Shown: positions 1 to 64,000 of the stretch, piece after piece
How positions within the stretch are numbered: position 1 is the stretch's first letter
Layout of the letters: each line of letters opens with the position of its first letter
From: Gemmatimonadota bacterium
GTDB taxonomy: Bacteria; Latescibacterota; UBA2968; UBA8231
Length of the DNA: 64,000 bases
NCBI GenBank assembly: GCA_038153405.1
Contig: JAYOYH010000004.1
Coordinates: forward strand, 99,626 to 163,625
Reading direction: 5' to 3'
Notes under the pieces: generated by a model
Told to the model about the DNA's origin: nothing
The model's database searches: none
Seen by the model: only the letters and a program-made list of their open reading frames with translations
Translations under genes and position numbers: made by a program

Positions 1-1515
1 AAAGTAAATACACACGCCGGTGTGATAGGTCTGAGTGACGCGGAACGAAAGGTAGGGCTTGCCCTTAACGCCGCGCTGCTGGCACTCGTCCCACAGACAC
101 GTGCGAACAGCCGAGGTCACATCTAAAATGCGATCCCACGGAACAGAGGTTTCAAATGTCTCGCCGAGAATGCCAAATTGGTTGAAGAAGTCGCGTATAT
201 AGGCAATGCCAAAGGTCAGCATATAGCCGCGCTGCCCGTTGCTTGCACCGCCGGAGATAGCGCCAAACTTCTTGGCGGTAGAGAAGATGATCTTTTCTTG
301 GTGCTCCACTTCGCTGGCTGTTCCCTCCATGGCAATGGTGCAAGCAGCTAGCTCATTGGCGTCAAACCCCTTTACCTTGAACAGAAAAAAGCGCTGAATG
401 CGCTGCTCGATCTTTTTCAGGCCCACGGCCTCGGGCTTTAGCGCTTGACCGAAGCGAAACTCGTTGTTGTTGACCAGGCGAATGCTGGCCGGCAGCACGC
501 CCTCACGCTGGCGCAGCTCTTTTAAAAATGCCACGCCCGTGGTGAAATTGGGAAAAACGAGCGAACCGAATTTACGCACCTTGGGCAAGGGGTAAATTTT
601 GAGCACGGCCTTGGTTATAATGCCAAAATTGCCCTCGCTGCCAAAGAGCAGACCGCGCGGCTGCACGCCCGTCGAGTTGCGCGGCGTCGCCCGCAGTGTT
701 TCCACCGCACCCGTCGGCGCAATCAGCGTTGCTTCGAGCACGATGTCCTCTATATTGCCGTACTTGTTTTTCTTCATGCCGCTGGCGTTGGTCGATATCC
801 ACCCACCCAGCGTCGACAGCTCAACGCTATCGGGGTCGTGTCCCGATGTATAGCCCTGCGATTCCAGTTCGCGCTCTAAATCGCGCCCGCAAATACCCGC
901 CTCGACGCAGGCCATTAGGTTGTCTCGGTCGAGCGACAGAATCCGGTTCATACGACTCATATCGACCGAGGCGATTGGCCGCGTCTCCCCGCTGCGCAGC
1001 GACAGTGCACCGCTGACGTTGGTGCCGCCACCGTAGGGCACTAAACAAACGCCGTGAATATTGGCCGCTTCTACAATACGCTGTACCTGCTCTTCGCTTT
1101 GCGGGTAGAGCACTAAGTCGACAAAGCGTTCTAAAGGGGCGCCATACAACACCCTATACACCTCGTTGACGCTGAGCTGGCCGTGGCTATGGCGCAGCCG
1201 CTCGGCATCGGAGTCAACCATTTGATCCTCCGCGAGCACCGCCCTCAACTGGGCGATAAAGGCGACATTTTGCCGGGCCGGCGGCAGTGGGTCATGCGCT
1301 CGCTCGGGCAACACGTCCTGAGGACGAAAAGACGTGCCGAGCACGTCTTCTGCAAAGGGAATGAAATAGGGCATGGTATAGCCGCAGATGGGATAGCGAT
1401 TGCCCGTCACCCGCACGCTGCCCTCGTCGACAAACTCAAAGCGCGTGTCGGTATATCCCCATTTATGAGCGTGACGCTCGCCTGCCTCGTACGAATAGCT
1501 CCCGTTGCCTCTCAT
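1..1515 (-). CDS. Alkyldihydroxyacetonephosphate synthase (AGPS)-like FAD oxidoreductase, 3' end outside window
   Basis: Not in ORF track. Manual translation from ATG 1515 (GGAG upstream), in frame with base 1: HKWGYTDTRF..VTGNRYP, VPYGGGTNV, GHDPDSVELSTLGGWISTNASGMKKNKYGNIED, GSEGNFGIIT, NGQRGYMLTFGIAYIRD, GETFETSVPWDR, RVTQTYHTGVCIYF, matching recalled AGPS motifs. Confidence 0.9.
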   Translation of the reverse strand, partial: MRGNGSYSYEAGERHAHKWGYTDTRFEFVDEGSVRVTGNRYPICGYTMPYFIPFAEDVLGTSFRPQDVLPERAHDPLPPARQNVAFIAQLRAVLAEDQMVDSDAERLRHSHGQLSVNEVYRVLYGAPLERFVDLVLYPQSEEQVQRIVEAANIHGVCLVPYGGGTNVSGALSLRSGETRPIASVDMSRMNRILSLDRDNLMACVEAGICGRDLERELESQGYTSGHDPDSVELSTLGGWISTNASGMKKNKYGNIEDIVLEATLIAPTGAVETLRATPRNSTGVQPRGLLFGSEGNFGIITKAVLKIYPLPKVRKFGSLVFPNFTTGVAFLKELRQREGVLPASIRLVNNNEFRFGQALKPEAVGLKKIEQRIQRFFLFKVKGFDANELAACTIAMEGTASEVEHQEKIIFSTAKKFGAISGGASNGQRGYMLTFGIAYIRDFFNQFGILGETFETSVPWDRILDVTSAVRTCLWDECQQRGVKGKPYLSFRVTQTYHTGVCIYF

Positions 1516-1549
1516 GAGCTCACTCCGTCCTTCCATCGTTTGACAATGA

Positions 1550-2293
1550 TCAAAATTCAGGCAGTTCAGCCAATTCGCTACCTGCCATATTGTCGCCCCG
1601 ACAGTGCCACACGCGGTGCGAAGCATTGCGCTCGGCCAGCACCTTCGAAGTCAAGGCAAAATAGCGCATGGTGTAGCCGCAGCGACGCATGGCGCTGCGA
1701 TTGGCCGCCGCGCCGTGGACGATGCGCGCGTCGTGCAGCGAGCATTCGTTGGGCTGCAGTTCAAAGTAAACAGCCTGCGACTCGTCGAGTTGGTCGGCGA
1801 TGATCTGCCGTGGAAATGTGTTGTTTTCGCGATCGACTTCTTCGTAATCGGAAAATCCGTTGACCTGCGTGCCGGGCAACACGCGCATACAGCCATTGTC
1901 GCGCGTAGAGGGATCGATAGCCAGCCACACGGTGACGATCTGATCCATTCTATCCATGCGCCCGTTCCAATAGGCGGAATCCTCGTGCCAGGGCGTGGCG
2001 CGCCCAACCATCGGCTCTTTGCAGATAAAGTGGCTACTCCACAGCCCGATGTGAGGACCGATAAACGGCTCGACGAGGTCGAGCACCTCATCGGCGAGCA
2101 GAAACTCAAATAGAGCCGGGCAAGTGAAGTGAGGCACGTCGAGTTGGTCGGCGCGCCGACCGTCCTCTTTAGCGGCCAGCAGTCCCTCGAAGAGCGCGGT
2201 CAAGCGGACAAATTTATCATCGCTAAAGAGCGGGCTATTGTGCAGCCAATAACCATTTTCTTTATAGAATTTGGCGGCGTTATCCGCGAGCAC
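1550..2293 (-). CDS. Phytanoyl-CoA dioxygenase (PhyH) family 2OG-Fe(II) oxygenase
   Basis: PWHEDSAYW (HxD), VWLAID...NGCMRVLPGT, distal HGAAAN and RRCG motifs. Confidence 0.9.
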   Translation of the reverse strand: MLADNAAKFYKENGYWLHNSPLFSDDKFVRLTALFEGLLAAKEDGRRADQLDVPHFTCPALFEFLLADEVLDLVEPFIGPHIGLWSSHFICKEPMVGRATPWHEDSAYWNGRMDRMDQIVTVWLAIDPSTRDNGCMRVLPGTQVNGFSDYEEVDRENNTFPRQIIADQLDESQAVYFELQPNECSLHDARIVHGAAANRSAMRRCGYTMRYFALTSKVLAERNASHRVWHCRGDNMAGSELAELPEF

Positions 2294-2454
2294 GTGCGAC
2301 CTCCTGCGCAGGGTATCAACGGCGCTAACAAGGTACTATGCACACCGTCCACTTGCAAGCTATATGCCGCTCCACCATTGGATGCGCACCGACATTGTGC
2401 TACCTTAAGTCGTCGGTTTAACACCGTGTCCATTCGCGTCGCCGAGGAGAGACC

Positions 2455-3255
2455 ATGGCCAAGAAAATTGTAACGCCCGATATCAAGCGCCCTTCCAAGA
2501 AACTGATTAAAGCGCTCGAGGGCATAAGCGCGGCAACCGCGGCCGGTGAGCTGCGCAAGCTGGGCATTCGCGACCCGAGCTTTGTCGGCCCCGTGCCGCG
2601 CACGCCGGGCAAAAAAGTCATCGGCCCAGCCATCACCCTTCAGTTCATGCCGATTCGCGAAGACGTGTATGCCGTCGGCGAGTACACCGACCCCGAACTC
2701 CAGCTACACCGCCACGCCCTCTACCACACGCAGCCGGGTGACATCGTCTGCGTCGATGCGCGCGGCGATATGCAGAGCGGCGTGTTCGGCGAAATGATGT
2801 TGACTTATTTTGCCGGTGCCGGCGGTGCTGGCATCGTAGTCGACGGCTGTATCCGCGACTTTCCCCAAGTCGTGGAAGATCTCGACATCGGCCTGTGGAT
2901 TAAGGGCACGACGCCCAACTTTCACACCCAAACCAACATCTTTCCCTTCGCCGTCAACGTGCCCATTGCCTGCGGAGGCCGCTTGGTCATACCCGGCGAT
3001 ATCATCATTGCCGACGACGATGGCGCCGTGCTGGTGCCCGCTAAGCTCGCACCGCAGCTCATCGCCGCGGCACAAGCTCACGCCGAATGGGAGGTGTTCA
3101 GCAAAATGCGCCTTGCTCAGGGTGGCCATCTGCGCAAGTACTACCCGCTCAGCGCCGAGGCGCGCGTGGAGTACGAAGCGTGGAAAAAGGAGCAGGAAGG
3201 ACCGGCTGAAAATCCCGTTGCAAAAAAGAGGGCAACGCACAAGGCAAAGAAGTAG
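2455..3255 (+). CDS. RraA-like / HMG-CHA aldolase family protein
   Basis: GPAITLQFMP, GVFGEMM, GIVVDGCIRD, PGDIIIADDDGAVLVP; GAGGAG RBS. Confidence 0.85.
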   Translation: MAKKIVTPDIKRPSKKLIKALEGISAATAAGELRKLGIRDPSFVGPVPRTPGKKVIGPAITLQFMPIREDVYAVGEYTDPELQLHRHALYHTQPGDIVCVDARGDMQSGVFGEMMLTYFAGAGGAGIVVDGCIRDFPQVVEDLDIGLWIKGTTPNFHTQTNIFPFAVNVPIACGGRLVIPGDIIIADDDGAVLVPAKLAPQLIAAAQAHAEWEVFSKMRLAQGGHLRKYYPLSAEARVEYEAWKKEQEGPAENPVAKKRATHKAKK

Positions 3256-3277
3256 TCCTCGCTCCAATCGCTTGGCA

Positions 3278-3311
3278 GGCAGCGGATGCATAACCGCAAG
3301 CATCCGCTGCC
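3278..3311 (+). terminator. Intergenic 12-bp GC-rich hairpin (weak terminator or mRNA stabiliser)
   Basis: GGCAGCGGATGC (3278-3289) pairs with GCATCCGCTGCC (3300-3311); no clear U tract. Confidence 0.5.
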
Positions 3312-3334
3312 GCTGCTTAACCGGATAATGCTCC

Positions 3335-5101
3335 ATGAACGCATCCCAGCGACCTAACATCGTTTTTGTGCTCACCGACGACCAAGGCTATGGCGACTTA
3401 GGTTGCCACGGCAACGGCGCGATAAACACTCCGCATATCGATCGCTTTTACGGCCGCGCCGTGCGCTTTAGCAACTACCACGTCGGCAGCACCTGTGCCC
3501 CGACGCGCGCCGGCATTCTCACCGGCCACTACTGCAACAGCGCCGGCGTCTGGCATACCATCGGCGGTCGCTCGCTGCTGCGCGCCGACGAATGGACGCT
3601 GGCCAACGCCCTGCGCGAGGCCGGCTACCGAACCGGCCACTTTGGCAAGTGGCATTTGGGCGACAGCGCGCCCTATCGACCGCACGAGCGCGGCTTTGAG
3701 GAAACCGTCTACCACGCCGGCGGTGGCATCGGCAACACCGGCGATGCCTGGGGCAACGACTATTTCGACGACACCTATTTTAAAAACGGAGAGCCCGCCC
3801 CCTTTAGCGGCTACTGCACAGACGTATTTTTCCGCGAGGGCCTGCGCTTTATTGAGGAACACAGCGACGAGCCATTTTTCTGCTATATTGCCACCAACGC
3901 GCCGCACGGTCCGCTCAACGTCGAGCCGCACTACGTCGAGCCCTATCGCACAACGACGCCGCACGAAGACCGCGCGCGCTTTTACGGCATGATATCCAAT
4001 ATAGACGAGAATTTTGGCCGCCTCGTGACCCATTTAGAAACACTGGGCATCGCCGACCAAACGATCTTGGTATTCATGACCGACAACGGCACGGCGACCG
4101 GCGTCGAGCTCGACGCGGAGCAGTTTCCGCTCGAGGGGCCCGGATCGTTTAACGCCGGTATGCGCGGAAAAAAGGGGTCGCCCTACGAGGGCGGCCATCG
4201 CGTGCCTTTTTTCTTGCGCTACGCCGACGGCGGCTTTGCACACGGGCGCGACATCAATGCCCTGACCTCCTACGTCGATTTTATGCCTACCCTGCTCGAT
4301 CTGTGCAGAATCGACGTGCCCGCCGAACGAACGTTCCACGGACACAGCCTGACCCCTCTGCTGCGCGGCACCGAAGACGCGACTTGGGCTGAACGCACCA
4401 CGTTCTGCGACACCCAGCGCGTTGCCCGACCCGTCAAATGGCGACGCAGCGCCGTAATGCAGGGCCCCTGGCGCTTGATCGACGGCCGGGCACTGTACAA
4501 TCTGGAAGACGACCCGGGTCAGCGCAGCGATATGGCCACACGCCATCCGGACCGCGTTATCGCCCTGCGTGCGGCCTACGAGGACTGGTGGACGCTCGTT
4601 TCAACTCAATTTGACCGCGATGAACCCATCGCTCTGGGCGCAGACGACAGCACCGTAAAGATTACGACCCACGACCTGCGCAACGAAAGCTGCAACGTCG
4701 CTTGGAACCAAGGACAGGTGCGCGCTGGACAGGTGTGCAGTGGCTATTGGGCGGTGGATATCAAACGGCCCGGACGCTACCATATCGAGCTGCGCCGCTG
4801 GCCGGAAGAAACCGGCTATGCCCTGCAGGCCAGTATCGACGGCGATGATAGCCACTGGCGCCGCGACAGCATCAAGGCCAGTGACGCCCATTTCTACGAG
4901 GGCGGCCAAGCCATTGCCGTGCAGTGGGCACAGGTCGAGATCGCCGGCACGACGCAGCACAGCGAAGTCTCAGCCGAAGATGCCAGCGCGCTATTCTCGC
5001 TCGAACTGGCCGCGGGGCCCACGCAGCTCTTTGCGGCATTCTACGATAGCAAAGAGCGCTGCATGGCACCCTACTACGCCTACGTGCGCTACGCTGGATA
5101 A
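3335..5101 (+). CDS. Arylsulfatase (Cys-type, formylglycine dependent), no signal peptide
   Basis: RPNIVFVLTDDQGYGD, CAPTRAGILTG (CxPxR), GKWHLG, MTDNG, KGSPYEGGHRVP. Confidence 0.95.
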   Translation: MNASQRPNIVFVLTDDQGYGDLGCHGNGAINTPHIDRFYGRAVRFSNYHVGSTCAPTRAGILTGHYCNSAGVWHTIGGRSLLRADEWTLANALREAGYRTGHFGKWHLGDSAPYRPHERGFEETVYHAGGGIGNTGDAWGNDYFDDTYFKNGEPAPFSGYCTDVFFREGLRFIEEHSDEPFFCYIATNAPHGPLNVEPHYVEPYRTTTPHEDRARFYGMISNIDENFGRLVTHLETLGIADQTILVFMTDNGTATGVELDAEQFPLEGPGSFNAGMRGKKGSPYEGGHRVPFFLRYADGGFAHGRDINALTSYVDFMPTLLDLCRIDVPAERTFHGHSLTPLLRGTEDATWAERTTFCDTQRVARPVKWRRSAVMQGPWRLIDGRALYNLEDDPGQRSDMATRHPDRVIALRAAYEDWWTLVSTQFDRDEPIALGADDSTVKITTHDLRNESCNVAWNQGQVRAGQVCSGYWAVDIKRPGRYHIELRRWPEETGYALQASIDGDDSHWRRDSIKASDAHFYEGGQAIAVQWAQVEIAGTTQHSEVSAEDASALFSLELAAGPTQLFAAFYDSKERCMAPYYAYVRYAG

Positions 5102-5309
5102 GCATACCATGAAGAACATGAGAACCAAGGTCTCCTTATCACGCACCCCAATAGACCGACATGCAGAGCGTCCGTATCAGCAAGCAGTTGGACCCGTCCA
5201 GCATCGCGATAGATGATGCACAAGCCTCGATCCGGGCAGCGCAATTGTCTAAAGCCGGGCATGCGGCGTCACCCCAAAGCACCGCGCTCCACTGCGCCCT
5301 AGCAGAGCG

Positions 5310-6029
5310 CTATGTAGCCGTTCCGATATTGCCCAAATACGCCTCGACTTCGGCAATGTCGAGCACGTCGCCCAGATCGATATCGATATCCAGCATATTG
5401 ACCTCGTGCAGCAGTTCGCAGCGCTCACCCACGGCTTGGCGCGGCACCACGACGCGAAAAGTGTGGGCTGCATCGCGGCACGTGGCGTAGACACAGTGGC
5501 TCGTGCTAACGCCGGTTACGATCAGCGTGTCCACACCGAGCGCCGTCAGCATATCGAGCAGGTTGGTGCCCTTAAATGCCGAGGCGTACTTCTTGCGCAC
5601 GATGCGCTCATCATCGCGCCGTTCGACGCGCGGATCAAGCCCGAATAGCGGCATGTCCTCCGGGTGTATATTGTCGGCGCACTTGCCGTCGTGGGGCGTC
5701 GGCGGGTCGGCCGGATCGTAGTCGTAGGTCGTAAAGATAACGGGAATCTCCGCCGCGCGAGCCGAACGCAGCATTCTACAGGCACCCTCTACCACAGCAT
5801 CGACGTTGCTGCCCATAGGCGGCCGGCCCGGACGCGTCCACCACAGGGCTAGGTCGATAACAATCAGCGCTGGACGCGCGCCAAATCCGGCCCGCGTGCC
5901 CCAACCCAATTCTATATAGCGCTCCTTGAGCTCGGCAATATGCGCTTTTAACGGCCCTCGTAGTTCATCGGGCAAACGCAGCGCTGGCGAGCCAAAAGGC
6001 AGTGGTCCGTCTGTTTGATATGACGTCAT
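5310..6029 (-). CDS. Isochorismatase-family cysteine hydrolase
   Basis: D-K-C triad: ALIVID, RKKYASAF, GVSTSHCVYAT; start moved to ATG 6029 after GAGGA. Confidence 0.9.
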   Translation of the reverse strand: MTSYQTDGPLPFGSPALRLPDELRGPLKAHIAELKERYIELGWGTRAGFGARPALIVIDLALWWTRPGRPPMGSNVDAVVEGACRMLRSARAAEIPVIFTTYDYDPADPPTPHDGKCADNIHPEDMPLFGLDPRVERRDDERIVRKKYASAFKGTNLLDMLTALGVDTLIVTGVSTSHCVYATCRDAAHTFRVVVPRQAVGERCELLHEVNMLDIDIDLGDVLDIAEVEAYLGNIGTAT

Positions 6030-6229
6030 TTTTTCCTCTCTCTGATAGATAGTCAAACCCGCAGCGAATACTGCGCAACGCGTGCGGCGAGCTGATCAAT
6101 ATAGCGTATGGCCATAGACGACACAGCACGCGCCAGTAACATTTTAACCGATGTGAAACCGAACTGTGGACAGGACGTCCTCCTAAGTGAAGCAAATAAC
6201 GCATGCGCTAAGAAAAAATGCGTCGAGCT

Positions 6230-6258
6230 GGAATGGAATCCCCACTGGCTCTGTCTAA
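6230..6258 (+). promoter_or_regulatory. Putative ECF sigma promoter GGAAT-N16-CTGTCTAA
   Basis: Same motif and spacing recur at 8039-8067 on the minus strand, upstream of the other Spy-like gene. Confidence 0.65.
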
Positions 6259-6338
6259 CGAGCCCATAGGGGCACTGTGCACAATCGACGCGGTGCCGAG
6301 TCAGTAGTTTTCAACTCTTATTAGGAGATCTTTTCTAT

Positions 6339-7382
6339 ATGCGGATAAAACACGTAGCGGCTCTAGCCTTGCTGACAGTTATAATCCAGACGCCTCCCGC
6401 CGAGGCAAACGGACGCAAGGAGCAACGCGGGATTGGGGTCGAACAGCTGGGACTGAGCGAAGAGCAGCAAGCTCAACTAGAAGCCATACGCACAGCGTTT
6501 GACGCGCGCGCACAAACGCTGCGCGAGACGCACAAATCTGATGAGCTAGCGGTTTTGAGCGAAGAGCAGTTGGCTACGCTAACGGCCTACCGGAGCGAAG
6601 AGAATGGACGCGCAGGTCATCGCATTGACCTAGGTCTCAGCGAAGAGCAAATGGCCGCGATAAGGGACCTCGGCGCCGCCTATAAAGAGGCGCGCACTGC
6701 ACTCCAACAAGCGCGCAGAGAGGCCGTGGCCGCCCTGCTAACCGACGAGCAGTTGACCGCACTTGCCGCGCTGCGCAACCCGCCATCAATGCGCGGTCAG
6801 CGCATTTCCCTAGCCGAACGGCTGGGACTCAGCGCAGAACAACAGACGGAGCTCACGGCGCTGCGCACAAACTATGCCGAGCGCGCACAGGCGCTGCACG
6901 AAGCGCACCGAGCCGACAAACGGTCCGTTCTAACAGAGGAGCAGCTAGCCGCGCTGATAGCCTATCATAGCGAGGGACATCGCCGCGGCGACAAACATCT
7001 CAACTTGGGTCTGAGCGACGATCAGATCAGCTCCATTAACGATCTCGACGCGACCTATCGCCAAGCGCGCACCTCCCTATATGCAGCCCATCAGGAAGCT
7101 GTAGCTGCCCTGCTGACCGAAGAGCAATTAGCCCTACTCGAAGCGCTGCACAGCGCGCCGCCGTTTCGCGGCATCCACCGCGGTCGACATGGATATGGCA
7201 ATCGCGTCGAAGCAAACAGGGGCGGCGGTGCAAACGAATCCATCGACGGGCTTGCCGATCCCGGCACTGGCGAAGGGCAGACGGGTGAATCTTCCCTGCT
7301 GTGGTCCGGTGCCAGCGAGTTGACAACCGCAGTAGAAAACACCCGTTGGGGACGCATTAAGAACGACCTTTTGAGAAAGTAA
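6339..7382 (+). CDS. Secreted Spy/CpxP-like LTxxQ-repeat protein with internal duplication and TAVE..WG.IK tail
   Basis: Signal peptide; eight L(S/T)xxQ motifs in two similar halves; ends TTAVENTRWGRIKNDLLRK; AGGAG RBS. Confidence 0.75.
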   Translation: MRIKHVAALALLTVIIQTPPAEANGRKEQRGIGVEQLGLSEEQQAQLEAIRTAFDARAQTLRETHKSDELAVLSEEQLATLTAYRSEENGRAGHRIDLGLSEEQMAAIRDLGAAYKEARTALQQARREAVAALLTDEQLTALAALRNPPSMRGQRISLAERLGLSAEQQTELTALRTNYAERAQALHEAHRADKRSVLTEEQLAALIAYHSEGHRRGDKHLNLGLSDDQISSINDLDATYRQARTSLYAAHQEAVAALLTEEQLALLEALHSAPPFRGIHRGRHGYGNRVEANRGGGANESIDGLADPGTGEGQTGESSLLWSGASELTTAVENTRWGRIKNDLLRK

Positions 7383-7420
7383 AACAGACGGGCGCACGCA
7401 TCGGCGAAGGACCGAAAGCA

Positions 7421-7457
7421 GAGGGGGGCTGCGCTACGATCTACCGCAGCCCCCCTC
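7421..7457. terminator. 13-bp hairpin between convergent genes
   Basis: GAGGGGGGCTGCG (7421-7433) pairs perfectly with CGCAGCCCCCCTC (7445-7457). Confidence 0.65.
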
Positions 7458-7510
7458 GCGCGTTCTATCCTTGAGCGCTAGCGCGCTGCAGTTTTCTAAT
7501 GCGCTGCGAC

Positions 7511-7993
7511 CTAGAATCCACGCTGGCCACCGCCACGCTGGCCACCGCCACCGCCGCGCTGACCACCGCCACCCCACTGACCGCGACGAGCCTGCGCCTC
7601 TTCCATTTGCTGGTTAAACTTACTAAGTTGGTCTTCGTTGAGCACCTGACCCAACGTCGCCATCACCTCCTCGCGCACAGTCTCCATATGCTCGCGCATG
7701 GCCTCGCGCATAGCCTGCCAATCACCGCCAGCCATATCGACCATCGCGCTCTGCTGCTTGACATACGTGTTCTTGAGACCAGCTCGCAGCTTGACCAACT
7801 GCTCGTCCGTAACAGCGAACCGATCGTCAAAAGCCAGCATACCCAGCACTTGCTCGGGTGACAGTCCCCCCCCCATCATACCGCGACCACCCCCCTGCCC
7901 GCGCCCCCCGCCGCCGGGCTGGGCCACTGCGGGTAGGGCGACCAGCAGGCAGCCCAGCGCTACGCCTAACATCCATTTGTACCGATTCGACAT
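7511..7993 (-). CDS. Small secreted Spy/CpxP-like protein with Gly-rich termini
   Basis: Signal peptide (AVA-Q), VTDEQ and LNEDQ motifs, Met-rich helix, GGGQR tail; AAGGAG RBS. Confidence 0.75.
   Translation of the reverse strand: MSNRYKWMLGVALGCLLVALPAVAQPGGGGRGQGGGRGMMGGGLSPEQVLGMLAFDDRFAVTDEQLVKLRAGLKNTYVKQQSAMVDMAGGDWQAMREAMREHMETVREEVMATLGQVLNEDQLSKFNQQMEEAQARRGQWGGGGQRGGGGGQRGGGQRGF
7518..7585. repeat. Imperfect tandem repeats encoding GGG(G)QR
   Basis: Repeated CCACGCTGGCCACCG-like units within the 3' end of the 7511-7993 gene. Confidence 0.7.
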
Positions 7994-8038
7994 GTCCCCA
8001 TTCTCCTTTTGTTTAAGAGGGCTATTAATGCCCCCCCA

Positions 8039-8067
8039 TTAGACAGTGATGGGAACCATAGTATTCC
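8039..8067 (-). promoter_or_regulatory. Putative ECF sigma promoter GGAAT-N16-CTGTCTAA
   Basis: Minus strand reads GGAAT actatggttcccatca CTGTCTAA, 45 nt upstream of ATG 7993; mirrors 6230-6258. Confidence 0.65.
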
Positions 8068-8130
8068 CCCGCAACTCGATCTCTCGGCCACGTTTCGCCA
8101 GCAACGCCTCGGTGTGTTGGAAGGCAGCGC

Positions 8131-9291
8131 TCAACCAGCGAGCTGTTCTTCGAGAAATTCAAAGGCGCGCCGCGTAGCCGCCACGTGCCCCTCGCCGTGG
8201 TCGATGAATTCAAAGCGCGCCGCCAGCCCCAACTGCCGATAATGGGCGGCCACCGTCACGCTCTCTCGGCGCGCCGCCTCCTGGTCAACGGCGCCATCGT
8301 GAATGCCCGCTTCGACGGCAAAGGCGCGCGGCGCAATGAGCGAAGCGATATCAGCATCGGAAAAAGAGGAGACCTGTGCGGGTAGAATCTGCCCTTCGGC
8401 AAACCAATCGAGATAGTTGGTGCGACTATAGGGTCCGATGAGTTTGGGCAGGCGTTCGTTGAAGTAGGCGCTGCACACGCTGGCGCGGACCCGCCCGTCG
8501 AGCGCTGGCAAATACAGCGCCGTCTGCCCGCCGCGCGATAGGCCATAGCAGCCAATGCGCCCAGCGTCGACCGCCTCGTCCTGCACGAGCAGATCGACAC
8601 CGCGCGATGAGGCCATGACGTCTAGGCCCAACAGCGTGCCGCCGGCCAGCACGCAGAGGCGGTGCAGGCGATTCTTGCCGTAGTGCACATCGCGATCGGC
8701 AAAGCCGGGCAGCGGCACGTCGACCGCATCGCTGGCCGTTCCATAGCCGCTGGGATGGTGTGGAGCAACGACGCAGTATCCGCGTCGCACTGCCCGCAAC
8801 CCCATAGAGCGATAGGCGTAGTCCTCGGCGTTGGCGCTGGCTACCAGCCCACAGGCCATCTCCGGCGTGCCCATATAGCCGTGCTGCACCAACAACCCGG
8901 GATGAGGGCCCGGTGATTTGGGCCGCATGCACACCGCATAGGTTTGCAAACCGGGCAAAATCTCGTAAAAAAAGCGCGTGGCAATGGCCCCCTCGTCTTC
9001 CCACAGCAGCGCCTCTTCTCGTGCAATAGCCGATGTGCGCCCCTGTGGCTCAGACCAAAAACCCAACATTCGCGCAAAGCGCTGGCGCATCGGCTCTACG
9101 CTCTCTACGTACGCTTGGGCACTGGTGTAATCGCGCGTCCACTGTGCCGGACGAGCGCTGTCCAGGTCGACCAAGTGATCGCGTAGGTAGCGCTCATAGG
9201 ATTGGTATGCGCGCTGGCGATGGTCATCTACGGCCCGTGGGTCAACGGGTTCTACGTTGGCGGCACCGGCCGGCTGCTCGATTTCATGCAT
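8131..9291 (-). CDS. Alpha/beta hydrolase (dienelactone hydrolase / acetylesterase-like)
   Basis: RIGCYGLSRGG nucleophile elbow, SLIAPR, EAGIHD, terminal GH. Confidence 0.85.
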   Translation of the reverse strand: MHEIEQPAGAANVEPVDPRAVDDHRQRAYQSYERYLRDHLVDLDSARPAQWTRDYTSAQAYVESVEPMRQRFARMLGFWSEPQGRTSAIAREEALLWEDEGAIATRFFYEILPGLQTYAVCMRPKSPGPHPGLLVQHGYMGTPEMACGLVASANAEDYAYRSMGLRAVRRGYCVVAPHHPSGYGTASDAVDVPLPGFADRDVHYGKNRLHRLCVLAGGTLLGLDVMASSRGVDLLVQDEAVDAGRIGCYGLSRGGQTALYLPALDGRVRASVCSAYFNERLPKLIGPYSRTNYLDWFAEGQILPAQVSSFSDADIASLIAPRAFAVEAGIHDGAVDQEAARRESVTVAAHYRQLGLAARFEFIDHGEGHVAATRRAFEFLEEQLAG

Positions 9292-9295
9292 GGCG

Positions 9296-11854
9296 TCAAT
9301 CGCCCAGCAAACGCACGATGCCGCGCGTTCCGTCCACCTCGACCTCCATGCCTTCCTCTAATACGCGCATAGCCTGCGCGGCGTTGACGACCGCCGGCAA
9401 ACCCAGCTCGCGTGCGACGAGGGAGGAGTGACTCGCGCCTCCGCCAATTTCTACGACCAGGGCAGCGGCGACCAGCATCAGCGGCGTCAGCTGTGGACTG
9501 GCGGCGTGCGTGACCAACACGTCGCCCTCTTCCAACGCCAGATCGACCTGACCGGCCCGCACAAAGCGCACGCGGCCGCGCCGCACGCCCGGACTGACGC
9601 CCTGGGCTACGATCCGCCGCCCTTCTGCGTCGTCGAAATACCCCTTTTCAGCATCGCGCTCTTCGGCTTTACCAAGCACGTCGGGCGCATCCAACTGGCG
9701 CCATTGTTCCCAAGTGCGGCGCCGTCCTTCGGCCACCGCTTGTAGCGATGCGACGGGCTGGCCGTCTTCCAGCGCCTGCAGCGCTCCAACGAACTCATCG
9801 CGTTCGAGAAAGAAGATCGCCTCGGACGCCTCTACGACTCCACCATCGACCAGGCGGGCGGACAGCTCCAGCACCGTGCGCCGCATCAGCGGCCAGCCGT
9901 ACTGCAGATAGAAGTTAGCGTCTTCGCGCGCCGAGGCATTGGTTTGATAGTAATCGATAAGCGCCTCCATCATTTCGCGCTCTTCGCCTTCAACTTGGCC
10001 CAGCACGCGTTCGACGGTCGCCTCACGCAGCGCGGCAGCGCGCTGGCGCTGCTGTTCGGGGGCGACCAACTCGCGGCGCGCAAACGCAGCTATCACGCGG
10101 CACAGGCCCGACCAATCCTCGCCGGAGGTCGGCCAAAAAAAATCGATGCTGGTCAACTGATGGCCGTATTCGCCAGCGTACGAACGAACGCCTTCGGCCA
10201 ACCATTCGGGCAGCTGTTCGAGCGGCGGCGCCGATTCCAGCAACGCTGCCAGCCCGTCTGTAGCGCGCACCTTCTGCGCCAGTTCATAGAGCGCTTGCTG
10301 ACCGTCAAAAACGCGACTCGGGTAGCCGCTGAACAGCACGCTAAAGTGTTCGCGCCCGGCTTCGGGTATCTTTTCTTCGTAGTGAGGCTTGAACCCCATT
10401 TCTTCAAAGCCGTAACCGATCGGCGCGATAATATACCATATTTCGCCGGCCTCCTCGGCCAGCGCTTCGACCCATCCAATCAGTTCGCGCACGCCGCTAT
10501 GTGCTATATCGCGCCGGCGATGCTGGGCGAAGTGCTCGACATAGCCCGGCAGCAGGTGCCGATGCCAGTGGCGCAGATGCTCTTTACCCTCCTGCATATG
10601 GCGCAGGCGCTCCTGGCGTTTTTCTTCTTCGCTCTTTTCCGGCTCACCTTCCTTCTTGCCGCGATGGGGAAAGTTCTGTCGCGTGTAGAAATAGCCGTTG
10701 ATCAGGCAAAACCACGGATGGGGCATCGAAAAGGTAGGACGGTGTTTCCACCCCAATCGCCCGGTGCCAAACTGCTCGCGCGCCGCCACCAGCTTGGGCA
10801 GGATCCACGAACCAAACAGGGGTGTTACCGCTTCGGGCAGCCACTCACCCAGACGCCAATTGCGCCGCCAGCGCGCGTTGGGAATGGGCGTTTTCCATTC
10901 GACACCGTCGCTTTCGCGCCGCTGCACCAAGGGGCGCGCCTGCAGCAGGTAGAGCTCGTCGGCGACCAGCGCCCACTCCACGTCCTGCGGATCTCCCCCC
11001 AACGCCTCCTCTACGCCAAGGGCGAGTTTGGCGACGCGACTCGCCTGTTCCTCGCTGAGCGCGCGTCCGGCCCCGTCGACGGCCACCGCTTCAGTGCCGC
11101 CACCGCCTCTAGCTACGATCTGCTCGGTCTGGCCACCGGCCTCGTAGCTGAGCACGTCCCCGGAGGCGCGCCCAATGACGATTTCATCGGCTGCTACCTT
11201 GCCGGATACCGTGCCTTCGCCCAAGCCCAGCGCCGCCGATACGTAGACCTGTTCATAGTCGCCGCTGAGCGGGTGTACGGTAAAGGCTACGCCCGCCGCC
11301 CGAGCAGGCACCATGGCCTGTATGACGACGCCCATGCGCAGCGGCTGGGCCGACATGTCGAGGGCGCGCACATAGCGTAAGGCGCGATCGCTGTACAGCG
11401 AAGCCCACACACCCTTCAGAGCCTCCACGCACGCTTCCAGCGAATGCAGATTGAGAAAGGAATCGTGCTGTCCGGCAAAGGACAGATCGGCGCGGTCCTC
11501 CAGCGTCGAAGAGGAACGCATCGCCACCGACACATCACCCAGTTCAGCCAGCGCCTGGCGCAGCGATTGGCGCACGTCATCCTGCACCTGACCAGCGGCG
11601 ATCAGATCGCGCAGGCGGGCGGGCCATGGACCCAACTCGGCCGGCGGACACGCGTCGATTACAGCGAGAAATTCGGCGGCCGTATCTGCGCTGCCGTTGG
11701 CGACCAAAAAGTGCGTAAGGGCATCGCTCGTTATGGCGAAACCGGCTGGCACGGCAAAACCCGCCGCGCTGAGCTGCGAAAGGCGCGAGGCCTTGGGACC
11801 ACAGCGCCAGGCCGCATCGCCGTGCGCCTGGCCAAACGGCAGTATATACTCCAC
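9296..11854 (-). CDS. PEP-utilising-family dikinase with rifampin phosphotransferase-like architecture
   Basis: ATP-grasp N-domain (AMRSSSTLED, SFAGQHDS, GLGEGTVSG, DVEWA, LLQARP), helical middle, C-terminal His swivel GGGASHSSLVARELGLPAVV; no PEP-binding barrel. Confidence 0.85.
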   Translation of the reverse strand: MEYILPFGQAHGDAAWRCGPKASRLSQLSAAGFAVPAGFAITSDALTHFLVANGSADTAAEFLAVIDACPPAELGPWPARLRDLIAAGQVQDDVRQSLRQALAELGDVSVAMRSSSTLEDRADLSFAGQHDSFLNLHSLEACVEALKGVWASLYSDRALRYVRALDMSAQPLRMGVVIQAMVPARAAGVAFTVHPLSGDYEQVYVSAALGLGEGTVSGKVAADEIVIGRASGDVLSYEAGGQTEQIVARGGGGTEAVAVDGAGRALSEEQASRVAKLALGVEEALGGDPQDVEWALVADELYLLQARPLVQRRESDGVEWKTPIPNARWRRNWRLGEWLPEAVTPLFGSWILPKLVAAREQFGTGRLGWKHRPTFSMPHPWFCLINGYFYTRQNFPHRGKKEGEPEKSEEEKRQERLRHMQEGKEHLRHWHRHLLPGYVEHFAQHRRRDIAHSGVRELIGWVEALAEEAGEIWYIIAPIGYGFEEMGFKPHYEEKIPEAGREHFSVLFSGYPSRVFDGQQALYELAQKVRATDGLAALLESAPPLEQLPEWLAEGVRSYAGEYGHQLTSIDFFWPTSGEDWSGLCRVIAAFARRELVAPEQQRQRAAALREATVERVLGQVEGEEREMMEALIDYYQTNASAREDANFYLQYGWPLMRRTVLELSARLVDGGVVEASEAIFFLERDEFVGALQALEDGQPVASLQAVAEGRRRTWEQWRQLDAPDVLGKAEERDAEKGYFDDAEGRRIVAQGVSPGVRRGRVRFVRAGQVDLALEEGDVLVTHAASPQLTPLMLVAAALVVEIGGGASHSSLVARELGLPAVVNAAQAMRVLEEGMEVEVDGTRGIVRLLGD

Positions 11855-11865
11855 GGTCTCTCTCC

Positions 11866-12801
11866 CTAATCAGCGAGCATGGCGCTGAGCGCCTGTCGAT
11901 CCTCGCCACTCAGCTCCCACTCGACGCCGGCGGCGTTGGCCACCACCTGTTCGGGCTGCGTCGCCCCGGCAATGACTGACGATACGGCCGGCTGGGCACA
12001 CAGGCCAGCAATCGCCAATTCCAATAGCGAGTGACTGCGCTCCTGTGCAAATGCTTCGAGCGCCTCGAGTATGGCGAAGTTGGCGTCGGTTAGTAGTTGC
12101 TCGCCGCGTTCCGACCCGGTCAAGCGCGCTCCCTTGGGCGACTCCTGCCCGCGGCGATACTTGCCGGTCAACAGGCCCGATTCAAGCGGGAAAAAGGGGA
12201 TTACGCCCACGCCGTACTCCTCGCAGTAGGGAATTACCTCGCCCTCTATATCGCGCTTGAGCAGGTTGTAGTAGTTTTGCACCGAGACAAAGGGCTCCAG
12301 CCCGTCGCGACGCGCCGTCCACTCGGCCTCGCACAGATGCCAAGCGGCAAAGTTTGAACAGCCTATGTAGCGCACTTTGCCCTGGCGCACCAAATCATCC
12401 AGCGCGCGCAGCGTCTCTTCAATCGGCACGCTGCGATCGACGCGATGAATCTGATAGAGATCGATATAATCCGTCTGCAGGCGCTGCAGGCTCTCCTCGA
12501 CGCAGGTCATAATATGCTGGCGCGATCCCCCCATGCCCATTGGACCATCGTGCATTTTCATGCCGAATTTCGTGGCGATGAGCGCACGGTGACGACGCCC
12601 TTTAAGGGCTTGGCCAATATGCGTCTCGGACTCACCGGCCGAATAGATATTAGCCGTATCGATAAAGTTTACACCGACCTCTAGCGCTGCGTCGAGCACG
12701 CGCGCGCTCTGTGCTGCGTCGCAGCGGCGACCGAAATTATTCGTCCCCAACCCCAACAGCGATACTTCGAGGCCGGAGCGACCCAGGCGTCGATATTTCA
12801 T
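11866..12801 (-). CDS. Aldo/keto reductase
   Basis: DTANIY, IATKFG, DYIDLYQIH, GKVRYIGCSN. Confidence 0.95.
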   Translation of the reverse strand: MKYRRLGRSGLEVSLLGLGTNNFGRRCDAAQSARVLDAALEVGVNFIDTANIYSAGESETHIGQALKGRRHRALIATKFGMKMHDGPMGMGGSRQHIMTCVEESLQRLQTDYIDLYQIHRVDRSVPIEETLRALDDLVRQGKVRYIGCSNFAAWHLCEAEWTARRDGLEPFVSVQNYYNLLKRDIEGEVIPYCEEYGVGVIPFFPLESGLLTGKYRRGQESPKGARLTGSERGEQLLTDANFAILEALEAFAQERSHSLLELAIAGLCAQPAVSSVIAGATQPEQVVANAAGVEWELSGEDRQALSAMLAD

Positions 12802-12877
12802 AGCATACCTCTTTATACGAGAGAAAAAGATCCGCGCTCCAAGCTGAGCACAGACGTTTCCGGGGCCATCTTTACAT

Positions 12878-14659
12878 TCAAGCTAGTTGTGCACTGGTCC
12901 CATCAACACCCCCATCTTCGTACTGCAGTTGATGTAGGCGATGGTAGATGCCGCGCTGGGCCAGCAGTTCATCGTGGCGTCCCTCTTCGCGAATCTCGCC
13001 GTGGTGCATAACCAAAATTTTGTCGGCGTTGCGTATGGTGGATAGGCGGTGGGCGATGACGATAGACGTGCGGCTCTGCATGAGCTTTTCCACCGCTTCC
13101 TGAATCCACATTTCCGTTTCCGTATCGACACTGGCCGTCGCTTCGTCGAGCACCAGTATATCGGGACTGCTGGCCAGCGCGCGCGCAAAGGAAATGAGCT
13201 GGCGCTGACCGGCTGAGAACGATGCGCCGCGCTCGCCGACCTGGTGTCCGTAGCCGTCGGGCAGCTTGTTTATAAAGCGGTCGGCATTGACACTGTGCGC
13301 GGCCTGCTCAACTTGGGCTCGCGTCATATCGCCGTCGCCCAGCGCGATATTGCGCTCGACGTCACCGCTAAACAGAAAGACATCCTGCTGCACAATACCC
13401 ACTCTGCGGCGCAGGGCCTGCACGTCCCACTGGCGAATATCAACCCCATCGACGCGGATGGTCCCGCGCTGAATATCGTAAAAGCGGCAAACTAGGTTGA
13501 TAATGGTGCTCTTGCCGGCCCCGGTGGCACCGACGATGGCCACGCTCTGCCCCGGCTCGACGCGGAACGAAACGTCGCGCAGCACCCAATCCTCGCCGCT
13601 GTAAGCGAAGAACACGCCGTCAAACTCGATGGCGCCCTGCAAATGGGACTGTGCGTATCCATCGCCGACCGGTTCGGGCGCGCTGTCGACCAACTCGAAA
13701 ATGCGCTCGGAAGAAGCCATGGCAATTTGCAGCGTATTGTAGCGCTCGGCAATGTCGCGAATCGGCATAAAGAAACGCGGCACGTACTGCAGCATGGCTA
13801 CCAACACGCCCCATTGGATATCTCCGCCGAGGACTTGGCCTCCACCATACCACAGGACGAGCGCCAGCAGCGAAGAACCGGCCAGTTCCATAAAGGGGAA
13901 GTAGATCGAATGATAGAGCGTGCTCTGCACGCGTGCTTCCAGATAGCTATCGTTGCCGCGGTCAAAGCGCTCGGCAGCGCGGCGTTCAAAACCGAATAAC
14001 TGCACCACTTCAATCCCGGAAAGGCTCTCCTGTAGCGATGCGCTAAAACTATCAAAGCGCGTGCGCGCGATGCGATAAGCTTGGAAGGTCTTTTTTTGTA
14101 GCCAAAACGTCACCGCAGCGGCCAGCGGCAGCACCGCGCAGGTCAGCGCGCCCAATTCGACGTCCATATAGAATATGTAAGCGAGTATGGTCAGAATGGT
14201 GAGCATATCGCTGCACATTGATACCACGCCATCGGTAAATAGCTCGTTGAGCGCGTCGACGTCACTGGTGTTACGCGCCATCAAACGCCCGATGGGCGTG
14301 CGATCAAAAAAGCGCAGCGGCAGCTTCTGCATGCACGAAAAGATCTGCGCGCGCACGTCGCGCATGGCCCACTGGCCGACCATACTAGTTGTCCAGCTCT
14401 GCGCATAGCCGACGACAAACTGCACGACGAGCAGGCCGAGAAAAACGCCGATAATCCAACCTAAACCCTCGCGATCGCCCATCAATACGTAGTCATCAAT
14501 GGCGATCTTTGTGAGGAAAGGGCCTCCCTGACGCGCAGCAGATGATACGAGGACCAGCACAAAAGTGAAGGCCACCCACCCCGCATAGGGGCGCAGATAA
14601 CCCAATAGGCGCACGAGCAGCTTGGGATCGACGCCTTTGGTCTCGAGCGCTTCTTCCAC
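12878..14659 (-). CDS. ABC exporter, fused permease/ATPase (MdlB-like)
   Basis: TM domain; GATGAGKST, FSAGQRQ, LVLDEAT, IAHRLST. Confidence 0.95.
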   Translation of the reverse strand: MEEALETKGVDPKLLVRLLGYLRPYAGWVAFTFVLVLVSSAARQGGPFLTKIAIDDYVLMGDREGLGWIIGVFLGLLVVQFVVGYAQSWTTSMVGQWAMRDVRAQIFSCMQKLPLRFFDRTPIGRLMARNTSDVDALNELFTDGVVSMCSDMLTILTILAYIFYMDVELGALTCAVLPLAAAVTFWLQKKTFQAYRIARTRFDSFSASLQESLSGIEVVQLFGFERRAAERFDRGNDSYLEARVQSTLYHSIYFPFMELAGSSLLALVLWYGGGQVLGGDIQWGVLVAMLQYVPRFFMPIRDIAERYNTLQIAMASSERIFELVDSAPEPVGDGYAQSHLQGAIEFDGVFFAYSGEDWVLRDVSFRVEPGQSVAIVGATGAGKSTIINLVCRFYDIQRGTIRVDGVDIRQWDVQALRRRVGIVQQDVFLFSGDVERNIALGDGDMTRAQVEQAAHSVNADRFINKLPDGYGHQVGERGASFSAGQRQLISFARALASSPDILVLDEATASVDTETEMWIQEAVEKLMQSRTSIVIAHRLSTIRNADKILVMHHGEIREEGRHDELLAQRGIYHRLHQLQYEDGGVDGTSAQLA

Positions 14660-14660
14660 T

Positions 14661-16430
14661 CTAGAGCGCCTCCAACTCGCTGCTCAAGTTCTGGCGTCGA
14701 CACATATCGGCGTAGATGCCGTCGCGTGCCTGCAACTGTTCGTGCGTGCCCAGTTCAACCACGCGCCCTTCGTCGAGGACGACAATTTGGTCGGCATCTT
14801 TGACCGTCGATATGCGATGGGCAATGATGATGGTCGTGCGCTCCGCCATAATGCCGCGCAGTCGCTTGAGGATCTCTTCTTCGGTATGGGTGTCGACGGC
14901 GGCCAGCGCATCGTCGAGTATGAGAATTTTCGGCTTGCGGATTACGGCACGCGCCAGCGCCGTGCGCTGTTTTTGACCACCCGACAGCGTGACGCCGCGC
15001 TCGCCGACAACGGTTTCTAACCCCAGTGGAAACGACCTTAGATCTGCTGCTAGCTGCGCGATCTCTACCGCCTCCTCAACGCCAATTTCGGTCGATTGAT
15101 CGGATCCGAGCAGGACGTTCTCGCGCAGCGTGTCAGAAAAGAGAAAGGTTTCCTGCGGCACGTAGCCGATGGCCTCGCGCAGATCGCCGAGGGGAATCTG
15201 GCCAATGGGAACGCCGTCGATCAGCAGCTGTCCATCGACGGCCTCAATGAGCCTGGGAATAAAGCGCGCCAGCGTCGTCTTGCCCGAACCGACGCGCCCG
15301 ACGATGGCCAGCGTGCTGCCAGCCGGCACCCGGATACTGATGTCTTTCAGCGCCGAACGCCCATCGTACGAGAATGATGCCGAACGGAACTCTACTTCGC
15401 CGCGCAGCGCCATGCGCTCAGCGCCACCCAGCGCCTGCGGCTGCACATCAATAACGCTCTGGATGCGACCCATCGAAGCGACGGCGCGCTGATACTCGTC
15501 GACAATGCGCCCCAGCAGCATCATCGGTCGTCCCATGCGAATTAAATAGGCATTGAATGCAACAAAGGCGCCCAGACTCATGGCCCCATCGATTACGCGC
15601 AGCCCACCCAACCACAGGATAACCAGCATCGAAGCGCCGTTGAGCAAGAAAGTGAACGGATAGAATAGGGCGCGAATTTTAACGAGACGGCGATTGCGTT
15701 CGACGTAGTCTTCGTTGAGTTTGGCAAAGTCTTCCATCTCGGCCTTCTCCAGTGCATAGGCCTTAACTACGCGCATGCCGGAGAGGTTTTCCTGAATGTG
15801 TGCAACCATTTCGGCGAATTGCTCCTGCACCTGGCGATAGCCGCTGCGCACTTTTTCGCCCACCCAGCGCGTAGTGAGCACCATCGCCGGCATCGGCAAC
15901 AGAGACAGCACGGCCAGCTGCCAGTCGATAAAGCACATCAGCACCAGCGTGAGTACAAAGGTCAGCGCACCGGTGAGCGACATGCGAAAGGCGTGGTGCA
16001 AAAAGCGCTGAATGGCCTCGACGTCGTTAGTGGCCCGCGCCATCAGATCGCCGACGCGTCGCTGGTGGAAATAGGACAGGGGCAAGCGCAGCAAGTGGTT
16101 GACGTAGGCGCTGCGAATATCGCGCTCGACCTTGCGCGAGACGATCGTCAGATAGTAGCGCATGCCGATCGACAGCAGCCAGTTGAGCAAGGACATACCG
16201 GCGATAAGACCGGCGTAGAAGGCCAGGTCGCCTTCGAGACTACCCGTTTTATAGGCCGCTGTAGCTGCGCCTTTTAGTGCCATTTCAATCGCCTCAATAC
16301 CCCACTGCATCAGCTTGGGAATCATCAGCGATATGGCCAGCGTTACAAAGAGCAAAAACAGGCCGAGTCCGACCTGGGCCCGATAGGGCTGGAGAAAACG
16401 GGCAAAGGGTTGAAAGAGATTAAAACGCAA
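14661..16430 (-). CDS. ABC exporter, fused permease/ATPase (MdlA-like, degenerate Walker B)
   Basis: GRVGSGKTT, LSGGQKQR, ILDDAL. Confidence 0.95.
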   Translation of the reverse strand: MRFNLFQPFARFLQPYRAQVGLGLFLLFVTLAISLMIPKLMQWGIEAIEMALKGAATAAYKTGSLEGDLAFYAGLIAGMSLLNWLLSIGMRYYLTIVSRKVERDIRSAYVNHLLRLPLSYFHQRRVGDLMARATNDVEAIQRFLHHAFRMSLTGALTFVLTLVLMCFIDWQLAVLSLLPMPAMVLTTRWVGEKVRSGYRQVQEQFAEMVAHIQENLSGMRVVKAYALEKAEMEDFAKLNEDYVERNRRLVKIRALFYPFTFLLNGASMLVILWLGGLRVIDGAMSLGAFVAFNAYLIRMGRPMMLLGRIVDEYQRAVASMGRIQSVIDVQPQALGGAERMALRGEVEFRSASFSYDGRSALKDISIRVPAGSTLAIVGRVGSGKTTLARFIPRLIEAVDGQLLIDGVPIGQIPLGDLREAIGYVPQETFLFSDTLRENVLLGSDQSTEIGVEEAVEIAQLAADLRSFPLGLETVVGERGVTLSGGQKQRTALARAVIRKPKILILDDALAAVDTHTEEEILKRLRGIMAERTTIIIAHRISTVKDADQIVVLDEGRVVELGTHEQLQARDGIYADMCRRQNLSSELEAL

Positions 16431-16454
16431 AAGACCTCTTCAGGTTGGCTTGTC

Positions 16455-18269
16455 TCAGGTCGATTCTACGCGTTCACCGCGCCACAGGTGCCGCATTTCC
16501 TCGCAGTCTTTGAGCAGTTCTCGCAGCGTGCCTACCGCTTCAATCCGCCCATCCTTTAATACGATAATTTGATCGGCACGCTCCAGTGCCGGCCGCCGGT
16601 GCGACACGACTAGCGAGGCCCCGCGCCGAGCGGCAAATACCCGATCCCACAGCACATTTTCTGTTTCCACGTCGAGCGCCGACGAAAGATCATCAAAGAC
16701 GTAGAGCCCGGCGCGCCGAACAAACATCCGCGCTGCTGCCGTCCGCTGCATCTGTCCACCCGAGAGCTTGACGCCGCGCGGACCAACTAACGTATCGAGT
16801 CCCCCTTCTAGCGTCGGCAGGTCATCCTCCATAACGCCTAGGCGAATAGCCTCGGCAATCTCGTCCGGTTCGCCAGAGACGCCCATCAATATATTATCGC
16901 GCAGCTTTTCGCTAAATAGGCGCGGCACCTGTGGCGTATAAGCGCAGCGCGGCGGCACGAAGAACGATTTGGTGTCTTCTACGAGCTGACCGTTCCAAAC
17001 GATGTGGCCCTCCTGCTTGGGCAACACGCCGAGCAACGTGCGCAACAGCGTTGTCTTACCTGAACCTATGCGTCCGGTTACGACATTAAATGAATCGGGG
17101 CCTAAGTCAAAGTCGATATCGTGCACGCCGTTGGTCGAGTTGTCAAAGACGTGTTTTAGGCCGCGCACTTCTAGCCGTTCCAACCGACCGCTCTCTGCCA
17201 TTTCTACCCCGGCCACGGGCGGCGCTTCTTCCGTCAGATATACCGGCCCGTGCTGGACCAATTCGTCGGATCGACGCAGTTCGGCTGTGCGCTCCATGCG
17301 GCTGAGCGATACCTCGGCGCGCCGATGTTGGGCCATTACCGAACCAATGAGCGAACCGCTGCGCGCCACTTCGCCCACGTAGGTCGTAAAGAGGGCAAAG
17401 TCGCCGACGGTAAAATGCCCCGAGCGCATTTGCTCTGCTACCATGATGAGAATAGCACCGGTGGCGACGTGGCTGATATTGAAATTGATGGAAAACAGCA
17501 TCTGCGTAAACAGATTGTCTACCAACGTCGATTTGCGCCGCGCATCGTTGAGCCGGCGAAAGCGATCGACTACCGGCGACTCGGTGGTGGCGACCTGTAC
17601 GGCCAGCACCGAGCTAAACATTTCGTTGGCAAAATTGGTCGCCGCTTCGGTAGCCGCGCGCTGCGCTGCTCGGTAGCGCTGAATGTGCTTGCGAGCAATA
17701 TCGACAATGGTGACGATGAGAATACTCGGCACGACGGTAACCGCCGTAACGGCTACGTCGATCTTAGCCATATAGCTAATGGCCAAGATCGCAAAGATCA
17801 TATTGCCCCACAGATTGACGTATTGCTCCAAGTAGCGCACCACCGCCTCCACATCGTCGCGGAAGCGGTTGGTCGCCTCGCCAGACGAGACGCTGACGCG
17901 GCGGGGGTTTTGCACTTCTAACACGGCTTTCAGCAAATTCTTGCGCAGCAGCGATTCGACGTGAAAACGCCAGCGCACGCCAACCAGTGCCGCGATAAAG
18001 AGCGTTGCGCGGTCGCCGAATTCCAAGAGGACAAAAAAGACCACAAGCGTCCAAGCATTAAAACCGGCAGCCGCCTCTCCGCTCAGCGCATTAAAAAATG
18101 CCTGCATAATCAGGCCCACGGCAAAGGGCTGCAAGTCATCGAGGCCGCGGAAAAATACGGTGGCCAAGAACAAACCCGGGCGATAGCGCAATAGCTTCAG
18201 CGCCGTCTGACCTGTGGTCATGCCCTCCGCCGCAGAGAAGGTGCCGTTGTCAGCAGGTGCCGTACTCAT
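16455..18269 (-). CDS. ABC exporter, fused permease/ATPase (degenerate Walker B)
   Basis: [27 protein letters not shown]. Confidence 0.95.
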
Positions 18270-20041
18270 ACGAGGACCTTTTCCAAACCCGCTGCCAATA
18301 GCTGGGCAAAACGCGAATGGGGATCGTTTGCCAGCGCCGTGCGATCGCCGTGCTCGGCAATATGCCCTCCCTGCAGCACCATGATCTCATCAACTTTTTC
18401 CACTGTACCTAAATGGTGGGCAATGATAATCCCCGTGCGCCCCTGCAGCAGCTTCTGCACGGCGCGGTCAATACGCGTTTCCGTAGCTGGGTCGAGTCGC
18501 GAAGAAGGCTCGTCGAGGATGACGATGCCCGGATCTTTGAGAAATACGCGTGCAAAAGCCAGCAGTTGGGCTTCGCCAGCCGACAGCGCGCCAGAGCTGA
18601 CGTTGGAGTCTAGACCCTCGGGCAGCGCGCCAAACCAAGGCCCCAGACCAAGTTCCTCGATGGCCTCTAACAGGCGCTCATCGGCGATGCCTTCGGTAAA
18701 GAGCGATAGGTTTTCGCGCAAACTGGCATTGAAAATCTGCACGTCCTGCGTCACCATACCCACCTTGCCGCGCAGTTGTTCCAAGCGCACCTGATGCAGC
18801 GGCTGCCCGCCGACGCGAATCTGACCCGCATCGACGTCGTAAAAGCGGAATAGTAGGCGCGTTAGCGTTGTCTTGCCGCTGCCGGTGCGCCCAAGCAGGC
18901 CCAGTACGCGACCCGGTTGCAGGGCAAAAGATACGTCGCGCAGCACCGGTTCGCCCTGAAAATAGCCAAAAGTCACCCCATCGAATTGGACGCCAAGCGC
19001 CTGGCCTGCAGGCAAGGTGCCTGTGCCTTCCGCAATGCGCGTGCGCGTGCGAAAGAGCGCCTCAATGCGCTTAAAGCCGGCTGTGGCCTTCTGTAAATCG
19101 TTGATTTGTCGGCTGATTTGAAAGAGCGGCCAGCGCAGCATCGACGTATAGCTAAAAATGAGATAGACCGCGCCAAGAGTGAATACACCCTCACCGTACA
19201 GCCAGATCCCCATCCCCATCGAAAGCGCATGGCCAAAGGTGAAGAGGATCGTCGTGATAGAGCGCAGCACCGCCCCCATGGTCTCGGAGCGCACGGCGCG
19301 TCCATAGGCGTCGCGGTTGACGTTAAAAAAGCGATTAGCGATATAGGCAACCGCCCCGTTAGGGCGAATGTCTTCGATGCCGGCAAGCCGTTCCTCTAGG
19401 AAGCCATAGAGGCGCGAATAGCCTTCGCGCTCGGCCGCATAGTGGGGCACGGCCATGCTGCGCGTAAGGTTGTAGACGAAAAAGGCTATAACGGTAAATA
19501 CGCTCATCGCCACGCCAATGCGCCAGTCCTCGCGAAAGAGCAGCGCCAGCACGCCGAAGAGAAAGAAGATACTGCCGATGACCTGCACGACGAATTCGGA
19601 AAAGAAGTTGGACAGCGCCGTGGCATCGCCATCGACGCGCTCGACCATTTCGCCCGGCGTACGCTCGTGATGAAAGGACATATCCAAGCGCAAACAGTGC
19701 TCAGCCAGATCGCCGCGCATGGTATTGGTCGCCCGCCAACCGACGTCCTGCCCCAAGTATGAGCCGGCCAAGTAGACGAACTGCCGGCAGATACCAATGG
19801 CTAAAAAGAGCAGCGCTGCATCCGTCAATTCGCCCACCGTGCCGCCCTCGCGCGCCGTATCGATAAAGTAGCGGACGATCTGCGGGTTGAGCAGGTTCAT
19901 GCCGATGCCGAAGAAAATGCAGACGGCCAGCAGCGCTACGCGCGCCTTATAGGGCTTTAGATACTGCCCCAACAGCGCGGCATACGCGCGCAGGGAAACG
20001 CGCTCAACGGCGGTGCCGTCTTCTGCCCGGGCGTATTTCAT
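18266..20041 (-). CDS. ABC exporter, fused permease/ATPase
   Basis: [27 protein letters not shown] overlap with next gene. Confidence 0.95.
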
Positions 20042-20091
20042 CTGGTCTTTCAGCGCGATGCGATCCGTCGAGAGAGGCGACCGACAACTAT

Positions 20092-20105
20092 ACTGACCGG
20101 TCAGT
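20092..20105. promoter_or_regulatory. Perfect 14-bp palindrome, putative TetR-type operator
   Basis: ACTGACCGGTCAGT, 50 nt upstream of ATG 20041, abutting a minus-strand TATAGT -10-like hexamer. Confidence 0.65.
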
Positions 20106-20202
20106 TCATTTTATAGGCAAAAAATATATCAACCGACCTGTTCCCCGCGCAAGCCCACCGCGCAATATACCTTTGCTGAGAGCGCGTTGACCACAAGAAA
20201 AC

Positions 20203-21141
20203 CTATAGCGTCACCACGCCCTTGATATACCCCTCCACCTGTCCAGCCACCAGGCGCTGCATAAAATCTGGGTACTCTTCCAGCGGCAGCACGTGCGTAA
20301 CCAGCGGCTGCAGGTCGATCACGCCCTTGTCCAGCAGGCGGATAGCCGGTGGAAAGGGATCGCGCAACCGCGCAGAAGGCGCCGAGTTGACGATTGTCAG
20401 TCCCTTGGTATGCCACGCGCTGGGATTGAAATGGGCGCGTTCGCCCTTGATCCAGCCAAACAAATTGATCCGACCACCGCGCCGAGCGATATCGGCCGCC
20501 AAATCTAAACCCTGCTGCGAACCGCTCGTATCTACGACGACGTCGATATCGCGCGCTTTTAACGCCGCTTGCACTCCGTCAAAATCGGCCGCCGTCACGT
20601 CGTACACTTCGTCGGCACCCATCTGCTTGGCCAACTGCAGCCGACGCGCGTCGACGTCGAGGGCGACGATCTGCTCATAGCCCATGCCCGCCAGCCCCTG
20701 CAGCATCATCAAACCCATAAAACCGCAGCCTATCATAGCCAAGCGCTCGCCTACGCGGACTTGGCACTGGTCGATCCCCGTCACCACGCAGGAGACCGGT
20801 TCGACGATCCAATAGGGGTCTTGGAGAGGGGAAGCTGGAATGGCGTAGAGCGGAGAAGCGCCGATATTGCGCAGGCGGGCAAACCCCCCGCCCACGACGC
20901 GCTGGCCTATTTCGACGCCCTCGACGCCCGGTCCCAGTTTGCTCACATAGCCCACGCCTTCGTGCCCCGGCGGTGCGGCAAACGGCGCGGCGCTCCCCGC
21001 TCTACAGGTCTGGATATCCCATGCGCAAATGCCGCAGGCCGCCACCTCGATTTGCACTTGTCCCGGCCCGGGATCGCCAACTTCCACGTCGACGAGTTCG
21101 ACGCCCCCCTCCGCTCTGTACTGCACGCTGTGCACTTTCAT
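20203..21141 (-). CDS. Zinc-binding alcohol dehydrogenase (MDR) family
   Basis: CGICAWD, GHEGVG, GCGFMG Rossmann motif; no structural-Zn Cys cluster; start set to ATG 21141. Confidence 0.9.
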   Translation of the reverse strand: MKVHSVQYRAEGGVELVDVEVGDPGPGQVQIEVAACGICAWDIQTCRAGSAAPFAAPPGHEGVGYVSKLGPGVEGVEIGQRVVGGGFARLRNIGASPLYAIPASPLQDPYWIVEPVSCVVTGIDQCQVRVGERLAMIGCGFMGLMMLQGLAGMGYEQIVALDVDARRLQLAKQMGADEVYDVTAADFDGVQAALKARDIDVVVDTSGSQQGLDLAADIARRGGRINLFGWIKGERAHFNPSAWHTKGLTIVNSAPSARLRDPFPPAIRLLDKGVIDLQPLVTHVLPLEEYPDFMQRLVAGQVEGYIKGVVTL

Positions 21142-21215
21142 ATCGCCTTCTCCCGATCCACTGATCACTCCCTTCTCAAAAAGCCCACGCCCGCCTGCCG
21201 CACCGTGCAGAAAAC

Positions 21216-23099
21216 CTATTTGCGCGGTGTCGCGCGGCCACTACGCCGCGGTTTGCGCCCCGACGCCCCATCGACTTGGCGCTGCGTGCCCAGCAGCCTT
21301 TCCAATAGGTCGGGCCGCTTTAAACGCTGTAAGACCTGGCGAACCCAGGAGGTATTTTCGCCCTTGTACCAGAAGAAGAAGCGGTGTTGGTCTCGCTTCT
21401 CGCGCTCGCTGCGCACCGTCGGCACCTCTTTTAGGGTATAGGGATCGTAGCCAGAATAGTACATCACGGTGGCCACGGTCATCGGCGTCGGCGTGAAGTC
21501 CTGCACCTGCTCCAGTTGAAAGCCGGCCTCCTTTGTCTGACAGGCCAGATCGGCCATATCCTCCAACTGCGAGCCGGGATGGCTGGAGATAAAATAGGGA
21601 ATCAGTTGCTGACGCAGCCCCGCTTTTTTGTTAAAGCGATCAAATTTTTCTTTAAACGCATCAAAGAACTTGAACGACGGCTTGCGCATGAGCTTGAGCA
21701 CCGCGTCTGACGTGTGCTCGGGCGCAATCTTCAGGCGACCCGAAACGCGGTTGACTACGAGCTCCTCAATATATTCGTCGCAGCGGTTGGCCCGCTGCTC
21801 TTGCTCCGAGCCGCGCACCAGCATATCGTAGCGAATGCCGCTAGATACAAAGGCTTTTTTCACCTGCGGGTGAGCCGAGGCACTGCGGTAAATATCGAGC
21901 AGCGGCTGGTGGTTCATATCTAGGTTATGGCAAATCGTCGGGTGTATGCAGGAAGGGCTTACACAGCGATCGCAGATGGCCTGTACCTTGCCCTTCATCT
22001 TATACATATTGCCCGAGGGACCGCCCAAATCACTGATATAGCCCTTGAAATCGGGCATCTGTGTAATCTGATCGACCTCTTTCATAATCGACTGTTTTGA
22101 GCGGCTGGCGATCATTTTCCCCTGATGGGCGGAGATCGTGCAAAAGCTGCACCCACCAAAGCACCCGCGGTGCATATTAACGGAAAACTTGATCATCTCA
22201 AAGGCGGGAATGGCACCGCGCTTTTCGTATTTTGGATGGGGCTGGCGCGTATAGGGCAGGTCAAACGAGGCGTCGATTTCCGCCTCGCCCATCGTTTGAT
22301 AGGGCGGGTTGATAACCAGCAGGCGATCGCCAACCCGCTGCAGTAGACGGCGACCAAACTGCTTGTTCGACTCCTGCTCGATATACTTGAAGTTGCGCGC
22401 AAAGGCCTTCTTGTCGCGCAGACACTGCTCGTGCGAAGTCAGCTCAACGCTGTCCCAGTTTTTGTTTTTGGGCATCTCTCGGCCAGCCGGCTGCATAAAG
22501 GCCGTCTGTGGAATCGTCCTCAACGACGCAAAGGGCACACCGCGGTCGAGCAGGCGCAGCATTTCGCGCAGCGGCTGTTCGCCCATGCCATAGACGAGCA
22601 GGTCAGCGCCGCTGTCGGCGAGAATGGAAGGCTTGAGCGCATCCGACCAATAGTCGTAGTGCGTGACCCGACGCAGCGAACCTTCAATGCCGCCAATGAC
22701 GACGGGGGTATCTGGGTAGAGCCTCTTGAGAATCTGCGCATAGACCGTCGCGGCATAGTCAGGGCGAAAACCAGACTGACCGCCCGGCGTATACGCATCG
22801 GTCGAACGCTTTCTCTTGGCCGCCGTATAGTGGTTGACCATTGGATCCATGCAGCCGGAGGAAATGCCAAAAAACAGCCGCGGTGTGCCCAGTTTTTTAA
22901 AATCGCGCAGGTCGTCGCGCCAATTGGGCTGCGCTACGATAGCGACGCGAAAGCCCTCCGACTCAACGATGCGCGCAATAACGGCGTGGCCAAAGGCCGG
23001 ATGGTCGACGTAGGCGTCACCCGAGATAATGATGACGTCCAGCTCGTCCCATCCACGCGCTTCGACTTCTTTCTTTGTCGTGGGCAAAAATTCACTCAT
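21216..23099 (-). CDS. ygiQ: YgiQ family radical SAM protein
   Basis: GDAYVDHPAFG, CFGGCSFC, DLGGPSGNMY, LKIAPEH, YFISSHPG, QVQDFTPTPMT; start set to ATG 23099. Confidence 0.93.
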   Translation of the reverse strand: MSEFLPTTKKEVEARGWDELDVIIISGDAYVDHPAFGHAVIARIVESEGFRVAIVAQPNWRDDLRDFKKLGTPRLFFGISSGCMDPMVNHYTAAKRKRSTDAYTPGGQSGFRPDYAATVYAQILKRLYPDTPVVIGGIEGSLRRVTHYDYWSDALKPSILADSGADLLVYGMGEQPLREMLRLLDRGVPFASLRTIPQTAFMQPAGREMPKNKNWDSVELTSHEQCLRDKKAFARNFKYIEQESNKQFGRRLLQRVGDRLLVINPPYQTMGEAEIDASFDLPYTRQPHPKYEKRGAIPAFEMIKFSVNMHRGCFGGCSFCTISAHQGKMIASRSKQSIMKEVDQITQMPDFKGYISDLGGPSGNMYKMKGKVQAICDRCVSPSCIHPTICHNLDMNHQPLLDIYRSASAHPQVKKAFVSSGIRYDMLVRGSEQEQRANRCDEYIEELVVNRVSGRLKIAPEHTSDAVLKLMRKPSFKFFDAFKEKFDRFNKKAGLRQQLIPYFISSHPGSQLEDMADLACQTKEAGFQLEQVQDFTPTPMTVATVMYYSGYDPYTLKEVPTVRSEREKRDQHRFFFWYKGENTSWVRQVLQRLKRPDLLERLLGTQRQVDGASGRKPRRSGRATPRK

Positions 23100-23369
23100 A
23101 TAGGTATCTCCATATTCCGTGATATATAAAAGTATACATTGCATGCCATAAGTAAACTGCACTCCCTCTTGCCGTCTTTCCTACCATTGCTTGCATTTTA
23201 ATCTATTTCGCGACATGTACGCGTTATGGCCAACTCCGCCATCGCTCCATTGCACCAGCTAAATGGGCAGCGCGCAGAGCACATAGGTCAAAACGTTCGC
23301 GAATAGAGAGCGCATATATACACACCATCTCGAACCCACGGCAAAGGCCATACAAAGAGGAGAATCGAT

Positions 23370-24305
23370 GTGGAAAAGATTGTGCTAGGACGCACGGGGC
23401 TTGCCGTTTCGCGCATGGGCATTGGCGGCGGCGGACCCAGCCAACTGGGCCAACGCACGGGCAGGAGTGCCGATGAGTCGGCCGATATACTGCGCCGGGC
23501 ATTTGATGCGGGCGTCAACTTCGTAGACACCTCGGAGGACTACGGCACCGAGCCGATCATTGCCCGCGCGCTGGCGTCGCGCGCGCGCGATACCATTGTG
23601 ATATCGACCAAAAAATCGACGCGCCACCAGCGGGTAACGCCTAGCACCGTGCGCGAAAGCATAGACCAGAGCCTGCGCCAGCTCAACACCGATTACATCG
23701 ACCTATACAATCTGCACGGCGTTGTGCCACAGGATTACGACTACCTCGCCGAGGACGTATATCCGGAGCTGCTAAAGGCGCGCCAAGCCGGCAAGATTCG
23801 CAGCATCGGCATTACCGAGATGTTCAACGAGGATACGGGACACGAGACGATGGCACGCGCCGCACACGACGGCCTGTGGGATGTGCTGATGGTCGGCTTC
23901 AACGTGCTCAACCAGACGGCGCGCGGGCGCGTATTTGCAGAAGCGCAAAAAAACAACATCGGCATTCAGGTGATGTTCGCCGTGCGCAAGGCCCTGCGCT
24001 CCCCCGCCGACCTGCGCCCCTTTGTCGCCGAGCTGATCGAGCGCGGGCAGCTCGACCCCGACGAGATCAATGCCGAGCGCCCGCTGGCCTTTCTACTCGA
24101 CGACGGGCTGGCCGAATCGCTGACGGACGCGTCCTACCGCTTTTGCCGCGACGAGCCCGGGGTCCACATCGTGCTGTCGGGTACGGGGAACCCAGAGCAT
24201 TTGGCGCACAACATGCGCTCTTTCGAGCGCCCGCCGCTGCCGGCCGACACTGCCGCGCGCCTGCGCCATATCTTTCGCCACGTCGACTCGACGACGGGCC
24301 AGTAG
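23370..24305 (+). CDS. Aldo/keto reductase
   Basis: LGRTGLAVS, DTSEDY, ISTK, DYIDLYNLH; GAGGAG RBS. Confidence 0.93.
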   Translation: MEKIVLGRTGLAVSRMGIGGGGPSQLGQRTGRSADESADILRRAFDAGVNFVDTSEDYGTEPIIARALASRARDTIVISTKKSTRHQRVTPSTVRESIDQSLRQLNTDYIDLYNLHGVVPQDYDYLAEDVYPELLKARQAGKIRSIGITEMFNEDTGHETMARAAHDGLWDVLMVGFNVLNQTARGRVFAEAQKNNIGIQVMFAVRKALRSPADLRPFVAELIERGQLDPDEINAERPLAFLLDDGLAESLTDASYRFCRDEPGVHIVLSGTGNPEHLAHNMRSFERPPLPADTAARLRHIFRHVDSTTGQ

Positions 24306-24375
24306 CGCACCCGGCGCCGCCTAGGCGAGATCATGACCGTGCCGTCGGGCGCAGCGCAACGAGAGTTTGGATGCT

Positions 24376-25680
24376 TTAGCCGGCGCGGCGGTACGATGCG
24401 GCGAGTAGGATATCGCGCCCGCGCCGCGTGCTGATACGCGGCTTGAGCTGCATGAGCAGAGCGTAGAGCCCAAAGAGCAGACGGTTGACAAAGATAAAGT
24501 GCTTGGAGGCGCGGATATCGCGCCACTGCATAGAGGCGCGAATGTATTCGTTGAGCTGTCGGCGAAACTCGGGATCGCCAAAGTCAAAGCTCTCACTTGC
24601 ATACGGCGTGAGTACGAAGCGGCCAAATTCCCGTAAAAAGGCGTAGAGTTCGTCCTGCGGCTCGGACGATCGCTCGTCGAGAATGCCCACTTCGCGATAG
24701 CAGGAGCGAATGGCCTCGGCGTCGTCCTTGACGTGCGCGGCCAGCATATAGACGCAGGTGTCGAGAAAGTCGCGCGGAAATTCTTTGACGCAGCCAAAGT
24801 CGATGATGCCGAGGCGATCGTCGTCGCGAAAGAGGAAGTTACCCGGATGAATGTCGGCGTGGAAAGAGTAGATACCGCGCTCCACTTGGTCGTGGATAAA
24901 GTCCCACAGCAGCTGACCAAAGTGATCTATGCGCTGCTGGTCGGGCTGGCCAGCGAGAAACTCACCGAGGTGCACGCCCCCTACGTAGGTCATTGTCAGC
25001 ACGCGCTCGCTGCTCAGTTCGGGCAGCCACTGCGGCATGACGACCCTATCATCGCCGTCGTAGAGACCGCCGAACGACTCGATCTGCCGCCCCTCGTTAA
25101 GGTAGTCGGTTTCTTCGAGCAGTTTGTCTCGTATTTCCGTGAAGTAAACGTCTATATCCTCGCCCTTGAACAGCGGGCGAAACAGCGTGCGCGCCATACT
25201 CAGATCAGAGCCGATGGTATCGCGCACGTTGGGATACTGGAGCTTAACGGCCAGTTGGCGCCCGTCCTGCCCTTGCGCCCTATGCACTTGACCGATAGAT
25301 GCGGCGGCAACCGCCTCGTCGTCAAAGCGCGCAAAAAGCGCCTCGGGATCGGCCCTCAACTCGCGGCGAATTTGCGCGCGCACTAGCGCGCGGCTCATCG
25401 GCGGAACGCGGTACTGGGCGTCGGCCATCACTTCGATAAATTCGTCGGGCAGCACACCGGTATCCATGCTCAGCGACTGCGCCAGCTTTAGCGCCGTGCC
25501 GCGCAGGCGCGTGAAATCCTTGAATACCTGAGCGGCATTTTCGCGGTTGAGCTGACTGCGCGACGGCGCGCTCCCCGCCGAGCGGCGCGCGTAGTAGCGG
25601 GCGTAGTTCGTGCCCACCTTGAGACCGGTCCCAGCCAGTATCTTGCCGCGCTGCAGCTTGCCGGAGGGGAATTCGCTCAT
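24376..25680 (-). CDS. AarF/ABC1/UbiB family atypical kinase
   Basis: AAASIGQVH, AVKLQYP, HADIHPGNF, IDFGC; ATGA overlap with TetR stop. Confidence 0.93.
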   Translation of the reverse strand: MSEFPSGKLQRGKILAGTGLKVGTNYARYYARRSAGSAPSRSQLNRENAAQVFKDFTRLRGTALKLAQSLSMDTGVLPDEFIEVMADAQYRVPPMSRALVRAQIRRELRADPEALFARFDDEAVAAASIGQVHRAQGQDGRQLAVKLQYPNVRDTIGSDLSMARTLFRPLFKGEDIDVYFTEIRDKLLEETDYLNEGRQIESFGGLYDGDDRVVMPQWLPELSSERVLTMTYVGGVHLGEFLAGQPDQQRIDHFGQLLWDFIHDQVERGIYSFHADIHPGNFLFRDDDRLGIIDFGCVKEFPRDFLDTCVYMLAAHVKDDAEAIRSCYREVGILDERSSEPQDELYAFLREFGRFVLTPYASESFDFGDPEFRRQLNEYIRASMQWRDIRASKHFIFVNRLLFGLYALLMQLKPRISTRRGRDILLAASYRRAG

Positions 25681-26345
25681 CGCACCCACTCCAGTGCCTT
25701 GCCCAAGAGGGCGTTGCCGAAGGGCAGCCGGATCACGTTGTTGGCCATCAGGTATTTGAGCAAGTCTCCGCCGGCGTATATCAGCTCGCGCGAGCGCAGC
25801 GCCTGCCCGACAAAGGCGACGATCTTATCGACCAGTGCCGTTGTGCGCTCGCCATCGGCGCTGTCGTCGGCAATCCAAAAGCGCACCAGGTGCATGTATT
25901 CCTTGGCAAAGAAAGCGGCCAGCGGTTCTGGGGCACAGGTGTCGGCCAGCATCTCGGCAAAAAGCACCTCGACCTCGCGCTGGAACTGCGACGTGCCCGA
26001 AGCGCGAAAAATCTCGCCGACAAAATGCTCTTCGACGAACTCGCGCTGCTCCTGCAGCATATCGAACATCGCGTAGGCAAAGTTGGCCAGCTTTTCCTCG
26101 GCCGGCCAGTCTGCATAATCGGGCACTTCGTCGACCATCGCCCGGTAGCGCTGCACGCAGAGCGGATAGTAGTATTTGAGTATCGCACTGCGCGAATGAA
26201 AGAGGCGAATGATATCGACTTTCTTAACCCGGGTCTTGCGCGCCAAATTAGCCGTGGTAAAGTTGGCGCGATCGTCTACGTACAGCTCTATGGCCGCCTC
26301 GACGATTTTTTGTTTCTGGGCTAGGTCTCTGTCCGTGCCCGGCAT
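25677..26345 (-). CDS. TetR-family regulator-like protein
   Basis: N-terminal HTH-like segment, helical C-domain (FWIADDS..ERTTALVDK); coupled to ABC1 kinase gene. Confidence 0.7.
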   Translation of the reverse strand: MPGTDRDLAQKQKIVEAAIELYVDDRANFTTANLARKTRVKKVDIIRLFHSRSAILKYYYPLCVQRYRAMVDEVPDYADWPAEEKLANFAYAMFDMLQEQREFVEEHFVGEIFRASGTSQFQREVEVLFAEMLADTCAPEPLAAFFAKEYMHLVRFWIADDSADGERTTALVDKIVAFVGQALRSRELIYAGGDLLKYLMANNVIRLPFGNALLGKALEWVR

Positions 26346-26641
26346 GTTACAATGCTCGCTTTCTGCGCCGCGAAAAGTCGCTGGAAATTAGTGGAATAGC
26401 TTCTCAGAAGAACATTTCCAAGAGTCATCAAAATGCAAGAAGCGAAACAAAATAAATGCGCGCGGAGCAGGCGTCCACACGGAACGATCGCAGCGCACTG
26501 GCAAACCTATGTAAACGGCGTTTTAGTGCGGTAAAATGACGTGCGTGGGAAGTCGCATCGTTGGCGGCGATGACCAGTGGCCCGCCGTGGGCCTAGCAGC
26601 GGTTGGGCACACACTTCGCACGGGCGTTACCCGAGCGCAGC

Positions 26642-27046
26642 CTAGCGCACATCGTAGTGTTTCTTGCAGTAGCCTTGCGCGAAATGCTTGCCCTGGCACT
26701 GATCTATCTGGCAGGCGGTGCGCCCGTATATCCTTTCGCGCTCGGGCGTGAGACGACCGTGGCGGCGCACCTGCTGGTAGTGGCGCGGACAGTAGCCCTT
26801 GGCAACGGGCCCGGCCTGGCAGCCGTTTGCCCTGCACTCGCTGTATGCGCTGCTGCGGCTAGTTTCGTACTCCAATTCGGGCGTGAGACGACCGTGGCGG
26901 CGCACCTGTTGGTAGTGGCGCGGACAATACCCAACCGTGCGCGCTACCTGCTCACACGAAGGCGCCTCGCAACGCAGCGCGTTGCCTTCTTTAGCTAGAT
27001 CATCTCGACCGTTTTCCCGTCGGTACGTGCGCATTGCGTCTGACAT
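26642..27046 (-). CDS. Small basic protein with three Cx4C-x9-Cx2H putative Zn-binding repeats
   Basis: CEAPSC..GYCPRHY, CRANGC..GYCPRHY, CQIDQC..GYCKKHY; GAAGGG RBS before ATG 27046. Confidence 0.75.
   Translation of the reverse strand: MSDAMRTYRRENGRDDLAKEGNALRCEAPSCEQVARTVGYCPRHYQQVRRHGRLTPELEYETSRSSAYSECRANGCQAGPVAKGYCPRHYQQVRRHGRLTPERERIYGRTACQIDQCQGKHFAQGYCKKHYDVR
26742..26926. repeat. 50-bp direct repeat, two copies, intragenic
   Basis: 26742-26791 and 26877-26926 match at 49 of 50 bases, offset 135 nt; encodes CPRHYQQVRRHGRLTP. Confidence 0.9.
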
Positions 27047-27092
27047 ATACACATCCCTTCGCCTGCTAACTACGGATCCTTTACTGGCCTAT

Positions 27093-28001
27093 CTACCCCT
27101 TCACCGCACCTAATTGAATGCCGCTTATAAACCACCGCTGGCAGAGCACGAATACGATGATCATGGGAATCAACATCAGCACAGAGCCGGCGCAGATAAG
27201 GCCGTAGTCGTTGTTATACAAATCCGATAGCTTGGCCAAACCAACGGGCAAGACCATCATCGAGTCGGAATCCGTCATAATTAGCGGCCATACAAAAGAG
27301 CGCCAGTTGCCCAGGAAGGTAAAAATGGCCAGCGCACCCAGCGCCGGTTTGGCCAGCGGCAGCACGACGTGCCAGAAAACGCCCCACGTCGAGCAGCCGT
27401 CAATATAGGCCGCCTCTTCGATTTCACGCGAAACGCCGAGCAGAAACTGGCGCAGCATAAACGTGCCGTAGGCGCTAAAGCACCCCGGTGCAATCAGGGC
27501 AAAGTAGCTGTCCAAACCGACCGGATGACCAATGTACTGGCTTCCAAAATAGAGAAATCCACTAAAAAAATTCGTGTCGCCAAAGGCGTTCAGCCAAAGC
27601 GGAATTTTCTTCATCAATACAAATTGGGGAATCATCAGCACGTCGGAGGGAATCATCATTGTCGCTAGATACCCCAGAAAAATCACGTCGCGGCCGCGAA
27701 ACTGCAGGCGCGCAAACGCAAACGCTGCCAGCGCGCTAGTGGAGACTTGCACGGCCGTAATCGTGCTGGCGATAAACAGCGAGTTAGCGTAGTAGCGCGC
27801 AAAGGCAAATGCCTCTACGACGCCCGTGTAATTGTCCGAGGTCCAGCGCGGCGGAATCCAGCCCAGCGTCACGTCGACGTTATACTTAAACGATGTGAGT
27901 AGGGTCCACACCAGCGGCACGGTCATCAGGCACATCAGGAGCACAAGCGCACCGTAAATGGCGCCCATCTGCCAGCGCTGCTGCGCGGATACGGGCGACA
28001 T
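27093..28001 (-). CDS. Carbohydrate ABC importer permease (MalG-like)
   Basis: EIEEAAYIDG EAA loop, multiple TM segments, ends GAVKG. Confidence 0.95.
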   Translation of the reverse strand: MSPVSAQQRWQMGAIYGALVLLMCLMTVPLVWTLLTSFKYNVDVTLGWIPPRWTSDNYTGVVEAFAFARYYANSLFIASTITAVQVSTSALAAFAFARLQFRGRDVIFLGYLATMMIPSDVLMIPQFVLMKKIPLWLNAFGDTNFFSGFLYFGSQYIGHPVGLDSYFALIAPGCFSAYGTFMLRQFLLGVSREIEEAAYIDGCSTWGVFWHVVLPLAKPALGALAIFTFLGNWRSFVWPLIMTDSDSMMVLPVGLAKLSDLYNNDYGLICAGSVLMLIPMIIVFVLCQRWFISGIQLGAVKG

Positions 28002-28945
28002 TACGATGTCTCCAATCGACTGCCGCCATAGCGCCAGTTGATTAGCGTAGCAACAAAGATGAGGGCGAAGAGCACCATGGAAATCGTTGCCGCATAGCCG
28101 ACTTCTAGCTGCTGATACGCTTGCGTGTAGATGTAGTAGCTAATCGTCGTCGTCGAGCCACCCGGTCCTCCACCCGTCATTATATAAGCTGCTTCAAACC
28201 CCCCCTGCAAACCGCCGATCACGCTGGTTACGAGAATAAAAAACGTAGTCGGTGCCAGCTGTGGAATCGTTATGTAGCGCAGTTTCATCCAGCCGTTAGC
28301 GCCGTCAATATCGGCTGCCTCATAGAGTTCAGGAGGGATGTTCTGCAAGCCGGCCAGATAGAGAATCATACTAAATCCACCGGCACTCGCCCACACGAAA
28401 ACGATAATCAGCGCCGGCTTAGCCCAGCGCTCGTCGATTAACCATCCGGGCAACAGCGCCGCAGCATCGGCACCTGTGACGCCAAAAATGTGGTATAACT
28501 TCCAAAGAAATCCATTTATGATGCCGACGTTGGGCTCATAGGTCAGCAGCATCGTCCACACCATGTAAATGGCAATGCCGCTACACAGATGCGGTATGAA
28601 AAACAGGGTGCGAAACACGACGCGACCGCGTATCTCGCGGTTTAGCAGCACGGCCAGCAGCAGCGCACAGGTCATGGAGAGCGGAATGTTGAGCATGAGA
28701 AATAACGTGTTGGCCAAGTACTGCCAGAAATACGGATCGCGCGCCTGCCACGCGCCATCGACGCTATCAAACCACAGCAGGTCAGCAAAATTGCCCAGCC
28801 CGACAAACGACGGCGTGCCGGTGGCCAGCTGGTAGCGATAGAGGCTCATACCGGCAGCCACGAGAACGGGGCCCAGCGTGAAGATGACAAAGCCCAGTAG
28901 ATTGGGCAGCAAAAAAAGGACCGCCGCACGCCCCTGCCGCTTCAT
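28001..28945 (-). CDS. Carbohydrate ABC importer permease (MalF/UgpA-like)
   Basis: FVGLGNF, ELYEAADIDGA, MTGGGP; start set to ATG 28945 overlapping SBP stop. Confidence 0.95.
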   Translation of the reverse strand: MKRQGRAAVLFLLPNLLGFVIFTLGPVLVAAGMSLYRYQLATGTPSFVGLGNFADLLWFDSVDGAWQARDPYFWQYLANTLFLMLNIPLSMTCALLLAVLLNREIRGRVVFRTLFFIPHLCSGIAIYMVWTMLLTYEPNVGIINGFLWKLYHIFGVTGADAAALLPGWLIDERWAKPALIIVFVWASAGGFSMILYLAGLQNIPPELYEAADIDGANGWMKLRYITIPQLAPTTFFILVTSVIGGLQGGFEAAYIMTGGGPGGSTTTISYYIYTQAYQQLEVGYAATISMVLFALIFVATLINWRYGGSRLETS

Positions 28946-30231
28946 AGGTCGTCCCCCTGCGCATAAATCCGATCCAAATAGTCGTTGGTTGTCTGGTGCG
29001 CGCGGGCCAGCGCCTCTTCGACCGACTCGCGTCCCGCCAGGGCCGCGTCTAAATCGTCGAGCATAAAGCGGTACAAATCCTCCCACCAGAGTTCCTGCGG
29101 AAAGAGATGGACGTCGTACTCCATGGACTCGACAAAGGTTTCTTCAGACCACGGCGTATCGTCGCGCACAAAAGCACGGCGGGCCACCGATCGCTGCGGC
29201 GGCATATCGCTGCCGAGCTGGGCCATTGCCGCCGTAGCCTGCGAACCCACCATGTGCTTGACCAGATCCCAAGCCAACTCGGGCTGCTTGCTGTTTTTCC
29301 AGATGGTAAAACCAACGCTTGCGTAGCGCGTTTTGCGCCCGTCGGGCCCTTTGGGAAACAGGGCCGTATCCCACTCAAAGCGATCGAGGTACTGATACTG
29401 CGGTATACGCCACGGGCCGGAAATATCGATGGCAATGCGCCCGGCTTCAAAGGTGAACGTGCTCATCGTCGCGTCCGTACGCATGCCAGGGCGCGGCGGA
29501 CTGACCTGGTGCTTGAAGTATAGATCGACGTAAAACTGGACCGCATCGCGCACGCTGGGATCGTCGAGGTTGGATACGTAGCGACCGTCTTCCATCCGCA
29601 AAAACTTTCCCCCGCCGCTCCAAACGTAGTTCGCGATGTCGTAGGGAGAACAACCATACACGTCGTATAAGCCGTCTTGATCGACGTCGATAGTGAGCTT
29701 TTTGGCTTTTTCAAGCAGCTCATCCCACGTCCAGTCGGGCGATGGATACTCGACGCCGTACTGGTCGAACAAATCTTTATTGTAAAAGCACGTGACCGTG
29801 CTGCCCTTAACCGGTAGACCATAGAGCTTGCCGTGGTAGCTATAGGCTTCCAAGCCAACCGGATAATAATCACCGACGTCGATACCGTCGCGTTTGACGA
29901 GTTCATCGAGCGGCAGCAGCTGCCCCGTGCTAGAGACCTGCGCCATTTGTCTCCAGTGCAGCACGCAGACATCGGGCGCATGCCCTGCATCCATACCGGT
30001 GAGTAATTTTTGCACTACGCTGCGCCCGGGCACAACCTCCAAGCGAAAAAGCTTATCGGGGTTTTCGCGTCGATACTGCTCTGCCATGCGCCGAAAGAGC
30101 TGTGCTTCCTGTGGCGAGCCGTATACCCACACAGTGAGCATATCTTCCGCAGGATGCCAGTTGATGTAGCGCGCACCAACAAATGCGACGAGCACTGCGG
30201 CACACGCAGCGAATAGCCTTATATACAGCAT
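28942..30231 (-). CDS. Sugar ABC transporter substrate-binding protein
   Basis: APDV, GKLYGLP, FYNKDLF, WTWDEL, FEAGRIA; N-terminal hydrophobic segment; start set to ATG 30231. Confidence 0.92.
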   Translation of the reverse strand: MLYIRLFAACAAVLVAFVGARYINWHPAEDMLTVWVYGSPQEAQLFRRMAEQYRRENPDKLFRLEVVPGRSVVQKLLTGMDAGHAPDVCVLHWRQMAQVSSTGQLLPLDELVKRDGIDVGDYYPVGLEAYSYHGKLYGLPVKGSTVTCFYNKDLFDQYGVEYPSPDWTWDELLEKAKKLTIDVDQDGLYDVYGCSPYDIANYVWSGGGKFLRMEDGRYVSNLDDPSVRDAVQFYVDLYFKHQVSPPRPGMRTDATMSTFTFEAGRIAIDISGPWRIPQYQYLDRFEWDTALFPKGPDGRKTRYASVGFTIWKNSKQPELAWDLVKHMVGSQATAAMAQLGSDMPPQRSVARRAFVRDDTPWSEETFVESMEYDVHLFPQELWWEDLYRFMLDDLDAALAGRESVEEALARAHQTTNDYLDRIYAQGDDL

Positions 30232-30248
30232 GGCTGAGCCTTGGCAGG

Positions 30249-30289
30249 AATAAAAAAATCCCCATCCATCAGAAAGTCGAACGGATGGG
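30249..30289 (-). terminator. Rho-independent terminator-like hairpin with U tract
   Basis: Minus strand CCCATCCGT..ATGGATGGG followed by GATTTTTTTATT. Confidence 0.65.
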
Positions 30290-30342
30290 CTCGAGCGAAA
30301 TTTCGCGCCGTGCAAGGAGAACACAGCTGCGAAGAACACCAC

Positions 30343-30385
30343 GCGATTGCTGCGACAGCTCGTGAGAGTCTGTCGCAGCAATCGC
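30343..30385. other. Very stable stem-loop downstream of CBM9-like gene
   Basis: GCGATTGCTGCGACAG (30343-30358) pairs perfectly with CTGTCGCAGCAATCGC (30370-30385); no U tract. Confidence 0.8.
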
Positions 30386-30421
30386 CGTGATTGATACCAC
30401 AACTACTACATTGCTACTAGC

Positions 30422-31312
30422 TTAGAACTGAGCTTTGATCATACCCCAGCTAGCGGCTTCAACAGCGGTAGAACCGCCTTCCGGCCATGCAATAGCCGGA
30501 TCCAACGGAGCAATCAACAGGTCCATATCGGCATGGCAGCAACCCTCAACCTGGGTGCCCCACTGACCGATGCGGTTGTCGCCTTCACCTTCACCACCAT
30601 CAACCTCGTTGACGATGAAACCGACGTGAATCGTCTCGCCTTCGGTCAAGTTGTGGATATTGACCTCAGCCTCCGTGGCTTCTTCGTTCTTGGGCATGCT
30701 GCTAATCGGCTGAATCGCGATTTCGTAGGTGTAGGTGCTCTCGCCAAACTCTTCGCCTTCGAAGCTAAAGTCGACGGTGAACCACTGCGAACCGCTGGTC
30801 AACCAGGGCAGGGTCTTGACCGGACGCAGCCACTCGAAAGTGCCTTCGACCGGTGGAAAAGCGAACTTGTACGAAAAGCTCGTGGCCGTCTCGCCAGCGT
30901 TGTGCTGGTCGCGGGCCTCGTGCAGTGCGTTGACGTCGATTTCCCAGCTATCATCCCAGAAAAACTTACCCGGGTCCTGACGGCGAATCACGTGAATATC
31001 GTCGTAGACGCGGCTCGTCATATAGAGATTGTTGCTTGCTTCGTTCCAACCGGCCAGGTGGCGAATGTTCAGCGAGCTAGCGTCGAGCTCTTCGATACCA
31101 GCTGCTTCGGCAAAGCCGTCCAGCGAGTTGAGACGGTCGTTCTGAATGCCGTACACATCGACGGGAATCATGGCCCAGTCGGCATCGCTACCGTCGATCA
31201 CGGGCTGATTGCCATCGGGAAACTGCACGGCAACCATCAGACCGTTGTCGTGGGCCTGTGCGGAAAACGCACCGACCAAAACAGCCGTCATCGCAAGGAT
31301 TGACTTCCTCAT
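30422..31312 (-). CDS. Secreted acidic CBM9/DOMON-like putative sugar-binding protein with TAVE..WG.IK tail
   Basis: Signal peptide (AQA-H); PVIDGSDADW, GWNEASNNLYMTSRVYDD, WDDSWEIDV pattern; ends STAVEAASWGMIKAQF; GAGGAG RBS. Confidence 0.7.
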   Translation of the reverse strand: MRKSILAMTAVLVGAFSAQAHDNGLMVAVQFPDGNQPVIDGSDADWAMIPVDVYGIQNDRLNSLDGFAEAAGIEELDASSLNIRHLAGWNEASNNLYMTSRVYDDIHVIRRQDPGKFFWDDSWEIDVNALHEARDQHNAGETATSFSYKFAFPPVEGTFEWLRPVKTLPWLTSGSQWFTVDFSFEGEEFGESTYTYEIAIQPISSMPKNEEATEAEVNIHNLTEGETIHVGFIVNEVDGGEGEGDNRIGQWGTQVEGCCHADMDLLIAPLDPAIAWPEGGSTAVEAASWGMIKAQF

Positions 31313-31446
31313 TGTCTTTCTCCTCAATAACAAGTTGGTTAAAAAAGACTTCACGTTTTGCCGTTAACAGCACGGCGAACTACTTCCTTACCTCCTTTCA
31401 CTTTCAACAAATGCAGCGATAGACACTGCATAGATAGACTGTTGGG

Positions 31447-34095
31447 CTATTCTAACCCAGCATACACGGTAATAAATGCCTGTGTTCCCGTACTGGATTC
31501 TGCTGCAGCAAAGTCCTTACGCTCCATGGACAGGCCGACGAGCGCCTTGATAACGTATCCCTGATAGGCTGACGTATTGTTAAACTGCACGGCTCCCAAA
31601 AGGGAATTAAAGTCGTTTACATCGTTATCCAAGTCGTTGAAGATCACGTACTCGACACCTGCCTGCAGTGATGTCACTTTGAGCAGCGGCAGTTCCACCA
31701 ACGTCGAGAAGATCTCCGTCAGCGATTTATTGCCGCGCTGAGTAAACAGGTCTCGACTCTGGTTTATGTATTCACTCTTCCAGCGCGGTTCGACACGAAT
31801 ACGGCCCAGATCGCGCTTGTAGCTCACTTTGTTGATAAGTCCGAAGAAGAAGTCCGACTTGTCCACGTTGTACTGCTCGCGCAGCTGGCGGTTCATTAAC
31901 TGCCGATAGAGCGTGTAGTTCACCTTGTTGGTCAGTTTAAACGCACCAACGCTCAGGTTATGCCCCAAATACGACTGGTTGACAAACGAATCGCGCGCGA
32001 TGAGCGGGTCTTCTATACGCGTTAGGCTACCGCCGCGCAGCGTATTATCGGGAGCCCACTGCAGCAGCGGATTGGCAATATCGTCTGCAACCCTCTTGTT
32101 CATTTGAAAGAAACGCACATTGCCGTAGCGCGGAGAGCTTCCATCATACGTGAGTAACACGTAATCACCGTGGTTTTTTTGGTCCGAAGAAATGAGCTCT
32201 TCGCGCAGTAAACCGACCATCAGGCGCATTCCCGGCAGCAGATTGACGCCGCCGTATACGTTGTAGCCACGGTGGTCTTTGCGATACGGGTAGTCAGGCA
32301 ATTCGTCGTTTTCGTACTGGTCGACCCAAAAGTTGTTGTTCATATCCATGCCGAACAGGAACTCTGGTCGATCTACGGAAAAGCGCAAAAAAGGCTCTTC
32401 GTAATCGGGCAGAGAGTTCATCTTTACCCGGTTGTCATTCTGGTTCAGATCAGGAAGAAAATCGTTATTGGCATCCCAGCCGGGAAAAACCTGACGATCG
32501 GGCGCATTCCAATCGGCTCTAAACCAATCGGGAATGCGGTCCTGGTCGTCGTTATCCTCGACCAATTCAACTATGCTGCCCGGATGTGAATAGTCGATGT
32601 CTCCCTGAGTGTCCGTAACAAACGACTGCGTATTGTAGAAGGGGTCCATCGAGTAGGCCTCGCCGTATGCGAAAAAGCGCTCCGACCTTTTGGACGCATT
32701 GATCATCCAAGCCGGCGACTTGCTCTTACCGCGTATACCCGATGTGGCCCTATGCGACTCCTCGAGTTGGTTGGGATATTTGCGAAAGCTCCAGCTTAAA
32801 TCGTACTCGGCATACAGATCGAGCCCCCACAGATCAGATATGTTCAACGTCCAACCCAGTACGCTGGTAGAGGTGGGCAGGCCATAGTCAAAACTGACGG
32901 TGCGCAGGTTGGTGATGTCCTGAATATTGCCTTCAGCTTGGGCCACCATCAGCAGCACGGGGTTTCCGCTGCGATCCGTCTGGCGGTCCGACGTCATCCA
33001 AATCTGATAGTCGTTGGCGACCACCAATTGGAACTCGACGCCCACCACTTCGGAAGCATCCCCCTTGGCCCGATTGACAAAGGCCGGCGTGTTGAAGTCG
33101 TAGAGGATGCGAATTTCTTCGTTTCCATCGGCGGAAATATACCCTCTATCGACCACACCTCCCTCGACGACGGGCAAGAATCGCAGGTCACTGCCCCGAT
33201 CAACGGAACCGTCGCGATAGGTTATGACAATATCCGAACCCGAAGGAAAATACGCCGCACCGCCGGTTCCATCTTCGGGTGAATCATCCCGCAGGACGAC
33301 CTGTATGGTAGATATCGTCTGGTTCTGCCGCGTAGTTAACCCTCCACGCAGCTGGTTCTCCACCAAATCATCCGAGCGCGTATTGGAATTGTGCGAGTTA
33401 ACGGCGTGTGCGCCAATCTTGACAAAATCGCCGACCTGCGTGGCGATGCGCGTCCCGAACAGCGTCGTATTATTGGTCTGCGAGACCTCTACGCCCTGCG
33501 TGCCGCGCGGCCCCGTAAAGCGCGCATAGACTATCGAGGCTTCGTGCTTGTCGTTTGCCAGGTCAAACTGAATGCCGTCCAAGCGCGGCTTGGAAAATGA
33601 CATCGGCGTAAATGTCGTGCGCAGATTCGAACTAATAGTCAGCCCGTAGTGGTACTGGCCCCTGTGATCGCCTGCGACCACGAGTTCGGCAAACCAGGAG
33701 CGAAAGCGATTGGCTTTAAATAGCACATTGCCAAAGTCTTGGCCACTGGTCTCACCGCTGTTAAATATTAGCCATCCCTGCGATAGGCGGTTGCCGTACA
33801 AATCGTAGAAGTAGTCACCCGTCAGGCTGATATCGACCGGCCGCAGATACGGTTCGCGCGCGTAGTTGGTATACTCCCACTGGCGCCAGCGATACTCTGG
33901 GTAAAGCTCTTGAGGGACGTACCAACGCCGCACAGCGGGATCAACCGTCCCGACGTTTACATCGACCCCCTGTGGAGCATAGCTGATATCGTCTCTAAAC
34001 TGCTGTCCCAATAGCGTTCCGTAGTTGATCTGAGCCTCTGCGGAATGGCAAAGCAGCATGAGAAAGAAGAAACTATGGCGGCACAATTTATGCAT
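31447..34095 (-). CDS. Large exported protein, putative outer-membrane beta-barrel with Asp/Asn Ca-binding-like motifs (paralog B)
   Basis: Signal peptide (AEA-Q) from ATG 34095; collinear similarity to 40195-42867; amphipathic C-terminal strands ending FITVYAGLE. Confidence 0.7.
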   Translation of the reverse strand: MHKLCRHSFFFLMLLCHSAEAQINYGTLLGQQFRDDISYAPQGVDVNVGTVDPAVRRWYVPQELYPEYRWRQWEYTNYAREPYLRPVDISLTGDYFYDLYGNRLSQGWLIFNSGETSGQDFGNVLFKANRFRSWFAELVVAGDHRGQYHYGLTISSNLRTTFTPMSFSKPRLDGIQFDLANDKHEASIVYARFTGPRGTQGVEVSQTNNTTLFGTRIATQVGDFVKIGAHAVNSHNSNTRSDDLVENQLRGGLTTRQNQTISTIQVVLRDDSPEDGTGGAAYFPSGSDIVITYRDGSVDRGSDLRFLPVVEGGVVDRGYISADGNEEIRILYDFNTPAFVNRAKGDASEVVGVEFQLVVANDYQIWMTSDRQTDRSGNPVLLMVAQAEGNIQDITNLRTVSFDYGLPTSTSVLGWTLNISDLWGLDLYAEYDLSWSFRKYPNQLEESHRATSGIRGKSKSPAWMINASKRSERFFAYGEAYSMDPFYNTQSFVTDTQGDIDYSHPGSIVELVEDNDDQDRIPDWFRADWNAPDRQVFPGWDANNDFLPDLNQNDNRVKMNSLPDYEEPFLRFSVDRPEFLFGMDMNNNFWVDQYENDELPDYPYRKDHRGYNVYGGVNLLPGMRLMVGLLREELISSDQKNHGDYVLLTYDGSSPRYGNVRFFQMNKRVADDIANPLLQWAPDNTLRGGSLTRIEDPLIARDSFVNQSYLGHNLSVGAFKLTNKVNYTLYRQLMNRQLREQYNVDKSDFFFGLINKVSYKRDLGRIRVEPRWKSEYINQSRDLFTQRGNKSLTEIFSTLVELPLLKVTSLQAGVEYVIFNDLDNDVNDFNSLLGAVQFNNTSAYQGYVIKALVGLSMERKDFAAAESSTGTQAFITVYAGLE

Positions 34096-34123
34096 AAAAT
34101 TCCCTGCCCAATTAAGACCTCGG

Positions 34124-36139
34124 CTAATAGGCGACCGAAACGATACCGGTAGCCATCTTGCTGCCGCCGTCCACGTCGAGTTCAACCTGATACATGTATA
34201 TGCCCGGGCTAACCAGCACTCCGCCCTCGTCGCGGCCATCCCAGGCAATTCCAAACGATCCGCTGCGCGTCAATTCGTTGCCTATGCGGCGCACTAAACG
34301 CCCCGTTAGGTCGAATACGTTTACCGCAACCTCCGCATTGCCCTCGACGTTGCGCACGTCGTATTCGATAAGCACCTGGTCGTTGATTCCATCGCCGTTG
34401 GGTGTCAATACGTTTGACGATAGCTGCACATCGCTAATCAACTGGCCGCTCATCGGCGTGCGCACAGCGAGTACATCTCCGCCAAAGCGAAAGGTCGCAT
34501 TGCCCGGTTTAATCTGCTGTTTCAACTCCGGCTCTGCGCTGTCGTATACCCAACCCGTAAACTCCGTGCCAAACCGCAGCACCTTGGCATCGAATACCAC
34601 CTCTATGCGCTTTTCGTTATCCTGCGGAGCCACCAGTCGGTCAAAGCTCAATACAATTCGATCGTCCTCGATCTCAGGCGGAAAGCGATCGATCATCTCG
34701 ACGCCGTCGACCAATACCGACTGAACCGACTGAACGCGCGTCTGCGTGAAGATCTCTAGTTTGTCAAAACCCTTGTCGCCCGTATCCAGCAGCGGCCGCA
34801 CGACGTAGGTGAACGTGTGCACGTCAAAGCTCTCCGTCACCAACGGCCAGATCTCGCCCAGGACTTCCTGCGCGGCCGGCTGTTCATCAAAGAGAAATGC
34901 CATCTCGTCTATGCGCGGTGCAATCTGGCCGCTGCTGCGAAAAACAACCTGAAACTGCAGATAGCGCGTGGGACTCGGAGACTGCACGACGACGCCATCT
35001 ACCCACTCTTCACTCGGGTACTGTTCGTCTTGCAGACCGGCGTTAAAATCGTACGGCGGCGACCAGGTCGACCATGCTTCGCGGTTGTATTCGCGCCGAA
35101 TCTGGCCATACAAACCCGAGTTGTATGCGCCGCGATACTCGCTTTGTGTCACTTGCTCGAACTCCCCAGTGCTACCCACGCGCCAGAATATGTACGGCTG
35201 AGGCGTGTTGCCGGTCCGCGTGCGCAGCATGATCTCGCTGCCCTCGGGAAACGCACCCTTCCAGCGCACCTTACTCCATGCAACGGGTTTGCCAAAGTCC
35301 AGCACAGGGCTGGTATAGCTCGTGTTGGTGACATAGCCATCGCCGTAAATTTCAAATTCGGCAATCTCCCAATCGCGTTCGGCATTGATCGGGCGTATTG
35401 CAATCCAATGCAAATCGCGCGTTGGAAAACGCAAATCCACTACGGCGTCCAAGTTTTCCGTGTTGCGCTGCAAAATATCCAGAGCCGGGTCGTTGGCCGC
35501 CGTTAGCGTGCGGTCAATGTCTCGGTACCAGCGCTTGCCGGGCTGGTTCATCCCCGGAGCCGCAACAAAGGGCGCCGTGCCATCCGCCACGCCAATCTCG
35601 TACCACTGCAGATAGTTTTCTTCAAAACCCGGGCGGGGATAAAATCGGATGCGGTTAATAGGCAGCTCTGCTCCCAGGTTAACTATCAGGTTTTTCACAT
35701 AACCGATGTTGAGACCCTGTAAACGCGGCGAAAACTCAACGCGCCGCAGCAGCGCAGTTGAGGGATCGCCGTCAATCAGTACCTGCAGTGCCTTCGTTGC
35801 CTCACGCGCGTATGAAGCACTCACGCTGGAGTTGAGGTGGCCTTTGCGATCGGCCAGGCTGCGCGATAGGTTTTCGTTTGGATCGATCCACACCGGACCG
35901 ATACTGTTATTGGCGTAGTCAATCATCGTGTCGATACCCGCAACTTCCGGCGCATAGTTGACCGAGCCCGTCGCCGTAACTACACCGCTCCGATCCACGA
36001 TCAGATAGACCGCATTTTCGCCCGTTATCAGCCCCTGCCACGTGTTGCCATCAACGCCGCCCAGACGAAACTCGGATCGAGCCCACAGGCCATCGGCCAA
36101 AAACAAGAGCAATCCCATAAAGACGAATCGTCGCATCAT
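34124..36139 (-). CDS. Secreted protein with discoidin-like domain and FlgD-Ig-like C-terminal domain
   Basis: Signal peptide; VNLGAELPINRIRFYPR; RTRTG..WSTWS..SPSPTRYLQ; LTPNGDGIND..WDGRD..VSPGIY. Confidence 0.75.
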   Translation of the reverse strand: MMRRFVFMGLLLFLADGLWARSEFRLGGVDGNTWQGLITGENAVYLIVDRSGVVTATGSVNYAPEVAGIDTMIDYANNSIGPVWIDPNENLSRSLADRKGHLNSSVSASYAREATKALQVLIDGDPSTALLRRVEFSPRLQGLNIGYVKNLIVNLGAELPINRIRFYPRPGFEENYLQWYEIGVADGTAPFVAAPGMNQPGKRWYRDIDRTLTAANDPALDILQRNTENLDAVVDLRFPTRDLHWIAIRPINAERDWEIAEFEIYGDGYVTNTSYTSPVLDFGKPVAWSKVRWKGAFPEGSEIMLRTRTGNTPQPYIFWRVGSTGEFEQVTQSEYRGAYNSGLYGQIRREYNREAWSTWSPPYDFNAGLQDEQYPSEEWVDGVVVQSPSPTRYLQFQVVFRSSGQIAPRIDEMAFLFDEQPAAQEVLGEIWPLVTESFDVHTFTYVVRPLLDTGDKGFDKLEIFTQTRVQSVQSVLVDGVEMIDRFPPEIEDDRIVLSFDRLVAPQDNEKRIEVVFDAKVLRFGTEFTGWVYDSAEPELKQQIKPGNATFRFGGDVLAVRTPMSGQLISDVQLSSNVLTPNGDGINDQVLIEYDVRNVEGNAEVAVNVFDLTGRLVRRIGNELTRSGSFGIAWDGRDEGGVLVSPGIYMYQVELDVDGGSKMATGIVSVAY

Positions 36140-36167
36140 AATCGCATCTCCGAGCTCAGATTACACA

Positions 36168-38264
36168 TCAATACGCCACGCCAAATGGCTGAATAGTAGC
36201 ACTAGAACGCGCATCGCCCTCCACTTCAACTTGTAGCAAATAGAGACCCGGCGGCACCAACTCCCCGCCGTCATTGCGACCATCCCAGTTCAACTCGGGC
36301 TGGCTGTCGGCGCTGTAAATTCCGTTGTCGGCCAGTCCAACATACAGTCTGCGCACGCTCTGTCCCGCCAGGTTGAATATTTCCACGGAGACCCGTGCCT
36401 CACCGACGACGGCGAGAATTTCATAGCTCATTTGCAAGCGGTCGTTTACTGCGTCGCCGTTGGGCGTCACCACGGTTGTTGAGACATTTAACGCACCGAC
36501 CAGGCTGCCCGAGTTAACGCTCGGGCTCAGCACCGTAATATCAGATTTAAACGGCACGTCTTCGTCGTCGAGCAAAGCCGCATCGCCGGCAACGACGCCC
36601 TGAAAGGCCTCCTCAGCCAACAGCAGCACCCGACCTTCAAAGGTCGTGCTAAAGGACAGCACGCGGCTGACAAAGTGCACTTTAACCACCGAATTGTTGT
36701 CCAATACGCGCGGAAAGCGCACCACAAACCCATCGTCTGTTATGGAGACAATCTCCACATCGTCTTCTGCAGTAGGACGATCCTGAGTAACAAACGTGTG
36801 ATCAATCACGGCACTGCCTGTACCATCCAGAATTTCTATTCGATCAATACTCTTCACGCGCGTGCCCGTGGTCAATTCGAGCGTGTCAAAGCCCTGTATC
36901 TGTCCGCTGGTCATGTCGGTGCGCAGCGCATACACAAAGGGAATGTCCGTAGCCGCCGGCACTTCGCGCGGAAAGATTTCGCCAACGATCTCATCGGCCA
37001 GCGGCGGCGAGGTAAAGTCAAAGGAAAGCTGATCCAGCGCGTAGCTGGCCTCTAAATCTTCGCTGAGAAAATCGACGCGAAACTGAATATACTGACGAGG
37101 TCCAGGTGATATGATGGGCACGCCGTTTTCACTGGTGCCGTCTTCTAGTGAGTAGGGTGAAGTCCACGGGCTCCAGTTTTCAAGATCGTCGCGCACCGAA
37201 CCGCGTTCCCATTCATCAGACTGACCACCTTTTTCGGGCAGGCGAAGATATTCACGACGCTCCAACGGCTGCGTGGGGTCGCTCACCGAGAGCGGTATCT
37301 CTTGTGCATCCTGCAAACCGACGCGCTTGCGCGTGTAGGCGAACGGCGTGGAATCGCTGCCGCTGCGCGAGCGAATCTGCATATCAACCCGATCTGCATT
37401 GCCAACCAAATTCTGCAGCCAGCGCAAGCGCCCCCAGTTGGCAGGAGACCCCATGTCGATTACGGGCGATATGTAGCGCGCCGTAGGAAAGAACCCCTCT
37501 CCAAATACCTGAATTTTCTCTATTTCAAACGGAATCGAAGACGTCGCACGCAGACGCAAAAAACGCAGCAGGCGAGGGGGGTCGATGTTGATTTCCGTTA
37601 TCGGGCTGTCGTTGTTGGTGCGCGTTTCGTATAGCTCCCAGATCGGATTACCCGCTTCTGTCAGCACCACGCCATCGTTGATACTCACTTCAAAGTTTTT
37701 GAGGAAGTCGCCTTGAAACGGCGTGGCTGGGGACGGGAATACGGTATTCCGAGGAAAGAATCGCAGCTGATTCACCCCAAAGCGCCCACCCAAATCCAAC
37801 ACCATGAGCGTGCCGAGAACAAAGTTTCCCTTGCGCTCAAATGCCCTTCCATTCGGCGACGACGTAATGAGTTGGTCGAGCGTCTGGCGCAGCTGTGCAT
37901 CGGATATATCGAGCACCGTTGGCGCCGTGAGCCGACCGCCCCGTTCGCTTATTTGCGTCGCAATGTTTTCGCCGACACCGACGCGGCCCGGCAATATACT
38001 ACCGGGGAAATCGGCGCTGGAAAAATCGATCAGCTTCGAGGGTGTATTCCCTATTTCCGTAACGGTGGGATCGAGCGGCGAGCGATATTCGGGATCAATT
38101 GCAGAGAATACAACTCCGCTTACCACGTCGCCCTCCCAACTGATCTGACCGTCTCTGCCGAGCGTTAATACCTCGGCAGCGTCTGCGCTAGGCAGACTCC
38201 CCAGACAGGCCAGCAGAGCGCCGGACGCGCACCAACTCAGCAACTTGCTTCTCATGCTCCTCAT
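36168..38264 (-). CDS. Secreted protein with discoidin-like domain and FlgD-Ig-like C-terminal domain
   Basis: Signal peptide; LDLGGRFGVNQLRFFPR; RSRSG..WSPWT..SPGPRQYIQ; TPNGDAVND..WDGRN..VPPGLY; start may be 38255. Confidence 0.75.
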   Translation of the reverse strand: MRSMRSKLLSWCASGALLACLGSLPSADAAEVLTLGRDGQISWEGDVVSGVVFSAIDPEYRSPLDPTVTEIGNTPSKLIDFSSADFPGSILPGRVGVGENIATQISERGGRLTAPTVLDISDAQLRQTLDQLITSSPNGRAFERKGNFVLGTLMVLDLGGRFGVNQLRFFPRNTVFPSPATPFQGDFLKNFEVSINDGVVLTEAGNPIWELYETRTNNDSPITEINIDPPRLLRFLRLRATSSIPFEIEKIQVFGEGFFPTARYISPVIDMGSPANWGRLRWLQNLVGNADRVDMQIRSRSGSDSTPFAYTRKRVGLQDAQEIPLSVSDPTQPLERREYLRLPEKGGQSDEWERGSVRDDLENWSPWTSPYSLEDGTSENGVPIISPGPRQYIQFRVDFLSEDLEASYALDQLSFDFTSPPLADEIVGEIFPREVPAATDIPFVYALRTDMTSGQIQGFDTLELTTGTRVKSIDRIEILDGTGSAVIDHTFVTQDRPTAEDDVEIVSITDDGFVVRFPRVLDNNSVVKVHFVSRVLSFSTTFEGRVLLLAEEAFQGVVAGDAALLDDEDVPFKSDITVLSPSVNSGSLVGALNVSTTVVTPNGDAVNDRLQMSYEILAVVGEARVSVEIFNLAGQSVRRLYVGLADNGIYSADSQPELNWDGRNDGGELVPPGLYLLQVEVEGDARSSATIQPFGVAY

Positions 38265-40159
38265 TCCCCGAATTGTCTCAGTACGGCGTTCAAATCGTCT
38301 TCCATCGCTTGCTGCACTTCAGCGTGCCGCTTGCGCGTTTCGAATAGTCTGCGAGCGGCTTCTGCTTCTTCCAATCGCCCCACGCGATAGTATAGCTTGC
38401 CGAGAAAGAAATGCGCTCGGTAGCCATCGGGCTCTATATCCCGCAGGTGCTCAAATACGGACAGCGCCTCTACAAAGCGCTCGTCAACGGCCAACAGCTT
38501 GCCCAACTCCCACAGGGCCGAAGGCTGGTCGGGATCCATGGCCAACACGGCATTCAACGCCTCCTCGGCGGCTTGCCTTTCGCCTCGCTCGACCAACAAG
38601 ACCGCCGAACGCCAACCGGCCTCTACGCTCCAGGCCGAGTGCGCGCTCAACAAACTATACGCTTCCAACGCTTCGTCTAGGCGCCCTACCGATTCACACA
38701 ATCGGGCCAATCCATAGCGCACGCGCGCGCTGTCCGGATGGCTAACCAACGCCTCGCGATAGGCTTCTAACGCCCCTTCGACATCTCCCATGAGCAGGCG
38801 AGCATCGCCGAGCACACCCAGCCAGCGATCGCCTTTCGTGTCGCCGTCGCTCAGTGCCTGATATTCTTTCGCTGCCTCGCGCGGCATATCGGCGAGCATA
38901 TACGTACGGGCCTGCTCGGCGCGAATGTTCAGACCAATCGCATCGGTGAATTTTGCCCGCGCTTGCTCATAGACCCGACCGGCGCGCCGATAGTCACCCA
39001 TTTCCCCATAGAGTCGAGCTAGGCCCACATATGCTCCAACTGGGGCCGAATCAAATCCAATGGCTGACTCGTACTCCCTTGCCGCATTGGCACTCATCGC
39101 CAATTGCTCGTAAGCGCGTGCGCGCACCTGACGCTCATGCACTGTTCCCCGTTCCTGCCAGACGTGCCCCCCGCGGTTGCACACGACGACAAGCGCCGCA
39201 AGCACGACCCAACCCAGCACCGCGCGCCGACCGGGCAGCACGCCTACCCACAGTTGCACGATCCCCTGCGCCGCTGCCAGCAGCAGTATTGGCACAGCCA
39301 CTGTGCGCAGCGCGGGATGCCCACCGTGTGGGACGGTGAGGGCTATGACCGCTAGGCAAACCACCAGAACGAACTTTTTTTCTGCGACCGCTCTGCTCCG
39401 CCAAAGGGCGAACAAACCCAACAACATTAGAGGCCCTATTGCACCCCAGGGAAAAAACAGCCACCGGTGCCACAGCAGCGCGGCAACGATGGTTTCCTCT
39501 GTCGCCAGATAGGGATCGGCCAAATCGGCCCATTCTCCGCCCCAGAAAAATCGCGCCAGAGCCGAAGGCCAATCGGCCGCCCCTGCAGGCTGTAGCGCTG
39601 ACCATCCTCCGGTCCACAGCAGCATCGAAAGCAGGCCCAACAGCCAACCGCCCACCATAAACGCCGCATGGCGCGATGCCCTTTTGCCAGCCCACCAAAT
39701 GCCGACCACGACCAGCAGGCGAACCGGCCCCGATAGCGCGCTCGCCATGCCAAGCAGGAGTCCGGTCCAGACTGAATGGACGCGCCAGACGACCAGCGAC
39801 GTCAGACCGACAAGCGATAAAAATGCGGCCCAAGATCCAGCACCGACCTGTCCTTCCATGTATATAGACGGACCGTAACAAGCGGCCATTGCGCCCGCTA
39901 AAAAGCCCACCCCATGGCCCAACAAGGTCGCTGCCAACTTCCAAACCAGCAGGCAGTTGACCACGCCGATACCCAGTTGAAGACCGATCAGCACCCCCTG
40001 CGATACACCCCACTGGCTCCACATGCCATCGGCTTGCGCCGCCGCGCTCAAGGGATCCTGGCCGACCTGCCATAGATAGACGACTCGCCACAGCAGGGCC
40101 ACTAGCCCAATGGCCACTACAGCCAAGAGCGAACCTCCACTCGCGCGCTCCCAATTCAC
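38261..40159 (-). CDS. Polytopic membrane protein (GT-C/ArnT-PMT-like) fused to TPR domain
   Basis: About ten hydrophobic segments including QLGIGVVNCLLVWKLA..AGAMAACYGPSIYMEG, then several TPR-like repeats. Confidence 0.65.
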   Translation of the reverse strand: MNWERASGGSLLAVVAIGLVALLWRVVYLWQVGQDPLSAAAQADGMWSQWGVSQGVLIGLQLGIGVVNCLLVWKLAATLLGHGVGFLAGAMAACYGPSIYMEGQVGAGSWAAFLSLVGLTSLVVWRVHSVWTGLLLGMASALSGPVRLLVVVGIWWAGKRASRHAAFMVGGWLLGLLSMLLWTGGWSALQPAGAADWPSALARFFWGGEWADLADPYLATEETIVAALLWHRWLFFPWGAIGPLMLLGLFALWRSRAVAEKKFVLVVCLAVIALTVPHGGHPALRTVAVPILLLAAAQGIVQLWVGVLPGRRAVLGWVVLAALVVVCNRGGHVWQERGTVHERQVRARAYEQLAMSANAAREYESAIGFDSAPVGAYVGLARLYGEMGDYRRAGRVYEQARAKFTDAIGLNIRAEQARTYMLADMPREAAKEYQALSDGDTKGDRWLGVLGDARLLMGDVEGALEAYREALVSHPDSARVRYGLARLCESVGRLDEALEAYSLLSAHSAWSVEAGWRSAVLLVERGERQAAEEALNAVLAMDPDQPSALWELGKLLAVDERFVEALSVFEHLRDIEPDGYRAHFFLGKLYYRVGRLEEAEAARRLFETRKRHAEVQQAMEDDLNAVLRQFGE

Positions 40160-40194
40160 TTGGCCGATATCTCATGGCGCGTTTGCATACCCTG

Positions 40195-42867
40195 CTAGTT
40201 CAGACCAGCGAAAATGGTGATGAAAGACTGACTCGTTAGCCGCGCTTTCTGACCGGAGAAGTCCCTGCGCTCCAGCGACCAACCCACCAAAGCGCGCAGT
40301 CGATAGCCGAGGTAGTCGGACTCATTGCTAAACTGCACTGCACCGACGAGTGAATTGAAATCCATCGAATCGTCTTCCAGATCGTTGAAGTACATGTACT
40401 CGATACCGGCCTGTAACATGGTGACCTTCAGCACGGGCACCCGAAAAAGAGCCGAGGCCAACTCCGTCAGCGAAGTCTCATCATTCTCGGAAAACAGACC
40501 GCGGCTCTGTTTGCGAAATTCGCTTTTAAAACGCGGCTCTATGACGACGCGTCCGATATTGCGGCGATAGCCAATCTTGTTGATGACGCCGAAAAAGAAG
40601 TCCGACTTGTCGAGCCCGTGCATCTGGCGATCAGCCCGACTCATCAGCTGGTTGAAGAGCACGTAGTTGAGCTTGTTCATCATGGAAACCGAACCGCGCT
40701 GCAGCGCGTGCCCGAGAAACGACTGACTCACAAACGTATCCCTTGCGAGCAGCGGATCTTCCACCTGCGTCAACTCGCCGCCCAGCAGCGTGTTGTCCGG
40801 AGCCCACTGCAATAGGTTGTTGGGAATGTCGTCCTCGACCTTTTTGACCATCTGAAATACGCGCAGCCGACCAAGGCGCGGTGAATCGCCGTCGTAGGTC
40901 ATCATTCCATACAGACTGTGGTTTTTCTGATTTGATGAGATCAATCCCTCGCGCAGCACGCCCAGCGACACGCTCATTTCAGGCGTGATATCGGCCTTGC
41001 CATAGACGTTATAACCACGGTGGTCTTTGCGGTAGGGATAGTCCGGCAGTTCGTCGTTCTCGTACTGATCTATCCAGAAGTTGTTGTTCATATCGACGCC
41101 GAATAGAAACTCGGGGCGATCCGACGCATAGCGCAGAAACGGCTCCTCGTAGTCAGGCGTTACGTTTGAGCGAACGAGGTTGTCGTTTTGGTTGATATCG
41201 GGGATGAAGTCGTTGTTCTGGTCCCATCCGGGAAATACGCGCGAATCGCCCGGCAGCCAGTCGAAGCGCACGGTGTCGGGATTGCGATCCTGATCGTCGT
41301 TATCCTCAACCAGTTCGACCATGCCGCGACGCTCGCTGTCATACTCTATGCCGCCAGCCCCCTGCGTGATAAAGGTCCGCGTATTGTAGTGCGGATCCAT
41401 GCTGTATGCTTCGCCAAACAGAGAAAAAACCGATGACTTCTTCGACGCATTGATCATCCAAGCAGGTGCGCTGCGCTGCGAGCCTACGCCAGAATACGCC
41501 TTGTGGCTCTCCTCGTTTGGATTGGGGTACTTGCGATAGTTCCAGTTCAGATCGTATTCGCCGTAAATATCGATTCCTTTGAAGTTGCGCACTTCAATCG
41601 TTCCGCCAAAAATATGCGTCGCCGTCGGAAGGCCGTACTCAAAGCGAACGGTTTCCAAATTCGTGATATCCTGGACGTTGCCCTCAGCCTGCGCCACGAG
41701 CAGCAGCACCGGCTGACCGTCCGTATTGGTCTGCTGATCGGATGTCATCCAGATCTGGTAGTCGTTGCCGACCGAAAGGCGAAACTCAACTTTCTCAATT
41801 TCTTCTTTGGCCTGGCTGGACTGGTCGACAAAAGACGGGCTGTTGAAATCGTAGAGCAGGCGGATTTCTTCGGAGCCGTTAGCGGCAATAAAGCCCTGCT
41901 CAACAAATCCCCCTTCGACGATAGGCTCAAAGCGGATATCTTTTCCGGAGTCTACCGTGCCGTCGCGATACGTGATAACCACGTCGGAACCGGCGGGGAA
42001 GTAGGCCGCTCCGCCTACGCCGTCTTCCGGTGAATCGTCGCGCAGAACGACCTGGATAAAGCCGACCGTCTTGTTTTGTCCGACGGTGAGCGCTCCGGCG
42101 AATGGATTGCCGGCGAGTTTGTCCGACAGCGTATTAGACTGGTGTGCGTTGACCGTATGGAGCGCCACTTCGACGAAGTCACCAAGCCCAACGCCAAAGC
42201 GCCCGCCAAGCAGCGTCGTATTGTTCGTGCGCGGAACTTCCAATTCGGCGGTAGACGATCCACCCGGACTGCTAATGCGCGAGTAGATCAGCGTCGCCTC
42301 GTAGCGATCCGTGCCCAAGTCGAACTGAACGCCGTCAAAGCGCGGCTTGGAAAAGACCATCGGACTCAGCACCGAACGCAGTTGGCTACTCACGGTCAGC
42401 GCGTAGTGGTACTGGCCCTGTTGGTCGGTAGCCACCACGACGTCGGAAAACCACTGGCTGAAGCGATCCGATTTAAACAGCGTATTACCAAACTGCAGAG
42501 GGCGGATCTGCGCGTTGTTAAAAATCAACCATCCGCGCGTCACGTAATTGCCGTAAAGGTCGTAAAAGTAATCGCCCTCCAACGTGGTTTCCACGTAGCG
42601 CTGATAGGGGTTGCGCGCGTAGTTGGTATATTCCCACTGCCGCCACTGATACTCCTTGTACAACTCCTGCGGCACATACCAACGGCGCATCGCCGGATCC
42701 AGCGCTCCCAGCATAACTCCGGGCCCCTGCGGCGCGTAGCTCGTTTCGGTCTGCGATTGGAGGCCCAACCGCGTTCCGTAGTCTACCTGTGCGCTTCCCG
42801 TCTCCGTGATCGCCAGCAAAGCTACGGCTAGCGACGAGGCGAAAAGCACTTTAGAAATCGCTTTCAA
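40195..42867 (-). CDS. Large exported protein, putative outer-membrane beta-barrel with Asp/Asn Ca-binding-like motifs (paralog A)
   Basis: TTG 42867 after GGAGG; signal peptide (GSA-Q); VEDNDDQDRNPD, FPGWDQNNDFIPD, DMNNNFWIDQYEND; ends FITIFAGLN. Confidence 0.7.
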   Translation of the reverse strand: MKAISKVLFASSLAVALLAITETGSAQVDYGTRLGLQSQTETSYAPQGPGVMLGALDPAMRRWYVPQELYKEYQWRQWEYTNYARNPYQRYVETTLEGDYFYDLYGNYVTRGWLIFNNAQIRPLQFGNTLFKSDRFSQWFSDVVVATDQQGQYHYALTVSSQLRSVLSPMVFSKPRFDGVQFDLGTDRYEATLIYSRISSPGGSSTAELEVPRTNNTTLLGGRFGVGLGDFVEVALHTVNAHQSNTLSDKLAGNPFAGALTVGQNKTVGFIQVVLRDDSPEDGVGGAAYFPAGSDVVITYRDGTVDSGKDIRFEPIVEGGFVEQGFIAANGSEEIRLLYDFNSPSFVDQSSQAKEEIEKVEFRLSVGNDYQIWMTSDQQTNTDGQPVLLLVAQAEGNVQDITNLETVRFEYGLPTATHIFGGTIEVRNFKGIDIYGEYDLNWNYRKYPNPNEESHKAYSGVGSQRSAPAWMINASKKSSVFSLFGEAYSMDPHYNTRTFITQGAGGIEYDSERRGMVELVEDNDDQDRNPDTVRFDWLPGDSRVFPGWDQNNDFIPDINQNDNLVRSNVTPDYEEPFLRYASDRPEFLFGVDMNNNFWIDQYENDELPDYPYRKDHRGYNVYGKADITPEMSVSLGVLREGLISSNQKNHSLYGMMTYDGDSPRLGRLRVFQMVKKVEDDIPNNLLQWAPDNTLLGGELTQVEDPLLARDTFVSQSFLGHALQRGSVSMMNKLNYVLFNQLMSRADRQMHGLDKSDFFFGVINKIGYRRNIGRVVIEPRFKSEFRKQSRGLFSENDETSLTELASALFRVPVLKVTMLQAGIEYMYFNDLEDDSMDFNSLVGAVQFSNESDYLGYRLRALVGWSLERRDFSGQKARLTSQSFITIFAGLN

Positions 42868-42928
42868 GCGTGCCTCCCTTAAATATGCAACCATTCGTCC
42901 CGGTCTGAACTCGGCGTGTCGCGCCCTA

Positions 42929-45900
42929 TTAGTACGCCACACCAACCAACTGCACCAACTGCTGCCCCGAAACATCTTCGGCGTCGGTTTCTACGTCCAC
43001 TTGGGCAATGTATAGCCCTGGCACGACCAAGACCCCATCATCGGCCCGGCCGTCCCAATGAAACTGCTGTGACCCACCCGACACGACGCGCTCTATGGTG
43101 CGCACGCGTCGCCCGTCCAAGCTGTAGATATGCACACTTACTGGGCGAGCGGCATGCACCTTGAACAGAGAGAAAGAGATGATCGTCTGGTCGTTAATCG
43201 CATCGCCGTTGGGCGTAAACGGGTTGGGCGCCACCTGCATTTTTTCGACCACATTGCCCGCGCCTTGGGCCAAGATCTCCAGACCAACGCCCGGTACGAC
43301 TTCCGTTACGTCTTCCGCGCTCGCCTCCTGCCACACCCCGCCGCTCGCGCCGTTGCGCACGGCAACCTTGATATTGGATCCCTGTAGAAAAATGCGCGAA
43401 GCAATGCGCAGACGTATCAAATCGCCCAAACTAACTACGGCTCCTCGACGGCTGGTCGGCAGACGATTGTAGTCGGTCTCCGTCAACAGCTCACCGTCGT
43501 CATCGTAGGGCGACTCTTCGCCCAGGGCCGCAACGATGCGGAAGTAGCGGACGGGGCCGCGCTCTTCGACGGGCAGATCTTCGTACTCGTCGCGATCCAC
43601 TTCGGTCAGCCCGCTTTCCCGCTGGCGAAAATAGCGGATATCGCCCTGTTGATCGATCGGTAGTATCGAATGCGATGTCGCTGTTAGCAGCAAACCGTCC
43701 ACCGTCGTCGGCACCGAATCGCCGACTTCCAACCTGCGATTGAATACGCTAGCCGCCCCCGCCGCACTCTCGAGTGGCTGTGGGAAGCGCACCCAAACCG
43801 AATCGCTCTGGTCGCCTGCAACCTGCACAATGCTTCCCGCCGCGCTAGCCAACCCGTCGCCGTCTGGCAGGTCGTAGATGACAGCAGGCGACTCGTTCTG
43901 AAAATCCTCTTCCGTGCCGACAGCCACATCGATCAGGTCCATATCCCATTTGGGCTCAGAGCGCAGCAGCATCTCGTCGAATCCGGGCTGAACGAGCGCG
44001 ACGGGCTGTGTGAGAAAGCCCGGGCGTAAAAACACTTCGAACGTGTCGAGAATACCGGCCTGCGTTTGCGCCGGCCACAGTTCGGCGCGCAGTTCCTGCG
44101 CAACCGGATTGTGCAGTTGCACCGATATGCGCTCAAGTGCCGGCGCGACAATTCGGCTATTGCTGATCAAACGCGCTTGAATTTGCATGTAGCGACGCAA
44201 ACTGGGCGACGTAACCCGGCCTCCCCGGTTGATGTATTTCTGGCTCCACGGACTCCAGTCAGGCCCCAGAGACAGCGTTGTATCGGTCACGCCCTTTAGA
44301 AAGCCGGGTAGCTTACTATATTGCTCCGCCGTCTGCTCCTCACCGCTATTTTTAAAGTAGCGCACAATCTGAAAGAGCTGGTTACCCGTCCGCGTGCGGA
44401 TTTCGACCTGCGTGCCAGGCGGCGTGCTGGCCTCCCAGTCAATAGCACCGAGGTTGAAATTGCCCGGCAATTCGATCAAGTCCGACTCGGCCACCACTTC
44501 GGCCGCCGGTCCCTCTGAAAAGATCTGCACTTCCGCAATCCAGGGCCAAAATTCGTCAATCCCAGCCCCAATATTATCCAAGTTAGTGTTGATAAAGGTG
44601 GTCAATTCGAGATAGCGGAGTTTGACCGGTGGATCCACCACGTCGTTTAGCGTAGTGAAGGAGCCGTTGTCGATATTCTTTTCGCGCTCGGGCGGACTCA
44701 AGGCCTGCCACAGCAGTTCGCCCCTGGCATCGCGCGCACCGGAAGAGCCGCGCATCAGGTATCCTCGTATGCCATCGGTGAAATAGCGAATTTCCTTAAG
44801 CCAGATCGACCCACCTAGGTCGACTATGAGGATATTGTCGTCGGGCTTTTCCGGATCGCGCGACGCGTGCTGATATCGGGTGGCACCATCTCCATCAAAA
44901 GCGGCTATAGGCGCCGCATTGGAAAAGGTGTGGCTGATCGATCCGCCCAGTCGCGCCAATCCCATACTCAGATTGTCGCCCATAGCCCAAGCGCCGACTT
45001 CAGCGAGGCGGGGCAGCTCGCGCCGATAGTACAGGCGCCGTCCCTGGCGTTCCGGTTCCAACGCCAAGTAGGTCGCTTCGTCTACCGGTTCTTCTCGGCC
45101 AGTTAGATCTTGGACGAAGTACTCTATGTCGCCGCGCTCGTTCACAGGTAGCGCCTGCCAGGCTTCCTCGCTTATCAGCTCGGCTCGTCCAAAGCGCGAA
45201 TCGGTGATGACGATGCGGATCGTCTCAATCTTGCGCCCCGTCCACTCAAAGTTGCTCACATTGGATACGAAGTTCGACTGATGACGGCCTGTCGCTACGC
45301 TGGCCGCAGAGAAGCGCTTTGACTCAACCGGCACATCGACCGGCAGCCCGTCGCTGACGGAACCGCTCTGAAAGATATAGGTGCGCTGGTCGGTGTTGGG
45401 CGCCTCGAAAGGCACGAAGCGCGAAAAGCGCAGGTTTCCTTCTTCAAAACGACTGGGCGTCTGGCGCTCGCTCAGCAGTAGAATAAACTTGTGGAAGGGA
45501 TCGCCCTGCCCCTCGTCGACAAACTGCAGGCGCAGCTGTTCCAACGGCACGACGCGCGCCAGGTCGACCTCGATCCACCACTGACTAATTGGGTCGTTCG
45601 GATCCGGCTCCCAGTAGGTATTGGGGTCGCCGTCCAAAATATTGGCGGCCATCTGCGGGTTCGACCCTACGCGACTCACGCCGGGGCGCACGGCATAATC
45701 GAAGATGGCATTTCCTTGCGTATCGAGTAGAATTTCACCCTTGTCGTTGATGCGCACCGTGCTGTCAATCGTCGCGATGCGCGCATCCTTGCTAAAGATT
45801 TCCAGCGGGCGTCGAAAACTCGTATCGGCTAAGACGTTGTACACCGTTCGGAACGATTTGGGAGCGATGCGTCCCAACGAATCGACGTATGCTAAATTGG

Positions 45901-46063
45901 CCGGGATGGTCCAATTGGACCAGTTGGCACGCCCCTCGACCACAACCTGCTCTGCATCGATTCGATAGCCCAGCTGCGCATTACTCGGCGCGACATGCAG
46001 CGCCAGCCACAGCGCCGCCAGCGCCAGCCGTACTACACGCCCGTGCATTTTCTCTTTCTTCAT
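42929..46063 (-). CDS. Large secreted protein with discoidin-like domains and FlgD-Ig-like C-terminal domain
   Basis: Signal peptide; NILDGDPNTYW..IEVDL and AAFDGD..IVDLG; RTRTG..WSPWS..SPSLRRYMQ; PNPFTPNGDAIND..WDGRA..VVPGLY. Confidence 0.75.
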   Translation of the reverse strand: MKKEKMHGRVVRLALAALWLALHVAPSNAQLGYRIDAEQVVVEGRANWSNWTIPANLAYVDSLGRIAPKSFRTVYNVLADTSFRRPLEIFSKDARIATIDSTVRINDKGEILLDTQGNAIFDYAVRPGVSRVGSNPQMAANILDGDPNTYWEPDPNDPISQWWIEVDLARVVPLEQLRLQFVDEGQGDPFHKFILLLSERQTPSRFEEGNLRFSRFVPFEAPNTDQRTYIFQSGSVSDGLPVDVPVESKRFSAASVATGRHQSNFVSNVSNFEWTGRKIETIRIVITDSRFGRAELISEEAWQALPVNERGDIEYFVQDLTGREEPVDEATYLALEPERQGRRLYYRRELPRLAEVGAWAMGDNLSMGLARLGGSISHTFSNAAPIAAFDGDGATRYQHASRDPEKPDDNILIVDLGGSIWLKEIRYFTDGIRGYLMRGSSGARDARGELLWQALSPPEREKNIDNGSFTTLNDVVDPPVKLRYLELTTFINTNLDNIGAGIDEFWPWIAEVQIFSEGPAAEVVAESDLIELPGNFNLGAIDWEASTPPGTQVEIRTRTGNQLFQIVRYFKNSGEEQTAEQYSKLPGFLKGVTDTTLSLGPDWSPWSQKYINRGGRVTSPSLRRYMQIQARLISNSRIVAPALERISVQLHNPVAQELRAELWPAQTQAGILDTFEVFLRPGFLTQPVALVQPGFDEMLLRSEPKWDMDLIDVAVGTEEDFQNESPAVIYDLPDGDGLASAAGSIVQVAGDQSDSVWVRFPQPLESAAGAASVFNRRLEVGDSVPTTVDGLLLTATSHSILPIDQQGDIRYFRQRESGLTEVDRDEYEDLPVEERGPVRYFRIVAALGEESPYDDDGELLTETDYNRLPTSRRGAVVSLGDLIRLRIASRIFLQGSNIKVAVRNGASGGVWQEASAEDVTEVVPGVGLEILAQGAGNVVEKMQVAPNPFTPNGDAINDQTIISFSLFKVHAARPVSVHIYSLDGRRVRTIERVVSGGSQQFHWDGRADDGVLVVPGLYIAQVDVETDAEDVSGQQLVQLVGVAY

Positions 46064-46066
46064 CGA

Positions 46067-47752
46067 TTACGACTCCTCGTCAGCAACCAGACGATCGGGA
46101 AACTGCACCACCCGATCTGCATATTTCTCTCGCAAGCGGCTGATAAAACGCCCCACCAACTCGCTCTCATTCTGCTGGCGCAGCAGCGCCTCTACGCGCG
46201 GACGCGCTCCGTCAAACGGTTCGATCTGTTCCTCGCGGCGACCAAGCACCTGAAAGACGGCAAAGTGACCGTCTTTGGTCTCAATGGGGCCAACCCACTC
46301 GCCGTCCGCGGCGGCAAAGGCCGCGTCAAATAGCACGGGATAACGCGAGCGAAAAACCGGCGTTAACGCCATTTCGCCCGTGCGCGGCTTGCCGTGCGTT
46401 TCGGCATCGCGGCGAATCAACAGGCGTCCGATGGGGGTCCCATCTTTTAACTGCTGGAGAAAACCTTCGGCGTCTTCGAGCGTGCTGGCGGACAGTTCGC
46501 GAATCCGCACCTCGCGCGGAATGACGAAGCGGCTCTTATTGGCTTCGTAAAAGGCGTGCACTTCACCTTCGTCAAACGCCTGGCTGGCCACCGTTTCTCT
46601 GGCCATTAGCGCCGTTAAAATCAGCTTGTTTTTTTCCTGCTGATGCCAGCCGACAAATTCGTCCTCTCGATTCCATCCGCGCTCCTGCGCAACCCGCTCA
46701 AATAGCAGCGGACGAAGCAGCAGATCCTCAAATAGGCGCTGGGCAAATACCGAGTCGGGCGGCGGCCCCGATGCGCCTTGTGCCTTCAGGTAGTCTATGC
46801 CCTCGCCCACCGTCATCTGCCCTTCGCTCAGACTGAACAACACCTGCCCATCGGTAGCCGCATCGAGCTTATCGGCTCGACGCTTGCGCAATGCGTCGAT
46901 GAGTGCTCCCATCGCCTCTGCGCGCACCTCCACTCCATAGCGGTGCTTCAGCTGCTCGAATTCCTCGCGATTGCCCGCCTGCCACTTGCGATCGCGCACC
47001 AAGCGGTATACTTCCTGCTGATAGGTAGCTAACTCCGGCGTGCGCTCATCCAAAAAGCGGTAGATCTGCCAGCCGCGCGAAAGCCGCACGGGCGGCGCCA
47101 CTTCATCCAAGCCGACCGTAAAGAACACGCGGCGAGGTATGAGAAAACGCCGCTCGGCTTCGGAGCCATTAAACCATCCGACGACGCCATCGCCTTCGGC
47201 GATTGCATCGTTGGGGGCAAATTCATCGACCAATTCGGCGAAAGACCGACCGGCGGCCAACTCCGACAGCACGCGGTCGCGATCCGCCTCGCTGCGCACG
47301 AGTATGCGACTCAGCAAGCGTTCGCTGTTCAATCGGCTGTCGACAAACTCGCGCTGCAAGTCCTCTTCCGTGACTTCAATGCTCGGCGCAATTTCGCGAA
47401 CCTGGTAGAGTTCGGACAGGCGGCGACGCGTGATAAAGGCGAGTTCCTGCTGAATTTCGACGTCTTCGTACAACCCGCGCTCGGTTGCTTCCAGCAGGAG
47501 CAACTCGCGGTCGACCATCGCCTGCAAGTAGCCTGCCTGCGAAGCGGCGTCGCGCCGCACGTTTTCCTTTATGGGCGATAGGTTGCTAACAAATTGCTCA
47601 TATTCAACGCGCGTGATCTCAACTTGGCCGACGCGCGCCAGCACGGCGTCGTTATCACCGCACCCGCTCGATATCGTTAGCACACACGCAAAGGCCACTG
47701 CGAACCAAGTAAAGCGATGTACCGTGTGGACCCATTTTTTGCGAGCACTCAT
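46067..47752 (-). CDS. PpiC/SurA/PrsA-like foldase lipoprotein with duplicated parvulin-like modules
   Basis: Lipobox ISSG-C; VLARVG..IT, ILV..GRSFAELV..GVVGW, FDAAF..VGPIET. Confidence 0.8.
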   Translation of the reverse strand: MSARKKWVHTVHRFTWFAVAFACVLTISSGCGDNDAVLARVGQVEITRVEYEQFVSNLSPIKENVRRDAASQAGYLQAMVDRELLLLEATERGLYEDVEIQQELAFITRRRLSELYQVREIAPSIEVTEEDLQREFVDSRLNSERLLSRILVRSEADRDRVLSELAAGRSFAELVDEFAPNDAIAEGDGVVGWFNGSEAERRFLIPRRVFFTVGLDEVAPPVRLSRGWQIYRFLDERTPELATYQQEVYRLVRDRKWQAGNREEFEQLKHRYGVEVRAEAMGALIDALRKRRADKLDAATDGQVLFSLSEGQMTVGEGIDYLKAQGASGPPPDSVFAQRLFEDLLLRPLLFERVAQERGWNREDEFVGWHQQEKNKLILTALMARETVASQAFDEGEVHAFYEANKSRFVIPREVRIRELSASTLEDAEGFLQQLKDGTPIGRLLIRRDAETHGKPRTGEMALTPVFRSRYPVLFDAAFAAADGEWVGPIETKDGHFAVFQVLGRREEQIEPFDGARPRVEALLRQQNESELVGRFISRLREKYADRVVQFPDRLVADEES

Positions 47753-47909
47753 AACGCCGACTTGCGAACTCTCCAGTTTAAACCATGCACTAGCTAAACT
47801 AGGCCAACGAAAATCGGCCCATACAACAAGCAATACCGATTGGTCGACCGGGTTGTAAAATTTACAAACTTGTTATCGCCAATACATCTTATATTGGTCG
47901 AGTTTTTTG

Positions 47910-47954
47910 GACATACCATGCTATAATATAGACATAATATCACTTTTAGGACAT
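47910..47954 (-). promoter_or_regulatory. GACAT direct-repeat array, putative AraC-type binding sites
   Basis: GACAT (plus strand) at 47910, 47931, 47950 in AT-rich DNA upstream of the envelope operon. Confidence 0.6.
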
Positions 47955-48060
47955 TAAAGCAAGAAAAGCGACCTCTCACTACACCATCCCAACATTGTGA
48001 TACCTCTGATTCACACTTGAGCGTCTATGCCCAACCCCGCACAGACCAGCCATTCCAAGA

Positions 48061-50049
48061 CTAATACATGTTGATCCGATTGCCCGTCATGCCAGTGAAT
48101 CCATCGATGACCAACCACAACCCGCCGACGACAAACTGGCCAAGAATCAGTCCCATAAACAGCCAGCGCGTATGGCGGTACCCCACTGGTCCGGCATACT
48201 TTAGCACGACGCTCTTCATACACCAAGCCAAAAAGATGCTGAACCAGATGCTGTCCATAATCCACGTGCCGCTTATGACATAGCCGATGGGGTGCAGCGG
48301 CCACCAGACAAAGTGATGACGCAGCAGCATCAGCAGTGCCATAATCGCGGCCCCCAACCCATTCCAGCCCCACCCGGCCCAATTCGGCTCAACAGGCGTG
48401 TTGATGAACTGGGCCGCCAGCTTGAACGGCTCCTGCGCAAACCAGGAAAAATACTGCTGGTGCATATTCAGCGCTCCGTACTGGTAACCCAACCGCAGCG
48501 TGATATAGATCGAGCCGAGCAGAGCGATCAGCAGCGCAGCCGCAAGCATAGCCAACACGCGTCGGCGATTGCCCTTTACCTCGTGCAGCAAGCGTATGCC
48601 GTTGGCCACCGGCGCCATGGCAAAGACCAGCAGATCGCCGGCCCACGTCAGGGTATAGCCGATGGCGACCAAACCGCCCGGTCCCAGCAGCGACGAGCCA
48701 AAGCCCGATACGACAAAACCGCCGGCCGTCAGCCCCTCCACCGCAGACGACAGGCCCGCTTCGACGATGACGCGCGTCAGCGCAAAGAAGATGGCAAAAG
48801 CGGCGAATAAGAAAATGGGAACAGCCCAGGCGGGCATGCCCGCTCTCCACAGCCACACGCCCATAATGGCCAGCCCCACACCCAAGCCGATAACGGCCGA
48901 GCGATAGCTGAGCATCTCACCGTCGTCCCTAGTCGAATCGGCCAACCAGGCCTGGTCCCACACTTCGCGCAGATGCGTTCGCGCCGTCCACATTCCCATC
49001 AGCAGCAGCACGACCATCGCTCCCAGCGTCTGATGGCTCAGCATACCGGTCGTAGCGCCCATATGCCCGAAGCGGCCCAACTGCTCGGCGCTGTAAATGC
49101 CCAACACCCCGCAGACGGCCTGCTGCACTTTCGCCAGCGCGAAAAACACCCATAGACTAAACGAAACGCCGGTGTTTATGAGGTAGGCCAATCCGAGCAT
49201 GAGGTAGTTGAGTCGCACCCGTATGGCCGGCATATCGGGCACCACGTCGAACGTTATGTTGAGCGTCGTGCTCGGAATAAAGGGATAGTAATTGCTCAGC
49301 GAGTCGATCGTATTGAAGATGAGGGGAATGGCAAAACCCACCCACATCAGCGGCCTCTTGAGAAAGGGCTTTACCAGCTGCCCTTCCCTTCCGTCGATCA
49401 TTGCCAGCGGCACCTGCACGAGCGGATAGAGCAAGCGCTCGTTATCCATCCACTGGCGCCGCATGATCACCATAGCGCAGATAATCGCGCAGTACAAACC
49501 CGCCATAAACAGCAGCCACCAGCCCAGCGGCTGTAGCCACACATCCCACGGCACGCGGCCCCCCTGCGACAGCCCTTCGTAAAAGGCTTTAATCGCCACT
49601 TCGTCACGCGGAGCAATCCAGTCGGGCAGGTAGGGCACGACAGTCTCGAGCCAGCCGTTTTCGGGGGTGGCGTAATACATCACGGCGGAGATAACGGCCA
49701 GGGCCACCCCTGTAAAGCCGCGCGTGGGAACGGCGGTGGCCAACATCATCATGACCGTGACGAGCAGCAGTTCGGCGCGGTTGAGAGCCCAACTGCGCCG
49801 CACACTGCCCAGCAGCGGCTGCACGGCGACGACAAAGACAAAGAGCAGAAAAAAAGCGGCCGGCGTAGAGGAACTCAGCCCTAAGCGCGTCCCCTGAATG
49901 ATGAACTCGCCATAGGGCAGCCCAAGCGCGATGACTAAGCACAGCACCATCCCCACCAACATACCCCACGGCCGAATGTGCGGCGTGGAGTGCTGACCTA
50001 GACCGGCGGAGGGATCAGAGGGGCGTTCCCGACTCAATAGCAAACCCAA
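48061..50049 (-). CDS. DUF6785/DUF6784-like polytopic membrane protein (putative permease), paralog 1
   Basis: Many TM segments; MRRQWMDNERLLYPL, RVIVEAGL, WWPLHPIGY; start uncertain. Confidence 0.75.
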   Translation of the reverse strand: MGLLLSRERPSDPSAGLGQHSTPHIRPWGMLVGMVLCLVIALGLPYGEFIIQGTRLGLSSSTPAAFFLLFVFVVAVQPLLGSVRRSWALNRAELLLVTVMMMLATAVPTRGFTGVALAVISAVMYYATPENGWLETVVPYLPDWIAPRDEVAIKAFYEGLSQGGRVPWDVWLQPLGWWLLFMAGLYCAIICAMVIMRRQWMDNERLLYPLVQVPLAMIDGREGQLVKPFLKRPLMWVGFAIPLIFNTIDSLSNYYPFIPSTTLNITFDVVPDMPAIRVRLNYLMLGLAYLINTGVSFSLWVFFALAKVQQAVCGVLGIYSAEQLGRFGHMGATTGMLSHQTLGAMVVLLLMGMWTARTHLREVWDQAWLADSTRDDGEMLSYRSAVIGLGVGLAIMGVWLWRAGMPAWAVPIFLFAAFAIFFALTRVIVEAGLSSAVEGLTAGGFVVSGFGSSLLGPGGLVAIGYTLTWAGDLLVFAMAPVANGIRLLHEVKGNRRRVLAMLAAALLIALLGSIYITLRLGYQYGALNMHQQYFSWFAQEPFKLAAQFINTPVEPNWAGWGWNGLGAAIMALLMLLRHHFVWWPLHPIGYVISGTWIMDSIWFSIFLAWCMKSVVLKYAGPVGYRHTRWLFMGLILGQFVVGGLWLVIDGFTGMTGNRINMY

Positions 50050-50124
50050 GCGGTGGAGGGATAAAGCATCTCACTAATGTAGACCTTGACCCGCATGCAA
50101 ACAGGTTTAACAATTTACTAAATT

Positions 50125-50190
50125 GACATATCTACCTAAAATTCAGACATTCTTCACTATACAGACATTAACTATCTCAATTCAGACATT
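50125..50190. promoter_or_regulatory. (CA)GACAT(T) direct-repeat array in divergent permease/AraC promoter
   Basis: GACAT at 50125, 50146, 50164, 50185; the last three are CAGACATT. Confidence 0.7.
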
Positions 50191-50194
50191 TTTT

Positions 50195-51208
50195 ATGCCA
50201 AAACTCGCAGAGCAATTGACAAAACAGTTGGGCTACTCGCCCTTACTCGACTCTGTCTTACTCCATTTCGACAAGCATATTCTACTAGCGACACCGCACG
50301 TCTTCGCACTGCCTCTAAATGACGTATTCTTCACGTGTTATTACATCCACAGCGTGCGTCATCCATCGGACCATAAATACTCGGACAACCAGCACGCCGA
50401 TGCCGTTGAAATACACCACTGTATAGAGGGAAAATACGAAATCGAAACGGACGGGCAGCCGCCACTGACCTTGCTGCCCGGCGACGGCGCACTCATCGTG
50501 CCCGGACTCGTGCATCGGTCGCACTGTATCGAGCGGGGAGTTCGACTGACGGCGAGGGCGGGAATCAACGGTCCGGACTCGGCGACCTTCACGCGCGCGC
50601 TGAGCGCGCAGGCCAACGGCCAGTTATTGAAGTTTGACGGCCGGCCGCTGGAAGCGACCATCGCCCAGATGTTTCGCACACTGCTCGACGAGGCACCCAA
50701 CCCGTGGAGATACGAGGTCACCGGCAGCCTGATTCGCGTATGGCTGGGCACCGTGCTGGCCACCCAACTCGACCTGAGCGAACACGCCCCCGAGTCGACG
50801 GCGGCAGGCGTCGAAGTGGGCAAGCGGGGCAACGCCCTATGCGAGCGCGCCAGCGCCTTTATATACGCCAACTTTCAGCGCTCGCTCAGCATCGAGGAGA
50901 TCGCCGACCACACCGGTATCACCCCGCGCCACCTCAATCGCCTGTTTAAGAAATACGTCGGCATCAGCGCGGGCCATATACTGCGCGACGTGCGCCTAAC
51001 AGACGCCTTTCGCATTCTCAGCGAAACGCCCAAACCGAGCATTAAAGAAGTGGCCTATCGCACGGGCTTTTCCAGCCCCAGCTACTTCACGCAGTGCTTT
51101 AAGCAGCAGTATGGAATCCTGCCGACCGAAGTGCACCTGCGTCTGGCCAAGCCCCTTGAAGACGCGCAAAAACTCATCGACGCATCGTCCGACACTAGGT
51201 CGACCTAA
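50195..51208 (+). CDS. AraC family transcriptional regulator with cupin sensor domain
   Basis: HADAVEIH..PGLVH cupin; SIEEIA..RHLNRLFK, SIKEVAYRTGFSSPSYFTQCFK..GILP; start set to ATG 50195. Confidence 0.93.
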   Translation: MPKLAEQLTKQLGYSPLLDSVLLHFDKHILLATPHVFALPLNDVFFTCYYIHSVRHPSDHKYSDNQHADAVEIHHCIEGKYEIETDGQPPLTLLPGDGALIVPGLVHRSHCIERGVRLTARAGINGPDSATFTRALSAQANGQLLKFDGRPLEATIAQMFRTLLDEAPNPWRYEVTGSLIRVWLGTVLATQLDLSEHAPESTAAGVEVGKRGNALCERASAFIYANFQRSLSIEEIADHTGITPRHLNRLFKKYVGISAGHILRDVRLTDAFRILSETPKPSIKEVAYRTGFSSPSYFTQCFKQQYGILPTEVHLRLAKPLEDAQKLIDASSDTRST

Positions 51209-51209
51209 C

Positions 51210-52862
51210 TCACTTTAACAGCTGCATCTTTTCTATAGCTACGCGGTCGCGCCAGACCAGCTCGGCAAAGTAGGTGCCCGCAGCGACGGGTGCACCGCCC
51301 TCGTCGCGCCCGTTCCAAACGACTTCGTGCGCCCCGCCCTCTAGCCTGCTCTGCACCAGCGCGCGCACCCGCTGTCCCTGCGCGTTGTAAATCGTCAGTA
51401 CCGCTCCATCGGCCGCCGGCAGGCGATAGCGAATAACGGTCTCGGCGTTAAACGGGTTGGGATAGTTGCCGACCAGCCCGAAGTCGGTCGGCATCCCCTC
51501 GCTATCTCGCACCGCCGTATCGGTGCGGCGCGGCGGCAGCGATATTTCCCACAGGCGTCCGTTCGACGCGTACTCCAACACGTAGATCTTGTTGCCGCGC
51601 ATAACCGCATCGACCGGACTGGTAAAGCCCTGCACCAAGCGCGTCACCCGCATGCTGTAGCGCTGCCCATCGGCCTCTTTGCGCAGGTCGAGGTGCAGCA
51701 GATCTTCGCCGGGATCGCCGAAGGGAGCGTATTTGCGCAGATCGGCATCGTTTTGACTCAGGCAAAAACCGTCGCCTCTAAACGGATCGGCCAACGCCAG
51801 TTCGCCGTCAAAAACTAGCCCCAGCGGCGAGCTGTGTGGCGTGAAAGAGCTGATGGTTACCCCCTCGTCGCTCGAATCTTTAATGAACCCATCCACCGGA
51901 TCTCTGAATTTGTCCGCATCGGGACCGAAGTTGACTACCGGGTCGGTAAACACCACACCATCCGGCGGCGGCGGAAAGTCGGGATCGTTGTAAAAGGTCC
52001 GCTCCATATTGATCCCTTCGACCAAAAGCGGATCGGACTCAGGCGGATCAAAATCGGCAAAGCGCTGCGGGTTGTCGTAGGCCCCTATGCGCCAGGGAAA
52101 GCCGTAGTGATGCCCCTCGCGAATCCAGTTTAACTCCTCGGGATTATCGCGCGTATCGGAATTCTCGGCGGCGAATAAATCGCCGTTGGGCGCAAAGGCC
52201 AGATCAAAGCTATTGCGCACCCCGTCGGCGTATAGGAAGGGGCGCAACCCCTCCTCGTCGTCGGGCAAGAGCACGTTCTCCGCGTCGATCGGCAGGCGGA
52301 ATATCGCCGAGGTAATCGGATGCTCGCGGCCGCTGTTTTGCTCTTCGCCGTGATCGGTGCGCGAACCGCTGTTGACAAAGAGAAAGCGGCCGTCGGGTGA
52401 AACTTCAATGGCATTGAACTTGTGGTCGCGCCCCGTGCTCTCCGGATAGGGCGCGCTCTCGGCCACCGTCGTCCACACGCGCTGATCGCCGACCGGCACG
52501 CCCTTCCTAACGATGCCGATATTGTTGCCATCGCGCGTTGGGTTGCCGACCAGATAGAACGTGCCGTCGGGACCAATGGCAAAGCCCGTGGCCACGCGAA
52601 TGCCGTGGTCGGGCCAAGCGTAGAGTCGTTCGCTGGTGCCGGCCATCACGTCGACTGAGTAAATCAATCCGTTGACTCCCAGATAGTACATCTCGCCGGT
52701 CACGGGATGTTTGGCGATGCGTATAAAGTTTTCGCCCACGCTCATCACTTGGCGCACTTCAATACCCGGTTGCACGACCTGCGGCTGCGACTGCGCATGC
52801 GCGCTATGCGCCCATACAATGCCACACAAACTCAACAACACCCAGCGCAGAAATCCCTTCAT
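51210..52862 (-). CDS. Secreted glucose/sorbosone dehydrogenase-like beta-propeller with T9SS/FlgD-like CTD
   Basis: YADGVRNSFDLAF, EELNWI..HYGFPW, HSSPLGL; NYPNPFNA..WNGRD..GTYF..KMQLLK. Confidence 0.8.
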   Translation of the reverse strand: MKGFLRWVLLSLCGIVWAHSAHAQSQPQVVQPGIEVRQVMSVGENFIRIAKHPVTGEMYYLGVNGLIYSVDVMAGTSERLYAWPDHGIRVATGFAIGPDGTFYLVGNPTRDGNNIGIVRKGVPVGDQRVWTTVAESAPYPESTGRDHKFNAIEVSPDGRFLFVNSGSRTDHGEEQNSGREHPITSAIFRLPIDAENVLLPDDEEGLRPFLYADGVRNSFDLAFAPNGDLFAAENSDTRDNPEELNWIREGHHYGFPWRIGAYDNPQRFADFDPPESDPLLVEGINMERTFYNDPDFPPPPDGVVFTDPVVNFGPDADKFRDPVDGFIKDSSDEGVTISSFTPHSSPLGLVFDGELALADPFRGDGFCLSQNDADLRKYAPFGDPGEDLLHLDLRKEADGQRYSMRVTRLVQGFTSPVDAVMRGNKIYVLEYASNGRLWEISLPPRRTDTAVRDSEGMPTDFGLVGNYPNPFNAETVIRYRLPAADGAVLTIYNAQGQRVRALVQSRLEGGAHEVVWNGRDEGGAPVAAGTYFAELVWRDRVAIEKMQLLK

Positions 52863-52872
52863 CGTTGGCTCC

Positions 52873-54789
52873 TCACTTTGCCAAAATCATTTTGCGCGTG
52901 CGGACGAATTCCGCCGTCTGCAATCGATAAAAATAGACTCCGGTGGCGCGATCGCGCGCATCCCACGCCGATTCGTGCGCGCCCGCCAGCAGCAGTTGAT
53001 CTTCCAGCACCGCGTCGAGGCGGCGTCCCAGCACGTCGAATACTTCGAGCGTTACGCGCTGTGCTGCGGGCAGGACAAAGCGCATCTGCGTGCGCGCGTT
53101 AAACGGGTTGGGATAATTGTCCAACGCGATGTGCAGCGGCTTCCCACCGCGCTCTTCGACGGCCGTCGGCGCTCGATCAACGAGGCGAGAAGGCACGTCC
53201 ACGGCCGCATCGAGCGCGTGCACATAGGCATAGGGCACGTCCAGCGTGCACGGCGGCGCGTCGACATACTGGCTGTCGCCGAAGTGGTTGCCCAGCAGCT
53301 GCACGCCGCCCAGCACGGGCGTAAAGTCCATCACCACCGCCTTGCGCACGCCCTCGAAGTAGTTGTTTTCCACCCGCACGCAGGCGCCCATGCGCGCGTT
53401 GATCGCCGTATCGCTGTCGAGATAGTAATTGTTGAAAATGTGCGCCTTGCCAAAGCGAATACTCGGCAGGCGCGAATTGCAGTTGCTAAAGACGTTGTGG
53501 TGATAGGTCACGCGAATGACCGAATCGGCCACCGCCTGATCGCCGGAGCTGATCAAGCTCGCTTTAAAGTGATCGTGGAAGTGCGTTCGCGAAATCGTTA
53601 TAAACGACGATTCGTTCTTAATATCGAGCAGACCGTCGTAGAAATCCTTGTCGTGCTGCCGATCGGAATACAGTTCGCAGCCGTCGATCCAGATATTCTG
53701 CGAGCGGTTGTTGATTTCGATGGCGTCCTGCGGCGTTACGTGCGATATCTGCACATTGCGCACGATGACGTTGCGCGCCGCGTTAATCTGCAAACCAATG
53801 CCCTTTAAGTGCGCCTGCCCCCCCAAGCCGAGCAGCGTTTTATGCGATGCAATATCGATTTCCGTCGCCGCTGAAAACTGCCCTGAGAAAGTCACGACGC
53901 GCGGTTCGTCGCCCTGTAGTAGTGCGCGCAGTTCCTCTATACTGTGCGCCTCGACCGTGTCGCCCAGCGATCCACCCGTAACCCAATACGGCGTGCCGCG
54001 GTCGTCCTGAACGGAGGCATAGCCGATTAGGCGCGGATCGGCACGCGTGCCCTCGGGCAAGAAAATCGCCTCGGCCACCGTGCTCTTTGCCATGGCAAAC
54101 GCATGCACGGCTTCTGCACCCGGCGCATCGCCCGACCAACTCTGAAAGAAATAGCCGGGGCGCGGCTGGGCGCGCACCGTCACCAGCGTGCCCTCGTCGT
54201 AGTAGTCTAAAACGGGTTCATAGGAAACGGTGCCACCGCGCTCGTCGTTGGACACGACCGTCAGCACGTAAGACGGCACGCAGGCGACGACCTCAACCCC
54301 CGCACCGACGACTTTCAAATAGTCGATATTGACCAAACCGGACGGTTCGAGCGCTTCGAGGCGAATGGAGTTATAGCCGCTGGCCAGTTCCACCCACAGC
54401 GTATCGCGCTCGCGCCAGTTCGTCCACTTGCCCGTATGCGGAAAGAGCACGCTGTCGCGCGCGGTGGTGCCGTTGATCACTAGGCGTGCGGCGCGTTGGC
54501 GAATATCTCCGCCGTTGCCATAGCGCCAGACCAGTGCGGCCGGTCCAGATTGGCCTGCCTGCACGCTCCAACTAACGCTGTAGCCCGCGCCGATGTCGGT
54601 ATCGGCATACCCGCTGCCCGTATAGCCTTCAACGCTGGTCATAATGGAGCCGTCTACCGCACAAAAACCGGTGGCACCTTCCTCGATGACCACCTCCTCT
54701 GCCGCGGCCTGCGCCGCAGCCATACCCCCAATAAACGCACACGCCCAATGCATCAATAACCGCAGTGCACAACAGCCATTACCTTGCAA
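52873..54789 (-). CDS. Pectate lyase PL1 with N-terminal CBM35-like module and T9SS type A-like CTD
   Basis: GYTGSGYAD..RYGNG..TGKWTNW..NIDYL; NVIVRN, IWID, DGLLD, RLPSIRFG; NYPNPFNA..GVYFYRL; start approximate. Confidence 0.9.
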   Translation of the reverse strand: MQGNGCCALRLLMHWACAFIGGMAAAQAAAEEVVIEEGATGFCAVDGSIMTSVEGYTGSGYADTDIGAGYSVSWSVQAGQSGPAALVWRYGNGGDIRQRAARLVINGTTARDSVLFPHTGKWTNWRERDTLWVELASGYNSIRLEALEPSGLVNIDYLKVVGAGVEVVACVPSYVLTVVSNDERGGTVSYEPVLDYYDEGTLVTVRAQPRPGYFFQSWSGDAPGAEAVHAFAMAKSTVAEAIFLPEGTRADPRLIGYASVQDDRGTPYWVTGGSLGDTVEAHSIEELRALLQGDEPRVVTFSGQFSAATEIDIASHKTLLGLGGQAHLKGIGLQINAARNVIVRNVQISHVTPQDAIEINNRSQNIWIDGCELYSDRQHDKDFYDGLLDIKNESSFITISRTHFHDHFKASLISSGDQAVADSVIRVTYHHNVFSNCNSRLPSIRFGKAHIFNNYYLDSDTAINARMGACVRVENNYFEGVRKAVVMDFTPVLGGVQLLGNHFGDSQYVDAPPCTLDVPYAYVHALDAAVDVPSRLVDRAPTAVEERGGKPLHIALDNYPNPFNARTQMRFVLPAAQRVTLEVFDVLGRRLDAVLEDQLLLAGAHESAWDARDRATGVYFYRLQTAEFVRTRKMILAK

Positions 54790-54931
54790 ATGCTCGATCC
54801 ATCCCGTAGTATGTTTTGATTGCTTTCCCAGCCGAACTATCCCGTCTGCGATCGCACCAAATTATAGAAGATGCCCCTTAAAACATTCTGGGCAGACCCG
54901 ATTGCCGTCAAGGAAAATTAGGATTTACCTC

Positions 54932-56032
54932 GTGTTCGCGTGCCGACTTGGCCTCTTTGTGCTGCTCCTATTGCACGGCGTGAGCACCCCTCAGCACGCC
55001 GGTGCCCCCATCGGCTGGAACGAGGCCCAGCGCCAGCCGGGCGAATGGTATGCAAGCGGCGAAGCTGCGCGCATTGCCGACAACGTATTGCTCTACCAAT
55101 ATCCCAACGGCGGCTGGCCGAAAAACGTCGATTTAACCCGCCACATCGACCCGGTTGAACGGACGCGCATCCGCCGCGCGATCGAGGAAGAGGATCCGCG
55201 GCGCTTTCCAACGACCATCGACAACGGCGCCGCACACCGGCCGGCGCGCTATCTGGCCCGCGTCTATGCGCAAACGCGCTCCGAACGCGCCGGTCGCGGC
55301 TTTATCCGCGCACTCGACTATCTCCTAGAAGCACAGTACGAAAACGGCGGCTGGCCGCAGTTTTATCCGCTGCGCTCCGGCTACCACGACCACATCACCT
55401 TTAACGACGGCGCAATGATCGGCGTCATGCGCCTGCTGCGCGACGTGGCACGCGGCCACGATCCCTACGCTTTCGTCGACTCTGTGCACCGCGCAGACGC
55501 ACAGCGGGCCGTCGATCGAGGTTTGGAAGTCATCCTCGCAGCGCAGGTCCACATCGACGGCACACCGACGGTTTGGTGCGCCCAGCACGACCGCTACGAC
55601 CTGCGCCCGCGCCAGGCGCGCTCCTATGAATACCCATCGCTGAGCGGCTGGGAAAGCGTCGAAATAACGCGCTATTTAATGGAGGAAGAACGGCAAACAC
55701 CACGCGTGCGAGATGCAATTGAGTGGGCCGTTGCGTGGTATGCGCAGTCTAAAATCGAGGGCATCGCCGTTGTCGAACAGCCAGATTCATCGCTGCCGGC
55801 CAGATTTGACGTCTTTGTCGTTGAAGACCCATCGGCACCGCCCCTGTGGGCGCGCTTTTACGACCTCGACACCCAGCGACCGATCTTTGCCGACCGCGAT
55901 GGCACCCTGCACGCCGATTTCGGCGATATGGAGTACGAGCGCCGCGTTGGCTATCGCTGGCTGGGGACTTGGCCCCAGCGCCTGTTGGACCGCGACTATC
56001 CGCAGTGGCGCGCGCGGCTAGGTGCGCAATAG
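54932..56032 (+). CDS. Pectate lyase PL10 (PelA/Pel-15E-like)
   Basis: NGGWPKN, TIDNGA, QYENGGWPQFYP, ITFNDGAM, WCAQH, ARSYE, WARFYD, ERRVGY; start set to GTG 54932. Confidence 0.93.
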   Translation: MFACRLGLFVLLLLHGVSTPQHAGAPIGWNEAQRQPGEWYASGEAARIADNVLLYQYPNGGWPKNVDLTRHIDPVERTRIRRAIEEEDPRRFPTTIDNGAAHRPARYLARVYAQTRSERAGRGFIRALDYLLEAQYENGGWPQFYPLRSGYHDHITFNDGAMIGVMRLLRDVARGHDPYAFVDSVHRADAQRAVDRGLEVILAAQVHIDGTPTVWCAQHDRYDLRPRQARSYEYPSLSGWESVEITRYLMEEERQTPRVRDAIEWAVAWYAQSKIEGIAVVEQPDSSLPARFDVFVVEDPSAPPLWARFYDLDTQRPIFADRDGTLHADFGDMEYERRVGYRWLGTWPQRLLDRDYPQWRARLGAQ

Positions 56033-56039
56033 CAGTGCA

Positions 56040-58031
56040 TCAGTACACCCGGACTCGGTGTCCGACGACGCCCGTCACGCCATCGATGAGCAACCAGATG
56101 CCCCCGCAGACAATTTGTCCCAGCGCCAGCCCCATGAAGAAGTACTTGCTCTTTTCGTAGCTCTTGATGCCCCCTAAGCGCAAGATCGCCAATTTAAGCA
56201 TCCACGCCACGCATACCGAAAACCAAATCGTATCCATCACCCACCCCATGCTGGTAACGAATCCCAGCGGGTGAAAGGGCCAGCCGTAAAAGCGCTGGCG
56301 CGCGTACATCAACGCCGCCATTAACGCAGCGCCCAATCCCATCCACAGCCACCCGTCCACACCAGGCGCCGTCTGATCGGACAGCTGGCGCATGGCAAAG
56401 GTCGCCGGTTCAACGGCAAAGTTGCTGAAATACTGCGCGTGGAGATTGACCGCTCCGTAGCGATAGGCCAGATACAGCGTAAACCACACGGACGCGATGA
56501 GGCTAATCGCCATCGCCATGCCTAAGGCGCCCAGCAAGCGACGCGGCTTCTGCATGCCCTCGGTACTCAAGCGCAATATATTGGCCAGCGGCGCCGCCAT
56601 AAAGACCAGCATATCGCCAATCCACACCAGCGTATAGCTGGTGGCGACAAGGCCGGTCGCTCCCAAAGCCGGCATGCCGATGCACGAAACCGTCAGGGCA
56701 GCAGGCACCATACCGGGTGTAATCGTCGGCAACCCCGCCTCGGCGACCACGCGCGCTAGGCCAATAAAAATCACCATGCTGCTGACCAGCACAAAGGGCA
56801 CGACCCAGGCGGGCATACCGGACAGCCACAGCCAGGTGCCCATCAGACTCAGCCCGCCCACAGCGCCGAGCACCGCCGTGCGATACGACATAATTTCGTC
56901 GACGTCGCTCGCCGTTCCGCGCCCCCAGGCGCGCAGCAGCACGTCGCGTATGTGGCCGCGTCCGGTCCACAGCCCGTATCCGACTAGCACCAGAAGCGCA
57001 CCCATCATCTGGTGGCCCATGCCCGGCTCGCTCCACTGACCCAGCGTGCGCTCGGGACTGCTCATGCCCATCAGCACTAGGGTGCGTTCCTGCAGCACAT
57101 GCACTAAGTAGAAAAACCACACGCTCAGCGATATCTTCGCATTGATGAGGTAGGTGAAGCCGAGAATGAGGAAATTGATCCACAGCCTCAGCGAAACCGT
57201 CCCGTCAAAAATGGGCCAGCGCCATTGCAGCGAAATCGTCGGAAAGGCCGGATCGTAGTGGTGTAGCGCATTGAGGCTGTTGAAGAAAAAGGGGATGGCA
57301 AGGCCCACCCACATAAAGGGGTTGCGAAAAAATGGCTTGAGCAGCTCCGCGGCGCGATTGGACTCCATCATCGCCAAGGGGATCTGCGCCAGTGGATAGG
57401 CCAGGCGTTCGTTGTCGCTCCACTGGCGCCGCAGAATGGCCAGCAGCGAGATAAGCGTCAGATACAGGGCCGCGTAAAAAACCAGCCAGTGCGATAACGG
57501 CCCAATCCAAACATCCCAAGGGATTTGTGGGTTTGCTCCGATCCCCTCGTAAAATGCAGCAATTGCCCCGCTGTCTTTGACGAGCAAATGCTCGGGCTCA
57601 AAGGGGCGCAACGCTTCATCCCAGCCGTTTTCGGGCGTGGCGTAATAGGCCGAACCCGTTATCATCGGCAGCAGCAGTCCGGTGACGCCGCGCGTGGGGA
57701 TGGCCGTCGCCACGGCCATCATCGAGAAGATGGTCAGCAGCTCGCCCCAGGTGAAGGCCCACCCGCGCTTGAGCTTGCCCAAGAGCACGTGCAGCGTGAT
57801 CAACAGCATAAAAAAGAGGAAGAAGGCAGCCGGCGTCGACGAACTCAGCCCGAGCCGCGTCCCTTGGATAACCATGCCGCCGTAGGGCACGCCGACGGCG
57901 ATGATCGCACACAGGACGGCGCCAACGCCGATGCCGCGCCAAGTGATCGTGCCGTCGCCGCGCACGTTCTCTCTGGCGCTGTCGCGCTCGTTGAGATACT
58001 GCCTGAAATAGGCTGGAATGGCCTTCCGCAC
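56040..58031 (-). CDS. DUF6785/DUF6784-like polytopic membrane protein, paralog 2
   Basis: Shares GTRLGLSSSTPAAFFL, PTRG, YYATPENGW, RRQW.DNERL.YPL, WP.HP.G with 48061-50049; GTG 58031 after GAGGAG. Confidence 0.75.
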   Translation of the reverse strand: MRKAIPAYFRQYLNERDSARENVRGDGTITWRGIGVGAVLCAIIAVGVPYGGMVIQGTRLGLSSSTPAAFFLFFMLLITLHVLLGKLKRGWAFTWGELLTIFSMMAVATAIPTRGVTGLLLPMITGSAYYATPENGWDEALRPFEPEHLLVKDSGAIAAFYEGIGANPQIPWDVWIGPLSHWLVFYAALYLTLISLLAILRRQWSDNERLAYPLAQIPLAMMESNRAAELLKPFFRNPFMWVGLAIPFFFNSLNALHHYDPAFPTISLQWRWPIFDGTVSLRLWINFLILGFTYLINAKISLSVWFFYLVHVLQERTLVLMGMSSPERTLGQWSEPGMGHQMMGALLVLVGYGLWTGRGHIRDVLLRAWGRGTASDVDEIMSYRTAVLGAVGGLSLMGTWLWLSGMPAWVVPFVLVSSMVIFIGLARVVAEAGLPTITPGMVPAALTVSCIGMPALGATGLVATSYTLVWIGDMLVFMAAPLANILRLSTEGMQKPRRLLGALGMAMAISLIASVWFTLYLAYRYGAVNLHAQYFSNFAVEPATFAMRQLSDQTAPGVDGWLWMGLGAALMAALMYARQRFYGWPFHPLGFVTSMGWVMDTIWFSVCVAWMLKLAILRLGGIKSYEKSKYFFMGLALGQIVCGGIWLLIDGVTGVVGHRVRVY

Positions 58032-58538
58032 GGGCTGCGCTCCTCGTCCCAGCGTTCTTGAGGTTGGTAAAATGCAGTGCTGCTTCTTCAGCGACCGCAT
58101 CTCGCTGCGAGATCGGCCAAGAGATTAAGAACCGCCGCAATGCAAAGCGATGCAAGAGAGAACGCGCAAAAACAGCCGTTGTGCGCTCGTGGCAGGTCAT
58201 CTTCATGGGACGTCGCGCCCCAGGGCATGGAGCGCCTGTAGGGCGCGCGCGGACAGGGCGCCGCGCGCCGCGGCAAAACCGTGGCGGCTGACGATCAAAA
58301 CCGTCGCGCCTAGTGGAACGCGCTCTGTCATATACAATCCTCCTTGCCAAGCACCTGAGCAGAATGAGCGTGGCACGACCTTAAATACAACTTGCACTCG
58401 ACAGCAACGCAATATGCCATTTCACGCGCACATTTCTCCACTTTTCAATAAAAACGCTATCGAATTGCCCCTTGATGCCCATCGCTCAACCCTATGTTTG
58501 GACCATCTGATTTTCCACATACCCAGCGCGAGGAATAT

Positions 58539-58880
58539 ATGCGAATCCATCTCGTCGAATGGCGTGCACGGGGATCAAACGAGCGGATTGCATTTGCCCG
58601 TTACGTAGATCATCTGCGCCGGTGCTCTGCAGGTAGCGGCGAGTGCCCCACCTTGGTGCGCAGCGTTCACAGCATCGCGCACCTGCGGGGATCCTGCCTG
58701 TGGGCGACGGATACCCTCACTCCGCTCTTTAAAGAGCTCCGCCGCTGGCACAGCCACATCGCATACCAAATCTCGCCGTGTTTCCAACCGGAAAATCAGC
58801 TCCAACAGATGGCACGTGCCATCCCCTTGGTGGCAGGACCGGCCTGCCTACACCTCACGTGCGATTGGAGCACATCCTGA
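58539..58880 (+). CDS. Divergent DUF3303-like small protein
   Basis: ATG 58539 after GAGGA; HSIAHLRGSCLWATD..W..ISPC aligns with HDVSGLRGTSIWETD..W..ITPC of the next gene. Confidence 0.65.
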   Translation: MRIHLVEWRARGSNERIAFARYVDHLRRCSAGSGECPTLVRSVHSIAHLRGSCLWATDTLTPLFKELRRWHSHIAYQISPCFQPENQLQQMARAIPLVAGPACLHLTCDWSTS

Positions 58881-58893
58881 AAGGAGCGCTGTC

Positions 58894-59190
58894 ATGCTGT
58901 ATAGAGCCGATTGGAGTATGCCCAACAATACGCATCGAAACGATATCTTTTCTCGCTTTATCGAGAGCGGCGAAAACCCCATCTACCAACTGCCGGACGG
59001 CCTCGCCATGCTCGGTCGCTGGCACGACGTAAGCGGCCTGCGCGGAACGAGTATCTGGGAGACAGATGACGTCGAACTGCTGATGCAGTGGATGCAGCAC
59101 TGGAACGACAAATTGCAGATTGACATCACCCCGTGCGTAGACGACGAAGCCGCCGCGCGCATCGTTAGCAACGCGCTGCAGCTATCCTAG
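58894..59190 (+). CDS. DUF3303 family protein
   Basis: AAGGAG RBS; PDGLAMLGRWH, ETDD..L..W..W, ITPCVDD. Confidence 0.8.
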   Translation: MLYRADWSMPNNTHRNDIFSRFIESGENPIYQLPDGLAMLGRWHDVSGLRGTSIWETDDVELLMQWMQHWNDKLQIDITPCVDDEAAARIVSNALQLS

Positions 59191-59214
59191 CGCAGCGGAA
59201 AATGGAGCATCAAT

Positions 59215-59535
59215 ATGGCGATCATGGAACGTTGGATTCACCAACTGAGAGACCACACCGCGTGGGATGAAATCATGGTCCACGAGAAAAAGTGGATCGA
59301 GATCGAACAGGGGTTGGGAGGTTTCCCGCACAAGCGCTACTACCAACCCCTGGCCGGCAGCGAGGATTCACTCAAATTCATTTGGGAAAGAGAGTGGGAT
59401 AGCATGTCGAGCATGGAGCAACACTACGCACAGTTGATGGAAGCCGAGAAGCCCGCCGAACTCGGCGAAAAAACCGCCCAACTAGCCGTATGTATCCGGC
59501 GAGAGCTGTTCTTTGTTCGAACGCTAGCGGAATAG
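59215..59535 (+). CDS. Hypothetical protein, possibly NIPSNAP/ferredoxin-like fold
   Basis: GGAG RBS; FIWEREWDSMSSME pattern; co-oriented with neighbours. Confidence 0.6.
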   Translation: MAIMERWIHQLRDHTAWDEIMVHEKKWIEIEQGLGGFPHKRYYQPLAGSEDSLKFIWEREWDSMSSMEQHYAQLMEAEKPAELGEKTAQLAVCIRRELFFVRTLAE

Positions 59536-59565
59536 AAAGACCCATTTAAAAACCGGAGATAACCG

Positions 59566-60090
59566 ATGAATAGGTTGAACGCGATATGCGTCCTTCTCGT
59601 ACTTTTTGCTACACATGCAGTGAGCCAAGAAGACGATGCATATGAACCAAGCGCCGCCTTTAAGCGCATGGAGACACTGGTCGGCACGTGGAAAGGCACC
59701 TTAATTCGCTCCAACGGCGACACCTTAGACCTCAAACTGAACTATAAAGTCATATCAAACCGCAGCACGATCGTGGAAACCGTCTTTGAAGACGACACGG
59801 AAATGGTAACACTGTATCACGACGAAGGCGACAAATTAATGATGACGCACTATTGCGCCCTTATGAACCAACCCGTGCTCAGTGAGTCGCGGCTCACTGA
59901 TTCATCCATCCACTTTGAACAAGCGCCTTCGTGCACTCTGAGCCAGGACAGAGACGCATACGTCAACACCTATTCGCTAACAGTTGACCCGGACAATCCA
60001 TCCGTGTTAAAGACGCGCTATACGGTGGTCTTTCCAGACCAACCCCTGTGGATAAACGACGGTCTCGTGGAAAAGGTCAACGAATTATAG
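59566..60090 (+). CDS. Secreted hypothetical protein with THYC motif
   Basis: Signal peptide; LVGTWKG, EMVTLYH, MTHYCALMNQP. Confidence 0.75.
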   Translation: MNRLNAICVLLVLFATHAVSQEDDAYEPSAAFKRMETLVGTWKGTLIRSNGDTLDLKLNYKVISNRSTIVETVFEDDTEMVTLYHDEGDKLMMTHYCALMNQPVLSESRLTDSSIHFEQAPSCTLSQDRDAYVNTYSLTVDPDNPSVLKTRYTVVFPDQPLWINDGLVEKVNEL

Positions 60091-60108
60091 CAGTGTGATA
60101 TTCCAATT

Positions 60109-60156
60109 AAAAAAACGCCTTCTGATCAGCCAATTTACCTGATCAGAAGGCGTTTT
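60109..60156. terminator. Bidirectional Rho-independent terminator
   Basis: AAAACGCCTTCTGATCAG (60112-60129) pairs with CTGATCAGAAGGCGTTTT (60139-60156) between convergent genes. Confidence 0.9.
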
Positions 60157-60195
60157 GCGTTCGATGTCTCAGCCGCCTATCGGCGAAGTTAGTTC

Positions 60196-62775
60196 CTAGG
60201 CTACTCTGCCATTGGCAACCAACTCCAACGTGACAATCTCCTTAGCGCCAGCCTCTATCTCGACGATATTTCCTCCGTCTCCGGTGGGCGTCAGATCGCG
60301 CAGGCGATTTTCTGCGAGGTCGCACTCAAACGCGCGATCCACATTCATCCCCACCTGCAGGCGCGCGCGCAAGGTCTCGGCCGTCGGATTGTAGAAACGC
60401 ACAATCAGACCGTCGCGACCGTCCGCCTTTTTGCAGGCAGATAGGACGAGCGGTGCAGGCTGCAGCGCCAGCAGCGGCGAGCAGGCTGCAATCGGCCCGT
60501 CGTGCAAGGTCGTCTGCGCAAGGTGCGGAGGTGCATTGAAAGCGTAGGCTTCAGCAGCGGCAGCCGCCCGCTCTGATCCATACGGCACCAGCGCGTACTC
60601 GCATACAAACGTTCCCTTACACTGGGCTTCCGGCGTTGGGAATACGCCCCAATCGCCGAGTCGGTCGACGGCGCGCAGCACCGTCAGCGCAATGGTATTG
60701 CGGCCGTCCTGCAGCACTTCGTATTCCGGCAAACCACGGTTGGCCACCAGCAATCCACCGTCGGCATCGTCGACCGCAACAAATGCCTGCTGGGGATGAC
60801 AGTTCGATGGGTTTTCCCACACTTCACTTGGAACAATCGCCCGCTCGACCTGATCAAACTGGCCGTCGGCAACGGCCGTAGCGCTATCTATATCGGTTGG
60901 AAAGAGCACGCGCAAACGGTGATTTTCCGATGCATTGTCTAACGACAGGCGCACTTCCAATCGGCGACTGTGCCGCCCCAAACGCAACTCGTAGGAAACC
61001 GGCAGAGCACGTCCGCGCACCTGCAGGCTCGTTTCTATACGGCAGGTCTGGTAGACGCCATGGTCGACGATGGGGCCCACCTTCGTCTTGTCGGATTCCG
61101 CATGGACCACCTCGTCATCGTCCGGTATGCGGTAATTGTATTCGTCTCCGCAATCCCAACTATCTTCAAGTCGATGCAGGTCGCAAAAGCGCCGTCCGCT
61201 GCTTTTTTCTATCAAATCAAAGCGGCCATCGGCGTGCAGTTCGACGCGCAAAAATTCGTTTTCGAGTCCGTCCACCCGCCGTGGCTCGGCCATCGCCTCG
61301 GCGGCAAAGACGCCGTAGGCTCCCAAACCGCCAGCGGGTAACTGCACCTCAAAGACGAGGCGCACGCGACGCCTGTCGTAGGGCTCGCGAAAGCCGACGT
61401 CGGGCAGATGATAATCCCATACTATGCCGCAATCCTCGACCAAGTGCGTCGGCAACGTTCGGCCTTGTGCATCGCGCACGACAAAGCCGGCGGTCACATC
61501 GCCTTCGGGCAGATCGATGCTGGCTTCAAGCACTTCACCCCGTTCGTGCGGCAGCGGATTATAGGCGACAACGGCGGTGAGCGCATCGGCAAATACCGCC
61601 GTATTGACCTGGCCTGCTATATACTCCATGTGCTCACGGCACAGTTGCCCCGCCAGGATAGCACACTTTTCAAAGCGCGTGTCCATTTCGCGGTGCACCT
61701 CGTCGCAGGAGCAGCCGCAAATGCTGTCGTGAGGGTGGTTTTGCATCAGCGTCTTCCAGGCATACCACACCATGTCTTCATCGTAGTCACCACCGTAGTG
61801 GGCAGCCAAGGCGCCTAGCGGCTCCACGCCTTTTTCAAGCAGGGTCTGGCACGCCCAGTTGGCCCGTTTCTGATACAGGCGGCTGCTCAGTACGTTGGTC
61901 AGCGTCCCCCAGCCATCAGTGTACTCGCTGCGCATTTCGCCCTCTTTGACCTGCAGGTCTTTTACCTCTGCGCGCAGCGCTTCCAAGTAGGCATCAAAGC
62001 TGGAGTGAATCAGTTCGGCGTCTTCAACCTCGGCATTGGCCAAGCGCAGCGCCGCGCTAATGTCGGGCTGCGAAGGGGTGTGATCGCAGCCGTTCATAAA
62101 CAGCAGCTGCGACGTCGTGGCAAAGCGCAAACAGGCGTCGCGCGTCTTGTCGACGTAGGCTTTCACCTCGCCCTCTACAGCGGGTATGGTCATCGCATTG
62201 GCATACCAATTGGCCATAAACACGCCCAGCACCTCAGAGCCATCGGGCGCGCGCCAGGCAAACTCCGACTTGTAGCCGATGGCAGCCGGGGCGGCGCTCT
62301 CGACCTCGGGGTTGTAGCGATTGACGCCGCGCCCAAATACGGCGTTGTCGATGCCAAAACCGCGCAGTATTTGCGGCATCTGCCCAATATTGCCAAAGCT
62401 GTCGGGCAAATAGCCCAGCATGCACGGCACGCCAAATAGACGAGCGCGTTTCAGCCCCAGCGCCATATTGCGCACGTTGGCTTCACCGCTGGTCAAGAAC
62501 TCGTCCTGCAGCACGTACCACGGTCCAATCGATAGGCGTCCTTCTGCAGCGGCCTTTTGGATGCGCGGCAGGGCCTGCGGACGAATTTCGAGATAGTCAT
62601 CGAGTGGAATAATCTGACCATCGGCGTGGAAATGTCGGAACTGTGGATCGGCGTCCATCAGGTCGAGCAAATTGTCAAACAGCGTCACCAAGCGCCGGCG
62701 ATGTCGTTCAAACGGCATATACCACTCGCGGTCCCAGTGGGTGTGCGAAATGACGTGAATCGTATGTTTGGGCAT
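60196..62775 (-). CDS. GH38 alpha-mannosidase, no signal peptide
   Basis: SHTHWDREWY, IGPWY, GYLPDSFG nucleophile, NGCDH, HDSICGCS. Confidence 0.95.
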   Translation of the reverse strand: MPKHTIHVISHTHWDREWYMPFERHRRRLVTLFDNLLDLMDADPQFRHFHADGQIIPLDDYLEIRPQALPRIQKAAAEGRLSIGPWYVLQDEFLTSGEANVRNMALGLKRARLFGVPCMLGYLPDSFGNIGQMPQILRGFGIDNAVFGRGVNRYNPEVESAAPAAIGYKSEFAWRAPDGSEVLGVFMANWYANAMTIPAVEGEVKAYVDKTRDACLRFATTSQLLFMNGCDHTPSQPDISAALRLANAEVEDAELIHSSFDAYLEALRAEVKDLQVKEGEMRSEYTDGWGTLTNVLSSRLYQKRANWACQTLLEKGVEPLGALAAHYGGDYDEDMVWYAWKTLMQNHPHDSICGCSCDEVHREMDTRFEKCAILAGQLCREHMEYIAGQVNTAVFADALTAVVAYNPLPHERGEVLEASIDLPEGDVTAGFVVRDAQGRTLPTHLVEDCGIVWDYHLPDVGFREPYDRRRVRLVFEVQLPAGGLGAYGVFAAEAMAEPRRVDGLENEFLRVELHADGRFDLIEKSSGRRFCDLHRLEDSWDCGDEYNYRIPDDDEVVHAESDKTKVGPIVDHGVYQTCRIETSLQVRGRALPVSYELRLGRHSRRLEVRLSLDNASENHRLRVLFPTDIDSATAVADGQFDQVERAIVPSEVWENPSNCHPQQAFVAVDDADGGLLVANRGLPEYEVLQDGRNTIALTVLRAVDRLGDWGVFPTPEAQCKGTFVCEYALVPYGSERAAAAAEAYAFNAPPHLAQTTLHDGPIAACSPLLALQPAPLVLSACKKADGRDGLIVRFYNPTAETLRARLQVGMNVDRAFECDLAENRLRDLTPTGDGGNIVEIEAGAKEIVTLELVANGRVA

Positions 62776-63004
62776 TATATATTTCCTCGTTACACAGTTA
62801 CAAATGCTCTAAACGCACCAAGGGACACGACGGTCCAAAATCCGAGGAGAAGCATAGGATGCGCTCATTAATAACACAAGGAGGCCCCGCCTCAATAAAC
62901 ATGAGCAGAGTCGCAAGAAGTGTATATCTTCGGCGTTCGAAATAAACACAGACTCGTCCAATACTGCGCAGGGCTACATCAACTCCAACCGCGGGCACCG
63001 CCAG

Positions 63005-64000
63005 CTACTTCCACGGCACTTCGCCCTCTTCCGGCCCTTTCACATACAGTCCAGCCCCTTCGCGGCGCGCAAAGGGAAAGTTGCTCTTTCGCGCCGGCGG
63101 ATTGTCCTGCAGTTGGCGCAGCGCCTCCTCGTCGACTTCGATCCCGAGCCCCGGCTTATCCCCTAATACAATAAACCCGTCTTCAATTGTATTATCAAAG
63201 CGCAGACAGTGCTCTCGCCCCGGATTCACCACCTCCATCGCCAGGTGATTGGGCAATGCCGCGGCCAAATGCGCCATGTAGTTGGCCTGGCAGTTCATCA
63301 TGGATACGGGCAATTCGTAGGCATAACACAGATTGGCCACCTGCCGACATCCGGTAAAGCCGGTTGTCGCCGTCGAAACATTAACAATATCCACGGCCTC
63401 GTTGTGAATCAGCGGATAGACCTCACCGATGCTCCGAAGATTTTCGGCTGTGGCCACCGCCGCTTTGATCCGCCGCGACACGCTGGCCAGCCCCTCGTAG
63501 TCCCAGCGCCGTGCCGGCTCCTCGATCCACGTGATATCGTAGTGTTTCTCGATCTCGTGCATGCAGTGTACGGCCTGCTTGGGCGACCAGTATTCGTTGA
63601 CGTCGACCATCAGCTGCGGCCGCGCTGATGCCACCGATAGCGCCTCGCGCATAATGCCGATGCGGCGCAAGTCGGCATCCATATCGAGTCCAATTTTGAG
63701 CTTGCCACCATCGACGCCGCGCTCGGCCATCTGTCGGTAAAAAGCGAAGAGCTCGTCATCCGATAGACAGTAGCCGATATCGCTGGCATAGGCCTTGGTG
63801 CGCCCTTCTAATGCACCGAACGTCTGCCACAGGGGCTCTTGCGCGATCTTGGCTTTCAGGTCCCACAGCGCAACATCAATCGCAGCAATCGGCCCACCGG
63901 AAGCCACCAGCCCCCCCTTGTGCACATAGTCGACCATTTTGCGCCACAGCCCCACGACCTCGCGTGGGTCTTCGCCCTCTAACAGATGGAAAAAACGCTC
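63005..64000 (-). CDS. Mandelate racemase/muconate lactonizing enzyme family (enolase superfamily), 5' end outside window
   Basis: Frame open to base 64000; AIDVALWDLKAK, KLKIG, MVDVN, WIEEP, TAEN, PGLGIE. Confidence 0.92.
   Translation of the reverse strand, partial: ERFFHLLEGEDPREVVGLWRKMVDYVHKGGLVASGGPIAAIDVALWDLKAKIAQEPLWQTFGALEGRTKAYASDIGYCLSDDELFAFYRQMAERGVDGGKLKIGLDMDADLRRIGIMREALSVASARPQLMVDVNEYWSPKQAVHCMHEIEKHYDITWIEEPARRWDYEGLASVSRRIKAAVATAENLRSIGEVYPLIHNEAVDIVNVSTATTGFTGCRQVANLCYAYELPVSMMNCQANYMAHLAAALPNHLAMEVVNPGREHCLRFDNTIEDGFIVLGDKPGLGIEVDEEALRQLQDNPPARKSNFPFARREGAGLYVKGPEEGEVPWK

Follow-up and report, generated by a model that had tools for sequence, protein, structure and literature searches.

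A family of predicted very large outer-membrane barrels in Latescibacterota, encoded beside tailed discoidin proteins

Latescibacterota are widespread, uncultured polymer degraders, and the available text of PMC4454575 explains their outer-membrane uptake by non-specific porins together with a small number of TonB receptors. In a window of 64,000 nucleotides (the whole stretch of DNA analysed) from one such genome, two similar large genes, here called A and B, raise the question of what their products are and with which proteins they act. The sequence-only reading had described two paralogous proteins of about 890 residues with common sequence blocks, and this was borne out: the proteins are identical at 531 of 873 positions (61%; 1138 bits, BLASTP), and all seven of the quoted motifs (7/7) occur once in each. 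Both N-termini carry a hydrophobic segment ending A-x-A/G-S-A before Q, which reads by inspection as a signal peptide. Three further genes lie between A and B (Table 1).

Table 1. Positions of A, B, parts of A and neighbouring genes in the window
Feature	Position	Strand	Description
Barrel A	31447-34095	minus	ATG start, 882 aa; putative signal peptide ~23 aa, mature 859 aa
Barrel B	40195-42867	minus	TTG start, 890 aa; in-frame ATG at 42894 would give 899 aa
Acidic Asp/Asn insert of A, mature 461-584	32275..32646	minus	conservation, coevolution
Insert 1 of A, mature 216-382	32881..33381	minus	beta-sandwich, conserved DDSP motif
Trp/Tyr-rich N-terminal segment of A, mature 34-113	33688..33927	minus	coevolution
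ABC binding protein (SBP_bac_1) and two permeases	27093..30402	minus	end the same-strand row
310-aa secreted protein	30422..31354	minus	ends SWGxIK; no Pfam match
671-aa secreted protein, class III partner	34124..36139	minus	weak F5/8-type-C (discoidin) match; CHU_C/FlgD tail ending in Tyr
698-aa secreted protein, class II partner	36168..38264	minus	family of the 671-aa protein; FlgD/CHU_C-like tail
632-aa protein	38261..40159	minus	~9 hydrophobic segments, then C-terminal TPRs
1044-aa secreted discoidin protein, class I partner	42929..46063	minus	FlgD/CHU_C-like tail
SurA/parvulin-like PPIase	46067..47833	minus	8 of 10 paralogues within 10 kb of a barrel
DUF6785/DUF6784 polytopic membrane protein	48061..50049	minus	putative transporter

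No Pfam family and no NCBIfam model matched A or B, and a PDB sequence search with A and three profiles gave no family (best E 0.082); a full-length match to a characterised family, which would have told against the earlier reading, was not found. The Atlas returned unnamed clusters only, the nearest named one being DUF6029 at 0.88, which is a lead only. We found no description of the family in the literature covered (open main texts), and the six envelope terms looked for are absent from PMC12993501. A promoter scan gave a signal below the shuffle level. Three metatranscriptome assemblies contain short near-identical pieces of A, B and their neighbours, contigs that cannot show transcription, its level or co-transcription.

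The AlphaFold model of A (pLDDT 85.7, pTM 0.84) consists of 23 consecutive long amphipathic strands with two large inserts, and on this model A and B are predicted to be very large outer-membrane barrels. Coevolution was computed from a 379-row alignment of modest depth (Neff 229), and strand faces were assigned by parity; in 20 of the 22 neighbouring strand pairs the coupling ladder lay above the highest non-neighbour value. No ladder that would close the barrel linked the final strand to an N-terminal segment, either with all rows or with the 136 rows that have an N-terminal extension. Fold searches gave mostly outer-membrane barrels, so that the proposed barrel nature was upheld, and no single barrel stood out (best Z 13.3). 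The lowest-rmsd matches over at least 220 residues were PapC (3.8 Å over 250 residues), PhuR (3.7 Å over 227) and Fiu (3.8 Å over 222), which suggests a diameter similar to that of ushers and TonB-dependent transporters. PorP, PorV and SprF were not among the matches listed; kinship with them may still exist. In the model the last strand ends the chain, with no periplasmic chaperone-binding domains after it, and no long helix or coiled-coil stalk precedes the barrel.

The first three places in Foldseek were taken by Deinococcus SlpA (best E 9e-9). In addition, weak SlpA_C matches to the same stretch of the profile were obtained for 9 of 51 divergent family members (E 2e-7 to 0.014, below 35 bits, covering roughly 60-100 of the 656 positions in the profile) and for one of the five divergent paralogues of the host genome. 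The barrels might then be SlpA-like scaffolds, oligomeric and metal-plugged relatives of porins that order the envelope, hold a surface layer and transport nothing; the available text of PMC9388160 describes SlpA as a barrel of 28-30 strands with metal-stabilised insertions in its lumen and proposes a scaffold role. We consider this highly improbable: the superposition is poor (TM-score 0.24, rmsd 17.5), SlpA ranked only 48th in the wide search (Z 8.9), every SlpA_C match is below the cut-off, 23 strands stand against 28-30, and SLH domain and coiled-coil stalk are both missing. Such a scaffold would also leave the large expansion of the family and its linkage to motor genes, described below, unexplained.

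The acidic insert is the family-wide hallmark and the most conserved part of the family, with 26 of 97 columns conserved at 90% or more; in the C-terminal barrel this holds for 12 of 275. It had been read as thrombospondin-3/EF-like calcium loops. An EF-hand-like 12-residue pattern (D-x-D/N-x-D/N...E) was indeed found, once in A and in the same loop of B, with Phe at position 6 in both proteins and Gly there in most paralogues. The thrombospondin part did not hold: the isolated acidic blocks of A and B matched no Pfam family at E 0.05, TSP3 included, and residues 488-584 contain no Cys, which is a feature of the thrombospondin type 3 repeat. From composition and conservation we infer that the insert may bind calcium or another metal. 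Residues 545-584 are coupled to inward-facing residues of strands 14, 17, 20 and 22 (inward-facing strand positions receive 14 of the 18 couplings, p 0.015), and the strongest long-range couplings are N564-K644 (z 20.8) and F549-S735 (z 12.2). On coevolution, with these contacts to the inner face of the barrel, the second half of the insert is likely a lumenal plug and not a set of surface thrombospondin loops.

Insert 1 follows the sixth strand and folds on its own at pLDDT 88.5. By strand parity it is extracellular, and none of its five strongest strand couplings (0/5) goes to an inward-facing residue; no Foldseek match was found at E 0.001, and the best structural Z was 6.1. The conserved aromatic N-terminus pointed out earlier is present in both A and B, but its YAPQG...WYVPQELY block is specific to a subfamily and absent from the five most divergent paralogues. 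In 183 of the 379 aligned homologues the C-terminus is present and the first ~40 positions are missing, and N54, D75, G78 and G84 are the only residues of the N-terminal region with 90% or more conservation across rows. The N-terminal segment of about 110 residues is modelled with low confidence over residues 1-66. Its Trp/Tyr-rich part couples to strands 1-5, to inward and outward residues alike; with 16 of 38 couplings inward, the idea that this segment plugs the lumen was not borne out, and it may be either the plug or the oligomerisation face suggested from the sequence.

The pair of copies is real but does not stand alone, since the host genome encodes 23 paralogues that are 23-68% identical to each other. 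This expansion and the link to tailed neighbour proteins are missing from the sequence-only reading. Family matches were obtained in 91 of 151 Latescibacterota genomes, and at first look genomes of the same taxonomic family have 10-91 barrel candidates each. With these numbers, and with 23 barrels in the host genome against seven PF00593 matches, the family looks like a main envelope investment. A and B are sister paralogues and old, separately kept orthologue groups (FastTree tree of 61 rows, with the C60 fragment left out). Multi-barrel cassettes hold 17 of the 23 barrels, and within one assembly A and B may provide two subunits or two specificities; four well-assembled cassettes or loci carry one barrel, so hetero-oligomerisation is not obligatory.

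In a range search (best 80 of 560 confirmed), the 77 loci listed have titles mostly of Latescibacterota or Gemmatimonadota. A 2.5-kb contig, the only match among 61 genomes of the phylum Zipacnadia, may be mis-binned. One locus is titled Planctomycetota; we doubt this label because its barrel is 82% identical to that at host-genome locus C7 and the gene order is identical.

To which other proteins the barrels are tied can be seen from their neighbourhoods. Barrel A directly follows the class III gene and barrel B the class I gene. CHU_C (PF13585) gave 35.4 bits for the class III protein (cut-off 27) and 26.3 and 19.6 for the other two, and TIGR04131 gave 25.6 and 14.3 bits on the tailed neighbours (cut-off 35). 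In the host genome, 32 of 50 genes with a TPNGD, type-IX-like tail are located within 10 kb of a barrel (background, 131 of 2322), and 15 of the 23 barrels directly follow such a gene; 14 of the 50 lie more than 20 kb from any barrel or on barrel-free contigs. All 50 tails (50/50) end in an aromatic residue, and six cassettes carry all three partner classes. Of the 91 barrel-positive genomes 90 have strong partner matches, and of the 60 barrel-negative ones none does, these last coming from four families that do not count as independent losses; SprA was found in 89 of 91 and 59 of 60, respectively. A complex prediction of A with the tail of the 671-aa protein scored 0.00, which is evidence neither for nor against binding.

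The other neighbours are less uniform. Of the SurA/parvulin-like PPIase paralogues, 8 of 10 have a barrel gene within 10 kb, and a 250-aa lipoprotein travels with barrels in 7 of 7 cases, whereas only 4 of 21 DUF6785 paralogues are that close. ABC binding proteins are weakly enriched (2 of 7 within 10 kb, uncorrected p 0.048), and the one in the window is probably of the carbohydrate type. Two relatives of the 310-aa protein at other barrel loci match CBM9_1; the membrane domain of the 632-aa protein has no Pfam match. None of 45 sulfatase homologues is within 10 kb of a barrel, and no enzyme enrichment was observed near barrels, in contrast to classical polysaccharide-utilisation loci.

This linkage could mean that the barrels are giant functional equivalents of the non-homologous PorP/SprF, each collecting or anchoring type-B-like cargo on the surface, with a structurally plugged lumen and with the discoidin proteins as adhesins or coat. 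The frequent position of a barrel directly behind a tailed gene recalls the physical association of type B cargo genes with SprF-like genes described in the available text of PMC12618676, and the role would match the anchor function in that of PMC9143113. Consistent with this, genes with type-A-like tails are unlinked (3 of 37 within 10 kb of a barrel), SprA, PorV and a C25/PorU-like gene are present in the host genome, and barrel and partner co-occur across the phylum. PorP/SprF, GldM and GldN gave no match in this genome (93% complete) but may yet be present, since the controls did not respond properly. Still, we hold the anchor role to be possible rather than probable. PorP/SprF are 14-stranded proteins of ~33 kDa (PMC9143113, available text), against 23 strands and 860 residues here, and neither PF11751 nor TIGR03519 matched A, B or five divergent paralogues. 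In the C7 and C10 cassettes, small barrels of the PorV/PorP-like kind have genes of their own, which may leave no shuttle task for the large ones. One-to-one cognate pairs do not fit either, since the sister barrels follow different partner classes and the one-barrel cassette C79 has all three. Finally, anchoring alone has no need of ExbB/ExbD.

Genes for such a motor are found at other loci: the barrels at C7 and C34 have ExbB, ExbD, a TPR protein of ~1080 aa and DUF4159 proteins at their flanks, and 2 of the 4 ExbB genes of the host genome are within 10 kb of a barrel. Among 38 orthologous loci of close kin, 37 have the TPR gene next and 29 have a called ExbB; the set of one ExbB, two ExbD and a TPR protein of 1090 aa is conserved across them. 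The A/B locus itself has no motor gene. Three genes, for M28/FtsX, DUF6785 and 660-aa membrane proteins, come after a TonB-dependent receptor, a tailed protein and a PorV-family gene at C17; the same three also come after a large barrel at C7 and C60 and occur at C8 and C49 with no barrel seen nearby. An 'OPT-like' label for the 660-aa protein was dropped because neither Pfam nor NCBIfam supported it.

An export or assembly channel, or a motility or adhesion platform, driven by ExbB/ExbD/ExbD with the TPR scaffold and perhaps replacing GldKLMN, would be comparable to an usher or to the Myxococcus Agl-Glt apparatus. The conserved motor and TPR genes would suit it, as would the beta-sandwich inserted after the sixth strand, the low-rmsd partial match to PapC, the triplets that divergent barrels form in tandem (at C34, and four in genome G152) and the co-travelling PPIase and lipoprotein. 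It nevertheless appears improbable. The insert is probably not an usher-style lumen plug, being extracellular by parity with its five strongest strand couplings outward-facing; chaperone-binding domains after the barrel are missing, and the partner tails already resemble SprA-routed ones, in genomes that nearly all have SprA. Also, 23 to dozens of divergent copies fit many substrates better than one motor track.

We tentatively favour, at somewhat less than even chance, a gated and probably proton-driven importer with surface discoidin caps. The machine would likely be unrelated to known importers, with A and B acting together with the sugar-binding-like proteins of their row. The barrels would be exported by Sec, helped in folding by the SurA-like protein encoded in the row and inserted into the outer membrane. 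Partners of classes I, II and III would leave via SprA on their type-B-like tails, possibly on small PorV-like barrels, and would settle on the large barrel to form a cap capturing glycans or peptides. Judging by the coevolution contacts, the pore would be shut by the lumenal acidic loop, acting as a metal-stabilised plug, by the in-folded 134-147 loop and perhaps by the N-terminal aromatic segment. A motor of the ExbB/ExbD type, encoded elsewhere in the genome, would open it, coupled to the barrel by the TPR scaffold and a membrane-anchored DUF4159 protein as linked at other loci, and the solute might cross the inner membrane via the ABC transporter of the row or DUF6785-type proteins.

The plug couplings, the partner linkage, the motor loci, the parallel layout of C17 and a row that ends in an ABC uptake system speak for the importer. 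Against it are the lack of a local motor, of a TonB-receptor or Plug match and of degradative-enzyme enrichment, the weak ABC and DUF6785 linkage, the membrane-gene module at barrel-free C8 and C49, the 14 distant tailed genes and the modest depth of the coevolution. A more elaborate version seems doubtful to us: proton-driven hetero-oligomers of two or three giant barrels with Ca-stabilised loop gates, three classes of T9SS-exported lectin-like caps and ExbB/ExbD acting via TPR/DUF4159, an independently evolved SusC/SusD counterpart in tens of copies per genome. There the barrel could be closed by a strand from a neighbour or cap subunit, an idea resting on the 23 strands, the lack of a closure signal and the aromatic tail ends.

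How do the barrels compare with known systems? Ushers combine an early beta-sandwich insert with a barrel, and PapC and FimD resemble A in this and in barrel size. They differ in that the insert of A is extracellular by parity, and no usher Pfam match, periplasmic C-terminal domains or chaperone or pilin genes are found. With Deinococcus SlpA/OmpM (PDB 8ae1, 7zgx; PF21620; available text of PMC9388160) the family has in common a very large barrel, acidic pore insertions, a weak recurring sequence similarity of about four strands and the top Foldseek E-value; it is unlike them in having 23 strands and no SLH domain or coiled coil, in being multi-copy and in its ties to cargo and motor genes.

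The PorP-SprF type B systems (SprB-SprF and PG1035-PorP-PorE, as far as given in the available text of PMC9143113 and PMC12618676) share the repeated adjacency of a gene for CHU_C-like-tailed cargo and a barrel gene, orphan cargo elsewhere and the presence of SprA, PorV and PorU-like genes. Here the barrel has almost three times the size and shows no homology that could be detected, one to three barrels serve three cargo classes between them, all 50 tails end aromatic, and separate small PorV/PorP-like barrels occur in two cassettes. Should the barrels be anchors, display of type IX cargo would reach far beyond 14-strand shuttles.

TonB-dependent transporters and SusCD are likewise large plugged barrels of similar apparent diameter with a neighbouring surface partner, many paralogues, and an Exb motor and inner-membrane transporters nearby, and C17 is a parallel cassette with a true TonB receptor. 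However, A and B have no PF00593 match, the seven in the host genome lie at no family gene, and the Plug domain (PF07715) gave no match at E 0.01; 23 consecutive strands compare with a closed barrel of 22, the predicted plug is mainly an internal acidic loop, the partners are tailed discoidin proteins and not SusD lipoproteins, and degradative enzymes are not enriched. If the importer is true, it would be a non-homologous answer to the SusC/SusD task, with a different gate and T9SS-exported caps. Either way, the predicted N564-K644 plug contact, the three cap classes and the conserved motor-linked operon are concrete targets.

The window's two large predicted outer-membrane barrel proteins, A and B, are indeed paralogues, as the sequence-only reading had proposed: their alignment of 873 columns shows 61% identity, and 7 of the 7 motifs quoted as shared blocks match in both. 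Their genes lie in a compact same-strand row that runs from DUF6785 through a SurA-like PPIase, a 1044-aa tailed protein, B, a membrane-TPR protein, tailed proteins of 698 and 671 aa, A, a 310-aa secreted protein and an ABC binding protein to two permeases. Tailed proteins, or partners, are secreted discoidin proteins with TPNGD-type, CHU_C/FlgD-like tails, which fall into classes I, II and III. From the PPIase to A the spacing is at most about 60 nt and one pair of genes overlaps by 4 nt; co-transcription is probable.

Coordinates of the features discussed (window positions unless a locus is named)
Feature	Position	Strand	Description
ABC half-transporters	12878-20041	minus	four in tandem (ABC_membrane plus ATPase)
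Secreted protein	30422-31354		ends S/T-W-G-x-I/V/L-K
A	31447-34095	minus	882 aa
B	40195-42867	minus	890 aa
DUF6785/DUF6784 genes	48061-50049; 56040-58100		two in window
Type-A-like tailed enzymes	51210-54789		upstream of cassette; glucose/sorbosone dehydrogenase-like; CBM6/35 plus pectate lyase
Oxidoreductase-like ORF	L003:6105-7103 (contig C12)		332 aa; between class II partner and barrel
TonB-dependent receptor cassette	L096:37-14946 (contig C17)
Third ExbB/ExbD set	L095:8437-14676 (contig C85)		with 1079-aa TPR and DUF4159

The tabulated secreted protein belongs to a group of 13 with the same ending in G000, the genome of the window, 7 of them within 10 kb of a barrel gene; the ending is possibly a third sorting signal. 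All three RNA assemblies have contigs that fall on its gene, which cannot rank expression. DUF6785/DUF6784 has 21 paralogues in G000, one of which (contig C5, 2122 aa) is fused to M28/FtsX; the term DUF6785 was found in no paper of the literature searched.

Searches of Pfam, NCBIfam and PDB sequences gave no match for A or B, and no characterised family was found to fit them over full length. Relatives with a named source are hypothetical proteins of Latescibacteria or Gemmatimonadota (669 hits among 7994 candidates), and a profile search with E up to 1e-10 gave, counting fragments, 869 clusters at 50% identity. The family was matched in 91 of the 151 genomes of the phylum. All 66 genomes of the taxonomic family of G000 are positive, with between 10 and 91 first-look candidates per genome, which are not copy numbers; nine other families contribute 24 positive genomes, and four families with 60 genomes contribute none. 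G000 carries 23 paralogues, 17 of them in cassettes of two or three, and in another genome, G152, tandem triplets occur four times. A belongs to one orthologue group and B to another, and of two proteins whose locus tags are near-adjacent, on equally long contigs, one goes to each group. It follows that the duplication is old and that both genes have been retained. We conclude that the family is real and is a defining envelope family of the lineage. No description of it was found in the open-access articles searched; PMC4454575 speaks of no more than non-specific porins and TonB receptors, and none of six envelope terms occurs in PMC12993501.

The suggestion that these proteins are outer-membrane barrels was supported by AlphaFold2 on mature A (141 rows; pLDDT 85.7, pTM 0.84; residues 1-66 weak). 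We counted 23 long strands between residues 114 and 857, with cleanly alternating short and long connections; assuming a periplasmic C-terminus, the inserts at 216-382 and 461-584 would both lie on the outer side. Covariance (379 rows, Neff 229), which is independent of the model, showed antiparallel ladders, with 20 of the 22 neighbouring strand pairs above the highest non-neighbour value, including both pairs that span the inserts. With an odd count, the barrel would need either one more strand, the 24th, or closure of an unusual kind, and neither model nor covariance identified a closing strand. Modelled by itself, the first insert folds into a beta-sandwich (pLDDT 88.5), for which no clear structural match was found. 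In fold searches outer-membrane barrels dominated and none stood out: SlpA ranked first in Foldseek (E 9e-9, TM 0.24), and the best VIA Z was 13.3. SlpA_C matched 9 of 51 divergent members weakly, always under cut-off. SlpA has metal-stabilised insertions (PMC9388160), which the acidic insert of A, in its proposed position, resembles. That the barrels form an SlpA-like scaffold is very improbable.

This Asp/Asn-rich insert (461-584) is the most conserved part of the family, with conservation of at least 90% in 26 of 97 columns. The proposed thrombospondin-3/EF-like calcium loops survived only in part: one EF-like loop pattern is present, but there was no TSP3 or EF-hand Pfam match and no Cys. 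The insert may bind calcium. Among long-range couplings, the top two link it with strands 14 and 17 (N564-K644, z 20.8; F549-S735, z 12.2). Residues 545-584 have 18 couplings, of which 14 have an inward-facing position as their other end (p 0.015; with a stricter threshold 6 of 7, p 0.06). On this basis we read the insert as a loop that would enter from outside and plug the lumen. The aromatic N-terminal segment couples to both faces of strands 1-5 (inward 16/38), so that it may be either a plug or an oligomer face, and its WYVPQELY part is subfamily-specific.

Fifty G000 proteins carry the TPNGD-type tail, every one (50/50) with an aromatic terminal residue. Within 10 kb of a barrel lay 32 of these 50, whereas of the type-A-like proteins only 3 of 37 did so, and of the background 131 of 2322. 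A tailed gene directly precedes 15 of the 23 barrels; the oxidoreductase-like ORF on C12, which separates a class II partner from its barrel, is the sole interruption of this kind seen. With just 8 candidates scored per genome, a strong match to the partners (E no higher than 1.8e-29) was seen in 90 of the 91 genomes with a barrel and in 0 of the 60 without, the latter being four related families and not independent; ten barrel-negative genomes and one barrel-positive genome gave nothing stronger than marginal hits near 1e-16. SprA is present in 148 of the 151 genomes, including 59 of the 60 barrel-negatives, so the barrel tracks these partners and not T9SS as such. G000 itself carries SprA, PorV and C25/PorU-like genes; GldM and GldN were not found there, in a search whose controls were uninformative.

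The partner groups recur (support 0.998 for class I, 0.99 for class II, weak for class III), and six cassettes hold all three. Since A is preceded by a class III and B by a class I partner, while the single-barrel cassette C79 holds all three, the unit is the cassette and not a one-to-one pair. It is on this pairing, as well as on barrel size and homology, that an anchor or shuttle for tailed cargo, modelled on PMC9143113 and PMC12618676, fails; we consider it doubtful. Three contigs (C9, C47, C52) carry orphan tailed pairs of about 680 and 780-860 aa, each of two different classes, with no barrel on the contig; these may use barrels in trans. Other genes linked to barrels are a 250-aa lipoprotein (7/7), absent at the A/B locus, and the PPIase (8/10).

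Barrels on C7 and C34 stand beside a TPR protein of about 1080 aa, ExbB, ExbD and DUF4159 proteins. Of 38 orthologous loci, which are close kin with crude ORF calling, 37 have the TPR gene after the barrel, and in 29 an ExbB gene was called. The set on C85 runs up to the edge of its contig, where it breaks off in a fragment resembling the C10 PorV-like gene, and a barrel gene may lie beyond. The C7 and C10 cassettes include genes for small PorV/PorQ/PorP-like barrels, recognised by matches below cut-off. At C7 and C60 the barrel is followed by genes for M28/FtsX, DUF6785 and a 660-aa membrane protein. On C17 these genes, with M28/FtsX as a fusion and the second DUF6785-like, come after a TonB-dependent receptor, an 840-aa tailed protein and a PorV-family gene, a cassette that parallels the large-barrel loci, and at C8 and C49 they occur with no barrel to be seen. 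In three cassettes (L001, L002, L003) a leucine-rich-repeat protein with a lipoprotein-like start comes directly after the barrel; 4 of 5 such paralogues lie within 10 kb of a barrel. FG-GAP/ASPIC-UnbV proteins cluster with TPR genes near barrels (L008, L009; C5, C7, C10, C34), 10 of 22 within 10 kb and 15 within 20 kb.

Our tentative preference, held at somewhat less than even confidence, is that A/B-type barrels are gated importers. The model draws on observed genes, motifs, linkage and co-occurrence and on the predicted barrel and lumenal loop. Its discoidin subunits would be exported via T9SS and dock as a cap, the acidic loop would gate the pore, ExbB/ExbD would supply energy in trans, and the substrate is likewise conjectural. 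Against import we counted the lack of motor genes at the A/B locus and of a TonB-type plug in either protein, the absence of sulfatases near barrels (0/45) and weak transporter enrichment there. An export or motility platform is improbable. On the features tested, A and B fail membership of the TonB receptors, PorP/SprF, SlpA/OmpM and the ushers. In its way of working the family would come closest to SusC/SusD or cargo-plus-PorP.

What the first reader, a model, noticed from the sequence alone, without database searches (positions are those of the whole stretch)
47910..50190. The same GACAT direct-repeat array lies upstream of both the envelope operon and the permease/AraC pair
Seen: GACAT at 47910/47931/47950 (spacing 21, 19) and at 50125/50146/50164/50185 (21, 18, 21), same orientation, both in AT-rich intergenic DNA upstream of minus-strand genes; the last copy ends 5 nt before the AraC start. 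Known: AraC-family proteins bind direct repeats about two helical turns apart. Inference: the adjacent AraC protein activates both transcripts and represses itself, making the locus one ligand-induced regulon. I did not see the array before the lyases or the second permease.
Basis: partly seen in the sequence, partly recalled or inferred. Interest (0 to 1): 0.7.

Follow-up and report, generated by a model that had tools for sequence, protein, structure and literature searches.

The report
AraC operator arrays controlling envelope cassette
Two conserved four-copy DNA repeat arrays in an uncultured Latescibacterota-like bacterium are found only where the neighbouring AraC-type regulator gene is present, so they are likely its binding sites, predicted to switch on a large, poorly understood cell-envelope uptake cassette and to damp the regulator's own gene, in response to a signal not yet identified.

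Summary
Each array has four copies of a 13-bp motif (AnWATAnRGACAT), spaced 21, 18-19 and 20-21 bp. Both arrays persist beside AraC orthologues down to about 59% identity. The same cassette in genomes lacking this AraC has no array (0 of 16 loci, against 4 of 4) and mostly has a consensus TTGACA before the PPIase gene. Both minus-strand promoters keep a -10-like hexamer 43-45 nt past the nearest repeat, so the repeats end upstream of -35, an activator position. Array A also covers the araC leader. No array lies at the lyases or the second DUF6785 gene, so the direct regulon is two operators; a uronate ligand is unsupported. Binding, start sites and ligand are untested. Verdict: new member of a known kind, useful as an induction handle on an uncharacterised cassette.

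The parts
47902..47974 (+). Array B: four 13-bp copies with cores GACAT 47910, 47931, 47950 and GACCT 47970 (spacing 21, 19, 20); predicted operator of the PPIase-first operon
   Evidence: (40.5 bits)
50117..50189 (+). Array A: four copies with cores GACAT 50125, 50146, 50164, 50185 (spacing 21, 18, 21); predicted operator shared by the DUF6785 gene and araC
   Evidence: (48.0 bits)
47859..47864 (-). Predicted -10 hexamer TAAATT of the operon promoter, 45 nt past the nearest repeat core; the -35 position (47882-47887) reads ATGTAT
   Evidence: start site not measured
50076..50081 (-). Predicted -10 hexamer TACATT of the DUF6785 promoter, 43 nt past the nearest repeat core; the -35 position (50099-50104) reads CTGTTT
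   Evidence: start site not measured
50137..50142 (+). Candidate -10 (TAAAAT) of the araC promoter, inside array A; a TAnnnT lies here in 6 of 8 loci examined; it may instead be only part of repeat copy 2
50195..51208 (+). AraC/XylS-family regulator, 337 aa: N-terminal cupin-type domain with invariant H52, H67, H107 and near-invariant E72; C-terminal double helix-turn-helix
48061..50037 (-). DUF6785/DUF6784 membrane protein; start uncertain (TTG at 50049, 50043 or 50037; the last is conserved in relatives, read by eye)
46067..47752 (-). PPIase/SurA-like lipoprotein, first gene after array B; ATG at 47752 gives a signal peptide ending in a lipobox-like Cys
27093..46063 (-). Rest of the predicted operon: F5/8 + FlgD-type CTD protein, two 926/935-aa paralogues of no Pfam family, TPR protein, two CTD proteins, a 310-aa protein, sugar-type solute-binding protein and two ABC permeases; order conserved in G001 and G002
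   Evidence: co-transcription inferred
51210..52862 (-). Glucose/sorbosone-dehydrogenase-like propeller with CTD, convergent with araC in 12 of 13 araC loci; no array upstream
52873..56032 (.). Divergent PL1-type (minus) and PL10-type (plus) pectate lyase genes; neighbours, no array found

Best explanation
The two arrays are likely the operators of the adjacent AraC-family protein, which is predicted to bind each array as four subunits, to activate the DUF6785 gene and the PPIase-first envelope and sugar-uptake operon, and to repress its own gene. Shown: the arrays, their conservation, their co-occurrence with the regulator, and the domain make-up of the regulator. Inferred: each 21-bp-spaced pair takes one dimer. 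The nearest repeat is centred near -54 to -56 and ends 12-14 bp upstream of the -35 position, so activation would be of the upstream (class I-like, alpha-CTD) type, not the -35-overlapping type. The same array A covers the last 78 nt before the araC start codon and would block araC transcription. A small ligand, probably a sugar or sugar acid, would bind the His/Glu-lined cupin pocket; its identity is open. The lyases are not direct targets in this genome.
For: Not chance. Unique in the genome under a matrix built from 40 sites of six orthologous loci, leaving out the window and its near-twin L007. Array A present in 12 of 12 araC-orthologue loci with upstream DNA (L007-L010, L023-L030; several are near-duplicates and six trained the matrix). 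Array B present in 7 of 7 related loci with enough flank (L007-L010, L027, L038 and, degenerate, L052). Natural control: the regulator is found in 5 of 168 phylum genomes, the cassette's binding protein in 32 of 168; DUF6785 loci of AraC-less genomes score -4.8 to 5.1 bits (16 of 16), AraC-bearing ones 44.3 to 48.0 (4 of 4, two of them in training). G137, inside the same DUF6785 clade (100/100), lacks both. In the 12 AraC-less loci with DUF6785 next to PPIase, the spacer holds TTGACA in 11 and TTGACG in 1, while array-bearing promoters have poor -35 hexamers. TAnnnT at 43-45 nt in 18 of 20 promoter copies, 17 of 19 without L052, whose match is not homologous; chance 6-18% per sequence. Recognition helices almost invariant across the family. 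The other three HTH_18 proteins of the genome are receiver-fused and G137 keeps homologues of them without arrays. No LytTR domain found in the 93% complete genome. 21-bp direct repeats are the described pattern for AraC-family sugar regulators (PMC3870299, PMC4514859, passages).
Against: No binding or expression data; the one RNA run gave only two low-depth contigs inside the PPIase gene. The AraC-less controls are mostly close kin (14 of 16 from one genus, about four lineages), and regulator and arrays are physically linked, so co-occurrence counts few independent events. The weak-proximal-site pattern of many AraC activators holds for array A (copy 1 mean 2.4 bits against 10.6 and 12.3) but not for array B (copy 1 10.3). 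Copy A1 is conserved as TTG[A/C]CA in 9 of 9 loci but as GACAT in only 3 of 7, which may point to another role. The middle spacing of 18-19 bp is off the helical phase. The -35 assignment in promoter B is poorly conserved. Promoters are predicted from pattern only.
Confidence: 0.74

Rival explanations
1. The AraC protein binds both arrays but acts mainly as a repressor or roadblock, for example by looping between arrays A and B, 2.2 kb apart, and ligand releases it.
For: Two equal four-copy arrays in the same orientation; array B lies in the path of any read-through from the DUF6785 gene, with no terminator-like site found in that spacer; extra single GACAT copies lie inside the DUF6785 core promoter or leader in some relatives (L008, L009, L010, L027). 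MelR represses through a four-subunit complex (PMC2377442, abstract and Introduction).
Against: The arrays end upstream of the predicted -35 of both minus-strand promoters and overlap neither core element; those -35 hexamers are poor, whereas AraC-less cassettes have consensus -35 hexamers, as expected if an activator is needed.
Confidence: 0.13
2. Another, unlinked regulator that binds direct repeats (a response regulator, LytTR type or other) owns the arrays, and araC is only one of its targets.
For: Only LytTR and HTH_18 families were searched in the genome; LytTR proteins also use a 21-bp period (recalled). The assembly is 93% complete.
Against: No LytTR found. Receiver-AraC homologues persist in G137, which has no array (one of those matches holds a stop). 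An unlinked global regulator would be expected to have other sites, yet the genome has none.
Confidence: 0.08
3. The repeats are not protein operators: chance, RNA structure elements, or multiple sigma-70 -35-like hexamers.
For: Copy A1 contains a perfect TTGACA and all copies resemble its core.
Against: Shuffles and genome scan exclude chance. No Rfam match to E=1. No strand of either array folds better than shuffles (z from -1.57 to +1.23). No -10 lies 16-18 nt after copy A1 in the window, and the spacing pattern is fixed in both promoters.
Confidence: 0.05

Closest known systems
AraC-family RhaR regulons of Bacillales, Bacteroides and Enterococcus (PMC3870299, passages)
   Same: [quoted passage not shown]
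   Different: Four copies per operator with an 18-19 bp middle step; targets are an envelope cassette, not a catabolic pathway. The paper's logos are figures that I could not see, so motif identity was not compared. I recall that some of those logos have an A-rich stretch followed by GACA; this is recalled and unverified.
XylS, MtlR, MekR and AraC (PBAD) tandem half-sites (PMC4514859, passages)
   Same: Dimeric activators with two direct-repeat half-sites about 21-22 bp apart upstream of the target promoter.
   Different: Their listed consensus sequences do not contain GACAT; the MtlR proximal site reaches -36, whereas here the nearest motif ends near -48 to -50; two half-sites there, four here.
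E. coli MelR at melAB/melR (PMC2377442, abstract and Introduction)
   Same: Four subunits on two pairs of sites; activation of the operon and repression of a divergent regulator gene.
   Different: MelR pairs are separated by a CRP site and use a fifth site R; here the four copies are contiguous, all in one orientation, and the set is repeated at a second promoter. The protein is far below the MelR cut-off (35.6 against 253 bits).
MarA/SoxS/Rob class I promoters (PMC12052159, passages)
   Same: AraC-family activation from a site upstream of -35; that paper places class I sites at -56 to -85.
   Different: Those are monomers on one site without a ligand domain; here the nearest motif is centred at about -54 to -56, on the border of that range, and its orientation relative to the two helices is unknown.

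Membership tests
AraC/XylS family (protein) | About 100-aa C-terminal domain with two helix-turn-helix motifs | tested here: met
   PF12833 79.5 bits (cut-off 33.6), PF00165 61.7 bits with two stretches; model helices 210-306
AraC/XylS family (protein) | N-terminal effector-binding and dimerisation domain of cupin type | tested here: met
   PF02311 23.6 bits (cut-off 21.1), Cupin_2 below cut-off; model pLDDT 88 matches ToxT, Rns, CuxR, AraC and BgaR entries; effector binding and dimerisation themselves not tested
Named AraC subfamilies (AraC, RhaR, RhaS, MelR, PocR and others in NCBIfam) | Score above the curated cut-off | tested here: not met
   All 25 shown of 31 matches are far below cut-off
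AraC-type direct-repeat operator | Asymmetric half-sites repeated at about 21 bp | tested here: met
   First spacing 21 in 11 of 12 arrays, last spacing 20-21 in 12 of 12, middle 18-19 in 11 of 12
AraC-type direct-repeat operator | Bound by the cognate protein | not testable with these tools
   Only co-occurrence
AraC-type direct-repeat operator | Site overlapping the regulator's own promoter (autoregulation) | tested here: inconclusive
   Array A covers the 78 nt before the ATG; the araC promoter itself is only a candidate
Class II AraC activation (AraC, XylS, MtlR) | Proximal half-site overlaps or abuts the -35 hexamer | tested here: not met
   Nearest 13-bp motif ends 12-14 bp upstream of the predicted -35 in both promoters; rests on predicted promoters
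LytTR-type operator | A LytTR-domain protein in the genome | tested here: not met
   No PF04397 match in G000, 93% complete; control rang in 5 of 14 genomes
Pectin-utilisation regulon including the lyases | Operator upstream of the lyase genes | tested here: not met
   No four-copy array elsewhere in the genome; best pair near the lyases 10.7 bits against 23-27 in the arrays
Structured RNA element (riboswitch, protein-binding leader) | Rfam match or stable fold | tested here: not met

The most novel reading that the evidence does not exclude
This is a dedicated ligand switch on the uncharacterised giant-protein and CTD-cargo envelope cassette of Latescibacterota, making this copy an inducible glycan-capture and uptake system analogous to a polysaccharide utilisation locus, run by an AraC protein that activates from an unusual four-in-tandem operator upstream of -35. 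Finding its ligand would name the substrate of the cassette.
Probability: 0.3. Interest if true: 0.68.

Novelty: new member of a known kind. Interest (0 to 1): 0.43.

Why it matters
The regulatory logic is familiar, but the target is not. The genome holds 22 tblastn matches to the 926-aa protein and 20 to DUF6785, none with a known function, and only this copy carries the arrays. A cognate regulator, a defined operator and predicted promoters give a bench route to the cassette's substrate in a phylum known mainly from genomes: screen ligands on the purified protein or on a reporter. The motif was not found in the held literature (DUF6785 absent), and presence or absence of arrays with matching changes at -35 is a clean case of promoter rewiring.

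Tried and rejected
Extending the regulon: the four-copy scan found nothing else in the genome; the best outside pair (22.3 bits, G000:C90:4027, between a haem-NO-binding gene and a TMEM43 gene) lacks further copies and the -10 at 43-45 nt, so it was left out. Exact GACAT-N13-16-GACAT scans of G001, G002, G020 and G133 gave mostly scattered pairs; four were fetched and none scored as an array. Distant homologues P0016-P0021 (31-43%, same recognition helices) would be the best test, but no DNA context could be reached. Transcript evidence: one RNA run with a small share, two contigs in the PPIase gene, no start sites. Single-sequence model of the 926-aa protein failed (pLDDT 29); its barrel nature rests on a sub-threshold Atlas lead (0.88) and on earlier AI notes. 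The DUF6785 Atlas search gave only its own family, with OPT on 11% of one cluster, so 'permease' stays a lead. The binding protein matches many sugar-binding proteins without naming a substrate. The tree leaves gain versus loss open (G137 in an unresolved fork; the one-clade test did not finish). RNA structure and Rfam rejected. PPIase paralogues at 25-40% identity (26 loci) show no array scoring above 18 bits. Literature searches were seen as listings only, apart from the five papers cited.

Full report
Observation. The seven GACAT copies are at the stated coordinates and strand. The window is G000:C4:99626-163625 of a 4.86 Mb, 59.4% G+C assembly; the closest related records are titled Latescibacterota or Gemmatimonadota MAGs. 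Among 5591 GACAT on both strands there are 20 pairs, 2 triples and 1 quadruple at 17-23 nt spacing; the quadruple and one triple are these arrays, 2.2 kb apart. With dinucleotide shuffles of the two spacers and any 5-mer allowed, 0 of 5000 gave a shared chain of three or more.

Anatomy. The + strand gene at 50195-51208 is an AraC/XylS regulator with a cupin-type N-terminal domain; its model (pLDDT 88, 20-row alignment) matches ToxT, Rns, CuxR, AraC and BgaR folds, and it belongs to no named NCBIfam subfamily. H52, H67 and H107 are invariant in 20 of 20 aligned homologues and E72 in 18 of 20, which suggests a metal-assisted small-molecule pocket (inference). Divergent from it lies a DUF6785/DUF6784 membrane protein, then array B, then about 20 kb of same-strand genes: PPIase lipoprotein, CTD-tailed proteins, two 926/935-aa proteins of no family, a TPR protein, and a sugar-type binding protein with two ABC permeases. 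This order is kept in G001 and G002.

Conservation. AraC orthologues of 59-93% identity were fetched from genomes and metagenomes. Array A is present in 12 of 12 loci with upstream DNA and array B in 7 of 7 related loci with enough flank; several loci are near-duplicates, and G001 is almost identical to the window over array B. Alignment shows that each array has four copies, the fourth of array B being GACCT at 47970. The unit is about AnWATAnRGACAT. The first spacing is 21 in 11 of 12 arrays, the middle 18-19 in 11 of 12, the last 20-21 in 12 of 12. Identity to the window is 0.69-1.00 at the core columns and falls to about 0.2-0.3 at the edges. A matrix from 40 sites of six loci, without the window or L007, scores the window arrays 48.0 and 40.5 bits; the next independent place in the genome scores 10.0.

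Natural control. The regulator was found in 5 of 168 phylum genomes with two different queries (one search scored at most 12 candidates per genome). The cassette is far more widespread: the binding protein matches in 32 of 168 genomes and close DUF6785 relatives (64-75%) were fetched from 16 AraC-less loci (20 loci taken of over 150 matches, best first). None of the 16 has an array (best -4.8 to 5.1 bits), against 44.3-48.0 in 4 of 4 AraC-bearing loci, two of which were in the training set. Three of the 16 are cut by a contig end on one side, and 12 show DUF6785 next to PPIase. Ten longer stretches of 12-20 kb also scored at most 3.0. In the 12 syntenic spacers the best sigma-70 match starts with TTGACA in 11 and TTGACG in 1. 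G137 falls in the same DUF6785 clade as the AraC-bearing loci (100/100), yet lacks regulator and arrays; its dehydrogenase-like orthologue lies elsewhere without araC. The controls are few independent lineages: 14 of 16 come from one genus. Direction (gain or loss) is unresolved.

Promoter geometry. Read on the minus strand from the nearest repeat core, a TAnnnT hexamer starts 43-45 nt downstream in 18 of 20 promoter copies; the two misses read TAAATG; L052 should be dropped because its homologous hexamer lies further away in a broken copy, leaving 17 of 19. Chance is 6-18% per sequence, and the sequences are related. Seventeen bases upstream, promoter A reads TTGTAT, TTGAAA or CTGTTT-like hexamers; promoter B is less consistent. 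By convention the nearest 13-bp motif then spans about -60 to -48 (A) and -62 to -50 (B). That is upstream of -35, on the border of the class I range given for MarA sites (PMC12052159, passages), and unlike MtlR, whose proximal site reaches -36 (PMC4514859, passages). On the + strand, array A covers the last 78 nt before the araC ATG, which is the invariant start, leaving no room for activation of araC; repression is the likely effect, as for MelR (PMC2377442, abstract and Introduction). Against a tidy model: the proximal copy is weak in A but not in B, and copy A1 is conserved as TTG[A/C]CA rather than GACAT, which I cannot explain.

Other binders. The three other HTH_18 proteins are receiver-fused, share about 29% identity with this one in the one case compared, and have homologues in array-less G137. 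No LytTR domain was found. Other regulator families were not surveyed.

Scope and ligand. No array or strong pair lies before the PL1, PL10, dehydrogenase-like, second DUF6785 or GH38 genes. The constant neighbour of araC is the dehydrogenase-like gene (12 of 13 loci; the 13th contig ends inside araC). For a pectin link: the window's two lyases are the only strong PL1 and PL10 matches in the genome; full-length PL10 occurs in G002 and G020 but only weak matches in three AraC-less genomes; in G020 a PL10 gene follows the last permease on the same strand after about 540 nt; PL1 and PL10 are reported for Latescibacteria (PMC4454575, passages). Against it: AraC-less cassettes have unrelated upstream neighbours, and L027 has no lyase beside araC. 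I put a pectin-derived ligand at about 0.3.

Comparison and novelty. Direct repeats with a 21-bp period are described for AraC-family rhamnose regulators (PMC3870299, passages); its logos are figures and I did not open its supplements, which may hold a similar motif. Searches for the motif with AraC terms gave 0 papers, DUF6785 gave 0, Latescibacter with pectin and AraC gave 2 unrelated titles, and none of the 12 listed names the phylum; the library omits most subscription papers. Earlier AI notes on paralogous cassettes in this genome call them giant-barrel and lectin cassettes; I confirmed the many paralogues but not the barrel fold.

Verdict. A real, conserved, locus-specific operator pair; likely AraC-bound (about 0.85), likely activating both minus-strand promoters and repressing araC (about 0.74 overall). 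New member of a known kind. Interest 0.43, mainly as an experimental handle on the cassette.

Noticed in passing
window 47853-47867: A near-perfect 15-bp palindrome overlaps the predicted -10 of promoter B, and a CAAGTT-like block just upstream of that -10 is conserved in relatives. The palindrome itself is not kept in distant relatives; a second regulator is possible.
   Followed up: no
window 47919-47927 (+): A perfect extended -10 (TG-n-TATAAT) between copies B1 and B2 faces the 3' end of the DUF6785 gene (antisense); not conserved beyond G001.
   Followed up: partly
G000:C90:4027 (L110): A 21-bp-spaced GGGACAA pair scoring 22.3 bits lies between a haem-NO-binding gene and a TMEM43 gene; possibly a site for another regulator.
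   Followed up: partly
L107:2340-2460 (G020:C283): A degenerate array (20.6 bits) lies between a nucleoside-hydrolase-like gene and a secreted 476-aa protein with no Pfam match, whose N-terminal motif I recall from PL1 lyases (recalled, not confirmed). The same contig has a PPIase broken by a stop.
   Followed up: partly
L009 (G133:C251): The contig repeats the araC/DUF6785 junction and places promoter B in front of the dehydrogenase-like gene instead of the PPIase; either a rearrangement or a misassembly.
   Followed up: no
L005, L111 (G001:C16) against window 27093-56032: Cassette proteins are 96-99.9% identical to G001 while araC, the dehydrogenase-like gene and the lyases are 81-93% identical; suggests recent exchange of the cassette or strong constraint.
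   Followed up: no
L008:7897, L009:766/874/6077/6183, L010:3042: Single extra GACAT copies lie inside the DUF6785 core promoter or just before its start in some relatives; possible auxiliary repression sites.
   Followed up: no
L010: The record is titled Woeseia but groups with two metagenome loci inside the Latescibacterota-like DUF6785 clade; probably a mis-binned contig.
   Followed up: no
window 26340-27100: The spacer after the last permease holds a roughly 45-nt element twice (seen); possibly a small repeat family.
   Followed up: no
window 12878-20041 (-): Four consecutive ABC exporter genes (ABC_membrane + ABC_tran) form a run of two apparent heterodimer pairs.
   Followed up: no
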